The notes under the pieces: generated by a model
What the model was told of the DNA's origin: nothing
The model's input: only the letters and a program-made list of their open reading frames with translations
Databases searched by the model: none
NCBI RefSeq assembly: GCF_003918875.1
Contig: NW_025767677.1
Location: forward strand, 124,001 to 188,000
Length of the DNA stretch: 64,000 nucleotides
From: Haliotis rubra
Taxonomy: Eukaryota
Direction of reading: 5' to 3'
Shown here: positions 1 through 64,000 of the stretch, in pieces
Layout: each line of letters begins with the position of its first letter
Numbering within the stretch: position 1 is the stretch's first letter
Made by a program: the position numbers and the translations under genes

Positions 1-132
1 TATGCTACTTATTAATGTATGTTTGTTTCCAGTCATTCTGTTGGTATTTGTTTAGTTTTTGTCTTTGAAACTTTAGGAAAGAATGTAGGATTGGAATCCA
101 CTAAACTGATCTTCAGTCTGAATTATCAAATT

Positions 133-255
133 CTGGCTTGCTATTCTTGAAACTTTCGTAGCCCTACGAACTTCTTAAGCCCATTCTTAACACATTGGCT
201 ATGATCAAAGTTAAGAATTCTTAGGGCTACGAACATTTCAAGAATAAGGGCCCAG
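133..255. mobile_element. Short palindromic MITE-like element
   Basis: The arms tattcttgaaactttcgtagccctacgaacttcttaa and ttaagaattcttagggctacgaacatttcaagaata are near-perfect inverted repeats. Confidence 0.6.
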
Positions 256-892
256 ATGTGTCAAAATCAAAAGCACTAACAAGTTACCTCCCTTTGCTCA
301 GAATTGGGGTGTTGTACATTAGTTTTCATGACCAAAATGCATCACTTTTCCAATATTCATTGCTATTTATTTCATGTAATTTCAGGCTATTTTCTTTCAT
401 TGAGGGCTTACACACAGTATACTGTCTCCAAACTGACCAGTGCTTGATTTATCATGGACTGCAACAAAACGTTAATTCATCCTGGGTTGACAGAGCACTT
501 GTTTCCTGAACTTTTCCCAGGTTGATTAGTTCTTAGTTCATATTTTTATATGTCTGAATCCTGTCCATTATTCTCTAAACGTGATCATTAATTGGTCCTC
601 ATACTATGAGTGGAAGTAGGAATAGCATCCAGAACAAGGATTGTTTTGTGTAGTTGTGTGATATAGCCTTTACTCATTGTGTCATGAGACTCGTGGAAAC
701 CGAATATGTAGTGAAACCAATCACTCGCCAGTTTCTGCCCGACTTTTTTCACCTTATACCAGCTAGTTTGAAGTCAGTTATCCAGAAGGAGATACCTTAT
801 CAATATTGGATTCAAGCTTAGAACAGCTCTCCTACCTTTGCTCATCAAGTGGTCAGTCAGTGTCTTGGTCGATTCACAGGCTGTTTAATCTT

Positions 893-1057
893 GGGGGATG
901 GTGGGTTAGTCTAGTGGTTAAAGCGTTGGCTCGTCACACCGAAGACCCAGGTTCGATTCCCCACATGGGCACAATGTGTGAAGCCCATTTTTGGTGTCCC
1001 CTGCCATGATATTGCTGGAATATTGCTAAAAGTGGTGTAAAACCACACTCACTCACT
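893..1057 (+). mobile_element. tRNA-derived SINE (family A)
   Basis: A box TAGTCTAGTGG, B box GGTTCGATTCCC, (ACTC)n tail; 11 related copies in the window. Confidence 0.9.
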
Positions 1058-2374
1058 GTTGAATCTTGCTGTGGCACACTCACTCACTCACTCACTCATG
1101 GTTGAATCTTGCTGTGGCACAAAACTACATTCAGTTAATACTCAGGTGTGTTCAGTTTGAGGATTTTTCAGTATTGCTCATCACTTTACAAGGAGGTTGC
1201 AACATATAAATAAACTATTTTGACTATTCACAATTTTCCATGAATCAGCATAATCACTGACCTTTTTGTCCCATGCAAAGTATATTACTGTCATATTATT
1301 TTTGGACATAACGGTTTTTAGTTGGCTACTTACAGCATCACTGCTCAATAATTTATGCTGTGATGTAATAGCTGTGTTGCATATAGTGACTCGTGTTATA
1401 ACAAAATACATGGAGGAAAGCAATCTACAGTGAGACAACTTGATATGGATTATCTCCCTTTGATCAGACCTGAACATAAATGAACTTTTCAGTGTCATTT
1501 CTTAGGAGTCGATTAATAATTGTGATAAGGATTAATCATGTTAAGATCTCTCGTATCTTGAAATAAGTCCTACACTGATATTTTGTTATGATGTTGATAA
1601 ATCAAGCATATCCATGTGCCTCATTTCAAATGTTATTTTTCTATTTGTTGTAATAAATTGTTCTGAATAACTATGGTTTGTTTGTCGTCATATTTAGACA
1701 TAGAAGCACAAGCACATTTTGACAGCATTCATATTTTCTTATCAAATGATCATCCATCTTCACATTTTTGTGTGGCTATGCACCTATGTTGTCTGGATAT
1801 ATGTTGTCATGCAGTCTTATTGAAATCAGATGCAATTCCAGTCTGCATGAAGAAATGATGACTCACCCTTTCACCTCCGTATCTGAAGATGCTGAATGAA
1901 GGATTAAATCAGATCTCATCTTTCTCAAACAATTTGGCTGTACCATCTCGATTCAATAATTGTAATTTTGACAAAAGAAGACTCACAATGAACACAAGTA
2001 TTCCTTCAATGGAACTCCTGTTTGGGTGGTCAAAAATGACGTGTATAAAATATGGTTCAGTGTAAGTGATGGTCTTAATTACTTCCAATCATCTTATTCA
2101 AAAACAGTGTGCCTATCCACAAAGTGTTCATTGCATTATGAACAGTCGTAGGTATATTGTTTGTCATAGGCTTACAAATATTGCTGATCCAGGTGACACT
2201 ATCCTAATGTCTTTATTCAGTTTCCATGTATGACAAACAAATGTTCAGAATTCTATCATTTAACCTATGCTTTTCTGATTAATGGTTGATAAATTGTTCC
2301 AGATTTTAAAAAGTCAGGTGCAACACCACAAAGCTGAACAATGTATATCCCAAAACTGATATGCTCCTCATTCC

Positions 2375-2777
2375 CAGTGTTCGAAATAGCTACTGGCCCA
2401 CTATCCAAATGCTAGCTGATTGTGAATCGGGCCAGTAATATATTATTAAAGCTATACAGACTGGCTTGCTGAAAATCTGATAATTTGTTCTTTATTTAAT
2501 GCACATGACTACGATTAAGTCGGTTATTCAGGTGTTAAAAATCAGTGTTACACGAAGATCGCTATATAAATAATGTTAATAGCATTGCGCCAAAGAGGTT
2601 AGGAACCATTACAACACAAATGTGTACATTCGACATCTTCAGTTGGCAAACATCACATCAGTTCTGACCGATGTGCATTTTGATATCGATATTTTGCCGG
2701 GCCAGTGATGTGGGCTAGCAACATTTTTACTTAACTAGCCCCTCTGGCTAGTGACTTCAAAATCAATTTATACACTG
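2375..2777. mobile_element. hAT-type MITE
   Basis: CAGTGT...ACACTG termini with 8-bp TSD CTCATTCC (2367-2374 and 2778-2785). Confidence 0.8.
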
Positions 2778-2986
2778 CTCATTCCCAAAAATAAATTGAC
2801 TTGAAACATTGAGGTAACAACCTCTCCCACCCCCTGTAAATGTTCAGGCACCAATGATTCAGTTCTACGGTACGTATTTACGCATTTAACCATTTTTCTG
2901 TGGACATCAGAATAACAAGTAAAGAATAAATAACATCAAGCACAAAAATGTTTTGTGTAGCTGTGTGATATAGCCCTTACTCAAAA

Positions 2987-3153
2987 AGTGAATAAGCAAG
3001 TTTAGGTTTACGCTGCTGTTAGCAATATTCCTGCAATATCATGGCAGGGGACACCAAAAATGGGCTTCACACAATGTAACCATGTGGGGAATCGAACCTG
3101 GGTCTTCAGCATGACAAGTGAATTCTTTAAACACTAGACTACCCCACCACCCC
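2987..3153 (-). mobile_element. SINE family A
   Basis: Reverse-complement copy. It interrupts a segment that is uninterrupted in the paralogous region 645-830. Confidence 0.88.
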
Positions 3154-3212
3154 ATTGTGTCCTAAGATAGTGATTCGTGCAAACTGAATATGGAGTGAAT
3201 CCAATCACGTGT

Positions 3213-3603
3213 CAGTTCTTGGTGACTGGTTATCACCTTAAACCAGGAACTATGCAGTCACTTATCGAGAAGGAGCACCTTATCAATATTGGATTCAAGC
3301 TCTCTCTCATCAGAATAACAAGTATGTTTTCTGTACCTCTTATTCAAGGCATGAAGATCCGGGAAGGAATTTATCTTCATTAACCCAGGCTTGTCTAAGG
3401 GGACTAACAGTTCTTGGTGACTGGTTATCACCTTAAACCAGGAAGTATGCAGTCAGTTATCCAGAAGTAGCACCTTATTTAATACTGGATTCAAGCTCTC
3501 TCTCTCAGAATAACAAATATGTTTTTTGTACAGCTTATTCAAGGCATGAAGATCCGGGAGGGAATTTATCTTCATTAACCCAGGCTTGTCTAAGGAGACT
3601 AAC
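3213..3603 (+). repeat. ~195-bp tandem duplication
   Basis: cagttcttggtgactggttatcacc...gactaa occurs at 3213 and again at 3408. Confidence 0.9.
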
Positions 3604-3752
3604 GGGATCAGGTGGTCAGGCTCGCTGACTTGGTTGAATGCTATCAATCACTGGATTGTCTGGTCCAGACTCGATTATTTACAGGCCGACGCTGTAATAG
3701 CTGGAATATTGCTGAGTGTGGCATAAAACTAAACTCACTCACTCACTCACTC
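3545..3752 (+). mobile_element. SINE-like repeat family B, sharing the 3' end (GGAATATTGCT...ACTC tail) with family A
   Basis: Different body, same tail; related fragments at 7375-7475 (-) and 36560-36735 (+). Confidence 0.7.
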
Positions 3753-4356
3753 TTATACTAGCACAGAGCCAGCATGGATCATCTGCAGAGGACGTAACAT
3801 ATTTTGAAGTTGGGATTCAAACCAAGGTTGAGATGAGTGAATGCTTTAACCACAACACCACCCCAAGCTCATTAAGGATTTGAAAGTCACCTGAGGAACC
3901 ACATAGTGCACATAAAGAAACACATCATCTTGTTATGCAAAATTCAAAAGTATCAAACAGAGATGACAAATTGGCCTGTCACTTAACCAAGTATTTCTTA
4001 TTAAATCTGTCCATCAACTCTGCCTCTTAAAACTCAATTCCAAACTTGTACAGTCAGCTGAAGTGTAATGTACAATGCATCATGCATGAAACTTGCATGC
4101 AAGAGCTTTGTGAAACGGGGCCCAGGGCCATCTTGGTAAGCAACAGCTGGCCATCACTGGCTGGCATATACACATCTTTCAACCTCTTTAGTTCAAACTT
4201 TAAAAAAAAAAAAATTCAAATTCACAGATTCTTATAACAACTGAATGCAAATAAATGATGAAAAATAGTGTTATTCCACTGACCAGAAACAACTAAAAAC
4301 ATTAACATTTCTAACTTGTCACTGTCATCATAAATAAATCATTGAAAGTACCTTAA

Positions 4357-5428
4357 AGGTCACATGCAACCAAAAAATCAAACATAATTAAAACACAATT
4401 ATCACTTATTCATGACATATAATATACATTGCTGGTTTTGAAAAAACACATAAACAAAATTATAAGCGTACAATCGCACATCAAAAGTGCAAAATTGTGT
4501 ACTTCGGTTTACTTCCCAAGAAACGAAGCAGCCGGGATACTGAACCCAGTCAGAGCGGGTGGGTGTGCACTCAAGTGTAACGGCTTGTTCATTTGCAGAT
4601 GCCCTCACGGCTAATTGTGTGTGTCTATATAGAGATGTTGGATTTTGTAAATACATGCTCATTTTTTGTGTATAACATTTTGCAATCAACAGACATCATA
4701 ACATGTCATGCGTTCAAGTATCACACCTGCCTGTCTGTGTAATTACATAATGTGACAGAGACCGAACTCGGGCCATAAATCAATGCATTTTGTTTATGGT
4801 GTATAGTCTGATTGGTGTTAAGTTCAAATTGCATGTGGTCAGTGATAGCAGCTGTGTATTGAATATTGTCATTAGCAGACAGGCAGGCAGACACACAGGT
4901 GTCAATAAAACAAGACATTGAGTTTTGTCTGTGACAACGACATATCTATATCACAGTTAGAAATTCTGTCAACGCTAAATAATGACATTGCTTTTTAAGT
5001 ATCGAACTGAGAAAGTGTCTCGGTAAGAAGAACGTGTCGTGAAATAGACAAATGAAATTATATAAACAGTTAATTTACTGTCATAACACATAAAAAGCTC
5101 GCGCTTGTGAGAAATCAACAAAACATTAGAAAAATAGCTCACACCAAAGTCTCACCGAGTATTCACCCGACAACCCGCTTCCAAGCTCCGCGAACCTATT
5201 TACTTGCGCACGTGCTATGAGCGCAGCCCATCTGTTGAAACCCGTTTTCCCCAGAAAAGTCTGGGGAAAATTAGTGAAACGTTTGAACTCCGATTTCGCG
5301 CGGTTTTTTTCATCGCCTTATTTTTCAACTTTATAAGTTGAATTTGCATTTTTGACGCTTTGTTTCGGTAAGTCCATACCGAAAGGTATCAGAATCTGCA
5401 AAGTTGTGTTTTACGTTGCATGTGACCT
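4357..5428. mobile_element. Non-autonomous Kolobok-type DNA transposon
   Basis: Perfect 14-bp TIR AGGTCACATGCAAC, TTAA TSD on both sides, purine (AG) terminus, no transposase ORF. Confidence 0.8.
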
Positions 5429-5592
5429 TTAACTAAAATCTGTAGAAAATTTACTTAATAAAAACATTAACAATAACATACATGTGCATGAAAGTTTTAA
5501 TTTCTTATTTGAATTTGTTAAATGTTAACGATGATGCATATGACACCAGAGATCGTTTGAGTAATTCGTATTATAGAAGTTTGTGGAATCAT

Positions 5593-5772
5593 GAGTGAGT
5601 GAATGAGTGAGTGAGCGAGTTTAGGTTTACACAGCTTTCAGCAATATTCCAGCAATATCACAACTGGAACACTAGAAAGAGGCTTCACACATTTTGCGGT
5701 CATGTGGGGAATCGATCCGGGCCTTCGGTGTGACGAGCAAACGCTTTAACCACAAGGCCACCCCACTGCCCC
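5593..5772 (-). mobile_element. SINE family A
   Basis: Full-length copy with TSD gaatcatgag. Confidence 0.9.
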
Positions 5773-5900
5773 AGAATCATGAGCCAGACACATAACATTT
5801 GAAGATGACAGCATGAATTGTTCCTATTTCCCAATTACAGAATACAGCTAATGTACCAGTCATATTCCTCATTGACATAATAGCATTTACATTGGTAATA

Positions 5901-6292
5901 TACTCAGTTTCACAAATAAGTAAGTAAATGGTGAGTAAAGCCATCCCACCGTCCTTGAATGTCTATTTTTGTGAAGGACGGCCTATCAAATAAGTAAGGC
6001 CATCCTTTGGTCGGGGAAATGTTTGACAAAATAGACTTAACTTGGTTTTAAATACTTGTTAGATCACACAATATAACACATATCCAAGATGTAGACTAAC
6101 TCTTTTCAAGTTACCTCTGTGTCTTGAAACTGGAAATTTGGAGAGAGGATGATAAAGATTGTGATCAAAATATTTGTTGGTTTCTTATTGTTTTAGTTTT
6201 TTGACTGACTGTCTTTGTTCAGGACTGGTCACTTTATTGGACAACCAGTCCTTGGACATTCCACATTTCAAAAAGAGTTTTTACACTGAGTA
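5901..6292. mobile_element. Probable MITE
   Basis: tactcagt...actgagta inverted termini and internal short inverted motifs. Confidence 0.4.
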
Positions 6293-6319
6293 CAGTCTGT
6301 ACGGCTCAAGACTGAACAC

Positions 6320-6799
6320 TAGTGGTGTTCCGATTCATTGAAATAATCGAAGATTGGTCGCAGTGGCCAACTGACCAAGCAATCGATCACATTTTCTCCA
6401 ATTGAACAGAAACGATTTTGGAACCGCTGTAATAGAGTTTGAAATACTTGATGATGGAACATATCTAGGACGTTGTCAGGGCCGAAAAACATGTTTAATT
6501 CTTAGAAAACTCACTCCCCTTTCTGAAAAGTCATGACTGAATATTTCTTGAAGCATCTGGGAAGTTTATGTTACAATGGAACTGAATAAGTTTACACTGG
6601 ATTTGCAAATGTAATTTGTGCCGTTTCTAAATAAAACAAAACAACAACAGAGAACCAAATGTTTTTTCTTTATACTTACCTGCAACTACAACCTGAATAG
6701 GAAAATCTAAAAAATGACGCTAACCAATTTTTTTCGATGATTGGTCACTGGTTTTGAACCAATCATCAATTGTCAGATTTCAACCAATTCCCAACACTA
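6320..6799. mobile_element. hAT-type MITE
   Basis: TAGTG...CACTA termini with 8-bp TSD CTGAACAC (6312-6319 and 6800-6807). Confidence 0.75.
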
Positions 6800-6902
6800 C
6801 TGAACACAACAAACAAGGGATCACAAATATTGTTGGAGGTAAATTTTTCACACAATTTTCTAAAGCTATCTCTCAGTATGTTCATGATCCATTACTGCTG
6901 TC

Positions 6903-6988
6903 GATAAAATCACCAGGTGCCAAATGCCGAAACTGGTTGTGATAAAATCACCAGGTGCCAAGTGTCAAAACTGGTTGTGATAAAATCC
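6903..6988 (+). repeat. 38-bp tandem duplication
   Basis: gataaaatcaccaggtgccaa...aactggttgt, about 2.2 copies. Confidence 0.85.
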
Positions 6989-7203
6989 TGCAAACAAACC
7001 AACCTTGAAACAGTAAGGAAGGTTTACAGTAAACATTTTAGTTATGTCAAGGCAAGTCAGCTTACAAACTAAGTGAGCAAAGTGAAATATGTTGTGGACA
7101 TTTTGCATTCTGGTGCCATTAAATTAATGTTTGAAGGATGAAAACCTTGGCAAACCTTGCATTCAAATCCCAGACTCTTGGTACTTGTCAGTTAAACAGT
7201 AAA

Positions 7204-7363
7204 GTGAGTGAGTATGGTTTTAAGCCGCTTTTAGCAATATTCCAGCAACATCACGGCAGGGTACACTAAATATGGGCTTCGCACATTGTGTCCATTGTGG
7301 GGAATCGAACCCATGTCTTAGGCTTGACGAGCAAACGCTTTAACCATTAGGCTACCCAACCGC
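7204..7363 (-). mobile_element. SINE family A
   Basis: Reverse-complement copy, followed by a family B fragment. Confidence 0.88.
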
Positions 7364-8225
7364 AACAGCATTCTGTTTGTTGTTTAACGCCACACTTGGC
7401 AATATTCCAGTCTCTAAATAATCAAGTCTGGACCAGACAATCCAGTGATCAATATCATGAGCACCGATCTATACAATTGGGAAAATACCATTCAATCTGG
7501 GGAGTACTTGCGCCCTTTACAGTTTATAAACATTGTATGGAACTCCATTCTGGTGACATTATTCATTCCTAAATCAGTATGGCATCCAACTATTGTCATA
7601 GCAGCTAATTCTAAGGCAGGTATTCATGCAAGTAAAACTCAAACAGCGTGTGGTCATAAGGCAAATTCTAGGATGCTCCGCTAAAAGATCAAAGGCGCCA
7701 ACAGTACTTTACCAGGCAATAAAGTACACTCTTTTGCATTAGGCCAAGGTGGAAACATTACATTTAATTTTTTTATGGATAAATGTCATAGTCTGGATGC
7801 AAGCGTCCTCGTACTTTAACTATAATAGTTCACGGCAAAAGTGTACTTTATTACACTATACATAGGGGTAGAGCAAACTGTATTTCATAATATATCAACC
7901 ATGACATGGTTAAGTTTGGGAAATTATTCAAACCTGATTCTACTTCCAGAATCAACAGAATCTTATGATTTCTCCATAATTATGTCAGTTAACTGCTTAG
8001 TGTCCAGGCTCCATTCTCAAAAGCAATTGCATTGCTGAAACGATAGTAACTCGGTTCTAACTCTCATACTTTACCTCAGAATTATGACCATTATAGTGCT
8101 ATGATTGCTTTGGGAACTGAAACCCAAGCTGCTTGTGTTTAATCCTTGACATACATAATGTCAAGGTGCTTGTTTACTATACATGTGGAAAAAGATAACA
8201 GTAAACACGGGTACAGTTCTGTACA

Positions 8226-8231
8226 TTTATT
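8226..8231 (-). terminator. Polyadenylation signal AATAAA
   Basis: Minus strand reads ggAATAAAtgtacagaactgtacccgtgtttactgttatcttttt; UGUA motifs lie upstream. Confidence 0.55.
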
Positions 8232-11200
8232 CCATAGAGTTTATCACATCATGCATTGTCAACAGCTATATACAACTTAACACTCTACACCTGAAAATAT
8301 ACAACTAATCGTCTTTTCAAAAATAAATGGTACATTTGTCACGTAAAATGCTGCCAGCTAAATTTGAGAGAAATTCATCATGATCTGTGTCAACACGTCC
8401 CATGGCTACCACTCAGAAGCTCCTTAACAACAAAAATAGGATTGGCAGACTGACATCAATTTCACAGGAATGAACATGCCGGGTCTTCACTAGTTAAATC
8501 CACCCGTCCCTTCGTCAAACCTACCTTCATCTCGCTACACCTACAGCAACCATATTAGTAAAATATTAGTATCATTTTTACATTTATGAGACTGTTAAAA
8601 CCCATCCACATTGCGACTACAAGGAAACTTACCAACCCATGATGAAAATGAATAGCCCTGTATTTAGTGAAATTGACGACAGTCTCAGCCAATCCCTTAA
8701 CACAGTGCAATAGAAACAAACAATGATGTACAAGAGAAAAGTGGGATATTTCAAAAGAGTCAAAACCACAGCAGTTTTGAGGAGTAATTCATTATCCAAA
8801 CCAAGAAATTCACACAATGAAAACCTCATTTCCATCAAATAAATAAAGCTACCAAGTCCAAAAAAGCTGAAAAATTCAATTCTGGCGAATTTCCAATAAA
8901 ATCCATTAGAAGAATAACAAATACATGTTAGCCAAACAATGACACACAAGAATCGGAATTCCAATAAAATAAAGGATATATAATTGTAATGCATGTTTCA
9001 GCACGTTTAGAAATATTAGTGTAAAACAACTACACAAAACGCTGCTTATTCCCTCTTCAATCCAGCACGTTTTCTGTTGTGTGTAAAGTCTTGCTTCGAT
9101 AGGCAAAGGTAAGATCTCTTGGAGAAACATGAGAGAAAATCAGAATTCTAGTAATCTAGAAAAGGTATAGAAAGGAAGATGTATCACTTCAAATTTCTCA
9201 GGAAATAAAACCATATTGACAGCTATACTGGCAACTTACTTATCAATGTCGATCTACATGAGATACTAGAATTAACTTAGATTGATATTTACACCATTCA
9301 TTTGACAAGGAGCACTTGGCTTGCCACAACTACAATCTGTACACATTCATTACAACATTGTCAGTAACTCACATAAACATGGTGGAATTCTATCCGTAGT
9401 CAAGAAATACAAAGCAGTGCCAGTCAAGTCCTTTTCAAAATTTCATTAATACCAACAGAACTCGAAGCAGTGCAAAAATAATTTATAGTTCAATTATTAC
9501 TTGTCCTGCAAATCAAATTACACCACGCAATAGAATTATTTCATTTTTCGTTAATCGTAAATTATTCATACAATGCCTTCAAATATAAATTCATTCTGTT
9601 TTTGGCTGTTGAGAACATAAATAAACAAATATTGATTAATATATTCAGTATTCAACCAGCCCCAGTTAATGGACCTATCTTTTAAATAATCCTGATGATA
9701 AACACTTTGCTCACTGCATCTATGTACTGATATTTACAGATTCAGTTCCAAGCACCAGAATATTCAAAAAAGGACTTGACAAGCTTCATGGCAGTGGATC
9801 GCGGGATTTTGGCAACCATAAACCCAATTCTGTCAACAATCAACTGTGAAGTGCTAGCCAGCAGCCTATTTTCACAAGACAAGTTTTAAACTCTTCGCTC
9901 TTCATGCCATGATCAATTTCTCATGAAACTCTCACACCTGACAGATATCACTTTCTTTGTACTTCAACAATAGCACTACAAACTATGGCTAGACGATCAT
10001 ATGCCATTTTCTTCAAGAGTCCAGCTAATCAACTGGGGGAAACTAGTATCAATATATTTCGGTCTGTTTCTAGTCACAAGGTCACCCATACAATTTCAAA
10101 TCAATGTATCTTAGCCCAACGATGAAATATTGCACTCTACTGGGTGGAATGGTATGTAACTTTCTTCACCATATACAGGTTATTAAATAGCACAAAGACA
10201 TAAATATTTTCTAAATTTTCAAAATCTTTTGCAAGCTTCAGAACAGAAATTGTTTCTGCATACTATGCAGCATTCTATTAAATTTAACAAAATATATTTA
10301 AATAAGGTGTTTGCCTACTGTTCAAAATCGTTTTCAGGAGAGACTCTCCGAGTTATTCTGTAGCAAGCTTAGCTTTAAGTACACGACACAGGTTCTAGGA
10401 ACCGTAACATAACAAAGACGGACACAAGAATGCACCAACAGATGCAGAAGGACGCATTACATGACAGAATGGTATCCCTGATCTGGTGAGAGTAGCCTCC
10501 CATTACACGTACATCTACGCGCTGACGACATGAAATGACAACATTTCCATGAGCCAATGACATTATGACATGGGGTGACGTGACTTATAAACATAATGAT
10601 CAACATGATATGAGGGTGTTAAATACATGAAAATGTGGAAAAGAACGACAGCAAATCAGTTCCCGATTTGTGAAAATTGCCGATTTCATTCTCAGGGTTG
10701 CACACACAAAACCGAATTTATCAGATATATTTTGCACTAAAATAAATACATTGCATCTCAGGTCAAAAAGGTGCTCGTTTTAATTTCCAATTAGCATTGT
10801 AATCACATTTCTATCTTGTATGCAGTTAATTGTACAAATGGCTTGCCAGAGCACACACTGTGATGATCAAAATGAAACTATGAATGAAGTGATTTACAAC
10901 TGTACACTACAATTTCCTGTACATATTTACACGGGGCGCTATGCCCTCTTGAGCATTCATAGTTAGTGCCATTTTTCCCGACATCGTGCCCACCACAGAA
11001 TATCTTACAGTCCAATATTCTGTCTTTGGCTTACGTGTTTTGATCTTTATGTGCGTACGCAAGCTCTATAAAAACAACTGCCAGAATACTATACCGATAG
11101 CACAACATAAAATGTACCATCAAGCCAGCCATGCAAGAACAGAAGCAAGTCTAACGAACACAATCTGAGACAGCTAAAATGGTCAGCTTAAAAATGAAAT

Positions 11201-12018
11201 TTGGTAAAATTAACCCAGTTGATGGCTCCATATTTACGGAGTGCTCTGTCCACTGCACACTAGCAAATTCCATGAGAAGATATCCTGAGGTCGGCAAGGT
11301 GCCGGCGACACTGAAATGAGGTCCTGAGATCGCAATGTACATCCTTAGAAGCACACAGTACCACTAACAGCTCGACAGACGTGACGGACAGACAGACCGA
11401 TCTGCACCTTCCAGCACACTGCCGTCTGTTTGGTGGTCGTTGCATGCATCGTTAAAGCTTTATGATCACCCACCGTCAATGGTGGTCCCCTGTACAATCC
11501 GTACAGTAATCCATACAGTAGAATCTGTACAGTGACTGTACAGTCAGTACATACACTAAACACAAACGAGCAAAACAATTCAAACTCAAAATAGCTGCCT
11601 TTTCACATCCGGAACTGAACAGACCCAGTCTTTTTTAGTAGGTCCATGCAATTCCAGACAAATTAGAATAATAATAATAATAATCATGATAGTCATATCC
11701 GTGTTATGAATAAGCACATAAGCTTGCCACCAGCCACGCAGGTGTTCCTGCCAGCACACAGACAAGCAAAACCACTACATACACTACGCCCCTGGCATAC
11801 TGTTCCCATTAGTAGAGAAAAGTCACAAAATCTTCAGATTTTGGCTTGCAAAGAACATCTTGTTCAGTTTTTAATCCAATGCACATGGCAACTGTCACTT
11901 CATAAATAAGCCTCAGGAAAAAATCAGTGTGACGTTCAACAAGTCTATTGTCTTGAAAATTCGTAAAGGTGATAAACCATATAGGAAATGGTTCACAGAT
12001 TACATATCCAGGTAAAAC

Positions 12019-12423
12019 GTATATTCCAGTGTTTGTCGCAATCGGGTTGTACTCTATTCCGGGGGTATTCCGTAATCAGGTCTCTTCAAGCTTGCTCCAT
12101 ACCTCATGGCTGTGCTGCCAGAGAGAGCCTGAAGATCAGACTATGTATCAGGTATCATCCAAGTATATCCATAGGTTAAGCAGCACCCTGGGTATCCACT
12201 GGGTATTAGAATACCTCAAGTATCTGCTCATGGTACACCTGGGTATCCTTGGGTATCCTTGCCCTCATCTCCAAATGGTACTCCAGGTAATAGCTTGCTC
12301 CAATAAATAAATGTAATACTCCATTCTTCCTCCACAAATTTGAGCGTATTCTCCTGGTGTATTTCCTCTTTACTGCAAGCATATTCCTAGTAAGCTAATC
12401 CAGTATGGTGTCTATGTACTCCC
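12019..12423 (-). promoter_or_regulatory. GGA-N0-3-UAC motif cluster (proximal 3' UTR)
   Basis: 11 copies of plus-strand GTA(N0-3)TCC in about 400 bp immediately after the stop codon. Confidence 0.55.
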
Positions 12424-12500
12424 AAGCATACAGCAAGCATATTCAAGCATCCTCTTCCTCATCCATGGGGCACACAAGGCCTTTCTGCACGACGTTCTCC

Positions 12501-12632
12501 TCAGCCCACTGTAGTAATGATGATGAGAGCGTGAGCCAGATCCTGAATGTGTTCCACCAGACCTGTTGTGTTCCGGGCTACAGAGTCGTGCGAGAACTCA
12601 CAGGGTGGGAAGATGTGCACCACATAGGCAGG
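12501..12632 (-). CDS. spen: spen last coding exon (SPOC C-terminus and stop)
   Basis: Acceptor tttccag|CCT; PAYVVHIFPPCEFSH...HALIIITTVG*; TGA at 12503-12501. Confidence 0.96.
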   Translation of the reverse strand, partial: PAYVVHIFPPCEFSHDSVARNTTGLVEHIQDLAHALIIITTVG

Positions 12633-13140
12633 CTGGAAATACAGGCAGATCAAGTTACATTACAAGCAAAAACAATACATCCATACATGAAAAACAGCAC
12701 TATGAAACTTTTAAATCTTCTTGACATCAGAAAAGTAATGGTTTCAGAGATTGTATCTAAGTGGGGAATAAATTCCTGCTATATAATTGAGATATGAGAA
12801 CGGCCAAGCACAAAAAACACTGAAAATTTAGCTGGGGTCTTGAGTGTCTTTTATTGCAGATTTACATTGATCTAAAAATCGTTCAAAATGAAACCAAAAC
12901 CCCGAAAATCCATGGAAAATTCTCACGTCTGTATAATGACAGCCTGTAATATATTTGACTGCACAAACCACTGGTTCTTACAGTGAACAATGCCTTGCTG
13001 AACCAAGTCACCAAGCATAACCACCCAATAGAAAAACAGACAGTTAACAGTCGTCTTGGCATCTGTCGTAACCAGGGTGCTTCCCATAGATGTCAAAGAA
13101 CTGGTCTGTCAACCAGCAAGTGTGGCAAGTGTGTACATAC

Positions 13141-13299
13141 CTGAGTTGACCCTGGCATGGGGATGTTGACGATGCCAGCCGCCTGTTTCAGAAGCAGGTA
13201 CTCAATGACACCTTTAGACAAGGCCTTGGTCTGCTCCTCCAGGTCGTGAGGGTCGCGGCCGAAGGGGATAGCCATGAGTATGCAGAAATCCTTCTGAAG
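13141..13299 (-). CDS. spen: spen coding exon 16 (SPOC)
   Basis: Acceptor tttcag|CTT, donor CAG|gtatgt; FCILMAIPFGRD...YLLLKQAAGIVNIP. Confidence 0.96.
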
Positions 13300-13614
13300 C
13301 TGAAACAGGATACAGCGTTAGGCTTACAGGAACAGGACATAGTCACTTAGTGTTGCACGGAACAGAACTAGAACACAAGGAAACTAAACAGTTTCAGAAA
13401 GGAAAGTCAATTGAAACCTCATTTGTGAAACTGAACATTTCTTTAACCTTATCATCGCAATCAGAAAGTGTGTATCTTAATTTCTGTAATGTCAATTTGA
13501 ATACTGACTGAAAAAATCCCAGATAAATAGTGATTGAAAAGTGCAATGATGGACCATGGTACAGTTACCTAGATCATGGAGACATACAGACAAAAATTGC
13601 ATGTCACTGGCCCA

Positions 13615-13736
13615 CTGAGAGTTGGGTTTTACGTCACTTTATAGCAATATTCCTGCAATATCATGGCTGGGGACACCAGAAATGAGCTTCACACATTGAA
13701 CCCACGTGGGGAATCAAACCTGGGTCCTCGGCGTGA
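13615..13736 (-). mobile_element. SINE family A (5'-truncated)
   Basis: Tail plus body up to the B box. Confidence 0.82.
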
Positions 13737-13882
13737 GAATCTATTTCATAAAGCTATTGTAACACTTATGTGAATGTTACTCCCAACTGTCGATTTTGTG
13801 GAACAAGATCCTGTGGTATCCTTGAAGAATATATTTTCCATGGGCATAAATTTCTCAAAATTGGAGTGTGTGTGATGCTCAC

Positions 13883-14086
13883 CTGCATCCTCTTGGAGAC
13901 TCCATCCAGCTGTGAGTGTTCCATCCTCATTCTCTGGGCTATCCTCAGCGGCTGAAGGGCACCCCCTGGGATCTGGGGAGGCAGGGTCACCTTGGGCAGG
14001 GTGCTGTTGCCAGCAACATAGTGCATCTGTACCAGGCTGTTGTCATTCTTCAGCGCCACAGCACCTTGCCACACAACCGGATATTG
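13883..14086 (-). CDS. spen: spen coding exon 15 (SPOC)
   Basis: Acceptor cttccag|CAA, donor CAG|gtgagc; QYPVVWQGAVALKND...PLRIAQRMRME. Confidence 0.96.
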
Positions 14087-14409
14087 CTGGAAGAAAAGAT
14101 TGTACATGTGATATTGTAACTGGGTTTATCTACACAAAATAACCTTAATCCCTTATCTAATTAGTCTAACTTACAACTACATCCACTGTCATTGGCCTAA
14201 GTAATATCTCCATAAAAAAAACTTGGTAACACAACTATTTTTTAACTGATGAAAATACTTCATGGTAGGGACTACTCCTGCCTTCTTCACTCATTCAACA
14301 TTTCATAAACACAACTTGTTTTTTTAAAACCCTTGTTCCAGACAGGTTATTTTCCCCTATCAAACTTGCCTCCAGTTTCCTCATATGTTTGTCTCTGGGC
14401 ATATCGTAC

Positions 14410-15156
14410 AAGGGACTGCGTGTCTGCATCAGAGATTGCTGGATCATCTCTGGCACTCCTGGACCGGGCAGACGGGCACTCTGTGGCTGGGTCGGGTTCC
14501 CAGGCATCATCACCTGGGGCCCACCTTGCTCCTGCCGAGACACAGACCGATGAGCCTCCACTGCTGCTGCTGCTGCTGCTGCTGTTGCTGTTGCTGTTCC
14601 ATCCTCATCTTGTCTAAAATCTGAGGTGGGAAATGTCCTGGTGGTACAACAAGGGACACATCACGACCAGGGATGAAGCCTGGCTGGTCGATGCCTGGAT
14701 ACATCCTTGGGTCGATGGGCAGTCGGATTCCCTGTGGGAAGAGGTCTGGTCTGTAGAGATGGGGAGGGACACCTGGAGGCATTTCTGGTCTCTGTCCTAC
14801 CATCCCTCCTGGTGGAACAAACGCACTGGGCGTCGAGGATGGGATCCGTCCGTCAGCTTGAGACATCATGATCTTATGATCATACGGCAAGGGGTAGGAT
14901 GGCTGTGGTCCCTTGCTGCTGCGACCCTCCTGTCGGAGTTCAGGGTCGGCAAGATTCAGGACTGTGGGAGACTGGGAAGGATGAGGATGTTCAGGCATCT
15001 TCCTATCACGTGCAGCAGCTTCCTGAAGCATTATGCGGTGCTGCTGTTGTTGCTGATGCTGTTGCTGTTGCTGCATGAAGTAGATCATCTCTCTTGACGG
15101 AGGCCTCATTTCGGGTTGTGAAGATGGAGTTGGTGCATTACGAGGACTATCTGCAT
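14410..15156 (-). CDS. spen: spen coding exon 14 (polyQ; apparent frameshift, donor uncertain)
   Basis: Acceptor tttag|AT, with an alternative AG 6 nt downstream. The frame switches at the CAG tract 14561-14596. Candidate donors give exon ends at 14525, 14514 or 14410. Confidence 0.65.
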
Positions 15157-15337
15157 CTAAAATATACAAGGAAAACGTATGTACATTCAAAACAACTAAT
15201 TCAGGCAGACATTCCTTCCACAACCAGATATTGTTAAGCATCAGTATTGTCCATCTATTCATGGCATTCTGAATGGATGAACATTGTTTTACTCAACAAT
15301 GAGCAAAGTTCCCGGATTATCAGGCTAAAGCTAATAA

Positions 15338-15440
15338 TGAGAGAGTGAGTATGGATTTATGCCACTTTTAGCAATATTCTAGCAATATCATGGCGGGGAA
15401 CACCAGTAATGGGCTTCACACATTGTACCCATGTAGGGGT
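15338..15440 (-). mobile_element. SINE family A (5'-truncated)
   Basis: 3' half only. Confidence 0.82.
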
Positions 15441-15598
15441 TTAAACTAATAACATATTGTTTGCTTGACAGGAAGAGGACATGGCTACCTATTCTGACTG
15501 AGGGAAACAATCCAAGATTTCTGTCACAGGTAATTTGAGTGATGTGATACTGATGTGATCTTTATGTGGGTCGATGACATTCATGTAATGCACCTCAC

Positions 15599-15624
15599 CT
15601 TTGTTCTGCCTGAGCTGCTGCTGC

Positions 15625-15656
<32 letters not shown>

Positions 15657-15734
15657 CATCTGAGCCTCCTGATAGATCATGCGTCCTGGCTGACCTGACA
15701 CAGGCACGTGTGGGTTGGGCAGACGCTCAATCAC
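15599..15734 (-). CDS. spen: spen coding exon 13 (polyQ)
   Basis: Acceptor ttgcag|GTG, donor G|gtgagg; phase 0/1. Confidence 0.85.
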
Positions 15735-16013
15735 CTGCAACAACAGCAAATATTCAGACATTGTTTACCTTTACCGGGTTATTGGGCACTCTCCCCATCT
15801 GTTGGATGTTTGTATGGTTAAAGGCATAGAATTATACTAGTTGACATAAAATACTGAATGAAACCTTAAAATATATTTGTCTCAATCATTCATAATGTCC
15901 ATTTTTAAGATCATAAGGAAAAATTATAAGTTTAGAGCAGATCCAGTTACACCACAAGTTAAGTTGTATTAAGCATCATAACAACAAAGTAAGCATTGTC
16001 CAACCTTGCTCAC

Positions 16014-17767
16014 CTGGCCTACAGGGCTGGCGGTCTTGGGAGAGAGGGAACTCGGGTGGCCGACGACAACTCCAGCGATGAAGGCATTGGCTGCTGATGT
16101 TGCAGGTGGAGTTTTGACACAGATGGCAACGTCAGGAGATGGAGCATGCATCCTGGGTTGTGGTCCTGACTGGGGATGACGTCCCTGACGAACCTCAGAT
16201 TCAATCTTTTGATTCACAATCCTCTGAATGTCTGATGTCCTGTCCATCCCTCCATGACGCATGTCTGCAAACCTTTGCTCTGCTCGATGTATCTGTTCCC
16301 TTCTCACAAGGTTCTGAGGGTCATCTGAAGATCTGATCATGTGGGGTAAGACTTCACCTTCCCTCTGTCTCTCTCCACTACGGCCCTGATGGATTGCCTC
16401 CTGCAGCTGCAGGTGCTCCTGCATGTGGTGCATCGTCTCTGGACGATGTCGGATCTGCTCCTCTCGTCTCATCTGTTCTTCCCGCCTCAGCTGTTCCTCG
16501 AGATGACGTTTCTGCTGCTCAGCTGACATAATTTGCTCCCCAGCTGCCAGCTGCTGACGGATGTGATCAGCTTGGGCCCTCTGTCTCAACTGGTCAGCTG
16601 CCACATCTGATACAGACTGTCGTTTCAGTTCGGCAATCTGTCTCATCTGTTCAACAGGTCCTGCTTGACGGTTCTGATCCCGCTGAAGGTGGGCTTGTCT
16701 CAAGTTTTCAGATGTCGGCTGCCTGGCCATGTCCCCAACAAAGTGAGGTTGCATCTGTCCTTGACTTGGAGGACGGGACATATCTCTGGAGTTCATAGCA
16801 TGAGGATTAGTCATTGGCTTTCTTGGACCCTCTTTGCTGTGATTCTGGGATTCTCTGGGACTCACTGGAGACATCAGTCTTGGGTCTACATGAGGCATGA
16901 ACGGGTAGCCATGAGGCCCTGGCATCCTCTGACCTGCCTGCATCCCAGGGATCATGAATGGAGGTGTACTCATGTGAGGTGGATGTGCTGCTCTTCCTTT
17001 GGCTTCAGGACCAGGTTTACCTGGTTCAAGTTTAGGTTCAACAAGTTGAGACTTGGGAGGCTGGTCTCTTGGCGGTCCTGGCATAACCTGGAACTGGACA
17101 TGACTGTGTGCACTTGGCGGCCTTTGAATGTTTATAGTATCTGCACTGCTGGCCGGCACATGGGTCACAGGGAGCTGCACACTCTGTGGTCTCTGTGGCT
17201 GGATCCCCGAGCTTGACATCTGTGGAGGTGGGGGTGTTGTCATTTGTGGAGGGATGCTTTTTGGTTTGGGTTGAGCTGGAGCTGACACAGGAGAAGCCAA
17301 AGCTTTGCTTATCAATGCAACAGGGTTCTGCATGATACTGCTGGTTTGTACACTAGCCATAGGCTGTGTTACAGGCATTGATGTTGATTTACCCACATGA
17401 TGGCCATGTCTCTGCACATTGTCACTGAACTGAGCAAGGTTACCGAGATTGTCTTCATGTTTAATCGGTGCAAGCGACGGCATGGTTGTGTTCGGCAGCT
17501 TTGCCATAGGCATATTGCTCTGGGCTTGTAGCATGGGATTTTCAGGCACTGGGTGGTGCTTGGTGGAAGTTGGAGACATCCCAGGGTCGTTGCGGATCTG
17601 CGAAGCTATTGTAACAAGAGCAGGACTTGGCATGCTGACAAATGTTGAGAGTAAACTTCCAGGTTCAGAAGCTCGACTGAGTTGGGAATGTTCAGATTTA
17701 ATAGCATGCTCTTGTTTCAGATTCTGGGTAAGGATGTCATAGATTTTGGAGTTGACACTCTTTTCTT
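16014..17767 (-). CDS. spen: spen coding exon 12 (P/Q/H-rich)
   Basis: Acceptor ctctttcag|AA, donor CAG|gtgagc; open for 1754 nt; phase 1/0. Confidence 0.88.
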
Positions 17768-18068
17768 CTGAAAGAGAAAAGGCAAAAATTTGGATTAGAT
17801 TAAACACAAACTCCATGGCAACATTATCAGAATAATTTCTGAGGAAAGATAGACATGCATGTTTTGTGAATTGTTTGATCAGCATTCTAGAAGTTGGGGA
17901 GTCAAAAACTTTATGGATGACAACTTCTTGTTTATTGCATAGAGCGACATATCGATGTAGGTTCTTACACCGTTATCAAGATAAAAGTGTTTTGTGAGTC
18001 ATATGTTGGTATTGATAAGACCTGAGATAAGAAATTAGTACATGTACATTGAACTCCGAACATCTTAC

Positions 18069-21000
18069 CTGAAGACGCTACAACTGTGGGAGTTGGCACA
18101 GGCATGGACACCGGCAATGACGTCTCTGGTGGCTTCTCATACTTCACAGGCTCTGGCTTATCTCCATCGTCAGTCATACCAAAGACGCCCTTGGAGACGT
18201 CATCAATGATCTTGTCAACATGGCTCATGAAGGACGAGGTATCATTGGACACAGGTTGAGAAGCAAGGGACTGCTCTGCTGCATGTTCAGCAGCAACGCT
18301 CTGCATGATGTTCTTGATGGCCTGAGCTTGAGCTTCAGCTGGAGTGAGATGAGTCCCGCCTGGGGCAGTAGGAGGAGAGTGATGCTGGTGTTGAGTAAGG
18401 AGGAACAGAGGTTGGCTGAGGAGGAGGAATGGCTGATCTGGTTTGTGGTGTTTGATGCTGTGGTCCAGTCTCAGTTTCTGCCTTAACTGGTTCTGCATCA
18501 GCTGATTTTTTCTTTCTGCTTCTGAGAGTTCGGTAGTGTTCTGTCTTCTCCTCTTGATCTTGCTCACTGGTCTCAAAATTATAGATATTTTCCTTGGAGG
18601 TTGGTGGTTTATCTTCTGGGAAGGAAGGAAACTTGGGGGCTTTCCACTCATCTGACCTCCGACCAGATTCTTTCTTTCCACTATCCATCTCCAATTTTTC
18701 AAGTTTTACAACAGGAGAGCCCAATTCAGCAGCTTTTGGAGAAGCTCGGCCCCTTGGTGATGTTGAATTCTTTGGAGATTGAGCATCACCTCTCTGTGCA
18801 CGAGGAGATGTAGAAGATCTGGTTGGGAGTGGAGAAGTTCCAGACACCATTGCCTTGTAATTTGGGAGTTTTCGTTTACGAGTAGATCTTTGAGGAGTAC
18901 ATGGGCTGACATCTTGAGATGGTTTGTCATCTTCTTCAGAAGCAATAACTAAATTGCCCTCCTCTGGCTCTGGAAAACTGTAATTAGTAGAATCTTCCTC
19001 TTCCTGGTCATCTGTCTTTGCCATGGCACTCTCACACATCTCCAGGCGAGAACTGAATGGGTATGTTTTTCCTGAAAAGCTTTCATCCGAAGTTGATGAC
19101 CTTCGTGTGGTCTCCTCGCCCCAGACTGGTTTCACAGGCTCAGGATCAGAAATGTCTGCAGTATTTTCTTTGTTGATGTTACATGCTCTTGGTTTCCGCC
19201 CTCGCGCGAGGCTCCTCGTCCACGAGATCTATCTGCCCTTGGAGATCTTAATCTTCTTGGCTGGTCTATCACAGAGGTGATATGCTGAGGAAGGTCTTCG
19301 CTTTCAGATTTATCAAAGTCCCATTTATCGCTGTCAGAACTCAAACCAGATTTACTGAGTGGGTCTGAAGATGATTGGTCCTCCGGATGAGTTGGTTCAA
19401 CGGGTGTTTCAACTTCATCTCGAGATCCCTTGTTCCTGGTCGACCGCCTTCCTCTCCTTGGAACTCTCTTGTTGGGAGTTTTGCGAGCAGGTTCGGGTTT
19501 GGGTTCAGCAATGACCAACCTGTCATCAAAGAGACTAGAATCCATGTCTGGAGAACTAAATATGCTTGTTTCAGGAACAGGTTTATTAGCAACAGAGACA
19601 GGAGTTTCTGGCTGAACTTTCTCGGGGGGTTTCGGCACAGGATCAGCCTGCTTTTCTATTTGTATTACAGGTTCCTCTTCCTTCACTTGTTGAAGATGCT
19701 GGGGGGCTTCCTGTTTTTTCAGATGGAGTGGGTTCAAGATCAACTTTCCCAACATGTTGTGGAGACATATCAGTTCCTTGAATGTGAGCAATTGCTGCTT
19801 CTGCCTCTTTCAAATCAGACAATCTGTCCTTCTCATTCAAGACTGGTTCTTCTAGATGTTCATCAGCAGGTTGTAATGAAATGTCAGGGACATCAGTTTT
19901 GAATGCACTTCCTGAATCCAGGTCTTCAAACAAGATAGATGCTACTGCTAGGGCTGCTTCATCAGAGGCAGCTTGAGCAGCCTTTTCATCATTAGTTATG
20001 TCAGTATAGGAGGGATAGGTATCTTCGGGTTCATGATGTTCTGGGGACACCATTGTAATGGATGAGATACTTTGGGAACTTTGCAATGAGGGAAAGCTTG
20101 GAGCATCTGTTGAAGGAGTCCCCTCAGCCATTGAACTTGGAATCTTGGGCAGAGATGCAGTGTTTGGGATTCCGAGGTGGATTGTCAGGTCTTCCTGTGT
20201 TTCTGTATCATCCTTTTCTTCTGGGAAATGTATAACAAGCTTCTTTGGATCCATTTCTTCCAGAGACCGCGGGGAATCATCAGCAGATTTGGCTTCTTCA
20301 AATGTTGGCTTGAATCTCTTTGTCCAATCTGGATCTAAACTCTTCTTAGGGAAAGGTTCAGGTGCATCATTACTGTCCTCAAACGTAAATTCATCATGTT
20401 CAACAATGGTCTCCTTCTTCGGTGATTGGAATGAGAATGGTGATTTCTTCACTTCCACAGGAGGGGATACAGGATCTTCATTTTCCCTTGGAGGACTAGC
20501 TAAGATGTCAAATACTTTCATCAGATCTGGAGAAGAATCAATAGCCCTTGGAGAATGGTGTTTGACTACTTCCTTAGCCTTAGGTTCCACTATATCTGGT
20601 TTAATTTCAACTGGAATTTTAGGTTTTGGTTCAGCCTCCTTCTTTTCTACAGGCTCAGAAGTAGGTTTCTCAATCGGTTTCTCAATCAGGTTTTCAGAGA
20701 CATGTTTCTCCTTATCTTTTTTCTTTGTCTTCTTAGGCTTGTCAGTCTTAGGGCCTTTCTCCTTTTTGGTTCCCTTTTTGCTTTTCTTCGTTTCAGCCTT
20801 GTTGTTAAAACCAATATCAACTTCTGGACTCTCGATCTCTGTTGACACTTGGATTTCAACTGGGATAGGAGTATCATTGATATCAGGTAAAGGCTCAGGT
20901 GACAAAGTGATATCAAATTCATGAAATTTAGAATCCACAGACGCATGATCAACCACTGGCTCTTTGACAGCTGCAGTTACCAAATCTGAAACACTTTCTT

Positions 21001-24000
21001 TTGCACTTACATCTTTATGAATGTCCTTAGGAACATCTTTGTTGAAATCTTTCAGAATGTCTTTTGACTTGTTATCATTGTTAGGACTCTTTAGTTTGTT
21101 TTTGCTAAACAGAGGTCCATCTTTCTTTTTCGATTCTCCAAAAGGCTTGCATTCAAACTTCTCTAGAATTGAATCCTGTGAGGCATCAAAGTTGTATGTC
21201 TTTTTAGCCAACTCTGAAATGTCTGGTGCATCCAGTCTTGAAGATTTCTGTCCAAAGCTTGAAGAGAGGGGTTCTCGTTTCTCAGTGTTATTCACTGTTG
21301 GATGGTCATCTATTTCCATCTTGCTATCCTTGCCTTTCCCATCCTTCTTTTTCTTCTTCTTCTTTGGTTTCTTTGCCTTAGGAGGTACAAGATCTTTATC
21401 AGAGTCCTCCTCTTGACTAGAATGTTTATCAAATGAGAAAGTCTCCGACTGAACTGGTGGCTCAACTTTGGTTTCTTTGTTTCCAAATTCAGATAATTTA
21501 TGCATTTCAGAGAAAATATTCTTTTCAGGGTCCCTCACAATAGACGTGAATAAGACAGGTGATGGCTTACTAATTTCAGGTTCAATGTCTGAAGGTTCTT
21601 TGTTAGGTTTCTTTGTTTTTGCCTTGGACTTCTTCTCCTTTGCATCAATCTTTGGCGGTTTGACTTTAGAATCTTCATCTGTTTCATCAGGCCTTGAATC
21701 GAATTTGGGAGCAGACGTTTTTGGTTCTTCTTCAGCTGATTCACTTTTGGGCTTTTGCTTGTCGTCTTGTTTGGTATCAGGTTTGCTTTTCGTTGGCTTG
21801 TCTTCAACCTTTGACTCGATTTACTTTTTGAGCCAGCAGAATCTGGCTTCAGTTCACACTTATCTACTTTAGCAGTCTTCAGTTCTTCAGGTTTCACATC
21901 TACCTTGTTTTCAGTTTTCTTATGTTTTGACAACTTGTCTTCAGATTTATTCTTTGACTTCTTTTCTTCTTTACCCTCAGTCATATGGCTATCAGGTTTT
22001 TCTTCTGTCTTGAAGGTCTTGTGTTCTTTAGAAATCTTCTGTTTTTCAATCTTACTTTTCTTCTTTTCTTTCTCCTCCAATTTCTTTTCCCGTATTTCTT
22101 CCACCTTCTTTTCCCGTATTTCTTCCACCTTCTTTTCTCGTGTTTCTTCAGACTTCTTTTCCCTTGTTTCTTCAGATTTCTTTTCCCGTGATTCTTCCAA
22201 TTTCTTTTCCCTCATTTCTTCCAATTTCTTTTCCCTCATTTCTTCCAATTTCTTTTCCCTCATTTCTTCCAATTTCTTTTCCCTCATTTCTTCAGTTTTC
22301 TTCTCCTTTAGCTCATCAACCTTTTCCTCCCTGAACTCTTTTAGTTCATCCATCTTTCTCTCCTTAATCTCCTCTGCCCGTTTTTCCTTCACTTCTTCTG
22401 CTTTCTTTGCATAAGCCTCCATCTGACGAAGTTCTGCTTCTCCTTTCCTTATCAAATCCTCTAGCTGAAATACCTCTTCCTCTTCTTCCTCAATGTTTGG
22501 TTTATCAGCATCTTTCTTCTTTGACTTGGATGCAGAACATGGTTCCTTGTCCTTCGGCTTCTTCTTCTTCGGCCTTTTGGACTTGTCATTTTTCCCCAGG
22601 TCTACATTTTTCTTTTCTCCTTCATCCATTGTCTCTGGTTCAGTAATGCTCATTTCAGATGGGAAAGCATCAACAAACGATCTGTCCTCTAGCCTCTTCT
22701 CAACTTTGACTTCTTCAAAGTCATCATTATCATCATCACTCCAATTCTCCCTTGACTTCCTTTTCTTAGTTGGCTTCTTGCTTTCAGGCTTAATGATTGG
22801 CTCATCATCGTTTAGAATATCCATATCATCATCTGAATCGGAAGATGATTCCAAAAACTTTCTTGCCTTTTTCTGCATGATTGTCTTAGATTTCTTCTTC
22901 CGTTTCTGTTTAATATATTCCTCAAGTTCATCAGAGGAAGAACTCTCAATAACCTGAGTCTTTTTCTTCCGCACTTTCTCTTTAGGAGGTTCAGGTTCTT
23001 CTTCCTCTGAGTTTTGTGTACCCGACATTCCACTCTCATCATCAGAGTTGAAGGAACTGCAATCACTGTCATCACCTCTGTTGGACTTGGATTTCTTCTT
23101 CCGACTTTTCTGAAACCGGTCAAAGTATTTTCGAACATCTTCGGTTTCATTTTCCTTACTTTTCTCAATAGACCGTCTCTTGACTTTATCATACATTGAC
23201 ACATATGGTTCAAAGTCATCGACAAGAAACTCAGCTAGCATCTTCCTCTCCGCTATGGCTGCTGCTTTCTTCTCCGCTGCCTTCCTCTCCCTCTCTTTCC
23301 TATCTTCCTTTTTCTCTTCCTTTTTTTCTTCTTTCTTCTCAGATTTCTCTTTTGTACTCCTAGATTCTGATCTGTCTCTGCTTCCTTCTGTCTTTTTATC
23401 ACTTTTCGATGAAGTCTTTGACGTCTTTTCTGCCTTATCCCCTTCTTTGACTTTCTTCTTCTGGTCCTTCTGATCTTTAGAGTCTTTAGGCACCTTGTCT
23501 TTGGTTGAAGAGGAAGAGGAGGAGGAGGACTTCTTGGACTCTTTGTGATCCTTGTTCCCTTTATCTTGAGATTTGGATGCTGACTTGTCAGACTTATTTT
23601 CACTTTGAGAAGAAGAGCTTTTAACTTTGTCAGGTTTTGTTTCCTTGCTCTTTACTTTATCTTTCTTCTCTGGTTTCCTCTCCTCAGTCTTCTTTCCTTC
23701 ATTTTTCTCTTCCATCTTCTTGTCATCCTTCTTTTCTTCTGCTCTCCTCTCGTCTGATTTTTTCTCTTCCTTCTTTTCCTCACATTTCTTTTCTTCAGCC
23801 TTCTTTTCTTCGGCCTTCTTTTCTTCAGCTTTCTTTTCTTCAGCTCTCTTGTCCTTGTCATGCTTCTTGTCCTCATGTCCTTTGTCTTTTGATTTGAATT
23901 TCTCAGAAGAGTGGTCTTTGCTGTCTTTCTTGTTCTCACTCTCTTTATGTTTGGTTTTGGTCTTCTCCCGATTTGCATTGTCAGCTTCTTTATGACTTTT

Positions 24001-27000
24001 GACCTTGGCACCAGAGTCATGTCGTATCTTGTCCTTGTGAGATGAGGATTCATGCTTCTTTTCTTCCCTGTGTTCTTTCTCCTGACTGTGTGACTTGGAA
24101 ACCTTTTTATCTGATGAAGATGCCTTGTGGTGGTGTTTGTCTTCACCATCTTTCTTTGAATCAGATTTCTCTTTGTGGCTAGAATGTTGGGAGTGACTGT
24201 CATGACTCTTGTGAACATTCTCTTTCTTCTTATCACTGGATGTTTCAGGTTTCTTTTCTGTCATCTCAAAAGATTTGCTTTGGGATGACAGTTTTGTGGA
24301 CTTTGATGACCTCTCATCACTTGACTTTGAACGCATCAAAACAGGTGGGAGTGAATGTCTGGTCTCTTTTTCTTCCTTTGGCTGTGAAGTTTCTTTCTTC
24401 AGCGGAGTTGAGTGTTGATCGGGATTGAGCTTAGCAACACTTGGAGCTTCCTTCTTAGTTTCCTGAGGAAGTACAACAGGACTAGTTATGGACTGGCTAC
24501 TGGTGGATGATGACGTCGAGTCCAATCTGGATGTGGTGGGAGTTCTGGAAGGTGAGGATGACTGGGTGTCCATGGGTTCTGTGTGATGGTTGGAGGACAT
24601 AACAGGTGTTTGTATTGTATCAGAAGGTCGCCTTTTCTGCACTGGAGCAGCCAGGTGATGTGTTTCTTTATTTGCTGTTGGGATGGATGTTGCTGTTGGA
24701 GATACTGATATAGTTCCAGTTGAGCTTGAGACAGGTTCGCTAACACTGTTTGGAGTACTGACAACAACTAAAGGTTGACTTGACTGTTGCTGAGATTCCC
24801 CTACAATGTTACTAGCGACAGAAGAAGCACTAGTAGAGATTTGCTTTTGTTGCTGCTTTGGAGTTTCTACAGGAAAAACACTCGGATGTTTGGGTGACTG
24901 GAACCCAGACATGAACCCTGAATGAGAGGAGGTGAATGTTTGAGATGATGCAGACATTTGGGTATTGATTGATGGTGACAACTGTTGGGTACTAACAGCT
25001 GAGGGAGAAAGATGAGGATGAACTGTTGAGGTAGATACTATCTGCTGCTGCTGCTGCTGTTGCTGATGAGGTGGCTGCACTGGTAATGATGGTACTGTGA
25101 AAGATGGTGTAGAATTGTGACTAGAAGTAGATTCCTTTAACTGTGCTGGTGTTTGAGGATGCGGTGCTGGCGGCATTGATGCTGGGAACTGCTGCAATGG
25201 AGGAGCATGCACTACCTGCTGATGAAGTGAATGGGATATAGAGGAAGGGGATTGGAATGAACTACTTGAACCATCAAAACTAAAGGGACCCATTATTCCT
25301 TGAAGAGCACTCATTGATGTTACTGGCATCTGTTTCACAGCAGCTTTTGTTGGGACCGGAATATATGTTTTGGGTGGGGAATTAACAAGTGGCACTTTCA
25401 CATCTGGTGGTTCATATTTCTTGTTAATCTGCTCAAGACGTTTAGAATCTTGATCAAGAATACTTTTACTCCGTCTGGACATCAACTGTTTCACAATGTC
25501 TGAGGGTTCAGGCTTCTTATCCTCTGAACCTTGGCTGAAACCAAGGCCCGGGGTAGCATCCTGCTTCTTTCTAATCCTGAACTTTGAATATAGTCCAGTC
25601 AGGGGTGAGGTCAGCGAGGAGGTGGATGTACTAGGAGTGAGAAGTGATGCTTCCAGAGGTTTGTTCATTACTGGCATGCTCATCTTCTCATCCAGGATTC
25701 GTATCCTCTCCTCAAGACTTAACTCTCCAGGAGTCTTGGGTTCTTCTGAACTACTATCCGAGAAAGAATCATCTATTTCAATAGCTGTTTCAATAGCAGC
25801 AGAGGAGGGACTTGTTTCCTCCTTTGCTGATAACATCACAGATGTAGAGTCCACAACACCTTCCACTTCGGACAGCCCCTTCTCCTGGGTAGATTCCTTA
25901 GCAGTAGTCTCGGGCATTTCATACAGTAATGGTCTAGTCCAGGCTTTTGTTGAAAGATTAATATCCTTGGGGCTAAGTTCAGACACATCATCAGCATGGT
26001 GACTCACAGATATATCCTCAAAAGCCTTGGGGCTTTTCTGGTACTCCGGACTATTACGAATCACAAAAGTCAACTGCTCTTCTTTTGGCGAGTTCGTAGA
26101 ACTATCAGCAGGCACAACATGAGGAGAGATCTCCTTGCCGATAGCAGATGATGATATCCTGTCATCATAAGAATGTTGATGTCTCTTAATCCGAGGATCT
26201 TCTAAAGTGGTATCCGACTCCTCTTTTATAATAATGGGCAGACTGAGAGACTTCTTTTCATGTCTCTCCACTGGCTCCAGAGGAGTATGAATGTCATGTC
26301 GGGGAGATTTGGACAAAGGGAAATACCCTGAATAACCAACATCCAATTTCGTTAGTCCGTCATGTAATTTCACATTCTTACTATAAGAATCTATACTTAA
26401 ATCCTTCTTTTTCAAACCTTTCTCAGTCATTTCATCATCACTACTGATATATTTATCGTTCCGTCGATATGTACGCACTTTTGAATTTATATCACCATCT
26501 TTCACATCAAATTTCCGGCGTTTAGCCTGTTGCCGGAAACTTGACCCAGTGTCTGTTGGAGATTCAGCTTGGTGGTCCTCACCTTCACTCTCATCCAACT
26601 TAGTCACTATCACAGGAAGGGCTGACGAAGGTGACTTTTTCCTTCGTGCAATATCATCAGCAGTCACTTTTGTCTCAAGTATCCGTAATTTCTCCATCTG
26701 TTTGCGGTAACTTTTAGTGCTGTCAATTTTCTTAATTTCTTCAGCAAGTTCAAGTTTCTTTTCCTCTAGCTTACCACTCTGAAGACTCTTAATTAGCTGT
26801 CCTTTAGTTCCATCGAATCTTCTTGCCACAACATTACGCACATCCTCACTGAGGTTAGGATCAGCATCAGAGGTGTCCTCTAACTGCTGAATCTTCTGCA
26901 GTAGTAAAGCCTTTTTACTATGCAGTTCTAATAAGTCAGATTCACCTAAGGAACCATTTTCTGATTCTGGGTGGCTGTTGGTTGAACCAGGACTCCCATG

Positions 27001-27877
27001 AATCTGTGCTTCAATGAATGCTTTTGGTATTAAACGTGTCTTTTCACCTTTTTCAAGTCTCATCTTTTCCGCTAGGAAAGCTTTCGTCACACTGATTTTT
27101 GAGGCTGTTGATTTTAAAGTCGCACTATGACTTTCACTTCGTTCCAATTTCTTGGAATTTTTGGCGAGGTCTTTGCTAAGCATGGCTTCCTCATAAGAAC
27201 GTTTCCGAGAAGACATTTTCTCGGGCGGTTTCACAATTTCGGATTGAGGTTTCCCTGTAGTCACTGACACAACACTCCATGGTTGACTTTTAGTAGACAC
27301 AGAATCATCCATAGACACATGCCGATGAATTGAATTACTCCGTTCTAAACGGGATTTCCGTGAATAGTCATCAGGATAATATCGGTACATAGGTGGTTCT
27401 TCCTCAGTTGGTGTAGGAGGAGTATACGACCGATTTGAAAGTTCATCATCTTTTCTCCGCGTCGGACTTCTGGTGGGACTGTGGAATGATACTGGAGACT
27501 GACTCCTACTTTGGTCACTGTGAAGATCAAAGTCTCTGTGTTTTTCGAGATCAAACCGATCTCTGGAATAACTTTTATCGTCGGACCTACTCCGGTACCG
27601 ACTTTCTGAGCGGTAAGAGTTCCGATCACTGCCTGGGCTATCACTCCGCCCATAAAGGTCCAATCTATCCTTACTCCTATCATCATAAGAGTCCAGTGAT
27701 AAGTCCCGAGATGACCGCCGTGACGGTCTCTCTTCATAACGTTCATCTGTTCGTCTCGGGCTACTGTGGCCCCGTTCTCTCTGTCTCTGGCTGTGGCCAT
27801 ATTCCCTGAGTTCTTGTTCATAGGAATCTTCTGCCTTGAAGTATTCACCACTGCTTTGGGAAAACCCATCGGTTGAC
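18069..27877 (-). CDS. spen: spen giant coding exon 11 (9809 nt; 4 apparent frameshifts)
   Basis: Acceptor ctgtttcag|G, donor G|gtaaga. Contains the SPEN-type motifs SLEERIRILDEK, SILDQDSKRLEQI, SMYDKVKRRS and AALAVASIL. Covered by five overlapping ORFs (21535-27975, 19643-21538, 19132-19791, 18335-19135, 17965-18702). Confidence 0.88.
22075..22300 (-). repeat. Coding 24-bp tandem repeat (EKKLEEMR)n
   Basis: About 9 near-identical octapeptide units in the giant exon. Confidence 0.9.
23775..23845 (-). repeat. Coding 15-bp repeat (AEEKK)n
   Basis: Visible in both the translation and the DNA. Confidence 0.85.
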
Positions 27878-28255
27878 CTGAAACAGGGAAACCACATTAG
27901 AAACGGAAGAATAATGGGGATATATTTCTTTATAAGTGTACAAGTATCAAAGCAGATGTCTCCATTTGTTTGCACCTCCTGACATCATTGTAATTAGTAT
28001 TATTACATATGCTGTTTTCATTGACAACAAAAAAACAAACAAAAATAAAGGGGGGGGGGTTTAAGGGTAGGGTAGGGGAGTTAGCCGCAAAAAAGGTATG
28101 GAAGTATTGACCTGAAACTTGAATCGAAATTTCAGCAAACGGGCTGTTAGGAAACTCAATATGTAGGCAACGTAGATATAAATGGGGTACAGGGCACCTA
28201 ATCTCTCACATATATACAATGGAGGATGAATACATGGCCACTTTTAGTCACACAC

Positions 28256-28405
28256 CTCTGCCTTCGAGATGCAAACTCTTCCTGGAAACCCTCTGTGGAG
28301 CCTCTTCCTCTGTCTCTGTAGGTGGACGTACTGCCTCTGCTGTTCCTGGCTCCCCGGAAAAAGCCTTTCTTGAACTGTGTGGTGGGGGTGAAAGTTCGAG
28401 TTTGC
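28256..28405 (-). CDS. spen: spen coding exon 10
   Basis: Acceptor tctccag|G, donor AG|gtgtgt; 150 nt, phase 2/2; RG-rich open frame. Confidence 0.78.
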
Positions 28406-28671
28406 CTGGAGATAAAATCACGATATTTAGAAACACGTAGCATTTTTCCTGAAACGTTTTTGACTAGATATTACATATATTAACGACACCACATTAGAAG
28501 AGATCTTGACATGGTTTGTTGTCAGTGTTCTTGACCAACCAAAGACTTATAAACAATGCTGTGCATGCAATAGCCACTCTCTGTGGACCTTTCAACATTC
28601 ACAACAGAGTTATCATAACTAACAAACTATTCTAACATTAGACAAGAAGTAAAATCCAGGTATCAACTTAC

Positions 28672-28817
28672 TCTTCTTGGAAAGTTTCAGGGAATTCAAA
28701 ATTTCTTCTGAATCGAGTTCCCCCTCGTTCGTCTGGCCACTCTCCAGGACGAAGCTGCCCAGTCTTCTCCATCTTGTCAAAGAATTTGTTTTGACACTCA
28801 CGGCTAGCAAAGTCAAT
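28672..28817 (-). CDS. spen: spen coding exon 9 (end of RRM4)
   Basis: Acceptor tttcag|ATT, donor GA|gtaagt; IDFASRECQNKFFDKMEKTGQ. Confidence 0.93.
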
Positions 28818-29040
28818 CTGAAAAGTACAAGATTTCAAATTGGACTGGATTTCCAACAAGCTAATTCATGTAAAATTACAGCACAGAAACTTCAAACATT
28901 CATTCAAAACTTAAAGTAGGATATCTTAAACGCAATTATCACTGAACATCCATAAAAGTTTTTGGCATTCTGTTTTCATGTTATTTTTCATCTGCAAAAC
29001 AACAAAAAGGAGATTTCAAAAGGCTAATTAATGATCTCAC

Positions 29041-29268
29041 CTGTATTTTCTTGCCCCCTAAACTCCTATTCCTCATTTCATTGACAGCGTACTGGGCATC
29101 ATCAAGATTGGAGAAATAGATCAAAGCTCTTCCCTTAGTTCTGTCTATGACATCGTGACTAACTTCTCCATAGCGACCGAACACACGACAGAGATACTTG
29201 TCACCAACATTCTCACCTACGTTGTCAAGCCATACACAGTTGGTTGGCATGCTTTTTCCGAACCCAAG
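29041..29268 (-). CDS. spen: spen coding exon 8 (RRM4)
   Basis: Acceptor tttcag|CTT, donor CAG|gtgaga; LGFGKSMPTNCVWLD...GGKKIQ; 228 nt. Confidence 0.95.
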
Positions 29269-29654
29269 CTGAAAATGGAATAGGTGGTGTGAAAAACACT
29301 GTAAGTACTGTATCAAGTGATACAGCCATCTCCCTGCACAAACCTTCAAAATCACTGGTTAATAAAAAAATTATTCTGAACAAAGCACATCATCAACTAA
29401 TATACAATCCCCATATTTGCAATAAAATCGTGTCTCTTCAAATCAATCTAATCCTGGATTGAAAAATGTGTACATGGTGATGTACTGAATACAAAAATTG
29501 GTTGAGTGCAAAATGAAAAGATATGTAAGTGAATGATCTACAAGGAACTTTCCACAGCATGAAATGTTCCTTTTTATCAATTAATTCTTTTAATGCTGCT
29601 ATTCTTCGAAGGCGCCATCGTATGATGAACACGATGATGAACATCATCCAATTC

Positions 29655-29766
29655 AGTATCATCATCAAAAATGGTATCATCATCAAAAATGGTATCATCA
29701 TCTGAAATTCGTATTATTATCTGAAAATGGTATCATCATTCTGAAATTGGTATCATCATTCTGAAA
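29655..29766. repeat. ~21-bp intronic tandem repeat
   Basis: (aaaatggtatcatcatc)-type units. Confidence 0.8.
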
Positions 29767-29807
29767 TATTCACATTAACCGAAACACTATTTCACCATAT
29801 TCTGTAC

Positions 29808-29933
29808 CTTTATCTTATTGGCTCCTATATGCTCTCCCTCCATCTGTCGTAGCGCCTTCACAACACTGACGATGTCGGCATACTGGACAAAAGCGTAAGC
29901 GGAGGCTGCGCCTTGACGCTTGATATCCACATC
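29808..29933 (-). CDS. spen: spen coding exon 7 (RRM3)
   Basis: Acceptor acccag|GAT, donor AAG|gtacag; DVDIKRQGAASAYAFVQYADIVSVVKA; 126 nt. Confidence 0.95.
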
Positions 29934-30376
29934 CTGGGTCAAAAAGAAAAACATATAGTAACATATGTCATTGTCTGAGTTCACCGTTTCAAACGGAAAT
30001 TGGACTGAATAGAAAAATACAATTTTCTGCTGGAGCGTAAGGGGCAGAATATGTCCCCAGCCCCGATGTGTGTAATAAGTATGAATTAAAACAAAGACTG
30101 GTCACACTGAAACCCCCTATTCCCATTTTAGTTGTCCCTTCAGAAAATCATGGGCAATCGCGAACATTTGTCTTCCCTGATTCTCAAAGAGGAGAAGCTT
30201 CTAAGATGAATACTACACACAACTTGGTAATTTAAAACAGCTCTATGAACAATAACCTGACTAGGAAAATATCGAATAAGAATAATATTAATTCTTGTGA
30301 GGTTTGACACAAAATACCTATTCCACTACAAGCTTAACGAAAAGGTTCTGAATATCCAAACTTATGTAAAACTCAC

Positions 30377-30525
30377 TATAACTTCTCCATATTCCTTGAA
30401 TATCTCGATGAGATCCGATACTGTTGTATCCTTTTCCAGATTTCCTACAAATAATGTCCGCGTAGCTTTTGGATGGTACTCATCCAGCTCGGACTCGGAA
30501 GGACGGAATTCCGTATCATCTACTT
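30377..30525 (-). CDS. spen: spen coding exon 6 (start of RRM3)
   Basis: Acceptor tttgcag|AA, donor ATA|gtgagt; ELDEYHPKATRTLFVGNLEK. Confidence 0.95.
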
Positions 30526-30656
30526 CTGCAAAAAGACGACAGTCCATACTTGTTTGAGAGGCTACAGAGAACAAAGGAAAGCTCTTGGATCCCAATGGAC
30601 TGGTCACATATGAATAGAAATATACAAGTACATTGGTGAGAAGTTAAGGCTTGGTA

Positions 30657-30821
30657 ATGAATGAGTGAGTTTAGTTTTACGCCGTTTTTAAACATATTCC
30701 AGCAATATCACGGCGGGGACACCAGAAATGGGCTTCACACACTGTACATAAATGGGGAATCGAACCTGGGTATTTGGCATGACGAGCAAACACTTTAACC
30801 ACAAGGCTACCCCATTGCCCC
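30657..30821 (-). mobile_element. SINE family A
   Basis: Full-length copy; imperfect TSD aggcttggtaatg / aggcttgttactg. Confidence 0.9.
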
Positions 30822-31432
30822 AGGCTTGTTACTGCTTTATAGCAATGTTGCAGCCTTGTCATACTGTAAAGGGAATAGATACCAGGCTTGGTGTGCGACT
30901 GGGTTTCCCTGATTGTCCCTCTTAACATTAAACAATGTCAAAAATACATTTAAAGCAAGATACATGCACATAATCTTGACAAAATAATACTCAGTTTTGA
31001 AAGCAAATTGCTATTCTAACTGAATGATCATCCCACTGAACCAGTATTAAATTAATGAACCATCGATCCTGCACATCAGCCATAAAGAGCCAAGTACAAG
31101 GGATCGAGGCATTTTTCAGTGAGAAATACCAGGTAATCCAGCGACACATGACCAGCAGACAATGGGACACCAGGTGGCAGGATGTGGCGGACACCCAATA
31201 CAGATCAGGGCCATCACTGGGTCACCCATCCAAGGGTCCCTTTGGGTCATGATTTTCACCTTTTGGTCACCCTTCCAAGGGTTCACCAAATTCAGGTGCT
31301 TCCTGCCGGTCTTGTTGCATTTTAAAACAACCATGACCAGAGGCAAATCTACATCTGGATACCCTCTTACATATTAACTAAACCATATCAAATACTTGGA
31401 TATTGCTTCAAGCTGAAAGTCTGTATACTAAC

Positions 31433-31633
31433 CTACACCCTCATGCTGGGTAACTTTGATGCGAGTTCCAAAGAACATCTTATCCTGAGATGCTTCTAGA
31501 GCTTTGGATGCATCCTCTGGCCTGCGGAAACTGACGACAGCATAACGCTCGCCTGCATCGCCCACAACCTGCACTGATGTCACCTTGCCATGCTTCTTGT
31601 ACTCATGGAACAACCCATCTCGTAAACTTGTAT
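31433..31633 (-). CDS. spen: spen coding exon 5 (RRM2)
   Basis: Acceptor cttccag|AT, donor G|gttagt; DTSLRDGLFHEYKKHGKVTSV is a hallmark SPEN RRM2 sequence. Confidence 0.95.
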
Positions 31634-31677
31634 CTGGAAGGGAAAACAACTCTTACTTAAAACTGACATTACCATAA

Positions 31678-31821
31678 TGAGTGAGTATGGTTTTATAGGT
31701 TGCTGCATCATGGCAAGGGACACCAGAATTTGGCTTCATGTGTTGTACCCATGTGGGGAATCGAACCTAGGTTGTCGGTGTGACGAGCAAACGCTTCAAA
31801 CACTGGGCTACCCCACCGCCC
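31678..31821 (-). mobile_element. SINE family A
   Basis: Perfect 14-bp TSD cattaccataatga (31667-31680 and 31822-31835). Confidence 0.9.
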
Positions 31822-32046
31822 CATTACCATAATGACATCCTCACAGGAGAAAGCAAACTTGACTAAACCTGATAATGGGCCAAGAAATCTACTTTGAAAG
31901 CATGATGCAAAATTTACACAAAGTAGCAATTCCATAGCAAGAAATCTAATTTGACAACATGATGCAAAATTTACACAAAGTAGCAATTCCATCCAAACTG
32001 ATATACTAAGGGACCATTTGGTTGATTTCTCCCCAAGCAAAATAAG

Positions 32047-32513
32047 CAGAGGCCCAGATAAGCTGCGTATCCGGGTAAAATACGCATAGAAAATTTCCAA
32101 TTACGGATTGAAAAATTATTTTTGCGTACCAATTACGCATTTAAAATGTTAGATACACAAAAAGTTTTGAACAATTGCGTACAGAATATATTTATAAAAA
32201 TCGCTTGCGTAATGAAAAAGACATCGATTGCCATCAAGTTGTACTGTTAGTATAGGATGAGTGAGTTTTTATGAAATCATTTCCATTATATTTAAGTTGG
32301 TTTTGATTAGGTATGACATAAGGGAGAACATACCTGCTTAGTAAACTTACTCAATGACATAATACTTAGGTGAGTAAAATGACTGAAATACGCACATATT
32401 TGAAAGCAGTGGGTAACGGACAATGAAATACCCACTCAACATTCATAATACCCGCTCCAACAAAATACAGTGGGTACAGTACCCACATGACCTAAATCTT
32501 ATCTGGAGCTCTG
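32047..32513. mobile_element. hAT-like MITE
   Basis: TIR CAGAGGCCCAGATAAG / CTTATCTGGAGCTCTG flanked by an aataag direct repeat. Confidence 0.75.
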
Positions 32514-32644
32514 AATAAGCATCAGTTTTTAAAAAATGTCAACCTCGAGTCTAATGACATAGGAATACAGATGATATGACATGAATTTGAAAGCAACTTC
32601 TGTCATTTTGAAACAAGTACTTAAAGAAATGCAATATCACATAC

Positions 32645-32820
32645 CACTGGAGCGAAGTGGTAACCCTGTCACACAGATGCCAAGAGGTTTCCGTTCTGCG
32701 TTACTCGACTGGTCGTCACTCTTCTGTTTATCATGTTGCGAGTCCTTGCCATCCAAAGATGGAAGCTTGGACCCTGCTGTGACCGACCCTTGTAACCGAC
32801 TGCCATGACTGCTTCCCTGG
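32645..32820 (-). CDS. spen: spen coding exon 4 (start of RRM2)
   Basis: Acceptor atttcag|C, donor G|gtatgt; ...KPLGICVTGLPLRSS; phase 2/1. Confidence 0.9.
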
Positions 32821-33024
32821 CTGAAATAAAATAAGACAAGCTCTTTACACATCTCCACATTTCAATGTCATCTCAAATTGTGTCAATGTTTTCTTCATGA
32901 AGTACAAAGAAGTAAAATGTGCTGTATCCACTATCCACTTTGTTGAATCTGACATTCCAACAGTCTCAATAGGGCATATCATAATTTGTTCTTGTAATAT
33001 CAACTAAACCTTAATCATCCTTAC

Positions 33025-33288
33025 CTCCGTGACCTTGATCTTGACCTGCTGCTGTGAGAAGACCAGCTTCCACTACTGCTTGATCGAGACCTTGACCTTG
33101 GTGAGCGGGACCGACTCTGGCTAGGAGACCGGGATATGGAAACAGATTTTATACGTGCTGGCAGCTCTGCTGGGCGAGCAATAACTGGGGGATGGGGTGG
33201 AGACACTGCTCGTGTCCTGTCATACCCTTCTTTCTCCGGGCCATACCCGTCAATTGGTCTTCCTGGCCTCCCGGGATAGGCTCCAGTC
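33025..33288 (-). CDS. spen: spen coding exon 3 (RS-rich)
   Basis: Acceptor tcttctag|G, donor AG|gtaagg; 264 nt, phase 2/2; SRSPSQSRSRSPRSRSRSSSS. Confidence 0.85.
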
Positions 33289-34530
33289 CTAGAAGACACA
33301 AACACAAAACGGTAAAGAAGGAACTTACACAAAAAACTCCATAAATCCCAACGATATGGAAAAAATGTGTTTCGAGTCCCTATTAGGAAGATACACACTT
33401 TGTCCAACTATGGAAATGGTAAGTTCAGACATAACCAACCTATCTAGACAGCAGCAGAAATCAATATGCCATGTCTAGCAAGCCTCTCACTCCTTCCATT
33501 CAAGACTAGAAAAAAACCCTCTGATTAGGCTCTTTAAGCAGTGTTCCATACATGTCATGTGCTTGTATGTAACAATAATCGGAGATGTGGCTGCGTATTA
33601 AGGGTAAAAATCTTTCTCCAAACTGAAAAATTCAAGTAAATATATTCCGCCCAACTTTATTTCTGATCTGATGGAAATTGGCAACCCCAGCACAAGTCAA
33701 GTCACATGACCACTTGAAAGAAGACTCAGTTCCTATCACAAACGAAACTTTCCTTGTAGCATTACAACATGCAAGCTTCACACTAAAACTATGATGAAAG
33801 TTAGGTTCCAACAAGCTGTGCTAAGTAACAAGTTAATTTCCACAATCCTATTTATGACAACCAGTAACACTCAGCATGTGACAGTAGCAGGTGAGATTAT
33901 ACCAAAATCAAAAGCGCACAATAATATTTGACAGAGTTTCATGACAAAACACCTTTGTAACAAACATCTACGAAGCTATCTTATTCATGACTGTCATAGC
34001 ACAAACACCATAAGAGCCCTACTGGCAAGATGGGATTGACAAGCCCAGATATGTTCCTGGGGCAAATCGGAACACTTATCCAAAGTTCACTGCTGCAAAA
34101 TAACCTAATCAACAGAGGGACAAATGTCATATACTAACACTACAACCATAGATCTCTACCACCGAAAGAAACAGCAGATCAAGTGAGAAGAAACAAAAAC
34201 AGTTACCTCTACACCTCCATGAGAAAGTTCACCTTGCAATAACATCAATACTGTATGAATATAAGTTGTGACAGTGCCAGCGATTCAGCTGACAAATACC
34301 TCATGTGAGACGAGGCATGAATGCCCCTCTTTAAATGGGCATAAGTTCATGTGATGATAATACATCTAGGTCAGCAAATGTCATGCATTACACGTCCTTA
34401 AAACATCGACCACCGACTGTATTCTGTCACACAAACCAGCCATTTATATAATATCGATACAGTATGCAAGTCATACGGTACAGCTGAGATATGTCGGCCT
34501 ATGAGGGAAACATAATAACAACACAAGTAC

Positions 34531-34553
34531 CTGTTTCCGGAACACTCCACCAT
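34531..34553 (-). CDS. Candidate alternative start exon (MVECSGN-R) splicing to exon 3
   Basis: ATAATGG Kozak context, CAG|gtactt donor, phase 2 as exon 3 requires; pyrimidine-rich ctttgtcatag acceptor 3 nt before the ATG. Confidence 0.35.
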
Positions 34554-35492
34554 TATCTATGACAAAGGCACATGCAGTGCACCACAATAACACCATATAA
34601 TCACAAACAGCAAATACCACTCAAAATTAAACACTGCTGGATGGTAACGATTGATAAAGATTAAGCAATAGTTCAAAAGAAGAAGGAAAACTGAAAAATA
34701 GCTAATGACCTGGGTCAAATCATACTGACCTGGCAACTGACTTTTAACAGTTGAAGCAGCCCCGGTCGGAGTTCTCATCAAGTGTTTCTAACAAATTGCC
34801 AGATAATACCATCTGCCAGTAAGTGAGCAAAACAGCCATGTGATGTCAAAAACATATCACTAATGAGCTACAAGAACACTATCCTTGTCACACCATCAGC
34901 CAACAAAGCTTAACAGACGATACTGTAAAATCAGTGGTGAGGAAAAGAGCCACACATCAACAATCCCACTTACACATAGCATCATAAAATTATATGTCAC
35001 ATGACAACAAAAATGAGCCTGCCAACGTGAGCTTGTCTATTATTCTCATCTCACGACCTGTGGTGACTCAGGCTTTTTACATGTCATGAAAAAAAAATTA
35101 AAATGGATGAAACTAGTGAAGATTTATTAACCAGAGTCTGTATCTCCCCGTGGTAATTTCCCAAGAGGGTTCATCTTTCTTGTTTAAATTTAGATGAGAT
35201 GAGAAATTTCAAAATGGCAGTGTGGTCTGTAAATTTCAAATACCACGGACTTTGGTCATACAGTTCGCTGTTAAATAGCTCAATCACCAGGAATCAGAAG
35301 TGAATGATAAGGTAAAAGGTGGCTTGGTAAAACTGGTTCATGTTTGGGGGAAATGTTTGAATTCATTATCATGCAAGCCCTGCCTGTTCATTAATGCAGT
35401 GAAGAGCGTTATGTAATGAGATCATTTCAATATCATAGGTCATTGGAAGAAATCTTTTGAACATATAAATTTATTTCACTTACAAAGCCACA

Positions 35493-35658
35493 GGGGGCAG
35501 TGGGGTAGCCTAGTGGTTAAAGCGTTCACCTATCATGCCAAAAACGCAGGTTCGATTCCCCACATGGGCACAATATGTAAAGCCCATTCCTGGTGTTCCC
35601 AGCTGTGATATTGCTGAAATAATGCTAAGAGGCGTAAAACTAAACTCATTCACTCACT
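35493..35658 (+). mobile_element. SINE family A
   Basis: A and B boxes, tail, TSD caaagccaca. Confidence 0.9.
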
Positions 35659-36085
35659 GCAAAGCCACAAGACATGCACGTGTGTATGTGTGAAACGTCA
35701 TGTACTTATCATGATCCCTAGTGCTCGGCCTCTGAGAAACCCTGTAGCAGTTAACATGGATACCCACTTCAGACACAGAAAACTGACTGCAAGCGACAAG
35801 GTCTCCATTCAACAAAAGCAGTTTTACTGAAAATAGACTTTGTCTTTTGTATATTTGCCTGCATTCTGGATCTATCAGTCCAGTGACACCAAGATAACCC
35901 ACAAAAGCAGTCTTACAGAGATGACATTTGTCATGATGCTGAAGGGATGGGTATTCATTCACCTGTACTTTCTGTCATGCTCCAGCAACATGACCTCCAT
36001 TAACATCAGATTTCTACACATAAGATCAGAGCCAGTTCTCTAGTTTATCTCTTCAGAAGCTTAATTTCCAAACATCTTTCAAAAA

Positions 36086-36520
36086 TGCTTCCTTGCACAT
36101 CAAACAGCAACCGTGTGCAGAAAAACTGTTCATTAGCCTCTATGATCATGTGTCATTATTCGGGACTTAACATTGAGTAAGTATGTCAAACAAATGTTCA
36201 TCATATCTAGTGTGGGTGTTTACCTCATAAAATTGCCTGTTTAGTTTAACTGCCTTTGAATTTCACTTCACTAAAAATCTAAAATCTAAAATCTAAAAAG
36301 TCTTTCTCTCCAAATCACTTTCAAATGAAAGTATGTTTATCTCTAAGCTTCCTTGCACATCCAACTGTTCATTAGCCTCTTTGATCATGTGTCATTTATT
36401 AAGGAATTAACATTGATTACATGTTGAACAAATGTGTATACTGTATTATATTTAGTGTGTTTATACCTAATAAAATAGCAAAGGTATTCAATAGTAAAGG
36501 CCTTTGTATTTCACCTCAAT
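36086..36520 (+). repeat. Diverged ~260-bp tandem duplication
   Basis: gcttccttgcacatc...ctgttcattagcctc..tgatcatgtgtcatt at about 36086 and 36347. Confidence 0.7.
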
Positions 36521-38061
36521 GATTCCCATGTTGACCAAGATTCTCAATGAACCCACTCCCATGGGATTCCGGGTAAGAATAGGTCCCAGATACCTCAGCT
36601 TGTTGAACAACTGACTCAATCACTTGGTAGCTCATTGGAACTATAGCTTGATTGTATTGTACAGGATTGATTATTTACAAGCTTTTGTCATATAGTTTGA
36701 ATATTGCTGAGGGCGGCATTAAACAACAAGCAAACACACACACTCACTGACACCTGTATGAACGATGGAACTGTGGTAGCGCTGAGCAGGGCTAAAAGTA
36801 CCTTTCCATCTATTCACTGAATTTAGTTGTGTAAGTCTTTCCATACTCAAAATGTCCGTCACAAGTGGGTATGCCACAAGTACTAGCAAGTACCACTTGT
36901 ACATAACCCTGCTTGAAATTTGTGCTGACCCAGCACATTGACACAGCATGCATCAGTACTAAAACAGTATGGTTGTGGTATTCATCTGCCAGTTACAAAA
37001 CCTCATTTCTTCTTTAAAGTAACTGCCAATTATAAATACTTCATATTTCTTTCAAAATAACAACACAAAAAGCTACACACAGTTTTTCAACAACAGTTAC
37101 CCAAGAGCAGATTATTCACTTCTGCAGCCCAACAGTTAAAACATACTGTTAAAATTGTGTATGAAGTTCGACACGGATTGACCCAGAATACATCAGTGAG
37201 AAACACGGACAAACAAGCATGCTGAATGGACAGAAAACAAGTTCACCTATCAGTGTGTTTTCCATGGGTGTATTTGCCCACCCCAAATATCCTCTCCCTT
37301 GGGCGTCCTCGATACTGTTGATCATTATTAAATACGCTAGTTGGCTTTTCAAATGCAGTTGTGTCGCTTGGAGGTGGGGTTTCATCTTCAGTTCTGGAAA
37401 ACATAATACATTTATTCAAGCTGGTTCATAACAACGCGGAAATTGAAGGCATGCTGTTAATATGAAAATTTCATGCACATGTTTTAGTACACCATATGGG
37501 ACATTGCATTATGTCATTGCATATCCCTTATGCATATTCATATGCCTTATTCCAGTTACTCTGCATACACCAACATTAAATCCTAGTTCTATGTACAGCT
37601 ATTCATGGGTGTGCCATGATCTGTCACTAAATGACTTTTTCTCATTATCAGTATGATTACAATGGCTTGTGTTAAACACTGGATTGGAAAATGTATATAT
37701 GGGTCGATCGTCAGTATCTTTAACATCAAAGCAATGCAAAAGCACAGCCTGTGGGTCTTTCAATGTGTAATGATGTTTTCATGAAAAAGGGGGAAACCAT
37801 CAATTAAACTCGGATTGCGTAAGAAGCAGTCATGCAAAATCAACAATAGTCAGAACACAATGGCATCTTTCTTGATTATTTGAAGGGATGGAAGTGTAAG
37901 CTGGGCCCTGCAACTGTCTAACAATAGGTTATATTGTGTTTACTCGCGGCATCATGGAAAAGGCTGAACAACAATTGTACGTGTGCACCTGAAACAGCAA
38001 TCTGGGCAGTCCCAGTGGCTAAAATTCAAGAGTTCTCCCGACTTGATATTGCTGGTATTTT

Positions 38062-38990
38062 AACACCAGGGTCATCAATTTCTCTTACTATAATACCAGG
38101 GTCATCAGTTCCACTGACTATAATACCAGGGTCATCGTTCTACTGATTTAAGTACCAGGGTCATCAGTTCCACTGACTATAATACCAGGGTCATCAGTTC
38201 TACTGACTATAATAGCAGGGTCATCGTTCTACTGACTATAATACCAGGGCCATCAGTTCTACTGACTATAATACCAGGGTCATCGTTCTACTGACTATAA
38301 TACCAGGGCCATCAGTTCTACTGACTATAATACCAGGGTCATCAGTTCCACTGACTATAATACCAGGGCCATCAGTTCTACTGACTATAATACCAGGGCC
38401 ATCAGTTCTACTGACTATAATACCAGGGTCATCAGTTTCACTTACTATAATACCAGGGCCATCAGTTCCACTTACTATAATACCAGGGCCATCAGTTCCA
38501 CTTACTATAACACCAGGGTCACCAGTTCTACTGACTATAATACCAGGGCCATCAGTTCTACTGACTATAATACCAGGGCCATCAGTTCTACTGACTATAA
38601 TACCAGGGCCATCAGTTCCACTGACTATAATACCAGGGCCATCAGTTCCACTTACTATAATACCAGGGCCATCAGTTCTACTGACTATAATACCAGGGTC
38701 ATCAGTTCCACTGACTATAATAGCAGGGCCATCAGTTCCACTTACTATAATACCAGGGTCATCAGTTCCACTGACTATAATACAAGGGCCATCAGTTCCA
38801 CTTACTATAATACAAGGGTCATCAGTTCCACTGACTATAATAATACCAGGGCCATCACTTCCACTGACTATAATACCAGGGCCATCAGTTCCACTTACTA
38901 TAATACCACTGTCATCAGATAAACTGATTAAAGTATTCGGGTCATCAGTTCCACTTACTATAACACCAAGGTCATCAGTTCCACTGACAA
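38062..38990. repeat. 30-bp minisatellite (about 30 units)
   Basis: Unit ataccagggccatcagttctactgactata, with a few 29- and 33-bp variants. Confidence 0.97.
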
Positions 38991-41900
38991 GGGCTATTTT
39001 GGTTGAAAATGTCACAGAAAATGATGCATCTGAAACCCTGCAGTGTGACAGAGCTTGATTGTAGACCCAGCTCTCGGAATAAGCTCTACAGAGACCATAA
39101 TACATGTACCTGGAAACTCTAGTCTGCACTGTACTACCTCCATCACACGTTCTACCAACCATACAACCGGGGTAATCAGTTCCATACACTTCAGTACCTT
39201 TGCACCAGGTTCCACTGACAGCAGTACCTTTGAACTTGAGAACTGAATAAATGTAACCTAGGGATTTCATCAATATATCCTGTATTGAAAAAATTCATCA
39301 ATACTGCTTTCTACCCACTGCAAGACATTCAATGTATGGATTTGTGACACGTCTGTGCACTGCTTGATATTTACAGAAACTAATAGATCCTTCTTATCTA
39401 TAGATGGCCGATACAACATAAACAGGCTGTGAGAAAATTATAATGAGGTATGAACTCTTAATACCCAGAGTGAAGCTTAGGATTGTTTTTATAAAATGTC
39501 ATTTGTTCTGGAAATAACTTCAAAAATAATTTTACACATGCACAAAGCTGATAACATTTGGTTCCTCCTAGAATCATACTATTTCCCTTTCTGCTTGGCC
39601 AGTACTGGAATAGCATAGCTCCAAATGAAGCAAGTTTTTACAGTTTACAGATTCAGGTTCTGAAACTCTCATCAAACGGAGATTCCTTCTCAATGTTACT
39701 TATTTCTTTCAAAGTTATATATGTTCAGAGATTAGGCATAAACATCACTTTGACTTTATGATCCCTAACAAAATCTATTGAATCTAATGCCATAAATGTC
39801 ATATCTGTACCTCTAACCCAAATCTTCTGGTCGTAAAATCATTAACAACTGTAACATAAACAGGCAAAGCTTTCACCACTTAAATGTTTGAACAACAACT
39901 TCACTAGATGTCCATCATTCAAACCCTATCTGATAAATCTTTAGACATTTAACAAGCTGTTTCCACACCAGAACCGGTCTAGCAATGGTCTTGACATTTC
40001 TCTTGTCCAAAAACCCCCATGTACTAAAGTGTACTTTCATAGCAGCAGGACCAGAAGCCTTTTTACTGGGCCATAATCAATCCTGGTGGTGTGATCCTGG
40101 TGTCTGTGCCCCTCCCCCCTTCCCCTGGGGTAGGATAAAGGTGGGCAAGTGATGGGGGTCTCCCTGATGACCAGGATTTACACAAGGGATTTAGCACAAG
40201 GGTCACAGTGTGAATAATGGGAATTCTTCTCCATAGGGGATCTAATAAAGGGCTGTGATATCAACAGCAGACTGAACACAAGGTCCACTGGGTGGTATCA
40301 GTGCTGAATGCATCAAAAGGTTTGGTGATCAATTGCATTGCCTTGGTGAAGTATCGGAGCAGAAGCAATGCCGACGTCACTGGGCACATAATATGCGCTG
40401 GATCTGAAGTCGTGATCAAAGCTTCACTATGGATTTACTCTTCAGTTTGGCTGCAGAACTGACATTTTTGAGTCAGCCAAAATAGCAACTTTAATCAAGA
40501 TGGTTCAGTCATTATTCTGCCATTGGGGGAAATCAAGGGAGCATCACACACCAGGGAGCTTACACAACCACAGTCATTAATCTTTGGAAAGTATTTCGGG
40601 AAAACATGAAGGCAATGACTCTTCTCTCTGGACAGGAATAGTCTGATACTACGCTGAACAGTTCCTAGACTCACCTATTAGCACCTATTAGGAGGAACAA
40701 TATTTTTGTGCTATTCTCAACTGAACTATTCTCAAATGTTGCAGGTCACAAAGGATAGCAAGACACATGATGTTGCAGATGGGTTTAGCATCCTAATCCA
40801 ACAGAAATGCAGAACAGATCTCCATCTCAGAGCTTGATCAATTTGAGATCGATTAGAGGAATAATCAGTTCTACACCATATTTGACTTCAGACAGCAGTT
40901 TATGATACAAGTTTCACAATACCAGATGAGCAGACCTATATATTCCACTTAATTAGATGACACAACTGACAATGTGTGTATGCATGTGTTGTACTTGTAA
41001 TAAATTTTGCTCCAAAATGTAAACTCCATCGTATATACAATTTATACATTGCAAATGCACTAACAGTAACAATTCAATTCAAAGGGACAGAGAATCTTCA
41101 TAAATCAAGGCATTGCTCTACATAAGTCTCCAGTAATGAACTTCCATTAGCTGGACATGGCAATTTCTCATGGTGTCAAGATGACGTGATTAATGAATTT
41201 CTGACAAGTTGAAAACAGGCCAGGTGCTGACCCTTTCTCAAAATGGTTGCCTCTGGAGGGTGACACTATTCCTGAAACAACATTACTACAACCTGGAGAA
41301 GACTAAAGCTTTAACCAGTCTTATGTGATGTGCTGTTATTTCAACTGACAACACCATAAGCAAACATCATTTCAATCCAACATTTACCTAAGCAAGGTTC
41401 ATACCAGTTAGTTGAGTCTGGACAAAAGTGCAGAAAACAGAGCACACATTAATTCACTAAAATTATAATCCTTCTACTAACAACAAATACACTTTCTCCA
41501 TTTATTCCTTTTCCTCCCAAAGAGGCCCTTCTAAGCACGTATCCATATCAGACATGTTTCCAAAGTAAACTCAGTTTGATTATCATCCCTGAAAGCAATT
41601 CTTCCAAATTAAAGCCAACAGCTACTTCAAATTGTCATCAACCATCTTGATTTAAACATTTCATAAGCAAATTTCTCATCCACACCTTCCCTCAGTATCC
41701 AAACATGAATAGTGAAAAGATCCATTAGCCTGTCTGCTTGTCTCATTGTGATCCTAACAGCCAGCAGATGTGGACTGAATCATTACATCATAAGTGTTTC
41801 ACTAAGTTACCTCATCAGACAGCAGCCAGCCTTGGGGCAAGGGACTGCAGGGCTTGCTGACCAAAGGTCAAGGCCATGTAAGGAGGAATTACAGCTCTTC

Positions 41901-43334
41901 AGTGGAGTTATTACCCTTCAGAAGTGCTATGAACAGATATCGTCCAGTTGGGGAGTACTGACCAGACAGCAGATACAGATCAAGTGTGCCCCTGGGAAGG
42001 ATTGTTATTACACACCAAATGCTTAATCCGCTGACTACATCTATGTATTTCAGGGTCAAGCAGACCCACAGGCTGGGATTATTCATTGTCTCAAGTGGAA
42101 GAACGCAGCAATTTAGCTGCATATTGATGCACATATCAGACATTGAAACCGGCTCTGGCTATTTCAGGGTCGAGGGCACCCAAACTCCAGATGTTTCATC
42201 TGTGTCTTGAATGGTCATCTGCATCACTCACTTTACACAATTCTGTCCAGATCATATTTCAGTCAATGCACCTTTAATATTTATGGCCAATTTAGGCAAG
42301 GCCTTGATGTTATCATGAACCCTGAACAGCCTCCTTCCACCCAATGGCTGCAGAGGCCAGGTGTCTGTGGCAGCCAGCAGAACCAGTTTAACCTCATTGG
42401 TCAGGTACAATGGGCAATTGCTCCCAGATGGTCTCTGCAGGAGTATTTGATGAAGCCCCTACAATTGTCTAAGCCTGCTGGAATGAGAAGCATGCTTTAG
42501 TTATTCTAGGTTGTTAAATGGCATGCCAAGTTGTGTGTCTGGCAAAGGCTTCCTCATTCATTATTTGTAACCTTCTGTGCAGTTTGATCTGACCATCACG
42601 CAACATCTATTCCAATTCCACTAACATTTGTTCCAGAGATTATTAAAAAGAAGGCAAAACCCTCAAGGATCCATTAAGCTGAAAGCCCTGGCTTCAGAGT
42701 ATTTTTACTTTAATGCTTGAAATTATATTCTCCATCTGGAACACCAATTAGCATTCTGAAAAGTCAACATAATGACATACAAGACAAAGGACCTTCTGCA
42801 GTATCTACATACAACCATCCACACATTCATCCAATGAGGCAATCTACACTGAGCCAACTTAAGCACAGTAAACATAAGCATTTCAACTCCCAGACTGGAT
42901 GTAAATATTCTCCCAACTTTTGTGAGCATTGGTTCTCATTATCTTCCATGGCATATTGACAATGCTGTTTGGCAGCTGATTCAGTTCCTACAACCAGAAT
43001 AACCATTACAGTGATTGAAATTTACAATCTTTACTCATTCATGAATGATTGATACCGGGGATTATCCTGTCGGCTGAACAGCCATTTCCATTTTGTTTGC
43101 GACCTGCACCAATTTTACTGGCAGCTGGAGAAGAAAATATGTGTTAGGCACAGTTTTAGTCAGTTTGAATTAATTCCATGGAAAAATATTTCATGGAAGA
43201 AACGTTAGTGTTTAATGTTGTAAGTTTCAACAGCATGTCTCTGGGTGGTTTCTCATTATAGACATGATGATCAAAAACATTCAGGCTCTCCTCAGTCTGA
43301 TCTTACAGTAGAGAGAAAGAATTGATCCAAGGTA

Positions 43335-43348
43335 GTTGCCATGGCAAC
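43335..43348. promoter_or_regulatory. Perfect RFX X-box GTTGCCATGGCAAC
   Basis: Exact palindromic consensus; a near-consensus GTTGTCATGGAAAC lies at 43739-43752. Confidence 0.55.
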
Positions 43349-46266
43349 AGGCCATTAGAGTAATTGAGGATCAAACATACTGGAAGGTGGTTGTCAATAA
43401 TGTCTGACACTGCCCATGGGGTTGCTATCTGTATTCAGAGTGAAATGAGATTTTCGCCTCCAATAGCTGGGCTATTGACCCCAACAGTAGGACGGTGGGA
43501 TATTTGATTCTGTATTCTCTTTCAACTCACCTGTTACTTGATGGAATTTTATTATCATTGTTCATCATCTACATCCTGATCAGTAACTACGAAGTAGTAT
43601 TATGACAATTTATTTTCCTCCCAATGGGGAATTCCACTGAATATTAGATGAATATTGATTTGCCGAGAGAAACAACAGCATGTCCCATGTGACATAACGA
43701 CAATGTTTTCAGAACGAAGAAGAAATGTTAAAGTCACGGTTGTCATGGAAACACTGCATGTGACGTTTCTTCTTATGCAATTAAACCAATTTAGATGGCT
43801 CCTAGTCTCAGGAGTTGATGAGTTTTCAAAAACTAAAATCCATTGCTCCTCACATTACATGTCAGCAGTCCATTATTTTTTTCGATTCTGTTACATGAAA
43901 GTTATGTCCAGAGTTTGAACAGACCTTTCAATGCTGATCACTTTTCACTTCAATCATACTTGTTTCAAAAATTCTATCCTGTTTTCTTTGTGATGCCAAT
44001 TATTATCTGGGATCAAAACAGCATTGTACCATTTGTGTCAAGCAATCTTTCAGGATTTCCTATATAATGCTGGATGTCAAAACCAGCCACCACTCTTCAA
44101 TTATGAACAACTCACACTAACATTATTAGTGATCCAGAAAGGTCAGCCCTGTATTTTACCCTGTTCAAAATCTGCTGTGAACAAAGAGGTCTGCCACTCG
44201 GCCAGTTAAGTACAACAGTTGTGAAAGCCTCCTATCTCAGAAGCTCAGCGTCCACACCCCTTCAGCATTCCCTTTGTGCTCCCTGCTTTTGTCTTGTGAA
44301 AGGGCCTGTCAACCCTGGCCAGACTCCATTAATATTTGAACTGGGTAACTGAATACTGAACAAAACCTGGCGGCCATCTTATCCCCCCATTTCTACTGGT
44401 ATAGGCTGACAGCAGTAAATCTTGACAAACTGCTCAAACATTTGCCCATACTGCCCTCACTGATAATGTTGGTTGAACATTTTACATCAGAAATTACTCT
44501 CGAACACCAAGAACACTACAAGGCATACCCACTTAACTAAGCTAAGATTGAAAGACTAAAAATTAAACTGAGTAGAACAAGACTACCTACACCTTCGGAG
44601 GAGCATCTCCAAGATCATTGCTCAGTCCTTGGGGTAGACTAAGGCTTAGTCTCTGAATATATATAATTTCGATAGTAACAAACAAGCCCATTTATATTGA
44701 AAAGGAGCGCTAGGGAGACCAGAGATTCAGATCCTGAACCTGAGGATATCTAGACTTGCTTTATTTGGGGCTTTAGCACAGCAGAGAGGGCTTGGCAGTA
44801 GGGAAATTAATGTGGTTCAGGGACTGTGAGACAGACTATCCTTGGGGATACAGAACACAATTTGTTGTAGTAATATTCAGATGTAAGACACTCTATAATT
44901 CCCTTTCCTCTCAAAATAATTACTTTCAAAGCCTTACCATCACAGAAACTTAAGCTTCCTTTTCACAAATAATGAACCAGATGGCATAGAAATAATCTGC
45001 TATAATTCATACATATTACACAAAGATCACTAGATAATAAATAGGTCATTAAACATATTTGCACTAGTATATGTATTGTCATTCCGATTCATTATGTATC
45101 TTGTTATTTAGTTTATAGAATATTGTCAGTTTCAACAAGGAACATTTGCGCAATACATATCTTGTGCAATAATCAAAAATTGTTTTCCTACATTCCAGTT
45201 TGCTATTTTCATAGCAATAAGATTTGTGCTATTGGATAATCGTCATAAAATGGACAATAATGGTTTGAAATTCAAGAAGAGATTTCACAATGTCTTGCAT
45301 TGCGGCGAAAGTAAGTATCAGATATTGATCTGGCCGTAAAAATTATTTCTACCTCGAAACTTTCAATAACTTTCTCAGTAAACAATTAATGTCAACCTCT
45401 CACTGACGTCAGCTATCTTTCAGCCATGTACCTAATATGACAACACAACCCCTGTGTATCAGATTATCATATCGATAGGTGGCTTACTGTCATCACGATA
45501 ATCAATTAATCACGAGGCAAAGCATTAGATTGAAATTTAACTTCTTTTTTCAAGAAACTCTGGTTGTCTTTTTGTAAGATCCAAAACAATCACAGAAGGG
45601 GAAAAACTGAGCAAGCATCAGAGGTGATGACCCTCAAACTATCACTGATGCAGGCAGTAATCTAGGACATCTCAAGTCAACTTCAGGAATGTTCAGTGTA
45701 TCATTAGAAAATGACATTTTGAGGAGCGGGTGTTCTTTTGTCAAAATCTGAATATTGGTTTAGACAGAGGACACAGAACTGAGCATGACAGCGATCTTTG
45801 GGGTACCAATATCATCCCAAAGAAACAGAACTGCATGCTATAAATGTGCACAATCAAAACCAATGGCATTAAATTCTTCAGTTTTACTATCTGCAACCAG
45901 AATTGATAGAGCATGGAGAGTTCTATGGATATCAGAATTGAAACAGCTGATGTATGGAGTTTGATCTGTTAAACATGCTGTTTCCTCAGCTTTGTCTGCC
46001 TCCAAATCAGATAGCATTGAAGCCATTAGCCTGTGTAATATCATAACCTTGTACACATGGCAAATAGGTAATGAGATGACTGGACAAACCCCACATTTGC
46101 ATGATCATAAAGATACACTTCACTGCAAAACCATACACAACTCAATAGCAAAGGCATGATACAAAACAAGATACGATATGCAGTAAACATAACAAGCACA
46201 ACGCAAGTGAAGGGAACAAAAAGAACCAAATTGGTCAGTAGTATATTTCTGTCAGACAACAGTAAA

Positions 46267-46412
46267 TGAGTGAGTATGTTTTTACTACGCTTTTAGCAAT
46301 ATTCCAGCAATATCACAGTGGGGGGCACCAGAAATGGGCTTCACACATTGTACCCATGTTGGGAATCAAACCCAGGTCTTTGGTGTGATGAGCGAATGCT
46401 TTAACCACCACC
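46267..46412 (-). mobile_element. SINE family A
   Basis: Near full-length copy. Confidence 0.88.
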
Positions 46413-47158
46413 CTCTATGAGACAATAAAAACCAGACTTGTCAAAGACATCTTGTACATGCAAGTTGAAGTATATCACAATTGATATAAGAAACTGTTTA
46501 ACATGTCACCTGATATTTACTTGTAATATTCCGTATTGATATTTAACTAACTGACAGTGATAATAAAGTATTGGAAATTCAGTATGAAAAGCAAGGGATC
46601 TTTGTCAAAGAACTGATGACAAAATTTTATAGATTGGGTGCATAATAGAGTGAGTGTAGTGTATTGTGTTGTGTTGTGTTGTGTTGCATTGTGTTGCATG
46701 TGTGTTTCCCTCGACATAAATCCTGGAGGAGCCAAGGTCAAGGACCCACCTAATTTTTAACACAACGATGGATGTAAGATTCTTCACTGACTTTCTGTTG
46801 GGAGTATTACTTTCTTGAAAAAAGACAGCGAACAATTCAAAATCCTGCGATCATCTGAAGCAAGATCACAATGACACGCCACCAGTCACTGTCCTCTCCA
46901 AGCATCCCGAAACGAAATCGGGCCGATGTAACCAAATCAGGGTAAGGTCAAACTGACCTCGTCACAGATAATTGTTACCACTGGAGACAAGCTACTTGTG
47001 ACCTATGTAACACTTACCACCTTATGTTGACACAAAACCTGATTTGGCTTATTCCATTTGCCCTTCACATAATGAAAGTCAGTTCCATTTAAACCCTAAA
47101 TGTTTCATACACATCCATTAATCAAGATGAACAAATCACAACACATCTATTTTGAATT

Positions 47159-47306
47159 ATGAGTGAGTGACTGATTGAGTTTAGTTTTACACAGCTTTTA
47201 GCAATATCACAGAGAGGGACACCAGAAATGGGCTTCACACATTGTACTCTTTGTGGGGAATCGGAGCCGGGTCTTCTGCGTGACTAGTGAAAGCTTTAAC
47301 CACTAG
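47159..47306 (-). mobile_element. SINE family A
   Basis: Near full-length copy with an internal deletion. Confidence 0.86.
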
Positions 47307-50300
47307 GATCTGATCACATGTGCCATGATCACCATAACCGGTTTTATTTAATACGAAAACACAAAAAACTGGAAGCGTGAACTGAAAGTTACTGAAGCAA
47401 TCACTTCAATCTTAAAATTCCACAGCATATCTTTTGACATTAAACAGGTTTCCATGACGAACTCTCAAGAGCTGATTTTATTTCTATCTCATTGCAAGCT
47501 GCAAGCGGCTGTTGGCCTGTGATATCTCAATATCCTGGGGACAAGCAGAACATTCTTCACTTGTGAGCAACTACCTCAAGTTGCCCTTATCAGATACAGC
47601 ATATCTGAAAAGCTGGTTTCTTCAGTTGGCAACTGCTTCAACAACCTCTTTCAAATATGCTCCAACAGATTCCCTCCCTGCTGCCTATTTTTTAGTTCAA
47701 ACTTACAGGCAGAGAGCCCACTTGTAGAACCTGTGGATAGGTTCAGATATCCAATGGAAGGTCACGCTCAGGCAAGTACACTGAGAGATGCTATGTGAAG
47801 CTTCCTGGTTCCCAGTTCAACACTGATGTCTTGCTTTTTAACAGAAGTTTGACAATTTCAAATGTTTCTCAAACTGGTAGTAAACATTGCTTATGGGAAA
47901 ATGTAAATATGTTATTGCCAATATGATTGAGACTGCTTCCAGCTTGTTATTTGTTCTCTTGGTGGTAAATCACACCTTTGGAGAGACTTAGTGTTCATGA
48001 TGTAATGTTATTCAAATTCCAGCAAATTTTAACAATAGTTATGAAACATTTCAGGCAGCACATTATTCATGATCAACATAAACACAGAAATTCTCCAGTG
48101 ATCTACTTTATAATATTTCTATATCACAGAGCTTTCCCAAATCCAAACCATGCTTGACACTGTCAGTGATAAACCCTTTTGAAAAGTCGTCAGATGTCTC
48201 CCTGACATATTCATATTTTCACAAACATAGCAATGACGTTTCCTCAGCAATAGCAATGATTGACTTGATATCAACAAAATACAACATTCCGAAAATGTCT
48301 ACAGAATAAATATTCCCACTTTTACATAAGCATAACAAACAAATATATTATATCATATCACTGAAGTTGTGTTTCCCTCACACAAAAATAAACAAGTTTG
48401 AAAGGACACTCCACTGATTAATGATGCAGAACATGTCTGGGTTACCTAAAAGGAGACATTCATATGCCTTGCAGCCACAGAGGTCACATTTTAACTCCAT
48501 AATGATCGAAAATAGCCTATTTGTTCATACAAAACTAAACAAAGGTGAGCTGGCTCCTATCCAACATTTTGAGCAAAAACAGGCCACCTTTCCTTCTAAA
48601 TATATCCTATTCACTGGCAGACGTAAACCCAGATAGACACTGGGCAAGCAGCATTACAATAGCCCATGATTGTAGATACAGTCAAGGCTTCCACCAATCA
48701 AATCGCTGGATAGAAGGGCTGGCCCACAACACCTGTGACAGTTAATAGAAATGCTCAGGTATCTGGTATGTGAATGTTACACGTTTCCAACTGCTGACAT
48801 GGCAGGGGCAGATAGCTTCAGCTCTCTCCTCGGTCGACTGTGTACAATCTGGTGCTGAGTTACACCAGGTAAAGTTGCCTTGAATAAACAACATGTGGAC
48901 GTGAAAGGCAATTTTTCTTCACTCATACTGTGAGAATGTGGAAATTTTGGTTCCATAATCTGTTTTCCATCATTTTCCTTCCCTAACTTCAGTGCTGAAA
49001 GTCATCTACTTCATATACGTATTTTCCATGATCAACAAAAAGGACAGGTATTGCAGCAATCCTCTTTCACATTTATGTTATTTTGAAAACACATACTCAT
49101 CCTGAAAAACAAGTATTAGTGGTATAAAGAAATGAAAGCATTAATCGTTCAACAAAAACTTCAAAAGCCTTACTGAGTCTACTTTAGAATGCTGAAGCGA
49201 TTACACAGGGGATGTGAAGGCAAATGAATATGTAGGGACTCTGTATTCATGTCCTGTTTATCCACATCTGCCTCACCTTCACACGCACAACTGTTATACC
49301 ATTGCATCCTGTTTTCCTGATGACAAACTGACAAGGAAGCAGATGCCAGGGCGATATGTAGAGGCCATTTCCTGCAGACAGCCTTGAAGCTCAGCCTGCT
49401 GAGTTGTCACAGCAGATGGCAAGAGGTTTTATTTGTTTGGCAATGTTAAATTACTGACTGACCATGATGAGATTAAATTTACACAGAGCTAAATTCACTA
49501 ACACTTAAATAATGATGTTTGCCATCATATTTTTTTTACTCCAACTTTGTTTTTAAACCCCAGGAAACAGCATTTCTGATGGAAATAGAAACTAATAAAA
49601 GTGCCGGTATTGTAGTTAGAAATAGATTCTGTGATTTGATAAGCTAACACACACATATATATCACCTCCCAGTTGTTATTAGGAACCCTGGGCACATGTT
49701 TATTCAAACTATGTTGTCTGTTACTGTAACAATGCAAGTAACAGAGTAGAGCTGCAGCTGTGCTCAGTAAGCATCCACAGAATCATATTCATTCTCACAA
49801 AATGTCATTGGAAAAATACTCCTTCCTTTCATTCCCATGACATGGACAACATGACATTTGAACTCTATTATCCAAACTTAATTTCCTTTTGTTCCATCCA
49901 GTCTTTTTTCTTTGTCTACACATTCAGTTGCGTTAAGCCCCTCCTCTAAGGATGTGCTGAGGCCAAGCTAGACTCTTGAAGATCCTCATGATGGAACATA
50001 CAAAAGTCAAGATGGCAAGTGGACGATGTGAGCGCCATCTAAGGCCGGCTGTACATGCTGCAGAACTTTGTTTGGTCAGACAACAAAGTCCAGGAGAGAG
50101 ACGAGCAGTTGCAGCTGCCGACTTTGATGATGTTCTGTCTTTGTCAGACTGGAGGAGCTTCTATATCCGACTGTCTAGGTTTAGAGATCCTTCAGGATAT
50201 AAATGACACTCCTACGCATCTAACAGTGACTGTTTGACGAACTTTGAGCAGCAGGCCTTTGAAACAGATAAGTACCATGTCTAATTAGGTCAATCTTCAA

Positions 50301-51596
50301 AGTATGTAGGCTCTAATTTTCACATCCAATCCAACACCAAGACTGTCATATTTATTTGAAGACAATGACCAGTACCCGTCAGTCACATGAGTATCTACAA
50401 AATTCTCACAGCCATCACTATATTTCACAAACATATCTGCAACAAGAGAAAAAACCAACAAGACAACATTCAGAAAAGTATGTTGACAATAATGTCATCA
50501 ACATTTTCTTTGCAAATTACAATTCTGGATCTGACATGTCAGGCACAAACTCTTTCATCTGTCATCCATGATTGTCCTGTTTATTCAAGACAAAAAAGAA
50601 TCAATAAGAGCAACCAAACACCGAATCCAACACAAAGGGCGACCAGACAAGGTGCAGGGGAAAGCACACAGACTCAACCATGTTGTTTTTTTCCCTCCAA
50701 GTTGAATGACATCTGCTCTACCCACCAGACTGTATGACCTTATGAGTCATCCAGCTGACAGCAAATTTTGCATGTTAGACAAATCCCAGTCATTGTTATT
50801 TCTGATCTTTAACAATGTTTAATGTAACACCCGTCTGGTATCGTCTGTGAAGGACAAATGACAACAGCAACCTTTAAACCAAAGAGATGACTGTGTACTG
50901 CACGGACAGGTTTACCCAATTTTCAACTCATTATAGTGTAATTTTTAACTTAATGTTCACAACAAATCTTTCATTCCCCACTGCATGAAAGTCAGCAATT
51001 GTAACATCTCTGCCAGTCTTTCTAAGCTCAACCCAGTATCTGGAAAAACAGAATAGGCTGCGAGTCATGTTTCAGCCTGTACATGGTTACCCTAGCACAG
51101 AGAAATGTACTCTTGCTTATGCAGTGAAATTGACTTTTTGAAAGAATGTCCAGATCACCAGAAAAAATCCAGACCTCTTCCATTTCCCTGCAAATTAAAT
51201 CCACTGGAGCAGATTCCAAATCGAAAAGGGATGATATTGGTAAATCTGAACATGGTCCAAAATCTAAGCCATATAAAATGGAGGCTATTGCATCAGTTGC
51301 CGGTTCTCCAGGCCAGCAAATCATCAACAGCTACCTTCATCCAACCAATAAGCACAAGAACAGGCAAAAAGATGGCAGGCAAACTTGATAAAGTAGAAGC
51401 CAGGCCTCACTGGGGGCCATTCACTGCATCGCCTGATCAATCTGCTCGCTCTATTTTCGTTTGATGTTAGTACTGCCCACACACTTTGGAAGTTTCCTTG
51501 GCTTCTAATCGAAGAATAAAAAACTCGCAAATTAGATTTATTCCCTGTAGAACCTAGTCAGTGAAAGAAAATCAATTATTAATCCTGCTCCCAGAG

Positions 51597-51614
51597 TGGT
51601 TGCCATGGCAACCA
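51597..51614. promoter_or_regulatory. Perfect RFX X-box inside an 18-bp palindrome
   Basis: TGGTTGCCATGGCAACCA. Confidence 0.55.
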
Positions 51615-54600
51615 GACACGAGCGAAGGCAATCAAATTACCTGGTGGAAAGTCTCGCCTCAAGACATTCTTCGTGATTAGTGGCTATGTCAATTCTGAAT
51701 TTGTTCCTTCCACAATAGTTTCTCTCACACCAAATGGAAACCTTGTGACGAGTATAACAAGGGGGACTTTTTGAAGTCCTTGACTATCATCAGTTTCAGT
51801 TATTACCACTAACAGAAACTGATGATTTACATCATAATACAACTGGCCATCAACACCACTGGTTGCATATTCATTCTAAAGGAGGAACTCACATCATACA
51901 CTATCAGTTCGACAAGATTGAGGTCGAATCTGGACAACACCAGGTAGGACTGTGACAATACACTTCTGTGGATCAAACTGATTCTCAACAGTACTGTAAC
52001 AATATCATACGCAATAATGTCCAAGATGGGAAAAGACTTCCAACTAAAAACTATCTTGCAGATTTGAGACAGTGACTGAAACAGTGGCTTGACAGTGGAC
52101 ATGATTTCACGATACCATCCTCACATCACTGCAGGGGAAAAAAACAAACAAATTTATTGCACAAAACAACTTCAAGGGGCAGGGAACAAAATCTGTTCTA
52201 CAAATATACCATATTTACTTAACACCACAAGAAACTGCATAAATGATCAGTCGATAACATGGGATTGCTAATGTTCAATATATATGCAGAATCAATTGCC
52301 GTGTTTTGGGAAGCTAATCTTCTGTTAAAGATAACATTCACAATTTTGACAGTGACAAACAGATACGCAATCCAAGCCACTGATTTTAATTCATCACAGT
52401 TTCGCGATACACTGAGCATTCAATGCAATGTTACTACCAAAACAACAGAGTAAAATGTGATTCCTGTGTCATGAAACATCCATCAGCAAATACAACCATA
52501 GCAACAAAGGGGGAAATATACCACAGTCCATTTCATCAATGGTTATTTCCTCAAGGCCTCAACCACAATCAATTTGAAACTGGTCACAACAAAGGACACA
52601 TCAACCACTCTCCCGAACCCACCGAACAGAGCTGCCAAATCCAACAGTGGTATTACCCAGGCTTACCAACCACAAAACAACCTATAGTCATCCCGATTAA
52701 TCCAAAAGCTGAACCCCTTTAATCACAAGGTAATATACTTCACAATATCCACCTATTGTTCTCCTGAACAGACTTCTACGTGTGATTACGGCCTGACAAA
52801 GCAGTTTTCTACCCTGTGGGAATCAACTGTGAAAGTTTCTGCATCAACAAAGATGTGAGGTAACACTTGTTACATCATAGGCTGGATAAGTCCTGCAATT
52901 GTGTAATCATGCCAGCTTTGGCACAAAGCCAAGTCTATACTTCACGTGGTAAATAATTAATCTGCACAGTCATGCAGTCAATAGAGTCACATTATCATCA
53001 TAACTAACCACACCTGCAGTCTCGTATTCACAGCCTGTCACACAATCAATTTGAAAGCTGCTTGTACTCCATAAAAGAGCAACATGCGGACTTGAATGAC
53101 ACTTTTTTTGACAAATTAAAATTCATGAGGTTTATAGCCTTCACAATAAATCATCTAGCCTATTACGAACATTCACTTAATGCATTTTCACCGGCAACAT
53201 AAAGCAAAAACGAGCAAAGCTTTTCATGACAAATTAATTTAAACCATTCTTTTCAATTTTGTAAGCCTTCTTTTTGTACTTGGTAACCTGTGTACATCTG
53301 ACTGAGGAAAAGGATTAAGAATTATCGTAATAATGATTATAAAAAATGCTGACATGGTGAACCCGTTCAAATATAGACTTAACTGCAGATTTAGCTTCAT
53401 TCTGCATCAATTTATGTCATTTCCTTAACATTCAACTTAAATGGCTGAATAGAATAACTGACACTACCAGCATTTTGGCATTATCATACAAAGTAATTTT
53501 TGACCCCATTTTAACCTGAAAACAAACATTTGGGAAAAAGTAATCAGTTGAATAAGACAGGTGCTGGTTGTGTATTGGTTTTTAAATTTTGAAATGTGCA
53601 AGATATGAATATGGTATCATCACATCCACCACGTAGTAGACAATTCTCACGCAAAATTATATTGAAAATTCAGTCTTTAACATTAGGCAGGGTTTCAGCT
53701 TGACTTACAACTTTTAATTTAATTAACTGAAGAAAATATGTGGGACCTGCCAAGTAAGCTATCAATTGGGCGTATAGTACTAAAATACTACGTTAATAAC
53801 ATGAACTGTATATTTCCTGTGAAGAATCTGGAACAGGACACATCGTGTTTCTGCATCCTTTCAGGCTTTCATTTCACATTTCAGTATCAAAACCTGATCT
53901 GAACAGTATCCTTCTGTTCAACAGAAATTGACAACATTGCCCGAGATAAAGAGCTGACAATCCCAAAAAATGTTTTCCTCAACAAGGAAGTTTCCCAATT
54001 TCTAAGAAATAGATCTTCCATGAACATGTTATAGTACACTGAACGCAGAAGACATCTTATCATCCTACAGAGCTATCATGCGCACACAACGTGAAGTGTT
54101 GTATTGTAATGCAGCATTCTTTTCAACTGAGCAGACTAGACAGGCTTTTGAGCAAACACCTTCACCTTGCTTATCTTCTGGGAGAGTTCAATGTTGAAAC
54201 AAGTGACTGTATAACATCAAGTTGGGAGGAAAGTAGGCTAAAACTTAAATATTAGCAAACCTAACTCACCAACCATACAAGCAGATGTCTGTAAGGGATG
54301 TAAGGATATCATAAGTCAATGCAGTGTTGCTTCCCAGGTATATAAAGAAGGTTGTGCGTTTCATGTATTATAACTTTTTTTTGCCAAAGTAAGGGGAGCG
54401 TGGCTGTGTAATATTGTCTGTTGCAAATATGCAGACAATATGGCATTTTTAGTCAGGACACATATATGTCGCAAAAGTCAATCTGGCCTAATTTGAACAA
54501 GCTACTTCATCATACATTTCAGTCCTTGTGTACTGTGTTTAGGGGTGAAATGGTACGCTCTTACCATGGTACAGTACATATTGCTGTACAAGGCCTTCAT

Positions 54601-56399
54601 TTCGGTCCGTTTCAGTTCAGTATATGAAATATTATCATAATGCAGAAAATCGACAAGAGCCAAACCATGCACTGTTTAATAACATGAAAAAAACAAAACC
54701 ATAATCTTTGTTATATTGATTTAATAAAATTGTCATTTTATGACTAGACAGAAATGATGGTACAAAAACCCAAATACCGAATCTTTGTATTGCATTACGG
54801 AATAATACAGCAGTTCTACTAATACCGCAGTATACCGTTTCACCCCTAACTGTATTTATACTTTTGTAAGTTTATTTATTTCTAACCAGTAACAAATAAC
54901 ACTTGAGCCTTGCCCACCCCATGGGCAGGAAAACTTCCTTGTGTGTATTGTTTGTGTGTGAATGTGAACTATTCATGTGACATAAATACAGCTGTGTCAG
55001 TGATTCCTGTCTGCGTGTACCAACAAAAATGACCTTGACACTTCAGCAAGGTCACCATCTCCTTGCTGCCACCATCCCTCCATTTCCACAGCTCAAACAA
55101 CAAAATCTTTGTCAATTCATATTTGAAAATGTTTATTTCAAAAAATCTCAAACATATAAATAATCCAAACATTTGTAAATTGTGCATAAAATGCCCTGGA
55201 AAAAAGTAACAATAAATTCAACAAATAACAAAGTGTGAAAAAAAACCCCACATCCTTAAAGCCTTGACATTAACACCTTGAAGTCAATTCTGATTACAGA
55301 AAAGAAACAAAAACTCACTTCACAGAGGAGAACAAGGCCAAACATAGAGCATTTCCTGTTAGTAGAGCAAAGCCAGGGAAAGCACTTGTGGTTATTTCCA
55401 ACACATTTTGTGCTTGGTATTCAAAATTCTTGGCCAAAGTCCAGGAGAACCCAGAGGAATCCTGGGCAAGGCGCATCATTTCCTAAATGTCATAGCACAA
55501 GGACAGGCACGTAGCAAACTTGCATAAATAACTCAAACAAACAAAGCTGCATTTTCAAAATGGTTGCTAAGCACATCTGAAATTATTCAAGCTAGTCATC
55601 TCCACACAGCAATCCATTAAGATCTAAAGGTTGGCTGTTCGAGTGTCAGCCCAGGAACCTCTTTGTGGCTAAGCAACAAGCCAACAGGCCTGACATGTCA
55701 AAGAGGCACTTGCAATGGTGGATACTTCAGAAACATGACTTAATATTTGAACTCCTCCGTGAAGCCCAATACAATGAGACATTTTTCTATCCCTCACATG
55801 TATTTTTCCCTTTTTGATATTATTTACCTCCATTACAATCTTTCAAAATTTCTGAAAAGGGTTCATTAATTCTCTTTTGACAATTACATTTCCCAATAGA
55901 CTGAAAGTATCTTACTTTGAAATGGAACTATTCACTAATCAAGACAATTTCTCCACTTAGCCTCTCATCCAAATTTTCTTCAAAATGATGCAATTTGTCT
56001 TATAAGCTGACAGTGACACAAGCTGAAATATTATCTGTTCTTCTGGGCCTAATTTAAGTCTTCAGTCAAAAACCAATATTTGATCTGCAATGTAAATGTC
56101 ATGGCTCTTCTGCTAGTTTTGTAAACATTTCAGTTCTTAATTCACATTGCCTCAAGCTTCAAATAAACATAAAATTGAACAAAATTGCAAAACCAAAAGC
56201 ACTTTTTCCTTCTTGATGGTGATCTGTGTTGTTCTTGGTCTGTGGTTGAAGCACTGGCAAACGGCAACCATCAGACAACAGTTGCCAGAAAAGGAAGCAG
56301 ACGTCTCTCAACCAGTTGCTGACTTGGGCTACAGCTTGATGTCAGGTCAAATCTGTGGACAAAATGGCGGCAACCATATCCAGTCTTGAGCATGGTCAT

Positions 56400-57040
56400 C
56401 AGGTATCCATTGGCATCACATACATAGTATCCATCAAAGAACACACAGGCAGTACAATCCATTTGGGTATTTAATCCAAGGGGTGGTATCCACAGCAAGT
56501 ACTCCATCAGTGGGCTTTCCATGCCTACCAAGCATGCCTGGCTTTCACCAGGCTACTTCGGGCAAACACGATGTCTGTAGACAAGTACTCCAAGTAATCC
56601 ACGTCTGCTAGTATGTCCGTTGGCCTGTCCATCCATGTGTGCATAAGTGCAACTCTTGACTGCATAGTAATCCATGAGATATGTAAAATCCATGATGAGA
56701 TCTTTAATAGTGTACTCCAGGTAAACAAATCCAAGCGATGGGTAAATATCCGTTTTCCGCTGCTAAACAACGTCAAATGTGTAAATCCAAAATAAAAGAG
56801 CGAGAAAAAAGTACAGTTTCAACAACCGCGCACGCAAATATCAATACTCCAAACACAACAGTTAACTGCATGGTATTTCTGAAAGTGTGTAAAGACAGTA
56901 AAGAGTGATAATCTTAGAGAAGGTGATATATCCATCGTAATGATCCAGTGAGCTGTATACTCCAGGGTAGCAACTCCAATTGAGAGCAGGGACTAAAACA
57001 AAAATCCACGACGGGCAAGTACACTCGAGGTACTCCAATA
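56400..57040 (-). promoter_or_regulatory. UGGA-N0-3-UAC motif cluster (intron 2)
   Basis: 13 copies of plus-strand GTA(N0-3)TCCA in about 640 bp. The cluster is directly visible; its function is inferred. Confidence 0.6.
56525..56762 (-). CDS. Candidate alternative terminal or poison exon after RRM1
   Basis: Long polypyrimidine tract, TTGAC and tttag|cag NAGNAG acceptor; in frame with exon 2 for about 78 codons to TAG. Confidence 0.3.
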
Positions 57041-57763
57041 GAATATCCAAAAGAGTACAATGTTCCACATAAGAGGGGAGCAAAATAAAAGCTTGTCACA
57101 TGATGTGAAATAGCAACTAAACCACACAATTGAAGTTTTACTTTACACGCACAGCACAAAACAAAACCGACCAAGGCAAAGGCTTATGTAGGTGTAGTGT
57201 TCCAAAACAAAATCCAAAATGGCAGTTTGTATAAATAGTCCAAGTTGAAGGGCAATGCTCCAAAGATGGCCAGGGTTGTTTCCCTGTCCAGCAACGGAAA
57301 AGTAACTAAATGCTGAATTGAACTCAAAGTCTAGAAAACTGTCTCAATTTTGTTGCACCTGGAAATCAGCTCATAGTTGTATGGTTTAATTTCTACAACT
57401 GTGTGATCACCCAGTTGCATAGATGCAGGTGTCAATGGCATCTACTGTGGTCACGTGACAATCCAAAATGGCGTGCAGCTACAGTGTCTAGTACAATGTG
57501 AACGACTGTTAATGGTTTCTGTGAACACTGCAGAAGATACGCAAGGGGTAAGTCTTGTACTAAGTCATTGTTCTACATATGGCAATTGGTTTAGTGAGGT
57601 GTTGGATGTTTGGCAGAAAGAGATAGACTACTACAGTACATGTCAGACGAGTGGACCATTCACCCGGATTTCTCCCACCGGGAGCTGGACGACAGATTGA
57701 CGCCATCCCCACGATAGAAACACCACCATCAACCAACATCGGCAGGCAGAAATGTCAACTTAC

Positions 57764-58033
57764 CCCTTTGGCCAAGGGAATGATCCTGCTCCACGGGCAG
57801 CACTTCCAGTTGGTACATGAAATGTTCCGCGGTCGGGTTCATGAGTCCGTGTGACAATGCTTCCTGTTGTAGATCCCTCACAGTATTCCGTTCTCAGGGA
57901 ACAGTTCTCAAGTAAGTTCTCTGCTCCGTGGGCCTTGGACGCCGACTTGATGTCCATAAACGCCACGGTGGCCGCTGGGCCTCCATCACTCTCCTTGTTC
58001 AGGTGGAGTTTTACACTCTGGATCTTACCATAT
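57764..58033 (-). CDS. spen: spen coding exon 2 (RRM1 body)
   Basis: Acceptor ctatttcag|A, donor GG|gtaagt; 270 nt, phase 2/2; YGKIQSVKLH...AATVAFMDIKSASKAH matches SPEN RRM1. Confidence 0.93.
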
Positions 58034-61000
58034 CTGAAATAGGAATAAAGGTCAAGGTCAACAAAGGGACAGGACAAGAAACTATCTGCTTTAAACAATA
58101 TATTTCTCTGAAATTCAAAAGAGTTGTGATAGACATTAAAATATTCAAAGATAGACTTTTTTAAAAATTATTTGCTTCATTCCTGAAAATCAGATGAAGA
58201 ACATGAAAAGACACGTTTGATCAAACTGGATGGAAAACAAGACAACATAATTTTATGCTTTCAAACACTTTCATGTTAAAGTACAAACAAAAAGATCTAT
58301 CTTAGGGGCAGACCATTTGAATTTAATGGAAAGTGGTATGCTTGGATTGTTTGTTATAAATAATGTTCCTGAAAACAAATTCTTCACTTTAGAAAAAAGC
58401 CTGTTTAAAATTCTCCCACAACCCCTGCAAGGGATATAAACTGATAGGTCTTAACAGAATACGTGTTTCTGGCCTAAATCCTTAATAGCAAAATGGGTTA
58501 CCATGAACAAGCCATGAACATTTTATCCAACTATTACCAACATACTTCCATTGATTTCCTCTAGTTTTAGGACAAATCTATTGATCCTGTACTTCAGCAT
58601 CCTCCCATAACAGTGCGACAAGCATTCAGACAGTAATATCAATTTCAGAACATGTTGAATGTCAACAGGCCCTAATGTGTCCAGTGGGTGGTACTGGGTT
58701 TCATGTTTTTCAGTGCGCTACTGAATAAGGTTAGTAATGTATACCCAAACACTGCCATGTTGGGAACTCAGGGTATTACATTTGGTTATGAAAGGTTCAA
58801 ATAGGCAGATAGTAATCTCATGATTTCCATGTTTCTGTGGATGTATTGGATTGGGTGTCCCTTGTGATGAGCCACCAGACACACTATGTCTACAAGAGTC
58901 TGGAACAGAGGCAATATGAAACAATGAGAGAGATAGAGAGACTGGCCAGTTCCAAGTTCCTGTATTATGTGCTTAGGAGTGTAACGTAGGGTCTTTACAG
59001 ATAAGCTGGCTGTGAAAAATATTCTCATGTTATTTATCAGATTAAATGGAGACTGGGCATTTATTCCAAACTTGAATCCTCCAAAAACATATTAACTGAA
59101 ACACTTGCGCACAATGACAAAATCATCCTTGCTTGCATAACAAGGTGAAATAGTAACAATAGAATATACACATGACCCCAAACTCAGAAACATCCTGTAA
59201 AGAAATAGATAAATCTTAGAGCTGATGTATTTTACCTTCCAAATTCAAAGTTTGTACTTGCTCACACTCTTATAAGAATAATTGTTGCCAATTCCAGTCT
59301 CAGTGCCAAAGTTACAGTTTGAAAAACACAAACTGAATTCAGAAGAATAGTTTTCAAACATTTTGAAATGCAAATTCATTCCCACAAATGCAGTATGAGT
59401 AAACATTATGAACATTTTAATCACTTCGAAAGCATGGTGTAAAAAAAACCCGCAAAGTAATGTGTTACTGTCAGTCTCCAAACTCTGTGTAATAGAAAAT
59501 TGACCAAAGATATCAGGTGATATTTCAGACCCTTCATTATTGATTGCCACACATAAATTAAATATGACTTGCAAACAAGCTGACACTTGGGTACAAGGTC
59601 TTATGCCCAGCAAACATCTGTGCAATTGATCCTAACATGCCCATATTGAAATATGGGTCTGACTGTTGGTTCATCAGCTGTGCGTGCGCTGTGTGACTTC
59701 ATCTTATATGTCCTTGACAGGAGGCAAGATACCAACAGCTGCAGCTTGAGATGACCTAACTATCAGAGCATGAAGCTGTCATTGGAAACTGATAACACAA
59801 CTTGAGAGCATTTATCATCAGTGTTGAACAACACCTGACACTGTAATGTAGGACAGTCATCTCTCTAGTACCACGAACTCGGCATCTATATTGAGTTGCA
59901 AATGGACATGTAACAAATTCAATCACCATGGAAACATATCTGCCTTGAGACAGACAGGACATACAGGAATTTATGCATTTATTCAAGCATGCACTTTCTG
60001 TGAACTCGAAAGTGGAGGACATTTCCAAATTTGATGCATCAGGAACACAAATTATGTCTGTTGCAAATCCCTCTGCAATTTGACTTGTACCATATGCTGC
60101 CATGTTTTTTTGCCATGAACTGACTTACCTTCTGTGTGCTCACAACTAAAAACACATTCAAAATGTTTGAATAGAAGGAAATGATATGGTGCTATTTGTC
60201 AAATCTGCACACACAAAATAGCTACAACACATGAAGTTTGTCCACTATTTGCTGTTCATTACAAAATATTCATGCCTTTAAATAGTTGAAAGTGTGTCGA
60301 CATTCGTTTCCTGTTGGCTTAATTGTCTCGTGGCAAGTAGTTTTGTGTTGGAACTGCCTGTTACAGCGTAAACTAATAACCCATTTCTATCTACTTCTTC
60401 ACATTGGTATGCCTGATGTAACACCTTCAGTATACTTTGTATAATATGTATATGCTGATCTTGTAAAAACATCCTTTTCCAGAACATTTTTGAAAATGCA
60501 GACTTAACCATTTCTCCATAAAAACCATCTTCCTCCCTTCACTGTATACACTTTTTGTGTACACTAATCAAGAGAAGTTAAGAACTACTCTTCCTTCATA
60601 TAACAAGCCATCTAAAATGCTACAATGTGAAATAATCGGCTGATCACAACTTCTTTTCAGTAGCATATTATTGTTTAATAAATTCAAAGAAATCTGCTGT
60701 GTACCCTGTCTAGCCATTAACATAATCACTGATAATAACACAACACGTATTCAACACCAATGCAGGGCACGATCATGTGATCAAACCATGGTGCAATTGG
60801 TTCAGCCTTCCAGACCTCTCTCCTATCAGCTATAACCCTATCCGTCAGTACAGCTTGGATTCACGTGTGATATCACTGCCTCGCTACCAGCCAAGCTAGC
60901 TGTTCAGCCCAACAACACAAACCAGCCAACAGGCTTGACTCCGCAGGAACAGCGAACCCCACCTAGGTGCACACCTGCTAGTAATTCCTATCTAGATAGT

Positions 61001-64000
61001 ACTCCGAGATGGTACCAGTGCACTTGCGTATCTGTGGCACTTGCTGGTGAATACCAGTAACATAAACATGTTTACATCACACCTCTACCCTTTGGCTGTG
61101 GAATGATGAATATATCTTGCTTTGTCTGATTTAGGCTTGCTCAGTTTACTCAAGGTGTTTTGCACCAGTCGCTCCTCCAGTGCATTTTGAGCATGAGAGG
61201 GTAATGAGTTTCTAAATAATAAAACATGTGTGGAAGGAAAGACTTTTAGTCAAAGCAGATGACTTTGGATTCTTTATAAAAACTCTACCAATTATCTCAA
61301 ATCAACTGCCTCATCTTCCAATTGCCAAACTGTTCCTTTTCAACCTATTATTCTAATTAATTACTCAAATATGGCTTTTATCATGTGTTCATCAAACAGA
61401 AACACCATCAAATTATAACTTCAAAGCGTAACATATTCACACAACACTGATTTATTAACCAAACGTTCAAGTATTTATTTACACGTTACTGTATTTGATC
61501 CAACAGGACCTATTTACCTCAAACCATACTACATATGAACACAGCCAGGCAATCTCTGTACAAGCATCATTACCCAGTCACCAAACAAGTTGGGTCATAA
61601 AGATGTCAATCGCTGACTTTCGAAATCCATCCACGGACTGTGGACTTCACCATGATAGATTTGCCAGTGTGGGTCACAGCAAACTCAAAACCTGCTCGGC
61701 TGGCAAAGAGCCAAGCTTTGAGTCACAATTGTCACTTCCCTTGGTGGTAAACACCCTGAGGGGAAGCGACCTGTTTACAGGATACAACCCTGTCCCCCAT
61801 TCTACTTCTGCTGCAGCTTCATTAGAGACACCTTCAGAATCTCCACCCTGCGTTATCACTGGGATAGGGCAAAGGTCAACTGGCAGCTAGCCAAGTTTCA
61901 AATAACACTCAAGTTCCCAGGGTGTGGGTCTATATAATCAAGCTGAACAACAGTCTACATGCTCAGGTCGCTGCGGAGAGACAGATAATGGACTGAGACT
62001 TGTTCAGGACTGGAGATGGGCCAATTACTGTGCACAGTATTACTTGCAATTGAGGCAAACATCATTAGCCCTGACTCACATTGAGAATATACCTTTTAGC
62101 ATCAAGATAAGATTTTGGTATTTTGGGTGATATTTCGTGTTTCTAGAAGGAATGTGCTGTTAAATATTTAGACTATTTCCATTTATCTTGACAAGCCATA
62201 ACCAAATGGTGAGTTCATTAGCTATGTACATAATAGTAGCTTCTGATTAGCCATCCATCCAAAGCCTTAGTCACAAAGTGTTTTTGTCTTCTGTAGTTTG
62301 CTACTACTGTTCATGATTAAAAATCTACTGAGATGATTCAAAAGAACAAGCAAGATTGGGCAAGTGTTTGGCACAGACATAAAATGCTGCGCTATCTTTA
62401 TGTAAATCTTGTTAATATTCAACACGCAAGGATGGGAATAAGGAATTGCATTCAAGCCAGGTTTCTCATGGTGTATCTTATCTGTAGCGTTGCATGTTCA
62501 AGCTATCTAAGAAGACTTTTTAAAATGTCACTGTTTTTGCTTCGTAACTCTGCATGGACATCCTTGATCATTTTCTCCAAAATTCTGCCAATGTCAAGAC
62601 AGTGGCACAAAAAATTCAAACTCACATGTTGTACCCTTGACAAAACCCTACCCAGGACTTCAGGGTGACACCTGATTCCTTTAACCACAAACCTACCCCA
62701 CAATCTCTACAGTTTATTTCAAGTGGCTGTATGAAGCTGATGCAACAGTGAGAATAAAACGAACACAATCCAAACCCCCAACTCCTTTCAAATTCCACAG
62801 ATAAGCCCATTAATATCAAATTCCTCACCTGCAAACATCATAACAGTTATATTTAGACGCAGCACACAAGAAAATGAGGAACATGTACCAGGAAGAATAT
62901 CAAGATTCCTAACCTACACTGAAGCATCTAATTTTCAGCCCTCACACAAACTACTGAAAAACATCTAAACGTCTAGGAAACTGACGTGAAAATCAATAGT
63001 GTTTTGTAAGAGAAGCTCTGTGGATTATTTTTATCTTGTTCATAGCCTGACTACTTGTTTCAGTGCTGTGTGGCTATACATTTCCCAAGCTTGACCTTTT
63101 CCTCGTAGTAGAAATCACCTGATCTCTTCACCAGGCACATCTGCCACGTTGCTCACCGACTCGGCTATGACTCATCGTACTATTATGGGCTATTTGTCAT
63201 AAGCAACACTACACGAGGTCATGTGATCTGTATCTATCTCACAGCTGGTTTCCGAGCAAACACTGATTAGATAGCACCCTGAAAATGGCATTTGCTACAC
63301 TTCAGTAATGAAATACATAGATCCGTATCCTTAATATTCTGTCCTAATTAAAATCGGTGTATGCCAGAGTTGCGAAATACGAACACAGCCCAAATGATAA
63401 GCCAGTAATTAAATGGTGTCTTGCTACCAATTGAGGTGTATTTCAGGGCTTCAGTGTCGTCTCACCAGCTGTCATTTCGTCAGCCAGTCAATAACATTTC
63501 AGCTGAAATCTATATAATATCAGCCACAATGTATGACACACCCATGTTCATATTTTCATTATGAGCTTTTCTCCTTGCCAAAACTTTGCCAATCAAATGT
63601 GTATCATTCCAGTAAACAATGTTTAGTTTCCAAGAGTGACAAGTTTGGAAGTCTGACTGCATTTGTGGAATTCTCATACTTAACAAGCTTTCTTTGTGAC
63701 AAACATTTCCAAGCTGAATGAGTGCAAGAAATATGAAACAGGCTGTTCAAAAACACTTACAAATTGGAAAATATTCTCTATAAATATCAACCTTTACCAT
63801 TAACATTACCGATACATTAAACATAATTAGGAATATTCCATACATTAGATAAAGTAAATATGCATGGATCCACAACCTCACAAGAGTGAAATTTCCTTTA
63901 AAGGAGAGAATGACAGCTTCAGAAAAAAAATATGTTGGATTATTTCAAAAGCCCCTGGAAAGTTTGTAAAACAGCAACAAGACAATCAGCATTTCAAAGT

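What the first reader, a model, noticed from the sequence alone, without database searches (positions are those of the whole stretch)
12019..12423. Second array of the same GGA(N)UAC motif immediately after the spen stop codon
Seen: GTA(N0-3)TCC starts at 12019, 12065, 12152, 12163, 12192, 12243, 12253, 12278, 12346, 12359 and 12416. Transcript examples are UGGAUACCCAGG, AGGAUACCCA twice, GAUACCUG and UGGAGUAC. The array is on the same strand as the intron 2 array 44 kb away, with no obvious alignable sequence between them. Inference: independent selection for the same RNA motif at both ends of one transcript, acting co-transcriptionally in the intron and on mature mRNA in the UTR. The recurrence strengthens the case that the motif is functional.
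Basis: partly seen in the sequence, partly recalled or inferred. Interest (0 to 1): 0.78.

Follow-up and report, generated by a model that had tools for sequence, protein, structure and literature searches.

The report
UGGA-word array in spen 3' UTR
Just after the stop codon of this gastropod's spen gene lies a real, one-stranded cluster of a short RNA word (UGGA…UAC) that also occurs in the gene's second intron and in other molluscs' spen 3' UTRs, so it is probably a protein landing pad that helps control spen RNA.

Summary
All 11 GTA(N0-3)TCC starts are present at the stated coordinates. Dinucleotide shuffles give about 1.2, and the opposite strand has none. It is the top-scoring of all 4096 such gapped motifs in the segment.

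A spliced transcript contig from a related species shows the array lies in the mature 3' UTR, which is about 4.3 kb long. The array runs from +79 to +482 after the stop codon. It is single-copy, not a transposon, not a detectable minisatellite, not structured and not an m6A (DRACH) cluster.

GGA and UAC are the two most enriched trinucleotides in both this array and the intron-2 array. The shared core is U-GGA-not-C.

UGGA-rich clusters start the spen 3' UTR in another gastropod-like locus and in two bivalves, without alignable sequence. They are absent in one bivalve, a teleost and one other deuterostome.

Intron-2 arrays recur in a hemichordate, a teleost and a third deuterostome.

Best reading: an RNA-binding-protein landing pad tied to spen feedback, read by an SRSF1-type SR protein and/or by SPEN itself. 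This mechanism is inferred, not shown.

The parts
12019..12424 (-). The array: 11 GGA(N0-3)UAC words, +79 to +482 after the stop. They include GGAUACCC three times, GGAGUAC twice, GGAAUAC, GGAAAUAC, GGAGAAUAC, GGAUAUAC, GGAUGAUAC and GGAAUAUAC.
11990..12465 (-). Wider GGA-dense stretch: 25 GGA in 510 nt (49 per kb against 13 per kb in the locus). U precedes GGA in 52% of cases and C never follows it.
12240..12261 (-). The only detectable tandem repeat inside the array: 2.2 copies of a 10-mer (TGGGTATCCT on the + strand). It shows that local slippage contributed.
12501..12632 (-). Last coding exon of spen (end of the SPOC domain), with stop codon TGA at 12501-12503.
8180..12500 (-). spen 3' UTR, about 4.3 kb, unspliced in the assembled transcript of a related species.
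   Evidence: (contig record 9 of run X17, with two GT..AG joints upstream)
8226..8231 (-). AAUAAA at +4270, the likely main poly(A) signal. The transcript contig ends about 50 nt beyond it.
11870..11875 (-). AUUAAA at +626, just past the array. It is a possible proximal poly(A) signal, but its use is not shown.
13141..13299 (-). Penultimate coding exon (SPOC).
13883..14107 (-). SPOC-domain exon (Pfam PF07744, E 3.6e-11).
56351..57101 (-). Sister array in intron 2: 26 UGGA in 750 nt, with U before GGA in 90% of cases. It starts about 750 nt after exon 2.
57838..58035 (-). Exon 2 of spen (N-terminal RRM1 region), which fixes the sister array in intron 2.

Best explanation
The segment is a degenerate, irregularly spaced array of a short single-stranded RNA word at the very start of the 4.3-kb spen 3' UTR. 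The word is U-GGA, then 0-3 mostly A/U/G bases, then UAC(C). The array partly grew by local duplication, but it is kept as a word cluster rather than as an alignable sequence.

It most likely works as a multivalent landing pad for an RNA-binding protein on spen RNA. It would be the second of two pads in the gene; the first lies in intron 2. Both would feed into the negative feedback on spen expression that is documented in mouse.

The most likely direct reader is an SRSF1-type SR protein. Its pseudo-RRM reads GGA and its RRM1 reads a C at a flexible distance, which would explain the variable spacer. In mammals, assemblies of such proteins recruit SPEN. Direct contact by the Spen RRMs with GAUAC, as on the XIST A-repeat, is an alternative or an addition.

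Shown here: the array, its strand, its place in the mature UTR, its single-copy state, and its recurrence across species.

Inferred: that a protein binds it, which protein that is, and the feedback.
For: - Enrichment and strand bias of the motif.
- The same two trinucleotides top both arrays. TAC is 4.4x and 3.1x enriched, and GGA 3.2x and 2.7x. The arrays share an excess of 7- and 8-mers.
- The array lies in a spliced transcript of a related species. It is covered by a single contig in a DNA run, while nearby intronic repeats reach depths of 1e3-1e6.
- In an unbiased k-mer test of the first 1 kb of UTR against the species' own locus, the top words are:
  - TGGA, GGAT and TGGAT in the window;
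  - TGGA (17 hits, 4.8x, p 2e-7), GGATT and TGGAT in bivalve L009;
  - GGATT (9x) in gastropod-like L007.
- Saccostrea has 6 UGGA in its first 250 nt.
- A rank test against each species' own windows, over six orthologues without the window, gives a Fisher p between 9e-5 and 4e-2. In the first 300 nt, TGGA ranks 3-15 of 256 in five of seven orthologues.
- The UTRs cannot be aligned with each other.
- Four neighbouring genes' 3' UTRs have 0, 2, 2 and 0 UGGA in their first 300 nt.
- Sense-strand intron-2 arrays just after exon 2 occur in Glandiceps, L008 and Scleropages.
- C is depleted at +1 to +3 after GGA and raised at +4 to +6. At +6 it is 30 of 105 against an expected 16.5% (p 0.001) in the non-window arrays.
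- Literature:
  - Mouse Spen RRM2-4 crosslinks to Spen mRNA, and Spen loss raises Spen RNA (PMC7282817; bioRxiv 10.1101/2025.05.21.655143).
  - GAUAC is the conserved 3' half of the XIST A-repeat core and the peak of SPEN crosslinking (PMC10870365).
  - SRSF1 is needed for full SPEN recruitment. Deleting GG16,17 of the core cuts both SRSF1 and SPEN association. SPEN RIP peaks are GA-rich.
  - The SRSF1 pseudo-RRM reads GGA, and RRM1 reads C at -4 or +6 (PMC7813835).
  - Mouse Spen intron 2 is a regulated alternative-5'-splice-site region with RBM15 signal (PMC8327914).
Against: - No binding or expression data exist for this animal.
- The 3' UTR cluster is absent in L003 (bivalve clade), L008 and the teleost, and is weak in the hemichordate.
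- The word UGGA was settled on after L007 and L009 had been read, so part of the cross-species test is post hoc.
- Controls are few: four other 3' UTRs, and no genome-wide null.
- Site-by-site conservation among congeners could not be read, because the difference table was truncated.
- UGGA words are no more accessible than same-composition 4-mers in predicted folds.
- Carter et al. found no linear motif in SPEN CLIP sites beyond AU-richness.
- Trotman et al. map direct SRSF1 binding on Repeat A to AWCG, not to GGAUAC.
Confidence: 0.5

Rival explanations
1. A neutral, lineage-restricted low-complexity stretch. Replication slippage and small local duplications seeded a GGATACC-like unit. Its decay left many GGA and TAC words, and nothing reads them.
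For: There are 2.2 tandem copies of a 10-mer and several short internal direct repeats, such as CCTGGGTATCC three times and AGCTTGCTCCA twice. There is no predicted structure (z -1.18) and no Rfam match. There is no cluster in L003, L008 or L012. The UTRs cannot be aligned.
Against: Neutral decay should erode GGA and UAC as fast as the spacers, and should keep a period. No period is detectable beyond 22 nt. The same words top a second, unalignable array 44 kb away on the same strand. UGGA-type words are the top-enriched k-mers at the same position in distant molluscs. The array is retained in congeners that differ by 2-4%.
Confidence: 0.22
2. A landing pad for an RNA-binding protein unrelated to Spen feedback. 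Candidates are FMRP (WGGA and ACUK words), CNBP, an hnRNP, or the proteins that bind UGGAA or GGAAU repeats. It would set localisation, translation or stability of spen mRNA like that of any other target.
For: The conserved core is only UGGA plus a non-C base. ACUGG is co-enriched in L009. Many proteins read GGA-containing words; this rests on my own knowledge of the FMRP, CNBP and SCA31 repeat literature and was not checked here beyond a title.
Against: The word clusters sit at two fixed places of the spen gene itself across phyla. That is typical of self- or pathway-feedback elements in genes for RNA-binding proteins. The first readers of about 800 windows of this genome noted no other gene with this word, which is weak evidence.
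Confidence: 0.18
3. A cluster of microRNA target sites, such as three GGAUACCC 8-mers within 65 nt.
For: GGATACCC occurs three times. Proximal 3' UTR positions suit miRNA sites.
Against: The other eight words differ in spacer and flanks. The intron array and the other species' arrays use different extensions (UGGAUUA, UGGAGUA). An intronic copy makes no sense for a cytoplasmic miRNA.
Confidence: 0.04
4. A DNA-level element (a homotypic cluster of transcription-factor sites or an enhancer), or a cluster of m6A sites.
For: Motif clusters can be enhancers. Mouse Spen RNA is heavily m6A-methylated, including intron 2.
Against: There are 11 sense and 0 antisense occurrences, and DNA sites usually occur in both orientations. 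DRACH is depleted at 7.8 per kb against 21.9 per kb, and GGAC is absent from the array.
Confidence: 0.04

Closest known systems
XIST/Xist A-repeat (the SPEN-recruiting repeat)
   Same: It is a multicopy short RNA word array that brings SPEN to an RNA. The 3' half of its core is GGAUAC(C), the word seen here three times as GGAUACCC plus further GAUAC copies. GG16,17 of that core is needed for SPEN and SRSF1 association.
   Different: The A-repeat has 7.5-9 regular copies of a roughly 25-nt GC-rich core, with a CAUCG tetraloop half and U-rich spacers. Here there is no CAUCG, no U runs and no period. This array lies in a protein-coding mRNA of a mollusc. It is not a homologue.
Mouse Spen self-repression and the Spen intron-2 element
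   Same: It is the same gene. Spen protein binds Spen RNA and lowers its output. The start of intron 2 is a regulated alternative-5'-splice-site region with RBM15 signal, at the position where the sister array lies here.
   Different: The mouse element is described through m6A, and DRACH is not enriched here. No 3' UTR element is described, and the teleost checked has none.
SR-protein (SRSF1-type) GGA-rich binding platforms, including GGAAU and UGGAA repeat RNAs
   Same: They share dense GGA words, U before GGA, and C a few bases downstream. The structural study used the test RNAs UCAUUGGAU and UGGAUUUUUCAU.
   Different: This array is in a 3' UTR rather than an exon or a satellite repeat. It is irregular, and binding is not tested.
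Autoregulatory elements in the 3' UTRs or introns of genes for RNA-binding proteins, such as plant FPA
   Same: The logic is a cluster of sites on the protein's own transcript. FPA, a spen-family protein, limits itself through its own intron 1.
   Different: The outcome here (decay, retention, poly(A) choice or transcription) is unknown. FPA acts by premature polyadenylation, which is not shown here.

Membership tests
Xist A-repeat-type element | 7-9 regular tandem copies of a roughly 25-nt core separated by U-rich spacers | tested here: not met
   TRF finds only 2.2 copies of a 10-mer. There are no runs of 5 or more T.
Xist A-repeat-type element | 5' half of the core with CAUCG(G), an AUCG tetraloop hairpin | tested here: not met
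   0 CATCG and 0 ATCGG in the array.
Xist A-repeat-type element | 3' half of the core GGAUAC(C) | tested here: met
   3 GGATACC(C) and 6 GATAC in the first 600 nt of the UTR. GATAC is 6.8x the locus background over the first 1 kb.
Xist A-repeat-type element | Recruits SPEN (and SRSF1) in cells | not testable with these tools
   Needs CLIP, RIP or in-vitro binding.
Self-regulatory cis-element of an RNA-binding-protein gene | Lies in the transcript of the gene that encodes the protein | tested here: met
   A spliced contig covers the SPOC exons and the UTR. SPOC Pfam hit. RRM exons found. Orthologues are named split ends or msx2-interacting protein.
Self-regulatory cis-element of an RNA-binding-protein gene | Kept at the same place of the gene in other species | tested here: inconclusive
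   Present in L007, L009 and Saccostrea. Weak in Glandiceps. Absent in L003, L008 and Scleropages.
Self-regulatory cis-element of an RNA-binding-protein gene | The protein's level changes its own RNA through the element | not testable with these tools
   There is only a mouse precedent for the gene as a whole.
SRSF1-type SR-protein binding platform | GGA density well above background | tested here: met
   49 GGA[AGU] per kb against 13 per kb in the locus.
SRSF1-type SR-protein binding platform | C at about -4 or +6 from the GGA | tested here: inconclusive
   C is raised at +4 to +6 in most arrays. At +6 it is 30 of 105 against 16.5% (p 0.001) before correcting for 20 offsets.
Decayed minisatellite unique to the species | A residual period, and absence from relatives | tested here: not met
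   No period beyond 22 nt. Contigs of two related species span the array.
Dispersed repeat or transposon fragment | Many copies in the genome | tested here: not met
   One contig at single-copy depth covers the array, while 13642-13736 and 12790-12930 reach 1e3-1e6.
m6A (DRACH) site cluster | DRACH or GGAC enrichment | tested here: not met
   DRACH 7.8 per kb against 21.9 per kb, and GGAC 0.
Known structured RNA family | Rfam match or an unusually stable fold | tested here: not met
   No Rfam hit at E up to 1. Fold z-score -1.18.

The most novel reading that the evidence does not exclude
UGGA-N-UAC/GGAUAC word arrays on spen's own RNA are an ancient bilaterian feedback code. Intron 2 would carry it from molluscs to vertebrates, with a second pad in the 3' UTR of molluscs. 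The arrays would nucleate SR-protein assemblies that Spen senses. The GGAUAC half of the mammalian Xist A-repeat would be a late copy of this code, so X-inactivation would have borrowed Spen's own self-recognition signal.
Probability: 0.2. Interest if true: 0.85.

Novelty: new variant of a known kind. Interest (0 to 1): 0.58.

Why it matters
Spen/SPEN is the silencing effector of Xist and a repressor in Notch and nuclear-receptor signalling. How it chooses RNAs is still disputed: direct RRM contact, or sensing of SR-protein assemblies. A recurrent word array on its own transcripts, in animals that have no Xist, would give a natural and ancient target on which to test that question. It would also offer an origin for the GGAUAC half of the A-repeat. 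For this finding alone the gain is smaller. It shows that molluscs carry a second pad in the mature mRNA, so feedback could also act after splicing.

Tried and rejected
- **Coding sequence on either strand.** Only short, non-repetitive ORFs are present.
- **U12-type 5' splice sites on the + strand.** GTATCCTT occurs twice. Only 2-3 of the 11 words fit, and the transcript evidence is for the minus strand.
- **Transposon or high-copy repeat.** Rejected by depth.
- **Long-period internal duplication.** No internal HSPs were found.
- **Rfam families** and **stable structure**.
- **Preferential accessibility of UGGA**.
- **DRACH/m6A cluster**.
- **A-repeat homology**.

Searches that led nowhere:
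- Word searches with the last exon and the SPOC exon gave one hit and none.
- The 2146-aa exon search gave only loci that do not reach the 3' end.
- An exact look-up of ten window ORFs, meant to fetch congener contigs, found none in the collection.
- Two look-ups failed because of the isoform and length rules.
- L010 and L011 gave no usable 3' UTR. L010's terminal exons were not found in reach, and only 136 nt of UTR is held for L011.
- The per-site difference tables were cut off before the array, so substitution patterns among congeners could not be read.

Full report
**What is there.** The window carries a spen (split ends / msx2-interacting protein) gene on the minus strand.
- The last three coding exons are 13883-14107, 13141-13299 and 12501-12632. 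They encode a SPOC domain (Pfam E 3.6e-11).
- N-terminal RRM exons are found at the other end of the window.
- The nearest named relatives are split ends / msx2-interacting proteins.
- The stop codon is at 12501-12503.

In the transcript they read GGA(N0-3)UAC.

**Is it more than chance?** Yes.
- Dinucleotide shuffles of the 413-nt segment give 1.15 +/- 1.0 hits, with a maximum of 8 in 5000. Eleven are observed.
- The motif ranks first among all 4096 motifs of the same gapped form.
- The reverse complement occurs zero times.
- Only this place and 56.4-56.8 kb reach 6 or more hits per 413 nt in the window.
- Inside the 3' UTR, 11 hits fall in the first 500 nt. Only 6 fall in the next roughly 5 kb scanned, all of them between +750 and +2250.
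- In about 306 kb of spen loci from other animals, on either strand, no 500-nt window exceeds 4 hits. The one exception is another spen 3' UTR with 6.

**Is it in the mRNA, and is it a repeat family?** A 5017-nt contig of run X17 comes from a related species that differs by about 3.6%.
- It joins 14088-13883, 13299-13141 and 12632 onward with CT..AC (GT..AG) joints. It then runs unbroken through the array, apart from one diverged stretch (9591-9767) replaced by other letters, to about 620 nt beyond 8800.
- AAUAAA lies at 8231-8226. The 3' UTR is therefore about 4.3 kb, and the array is at +79 to +482 of the mature message.
- In a DNA run of another relative, a single contig covers 8800-12785 at single-copy depth. 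By contrast, 13642-13736 and 12790-12930 in the flanking introns reach depths of 1e3-1e6.
- The array is therefore not a dispersed repeat.
- TRF sees only 2.2 copies of a 10-mer at 12240-12261. The repeat finder shows a few short internal direct repeats.
- Local duplication contributed, but no period survives.

**Same word in both arrays.** Each array was compared with the rest of the window on the sense strand.
- TAC and GGA are the two most enriched trinucleotides in both arrays: TAC 4.4x and 3.1x, GGA 3.2x and 2.7x.
- GGA-to-TAC gaps of 0-3 nt are over-represented relative to independent placement: 11 against 4.1, and 14 against 4.2.
- The arrays do not align beyond a 13-mer. They share 28 8-mers, against 7.7 +/- 3.3 for control segments with a maximum of 18.

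**Other species.** I fetched spen 3' ends through an exhaustive SPOC search and contig look-ups. A SPOC tree places the loci as follows, with moderate support.
- The window groups with L007 and the gastropod Batillaria.
- L003, L009 and Saccostrea (L006) form a bivalve clade.
- L008 groups with the vertebrates.
- L005 is the hemichordate Glandiceps.

As literally defined, GGA(N0-3)UAC is clustered only in L009, with 6 per 500 nt. That is the locus maximum, 400-900 nt after the stop. It is faintly clustered in L007.

Reading these UTRs showed dense YUGGAU(U/A) words. An unbiased k-mer test of the first 1 kb of each UTR against its own locus gave these results.

| Locus | Result |
|---|---|
| Window | TGGA, GGAT, TGGAT are the top words |
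| L009 | TGGA, GGATT, TGGAT are the top words (p 1e-7 to 6e-7) |
| L007 | GGATT is the top word |
| Saccostrea (L006) | 6 UGGA in the first 250 nt |
| Glandiceps (L005) | Weak signal |
| L003, L008, Scleropages | No signal |

- Rank tests over the six orthologues analysed (the window left out; Scleropages was fetched later) give a combined p between 9e-5 and 4e-2, depending on word and window size.
- The UTRs cannot be aligned with each other.
- Four 3' UTRs of neighbouring genes have 0, 2, 2 and 0 UGGA in their first 300 nt.

The word choice was partly post hoc, so I treat this as moderate evidence, not strong evidence.

**The sister array.** Sense-strand UGGA clusters lie just downstream of exon 2 in three more animals.
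- Glandiceps: 11860-13034.
- L008: 843-2390, up to 14 per 500 nt.
- The teleost Scleropages: 14153-14652, 16 per 500 nt.

This independently confirms, for three species, the claim of earlier scan note s1-349415 that distant animals carry such clusters in spen. The intron pad is old. The 3' UTR pad looks molluscan and patchy.

**What the word looks like.** Across the eight arrays:
- U precedes GGA in 52-100% of cases, against a background of 41%.
- C almost never follows GGA.
- C is depleted at +1 to +3 and raised at +4 to +6. At +6 it is 30 of 105 in the non-window arrays, against an expected 16.5% (p 0.001 before correction).
- DRACH is not enriched. In the window's arrays it is depleted, and GGAC is absent from the UTR array. 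These are not m6A-site clusters.
- There is no Rfam match, no unusual fold (z -1.18) and no special accessibility of the words.

**How it most likely works (inference).** Four published strands fit together.
1. Mouse Spen RRM2-4 crosslinks to Spen mRNA, and Spen loss raises Spen RNA (PMC7282817; confirmed on nascent RNA in bioRxiv 10.1101/2025.05.21.655143).
2. The XIST A-repeat core has a conserved GAUAC half. That half is the peak of SPEN crosslinking and changes reactivity on SPEN binding (PMC10870365).
3. SPEN recruitment in cells depends on the GC-rich core, including GG16,17, and on SRSF1. SPEN peaks elsewhere are GA-rich and SR-protein-like.
4. The SRSF1 pseudo-RRM reads GGA, and its RRM1 reads a C at a flexible distance on either side (PMC7813835). 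That is a natural reason for a two-part word with a variable spacer.

I therefore read the array as a multivalent pad that loads an SRSF1-type protein and/or Spen on spen RNA, as part of spen feedback. Because the pad stays in the mature mRNA, it could also act on export, stability or translation.

Two precedents concern the sister site. Mouse Spen intron 2 is a regulated alternative-5'-splice-site region with RBM15 signal (PMC8327914). The plant spen-family protein FPA limits itself through its own intron 1 (PMC8116057).

Two published points argue against a simple version of this reading. Carter et al. found no linear motif beyond AU-richness. Trotman et al. map direct SRSF1 binding on Repeat A to AWCG rather than to GGAUAC.

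**Comparison with known systems.**
- The array works like, but is not a member of, the A-repeat family. It has the GGAUAC(C) word but lacks the CAUCG half, the U-rich spacers and the regular period.
- It fits the general class of self-regulatory elements in genes for RNA-binding proteins.
- It fits GGA-rich SR-protein platforms by composition. Binding is untested.

**Verdict.** Self-binding by Spen and the division of labour between the intron and UTR copies are not shown. The feature is a new variant of a known kind. The main remaining risk is that I have no genome-wide null for this species.

Noticed in passing
window 13642-13736 (intron between SPOC exons): A very high-copy short repeat. 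Summed contig depth is 1e4-2e6 in all four runs of four related species. The shared flanks read GAGTGAGTGAGTTTGGTTTTACGCCGC... and ...AACCACTAGGCTACCC, so it looks like a SINE.
   Followed up: no
window 12790-12930 (last intron): A second multi-copy repeat, with depth of about 800-1000 in DNA run X13 and many partial contigs.
   Followed up: no
window 38061-38988: A 30-nt minisatellite, 30.9 copies at 89% match, inside a spen intron.
   Followed up: no
window 29656-29766: An 18-19-nt tandem repeat, 5.8 copies, in an intron. On the sense strand it carries GAUAC in each unit, which gives the window's densest GAUAC spot outside the arrays.
   Followed up: partly
window 12370-12470 (sense +30 to +130): A second repeated word at the very start of the UTR: (A)UAUGCUUG, 3-4 times, interleaved with the first GGA words.
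   Followed up: no
window 14500-21540: The long coding region downstream of the 2146-aa ORF is split into overlapping ORFs in different frames, for example 17965-18702 against 18335-19135. This means either small introns or frameshifts in the assembly.
   Followed up: no
L007 10184-10459: The last 16 codons of the SPOC exon (MRLEHSQLDGVAKRMQ) are repeated three more times at 76-nt steps just downstream, as a tandem duplication of the exon end and its 5' splice site.
   Followed up: no
L010 13620-14119 and 11396-12131: Very dense sense-strand UGGA clusters, up to 19 per 500 nt, downstream of the SPOC exon. The terminal exons were not found in this locus. These could be an intron array or a repeat.
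   Followed up: no
L012 (Scleropages) 50746-51245: A UGGA peak of 10 per 500 nt about 5.2 kb after the spen stop codon. It is unclear whether this is still 3' UTR.
   Followed up: no
window 3213-3603: A 195-nt tandem duplication, 2 copies at 92% match, downstream of the spen 3' end.
   Followed up: no

Follow-up and report, generated by a model that had tools for sequence, protein, structure and literature searches.

Sense-strand arrays of a YGGAU(U)A(C) word in the spen transcripts of Haliotis rubra: candidate elements of Spen autoregulation

Two arrays of a short word, YGGAU(U)A(C), which here takes the form UGGA-N0-3-UAC, are built into the transcripts of spen, a gene on the minus strand of the 64,000 nucleotides of Haliotis rubra DNA analysed here (hereafter, the window). 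One array lies past the donor of the homologue of human SPEN exon 2, and the other at the start of the canonical 3'UTR. They are very probably functional sense-strand RNA elements of these transcripts. We further propose, at somewhat less than even chance, that Spen or Nito/RBM15 binds them as part of an autoregulatory circuit; binding, binder identity and the direction of the feedback are inferred from the location of the arrays in the gene's own transcript, the overlap of their word with that of the Xist A-repeat, the conserved RRMs, and precedents in mouse and plants.

The exon-2 homologue encodes the C-terminal part of RRM1, with YGKIQSVK as its first residues and ...WPKG as its last. When its donor is read in the frame of the exon, a split Gly codon is followed directly by TAA (57762-57760), so that the open reading frame ends immediately on read-through. 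Other exons of the same gene, encoding RRM3 and RRM4, matched PDB 4P6Q (RRM2-4 of human SPEN/Msx2-interacting protein; E = 8e-15 and 5e-26, respectively), and their RNA-contacting RNP segments are near-identical to those of human SPEN. A 2146-codon exon follows downstream of the RRM exons, and the spen stop codon lies at 12503-12501 on the minus strand. The intron after exon 2 is about 24 kb long; array 1 begins 470 nt and ends 1380 nt into it on the transcribed strand, that is, in its 5' part, where the earlier note had placed it. A minisatellite in the same intron (38266-39273, minus strand) gives an open frame of 335 codons that consists almost entirely of repeats of about 10 residues (GTDGPGIIVS) and forms a local peak of TCCA. 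Long glutamine (CAG/CAA) tracts were observed in the C-terminal spen exons (14510-15262 and 15489-15761, minus strand).

Table 1. Positions of the spen features in the window, counted from its first letter
Feature	Position	Strand	Basis or content
Array 2, opening the canonical spen 3'UTR	11950..12470	-	GGAUACC, UGGAGUAC, UGGAUAUAC, GGAAUAC and similar
Last spen coding exon, end of SPOC domain (PAYVVHIFPPCEF...IIITTVG)	12501..12630	-	six-frame reading; homologue P0018
Candidate poly(A) signal AAUAAA of the short isoform	55132..55137	-	sole sense-strand AAUAAA between the donor and 55000
RNA contigs, extent on the window	55225..58034	-	2975 and 2961 nt, word depth about 23, one per run
Array 1, YGGA sites	56379..57290	- (sense)	34 YGGA, including 31 UGGA; contains all 13 strict copies
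Donor GTAAGT of the intron after exon 2	57757..57762	-	sequence; exon/intron border GG/GTAAGT
spen exon, homologue of human SPEN exon 2	57763..58033	-	ORF, splice sites, alignment, homologues in 17 proteins

The earlier note, made from the letters of the window, had listed 13 starts of GTA(N0-3)TCCA, from 56403 to 57030, and all of them were recovered where it had placed them. Dinucleotide-preserving shuffles of 56400-57070, 2000 in all, contained 0.46 such copies on average and 3 at most, which bears out the claim that well under one was to be expected by chance. The extent given by that note is occupied by the array, whose actual span is slightly wider; a further comparison for array 1 gave 13 strict copies versus 0.66 in shuffles. 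The remainder of the 64-kb window contains 0.20 strict copies per 670 nt on the strand of the array motif and 0.14 on the opposite one, and 56400-57070 ranked first among all its 670-nt windows. An unbiased k-mer ranking identified TCCA (sense UGGA) as the core of the array (29 copies versus 5.5 expected); on that strand, TGGA would be expected 4 times and was absent. UGGA occurs 31 times on the spen strand of 56379-57290 and never on the other, in agreement with the proposed confinement to the transcribed strand.

The consensus of array 1 is UGGA(U/G)(U)UAC, and its copies mostly read UGGAU(U)UAC, UGGAGUAC or UGGAUAC; the copy at 56400-56409 reads CAGGTATCCA, or UGGAUACCUG in transcript form. 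GGAUAC and GGATTA were each found in 3 of the 34 copies. The copies are spaced by a median of 18 nt (range 4-137 nt), with many spacings near multiples of about 14 nt. Tandem Repeats Finder returned no array or period for this region, only a 9-nt x 2.2 scrap, and alignment to the rest of the window revealed no second copy, so the earlier statement that this is not a tandem repeat stands. Moreover, DNA word depth over array 1 (63 and 38 in two DNA runs) was flat and equal to that of the flanks. Array 1 is therefore single-copy DNA, which disposes of membership in a multicopy repeat family, an objection that the earlier note had raised against itself. An Rfam search of array 1 yielded no family, the sole match (E = 0.99) falling far under the gathering score, and its predicted fold showed no excess of structure over shuffles (z = +0.88). 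A coding role was rejected, as stops break all six frames over 56150-57300.

Two runs of the organism of the window, which we guessed to be RNA, were mapped to 53500-58500, the evidence being assembled contigs. In each run, a single spliced contig extends from the exon-2 acceptor (58034) through exon 2 and its donor, crosses the entire array 1 and ends at 55225-55238. At the start of the contigs, 170-178 nt fall outside 53500-58500 and were taken to be exon 1; a search for exon 1 in 58036-64000 gave no match. RNA depth was zero at 53500-54500, 55003-55169 and 58176-58500. The open frame of this read-through transcript ends at the donor TAA, so that RRM1 alone is encoded; as the contigs cross both donor and array, array 1 forms the 3'UTR of a short isoform limited to RRM1. 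The earlier note had described an intronic element: its position past the exon-2 donor holds, but it is not purely intronic, as it lies inside an expressed read-through transcript. The candidate AAUAAA at 55137 is located about 90 nt beyond the contig ends. A cassette "poison exon" inside array 1 (56525-56810) was also considered and rejected, since the contigs cross the array unbroken and the joints listed in the RNA runs all fall in the repeat at 54.5-54.8 kb, none among them inside array 1.

This repeat is a high-copy element at 54540-54848, 1.5 kb from the array, with a DNA word depth of about 20,000 (12,000-28,000) in two runs, compared with about 60 and 38 in its flanks; the value of about 20,000 was measured at 54502-54668. 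It showed many loose ends at 54540, 54804-54813 and 54848, and also appeared in contigs of the RNA runs.

The window contains a second array of the same type. When sense-strand GGA(N0-3)UAC was counted in 500-nt bins (mean 0.51 per bin), the highest count, 11, was obtained at 12001-12500 and the second highest, 9, at 56501-57000. In the first 1000 nt past the spen stop, 13 copies were counted on the sense strand, where shuffles gave 1.35, and the other strand had none; three copies in array 2 read GGAUAC. An orthologue of the last exon (L011) likewise exhibited an array 370-900 nt past the stop, with 11 YGGAU versus 2.3 expected and none on the other strand. This was the one match obtained by searching with the last exon for further 3'UTR orthologues; the penultimate exon gave none.

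To compare the intron across species, loci were gathered by a peptide search with exon 2, their contigs were fetched, and metagenome contigs were scanned with an exon alignment, giving about 45 loci. Two homologues without DNA (P0005 and P0011) were left out of the intron comparison, and masked N runs inside arrays (L010, 760-769; L046, 1433-1459) were excluded from the counts. Loci with a YGKIQSVK-type exon were array-positive in L002/L003, L008, L009, L010, L012, L013, L015, L025, L031 and L046. In loci of this type, a strand-specific YGGAU peak starts 50-700 nt past the GG/GTAAGT donor and spans 300-1400 nt; this donor was found, in the same phase, in L008, L009, L012, L013, L015, L025, L031 and L046. 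The strict UGGA(N0-3)UAC motif of the earlier note was enriched in the same intron of L008 (11 copies versus 0.59), L012 (6 versus 0.51), L013 (6 versus 0.40) and L009 (4 versus 0.44), counts that were reached in none of 1000 shuffles. The variant GGAU1-3A(C/U) was present in 14 copies, versus 1.3-1.8 expected, in L008, L025 and L031, the expectation in the last two being 1.3-1.6. Moreover, an unbiased count of 6-mers gave first place to TGGATT or GGATTA in the window and in L008, L012, L025 and L031, and a shared second place in L013. GGATTA was counted 12, 16, 8 and 8 times in L008, L012, L025 and L031, respectively, with sense/antisense counts of 16/1, 12/0, 8/0 and 8/0 across these introns. 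A pooled frequency matrix gave Y-G-G-A-U(67%)-U(59%)-A(49%), and hence a family consensus, YGGAU(U)A, that overlaps GGAUA.

Pairwise alignment of the orthologous introns revealed no two that share alignable sequence; the loci are thus independent cases in which motif density was kept. What is retained across species, as judged from these comparisons, is the word, its density, its strand and its place, rather than alignable sequence. In the 260 kb compared, each 500-nt window with at least 8 YGGAU corresponded to a sense-strand array in intron 2 or the 3'UTR. The cluster was thus found in orthologous introns of about ten other species, where its lack would by the earlier note's own standard have refuted the proposal; it is not pan-invertebrate. 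No array was observed in 10 kb of intron of L001, and no YGGAU array was found at any locus of a second exon class (F/YGRVQSVK...EHK...YY[ED]P; L014, L016-L030, L032-L038 and L041, a span within which L025 is listed as array-positive). At several second-class loci, the frame continues past the exon end, indicating that they are intronless there or that the contigs are transcript-derived. AATAAA was observed 250-850 nt after the array end in L008, L012, L013, L025 and L031, a frequency within chance for AT-rich introns; its presence behind arrays in five species would fit an intronic poly(A) site.

Taken together, these observations can be accommodated by the following mechanism. When the exon-2 donor is left unused, translation ends at the TAA of GTAAGT and array 1 serves as the 3'UTR of the short transcript; array 2 begins the 3'UTR of the full-length mRNA. 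The most likely role of both arrays is to offer a multi-RRM protein many single-stranded docking sites at once, and the lead candidate for this protein is Spen, or its paralogue Nito/RBM15, whose RRM module is homologous. Occupancy could then act by two routes: it may shift the choice between splicing of intron 2 and read-through to an intronic 3' end, as in intron 1 of FPA, or the bound transcript may be repressed or destabilised in cis.

Several published observations bear on Spen as the binder. Mouse Spen mRNA is bound by RRM2-4 of its own protein and increases in amount when Spen is lost (Carter et al. 2020, PMC7282817; also PMC10274648). In the Xist A-repeat, it is at the conserved GAUAC that SPEN binding alters SHAPE reactivity the most and that the SPEN CLIP signal is highest; at least four repeats are required (Button et al. 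2024, PMC10870365). As printed in the same paper, the human A-repeats read (C/U)GGAUA(C/U)CUG (GCGGAUACCUG, GUGGAUACCUG, ACGGAUAUCUG). The connection that the earlier note drew between the array word and the A-repeat thus has published backing, GAUAC being the main segment contacted by SPEN.

Like the A-repeat, the spen array is a multicopy, one-strand array in a nuclear transcript, some of its copies resemble the 3' conserved half of the A-repeat unit, YGGAUAC(C), and its copies are many, just as several are required in the A-repeat for high affinity. Nevertheless, the spen array does not qualify as an A-repeat. The spen array lacks the GCCCAUCGGGGC half, which forms the hairpin with the AUCG tetraloop: allowing up to 3 mismatches, this half matched 15 times in the 64 kb, versus 13.2 expected, and the one match that touches array 1 had 3 mismatches. 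Moreover, the A-repeat comprises 7.5-8.5 regular units of 24-26 nt with U-rich linkers, whereas spacing in the spen array is irregular, and the preferred spen word is UGGAUUA or UGGAGUAC rather than CGGAUACCUG, with GGAUAC in so few copies of array 1. The spen array also differs in being part of a protein-coding gene's own transcript, where a role in SPEN binding or silencing is putative. On this comparison, array 1 falls outside the A-repeat family but might work as an A-repeat-type multivalent platform does.

Two other members of the Spen family are controlled at an early intron. FPA of Arabidopsis autoregulates by polyadenylation in its own intron 1, which gives an RRM1-only product (PMC10111866, PMC8116057). 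Read-in to an early intron and a truncated, RRM1-only transcript are common to both cases, the spen version ending at the donor TAA; however, dependence on the protein has been demonstrated for FPA and is putative for spen read-through. No cis motif array was found described in the literature on FPA. In mouse, Spen intron 2 contains an m6A- and RBM15-marked region and a regulated alternative 5' splice site by the exon-2 donor (Wei et al. 2021, PMC8327914); use of this alternative donor gives a minor, less productive form, and was presented as autoregulation of the m6A machinery (PMC8327914). Gene, intron and place, directly past the exon-2 donor, are the same as for array 1. In contrast, the mouse element consists of m6A at DRACH (GGACU), whereas the spen arrays show no enrichment of GGAC, and the outcome here is read-through, not an alternative donor. 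A DRACH/m6A cluster was rejected for array 1, which contains 4 GGAC versus 2.1 expected and a single GGACU, and GGAC was absent from L008, L031, L009 and L002.

Clusters of self-binding motifs include the poly-U sites of Sxl, the binding region in the TDP-43 3'UTR, and those of Mbl/MBNL and PTB. The spen array resembles them in repeating a short word within an intron or 3'UTR of the gene that would encode its binder, and in its link to an unproductive isoform; for these proteins, however, the motif is known and binding has been shown, whereas the binder of the spen array is inferred. Of what defines an autoregulatory cis-element, we found the array in the protein's own transcript and its coupling to an alternative, non-productive isoform. 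Our literature search found no description of these spen arrays, and nothing on intronic polyadenylation of animal SPEN or on a GAUAC-type element in the SPEN gene.

Some findings weigh against Spen as the binder. The best-kept letters of the word are UGGAUU rather than GAUAC, and the arrays are missing in the YGRVQSVK class and in L001, although the Spen RRMs are conserved there. Furthermore, array 1 is no more structured than shuffles, whereas papers on SPEN stress stem-adjacent or bulged contexts (PMC7282817, PMC4041450), RNA recognition by SPEN having been described with emphasis on stem-loop context (Arieti et al. 2014, PMC4041450).

Another RNA-binding protein ranks close behind Spen and Nito/RBM15 as the binder, and remains a serious if less probable choice. 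The platform would then be real but would serve a protein of the hnRNP A/B or SR type, or another 3'UTR regulator, with spen as its target and isoform choice, stability, localisation or translation of spen under its control. The sequence evidence for a conserved sense-strand platform fits equally well, and both arrays stand in a 3'UTR context, the usual home of trans-acting regulators. In addition, SPEN has no established linear motif (PMC7282817, PMC4041450), no sequence motif being shared among Spen RRM2-4 targets (PMC7282817), and the best-kept UGGAUUA exceeds the GAUAC shared with the A-repeat. If such arrays are common in other genes, the binder need not be Spen. What favours Spen is that no known YGGAUUAY binder was found in the literature, that self-regulation is very common among RNA-binding proteins, and that mouse Spen binds its own mRNA (PMC7282817) while the strongest A-repeat contact of SPEN is the matching word (PMC10870365).

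The remaining explanations fared far less well. One of them is RNA-RNA pairing, which is highly improbable. Here UUACC, which looks like the start of U1 snRNA and could pair with GGUAA at the intron's own donor, would in its many copies hide the 5' splice site and so promote read-through. The word GGAUUACC is indeed the reverse complement of the 5' splice-site-like GGUAAUCC, the GG/GUAAGU donor is present in every array-bearing species and the read-through transcript exists; however, at most 5 base pairs are possible, the conserved letters are UGGAU and the CC on which pairing depends is poorly conserved, there is no donor that the 3'UTR array could hide, and no excess of predicted structure was observed. 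An equally poor candidate is a DNA element. Read on the opposite strand, GGATTA is TAATCC, to which K50 paired-type homeodomain factors (Otx, Pitx and Gsc type) bind, and the array would be a homotypic cluster of such sites in an intronic enhancer. In its favour, GGATTA ranks at or near the top of the 6-mers in L008, L012, L025 and L031. DNA sites need no orientation, yet that of GGATTA is near-uniform; besides, few of the window copies contain it, array 1 lies inside a stable transcript and the second array in a 3'UTR. It is scarcely credible that the arrays are without function, whether left behind by a minisatellite in decay or by a transposon, or produced by mutation biased to one strand: the spacings near multiples of 14 nt are such as a decayed short tandem repeat might leave, but no tandem array was detected, depth is that of single-copy DNA and not that of the true repeat nearby, the same word, place and strand recur in about ten species despite the lack of alignable intron sequence among them, and the word returns in the 3'UTR of two species. 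Seed sites for miRNAs were ruled out because the spacer inside the word varies from 0 to 3 nt.

RNA recognition by SPEN is unsettled, CLIP having given no sequence motif and in vitro work pointing to structure and a GAUAC bulge. An array that selection has maintained in the spen transcripts of deeply diverged animals, with a word that overlaps GGAUAC, is a testable candidate for a SPEN sequence code, and the spen arrays offer a natural substrate for binding studies. They are also a possible evolutionary source of the Xist A-repeat, besides or instead of the proposed retroviral origin. Most speculatively, and in our opinion unlikely to be right, YGGAU(U)AC could be the ancestral recognition word of the Spen RRMs, older than the protostome radiation and used for self-sensing at the exon-2 donor and in the 3'UTR; the GGAUAC half of Xist would then be a late copy, Xist would recruit SPEN by mimicking SPEN's own autoregulatory element, and feedback through an early-intron, RRM1-only transcript, as in FPA, would have a much deeper origin than is currently assumed. 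The read-through isoform found here also suggests that the dose of animal Spen may be set at the same early intron as in plant FPA and at the alternative donor of mouse intron 2; this is relevant to SPEN haploinsufficiency and to how a factor of dosage compensation is itself kept in dose. Should the binder be another protein, the arrays would still mark a conserved regulator of spen that we did not find described.

The region around array 1 was also compared among contigs. The contig of a relative exhibited 38 letter differences and no gaps over 56040-57583, compared with 52 differences and 41 gap letters over 54819-55974; this lower divergence suggests constraint on the array 1 region. Comparison of 53500-58500 with X16 and X19 gave a divergence of about 1.8% for contigs from the organism of the same name and of 2.5-4.5% for those from "organism D", with indels outside the array. 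The divergence among contigs in this intron points to a highly polymorphic species or a species complex. Finally, on the plus strand, array 1 is flanked by an exact 13-nt repeat, AATCCAAAATGGC, present twice (57211-57223 and 57460-57472), and by ACAAAATGGCGGCA, present once (56359-56372); their core, AAAATGGCGGC, is one that we take to be YY1/Pho-site-like.
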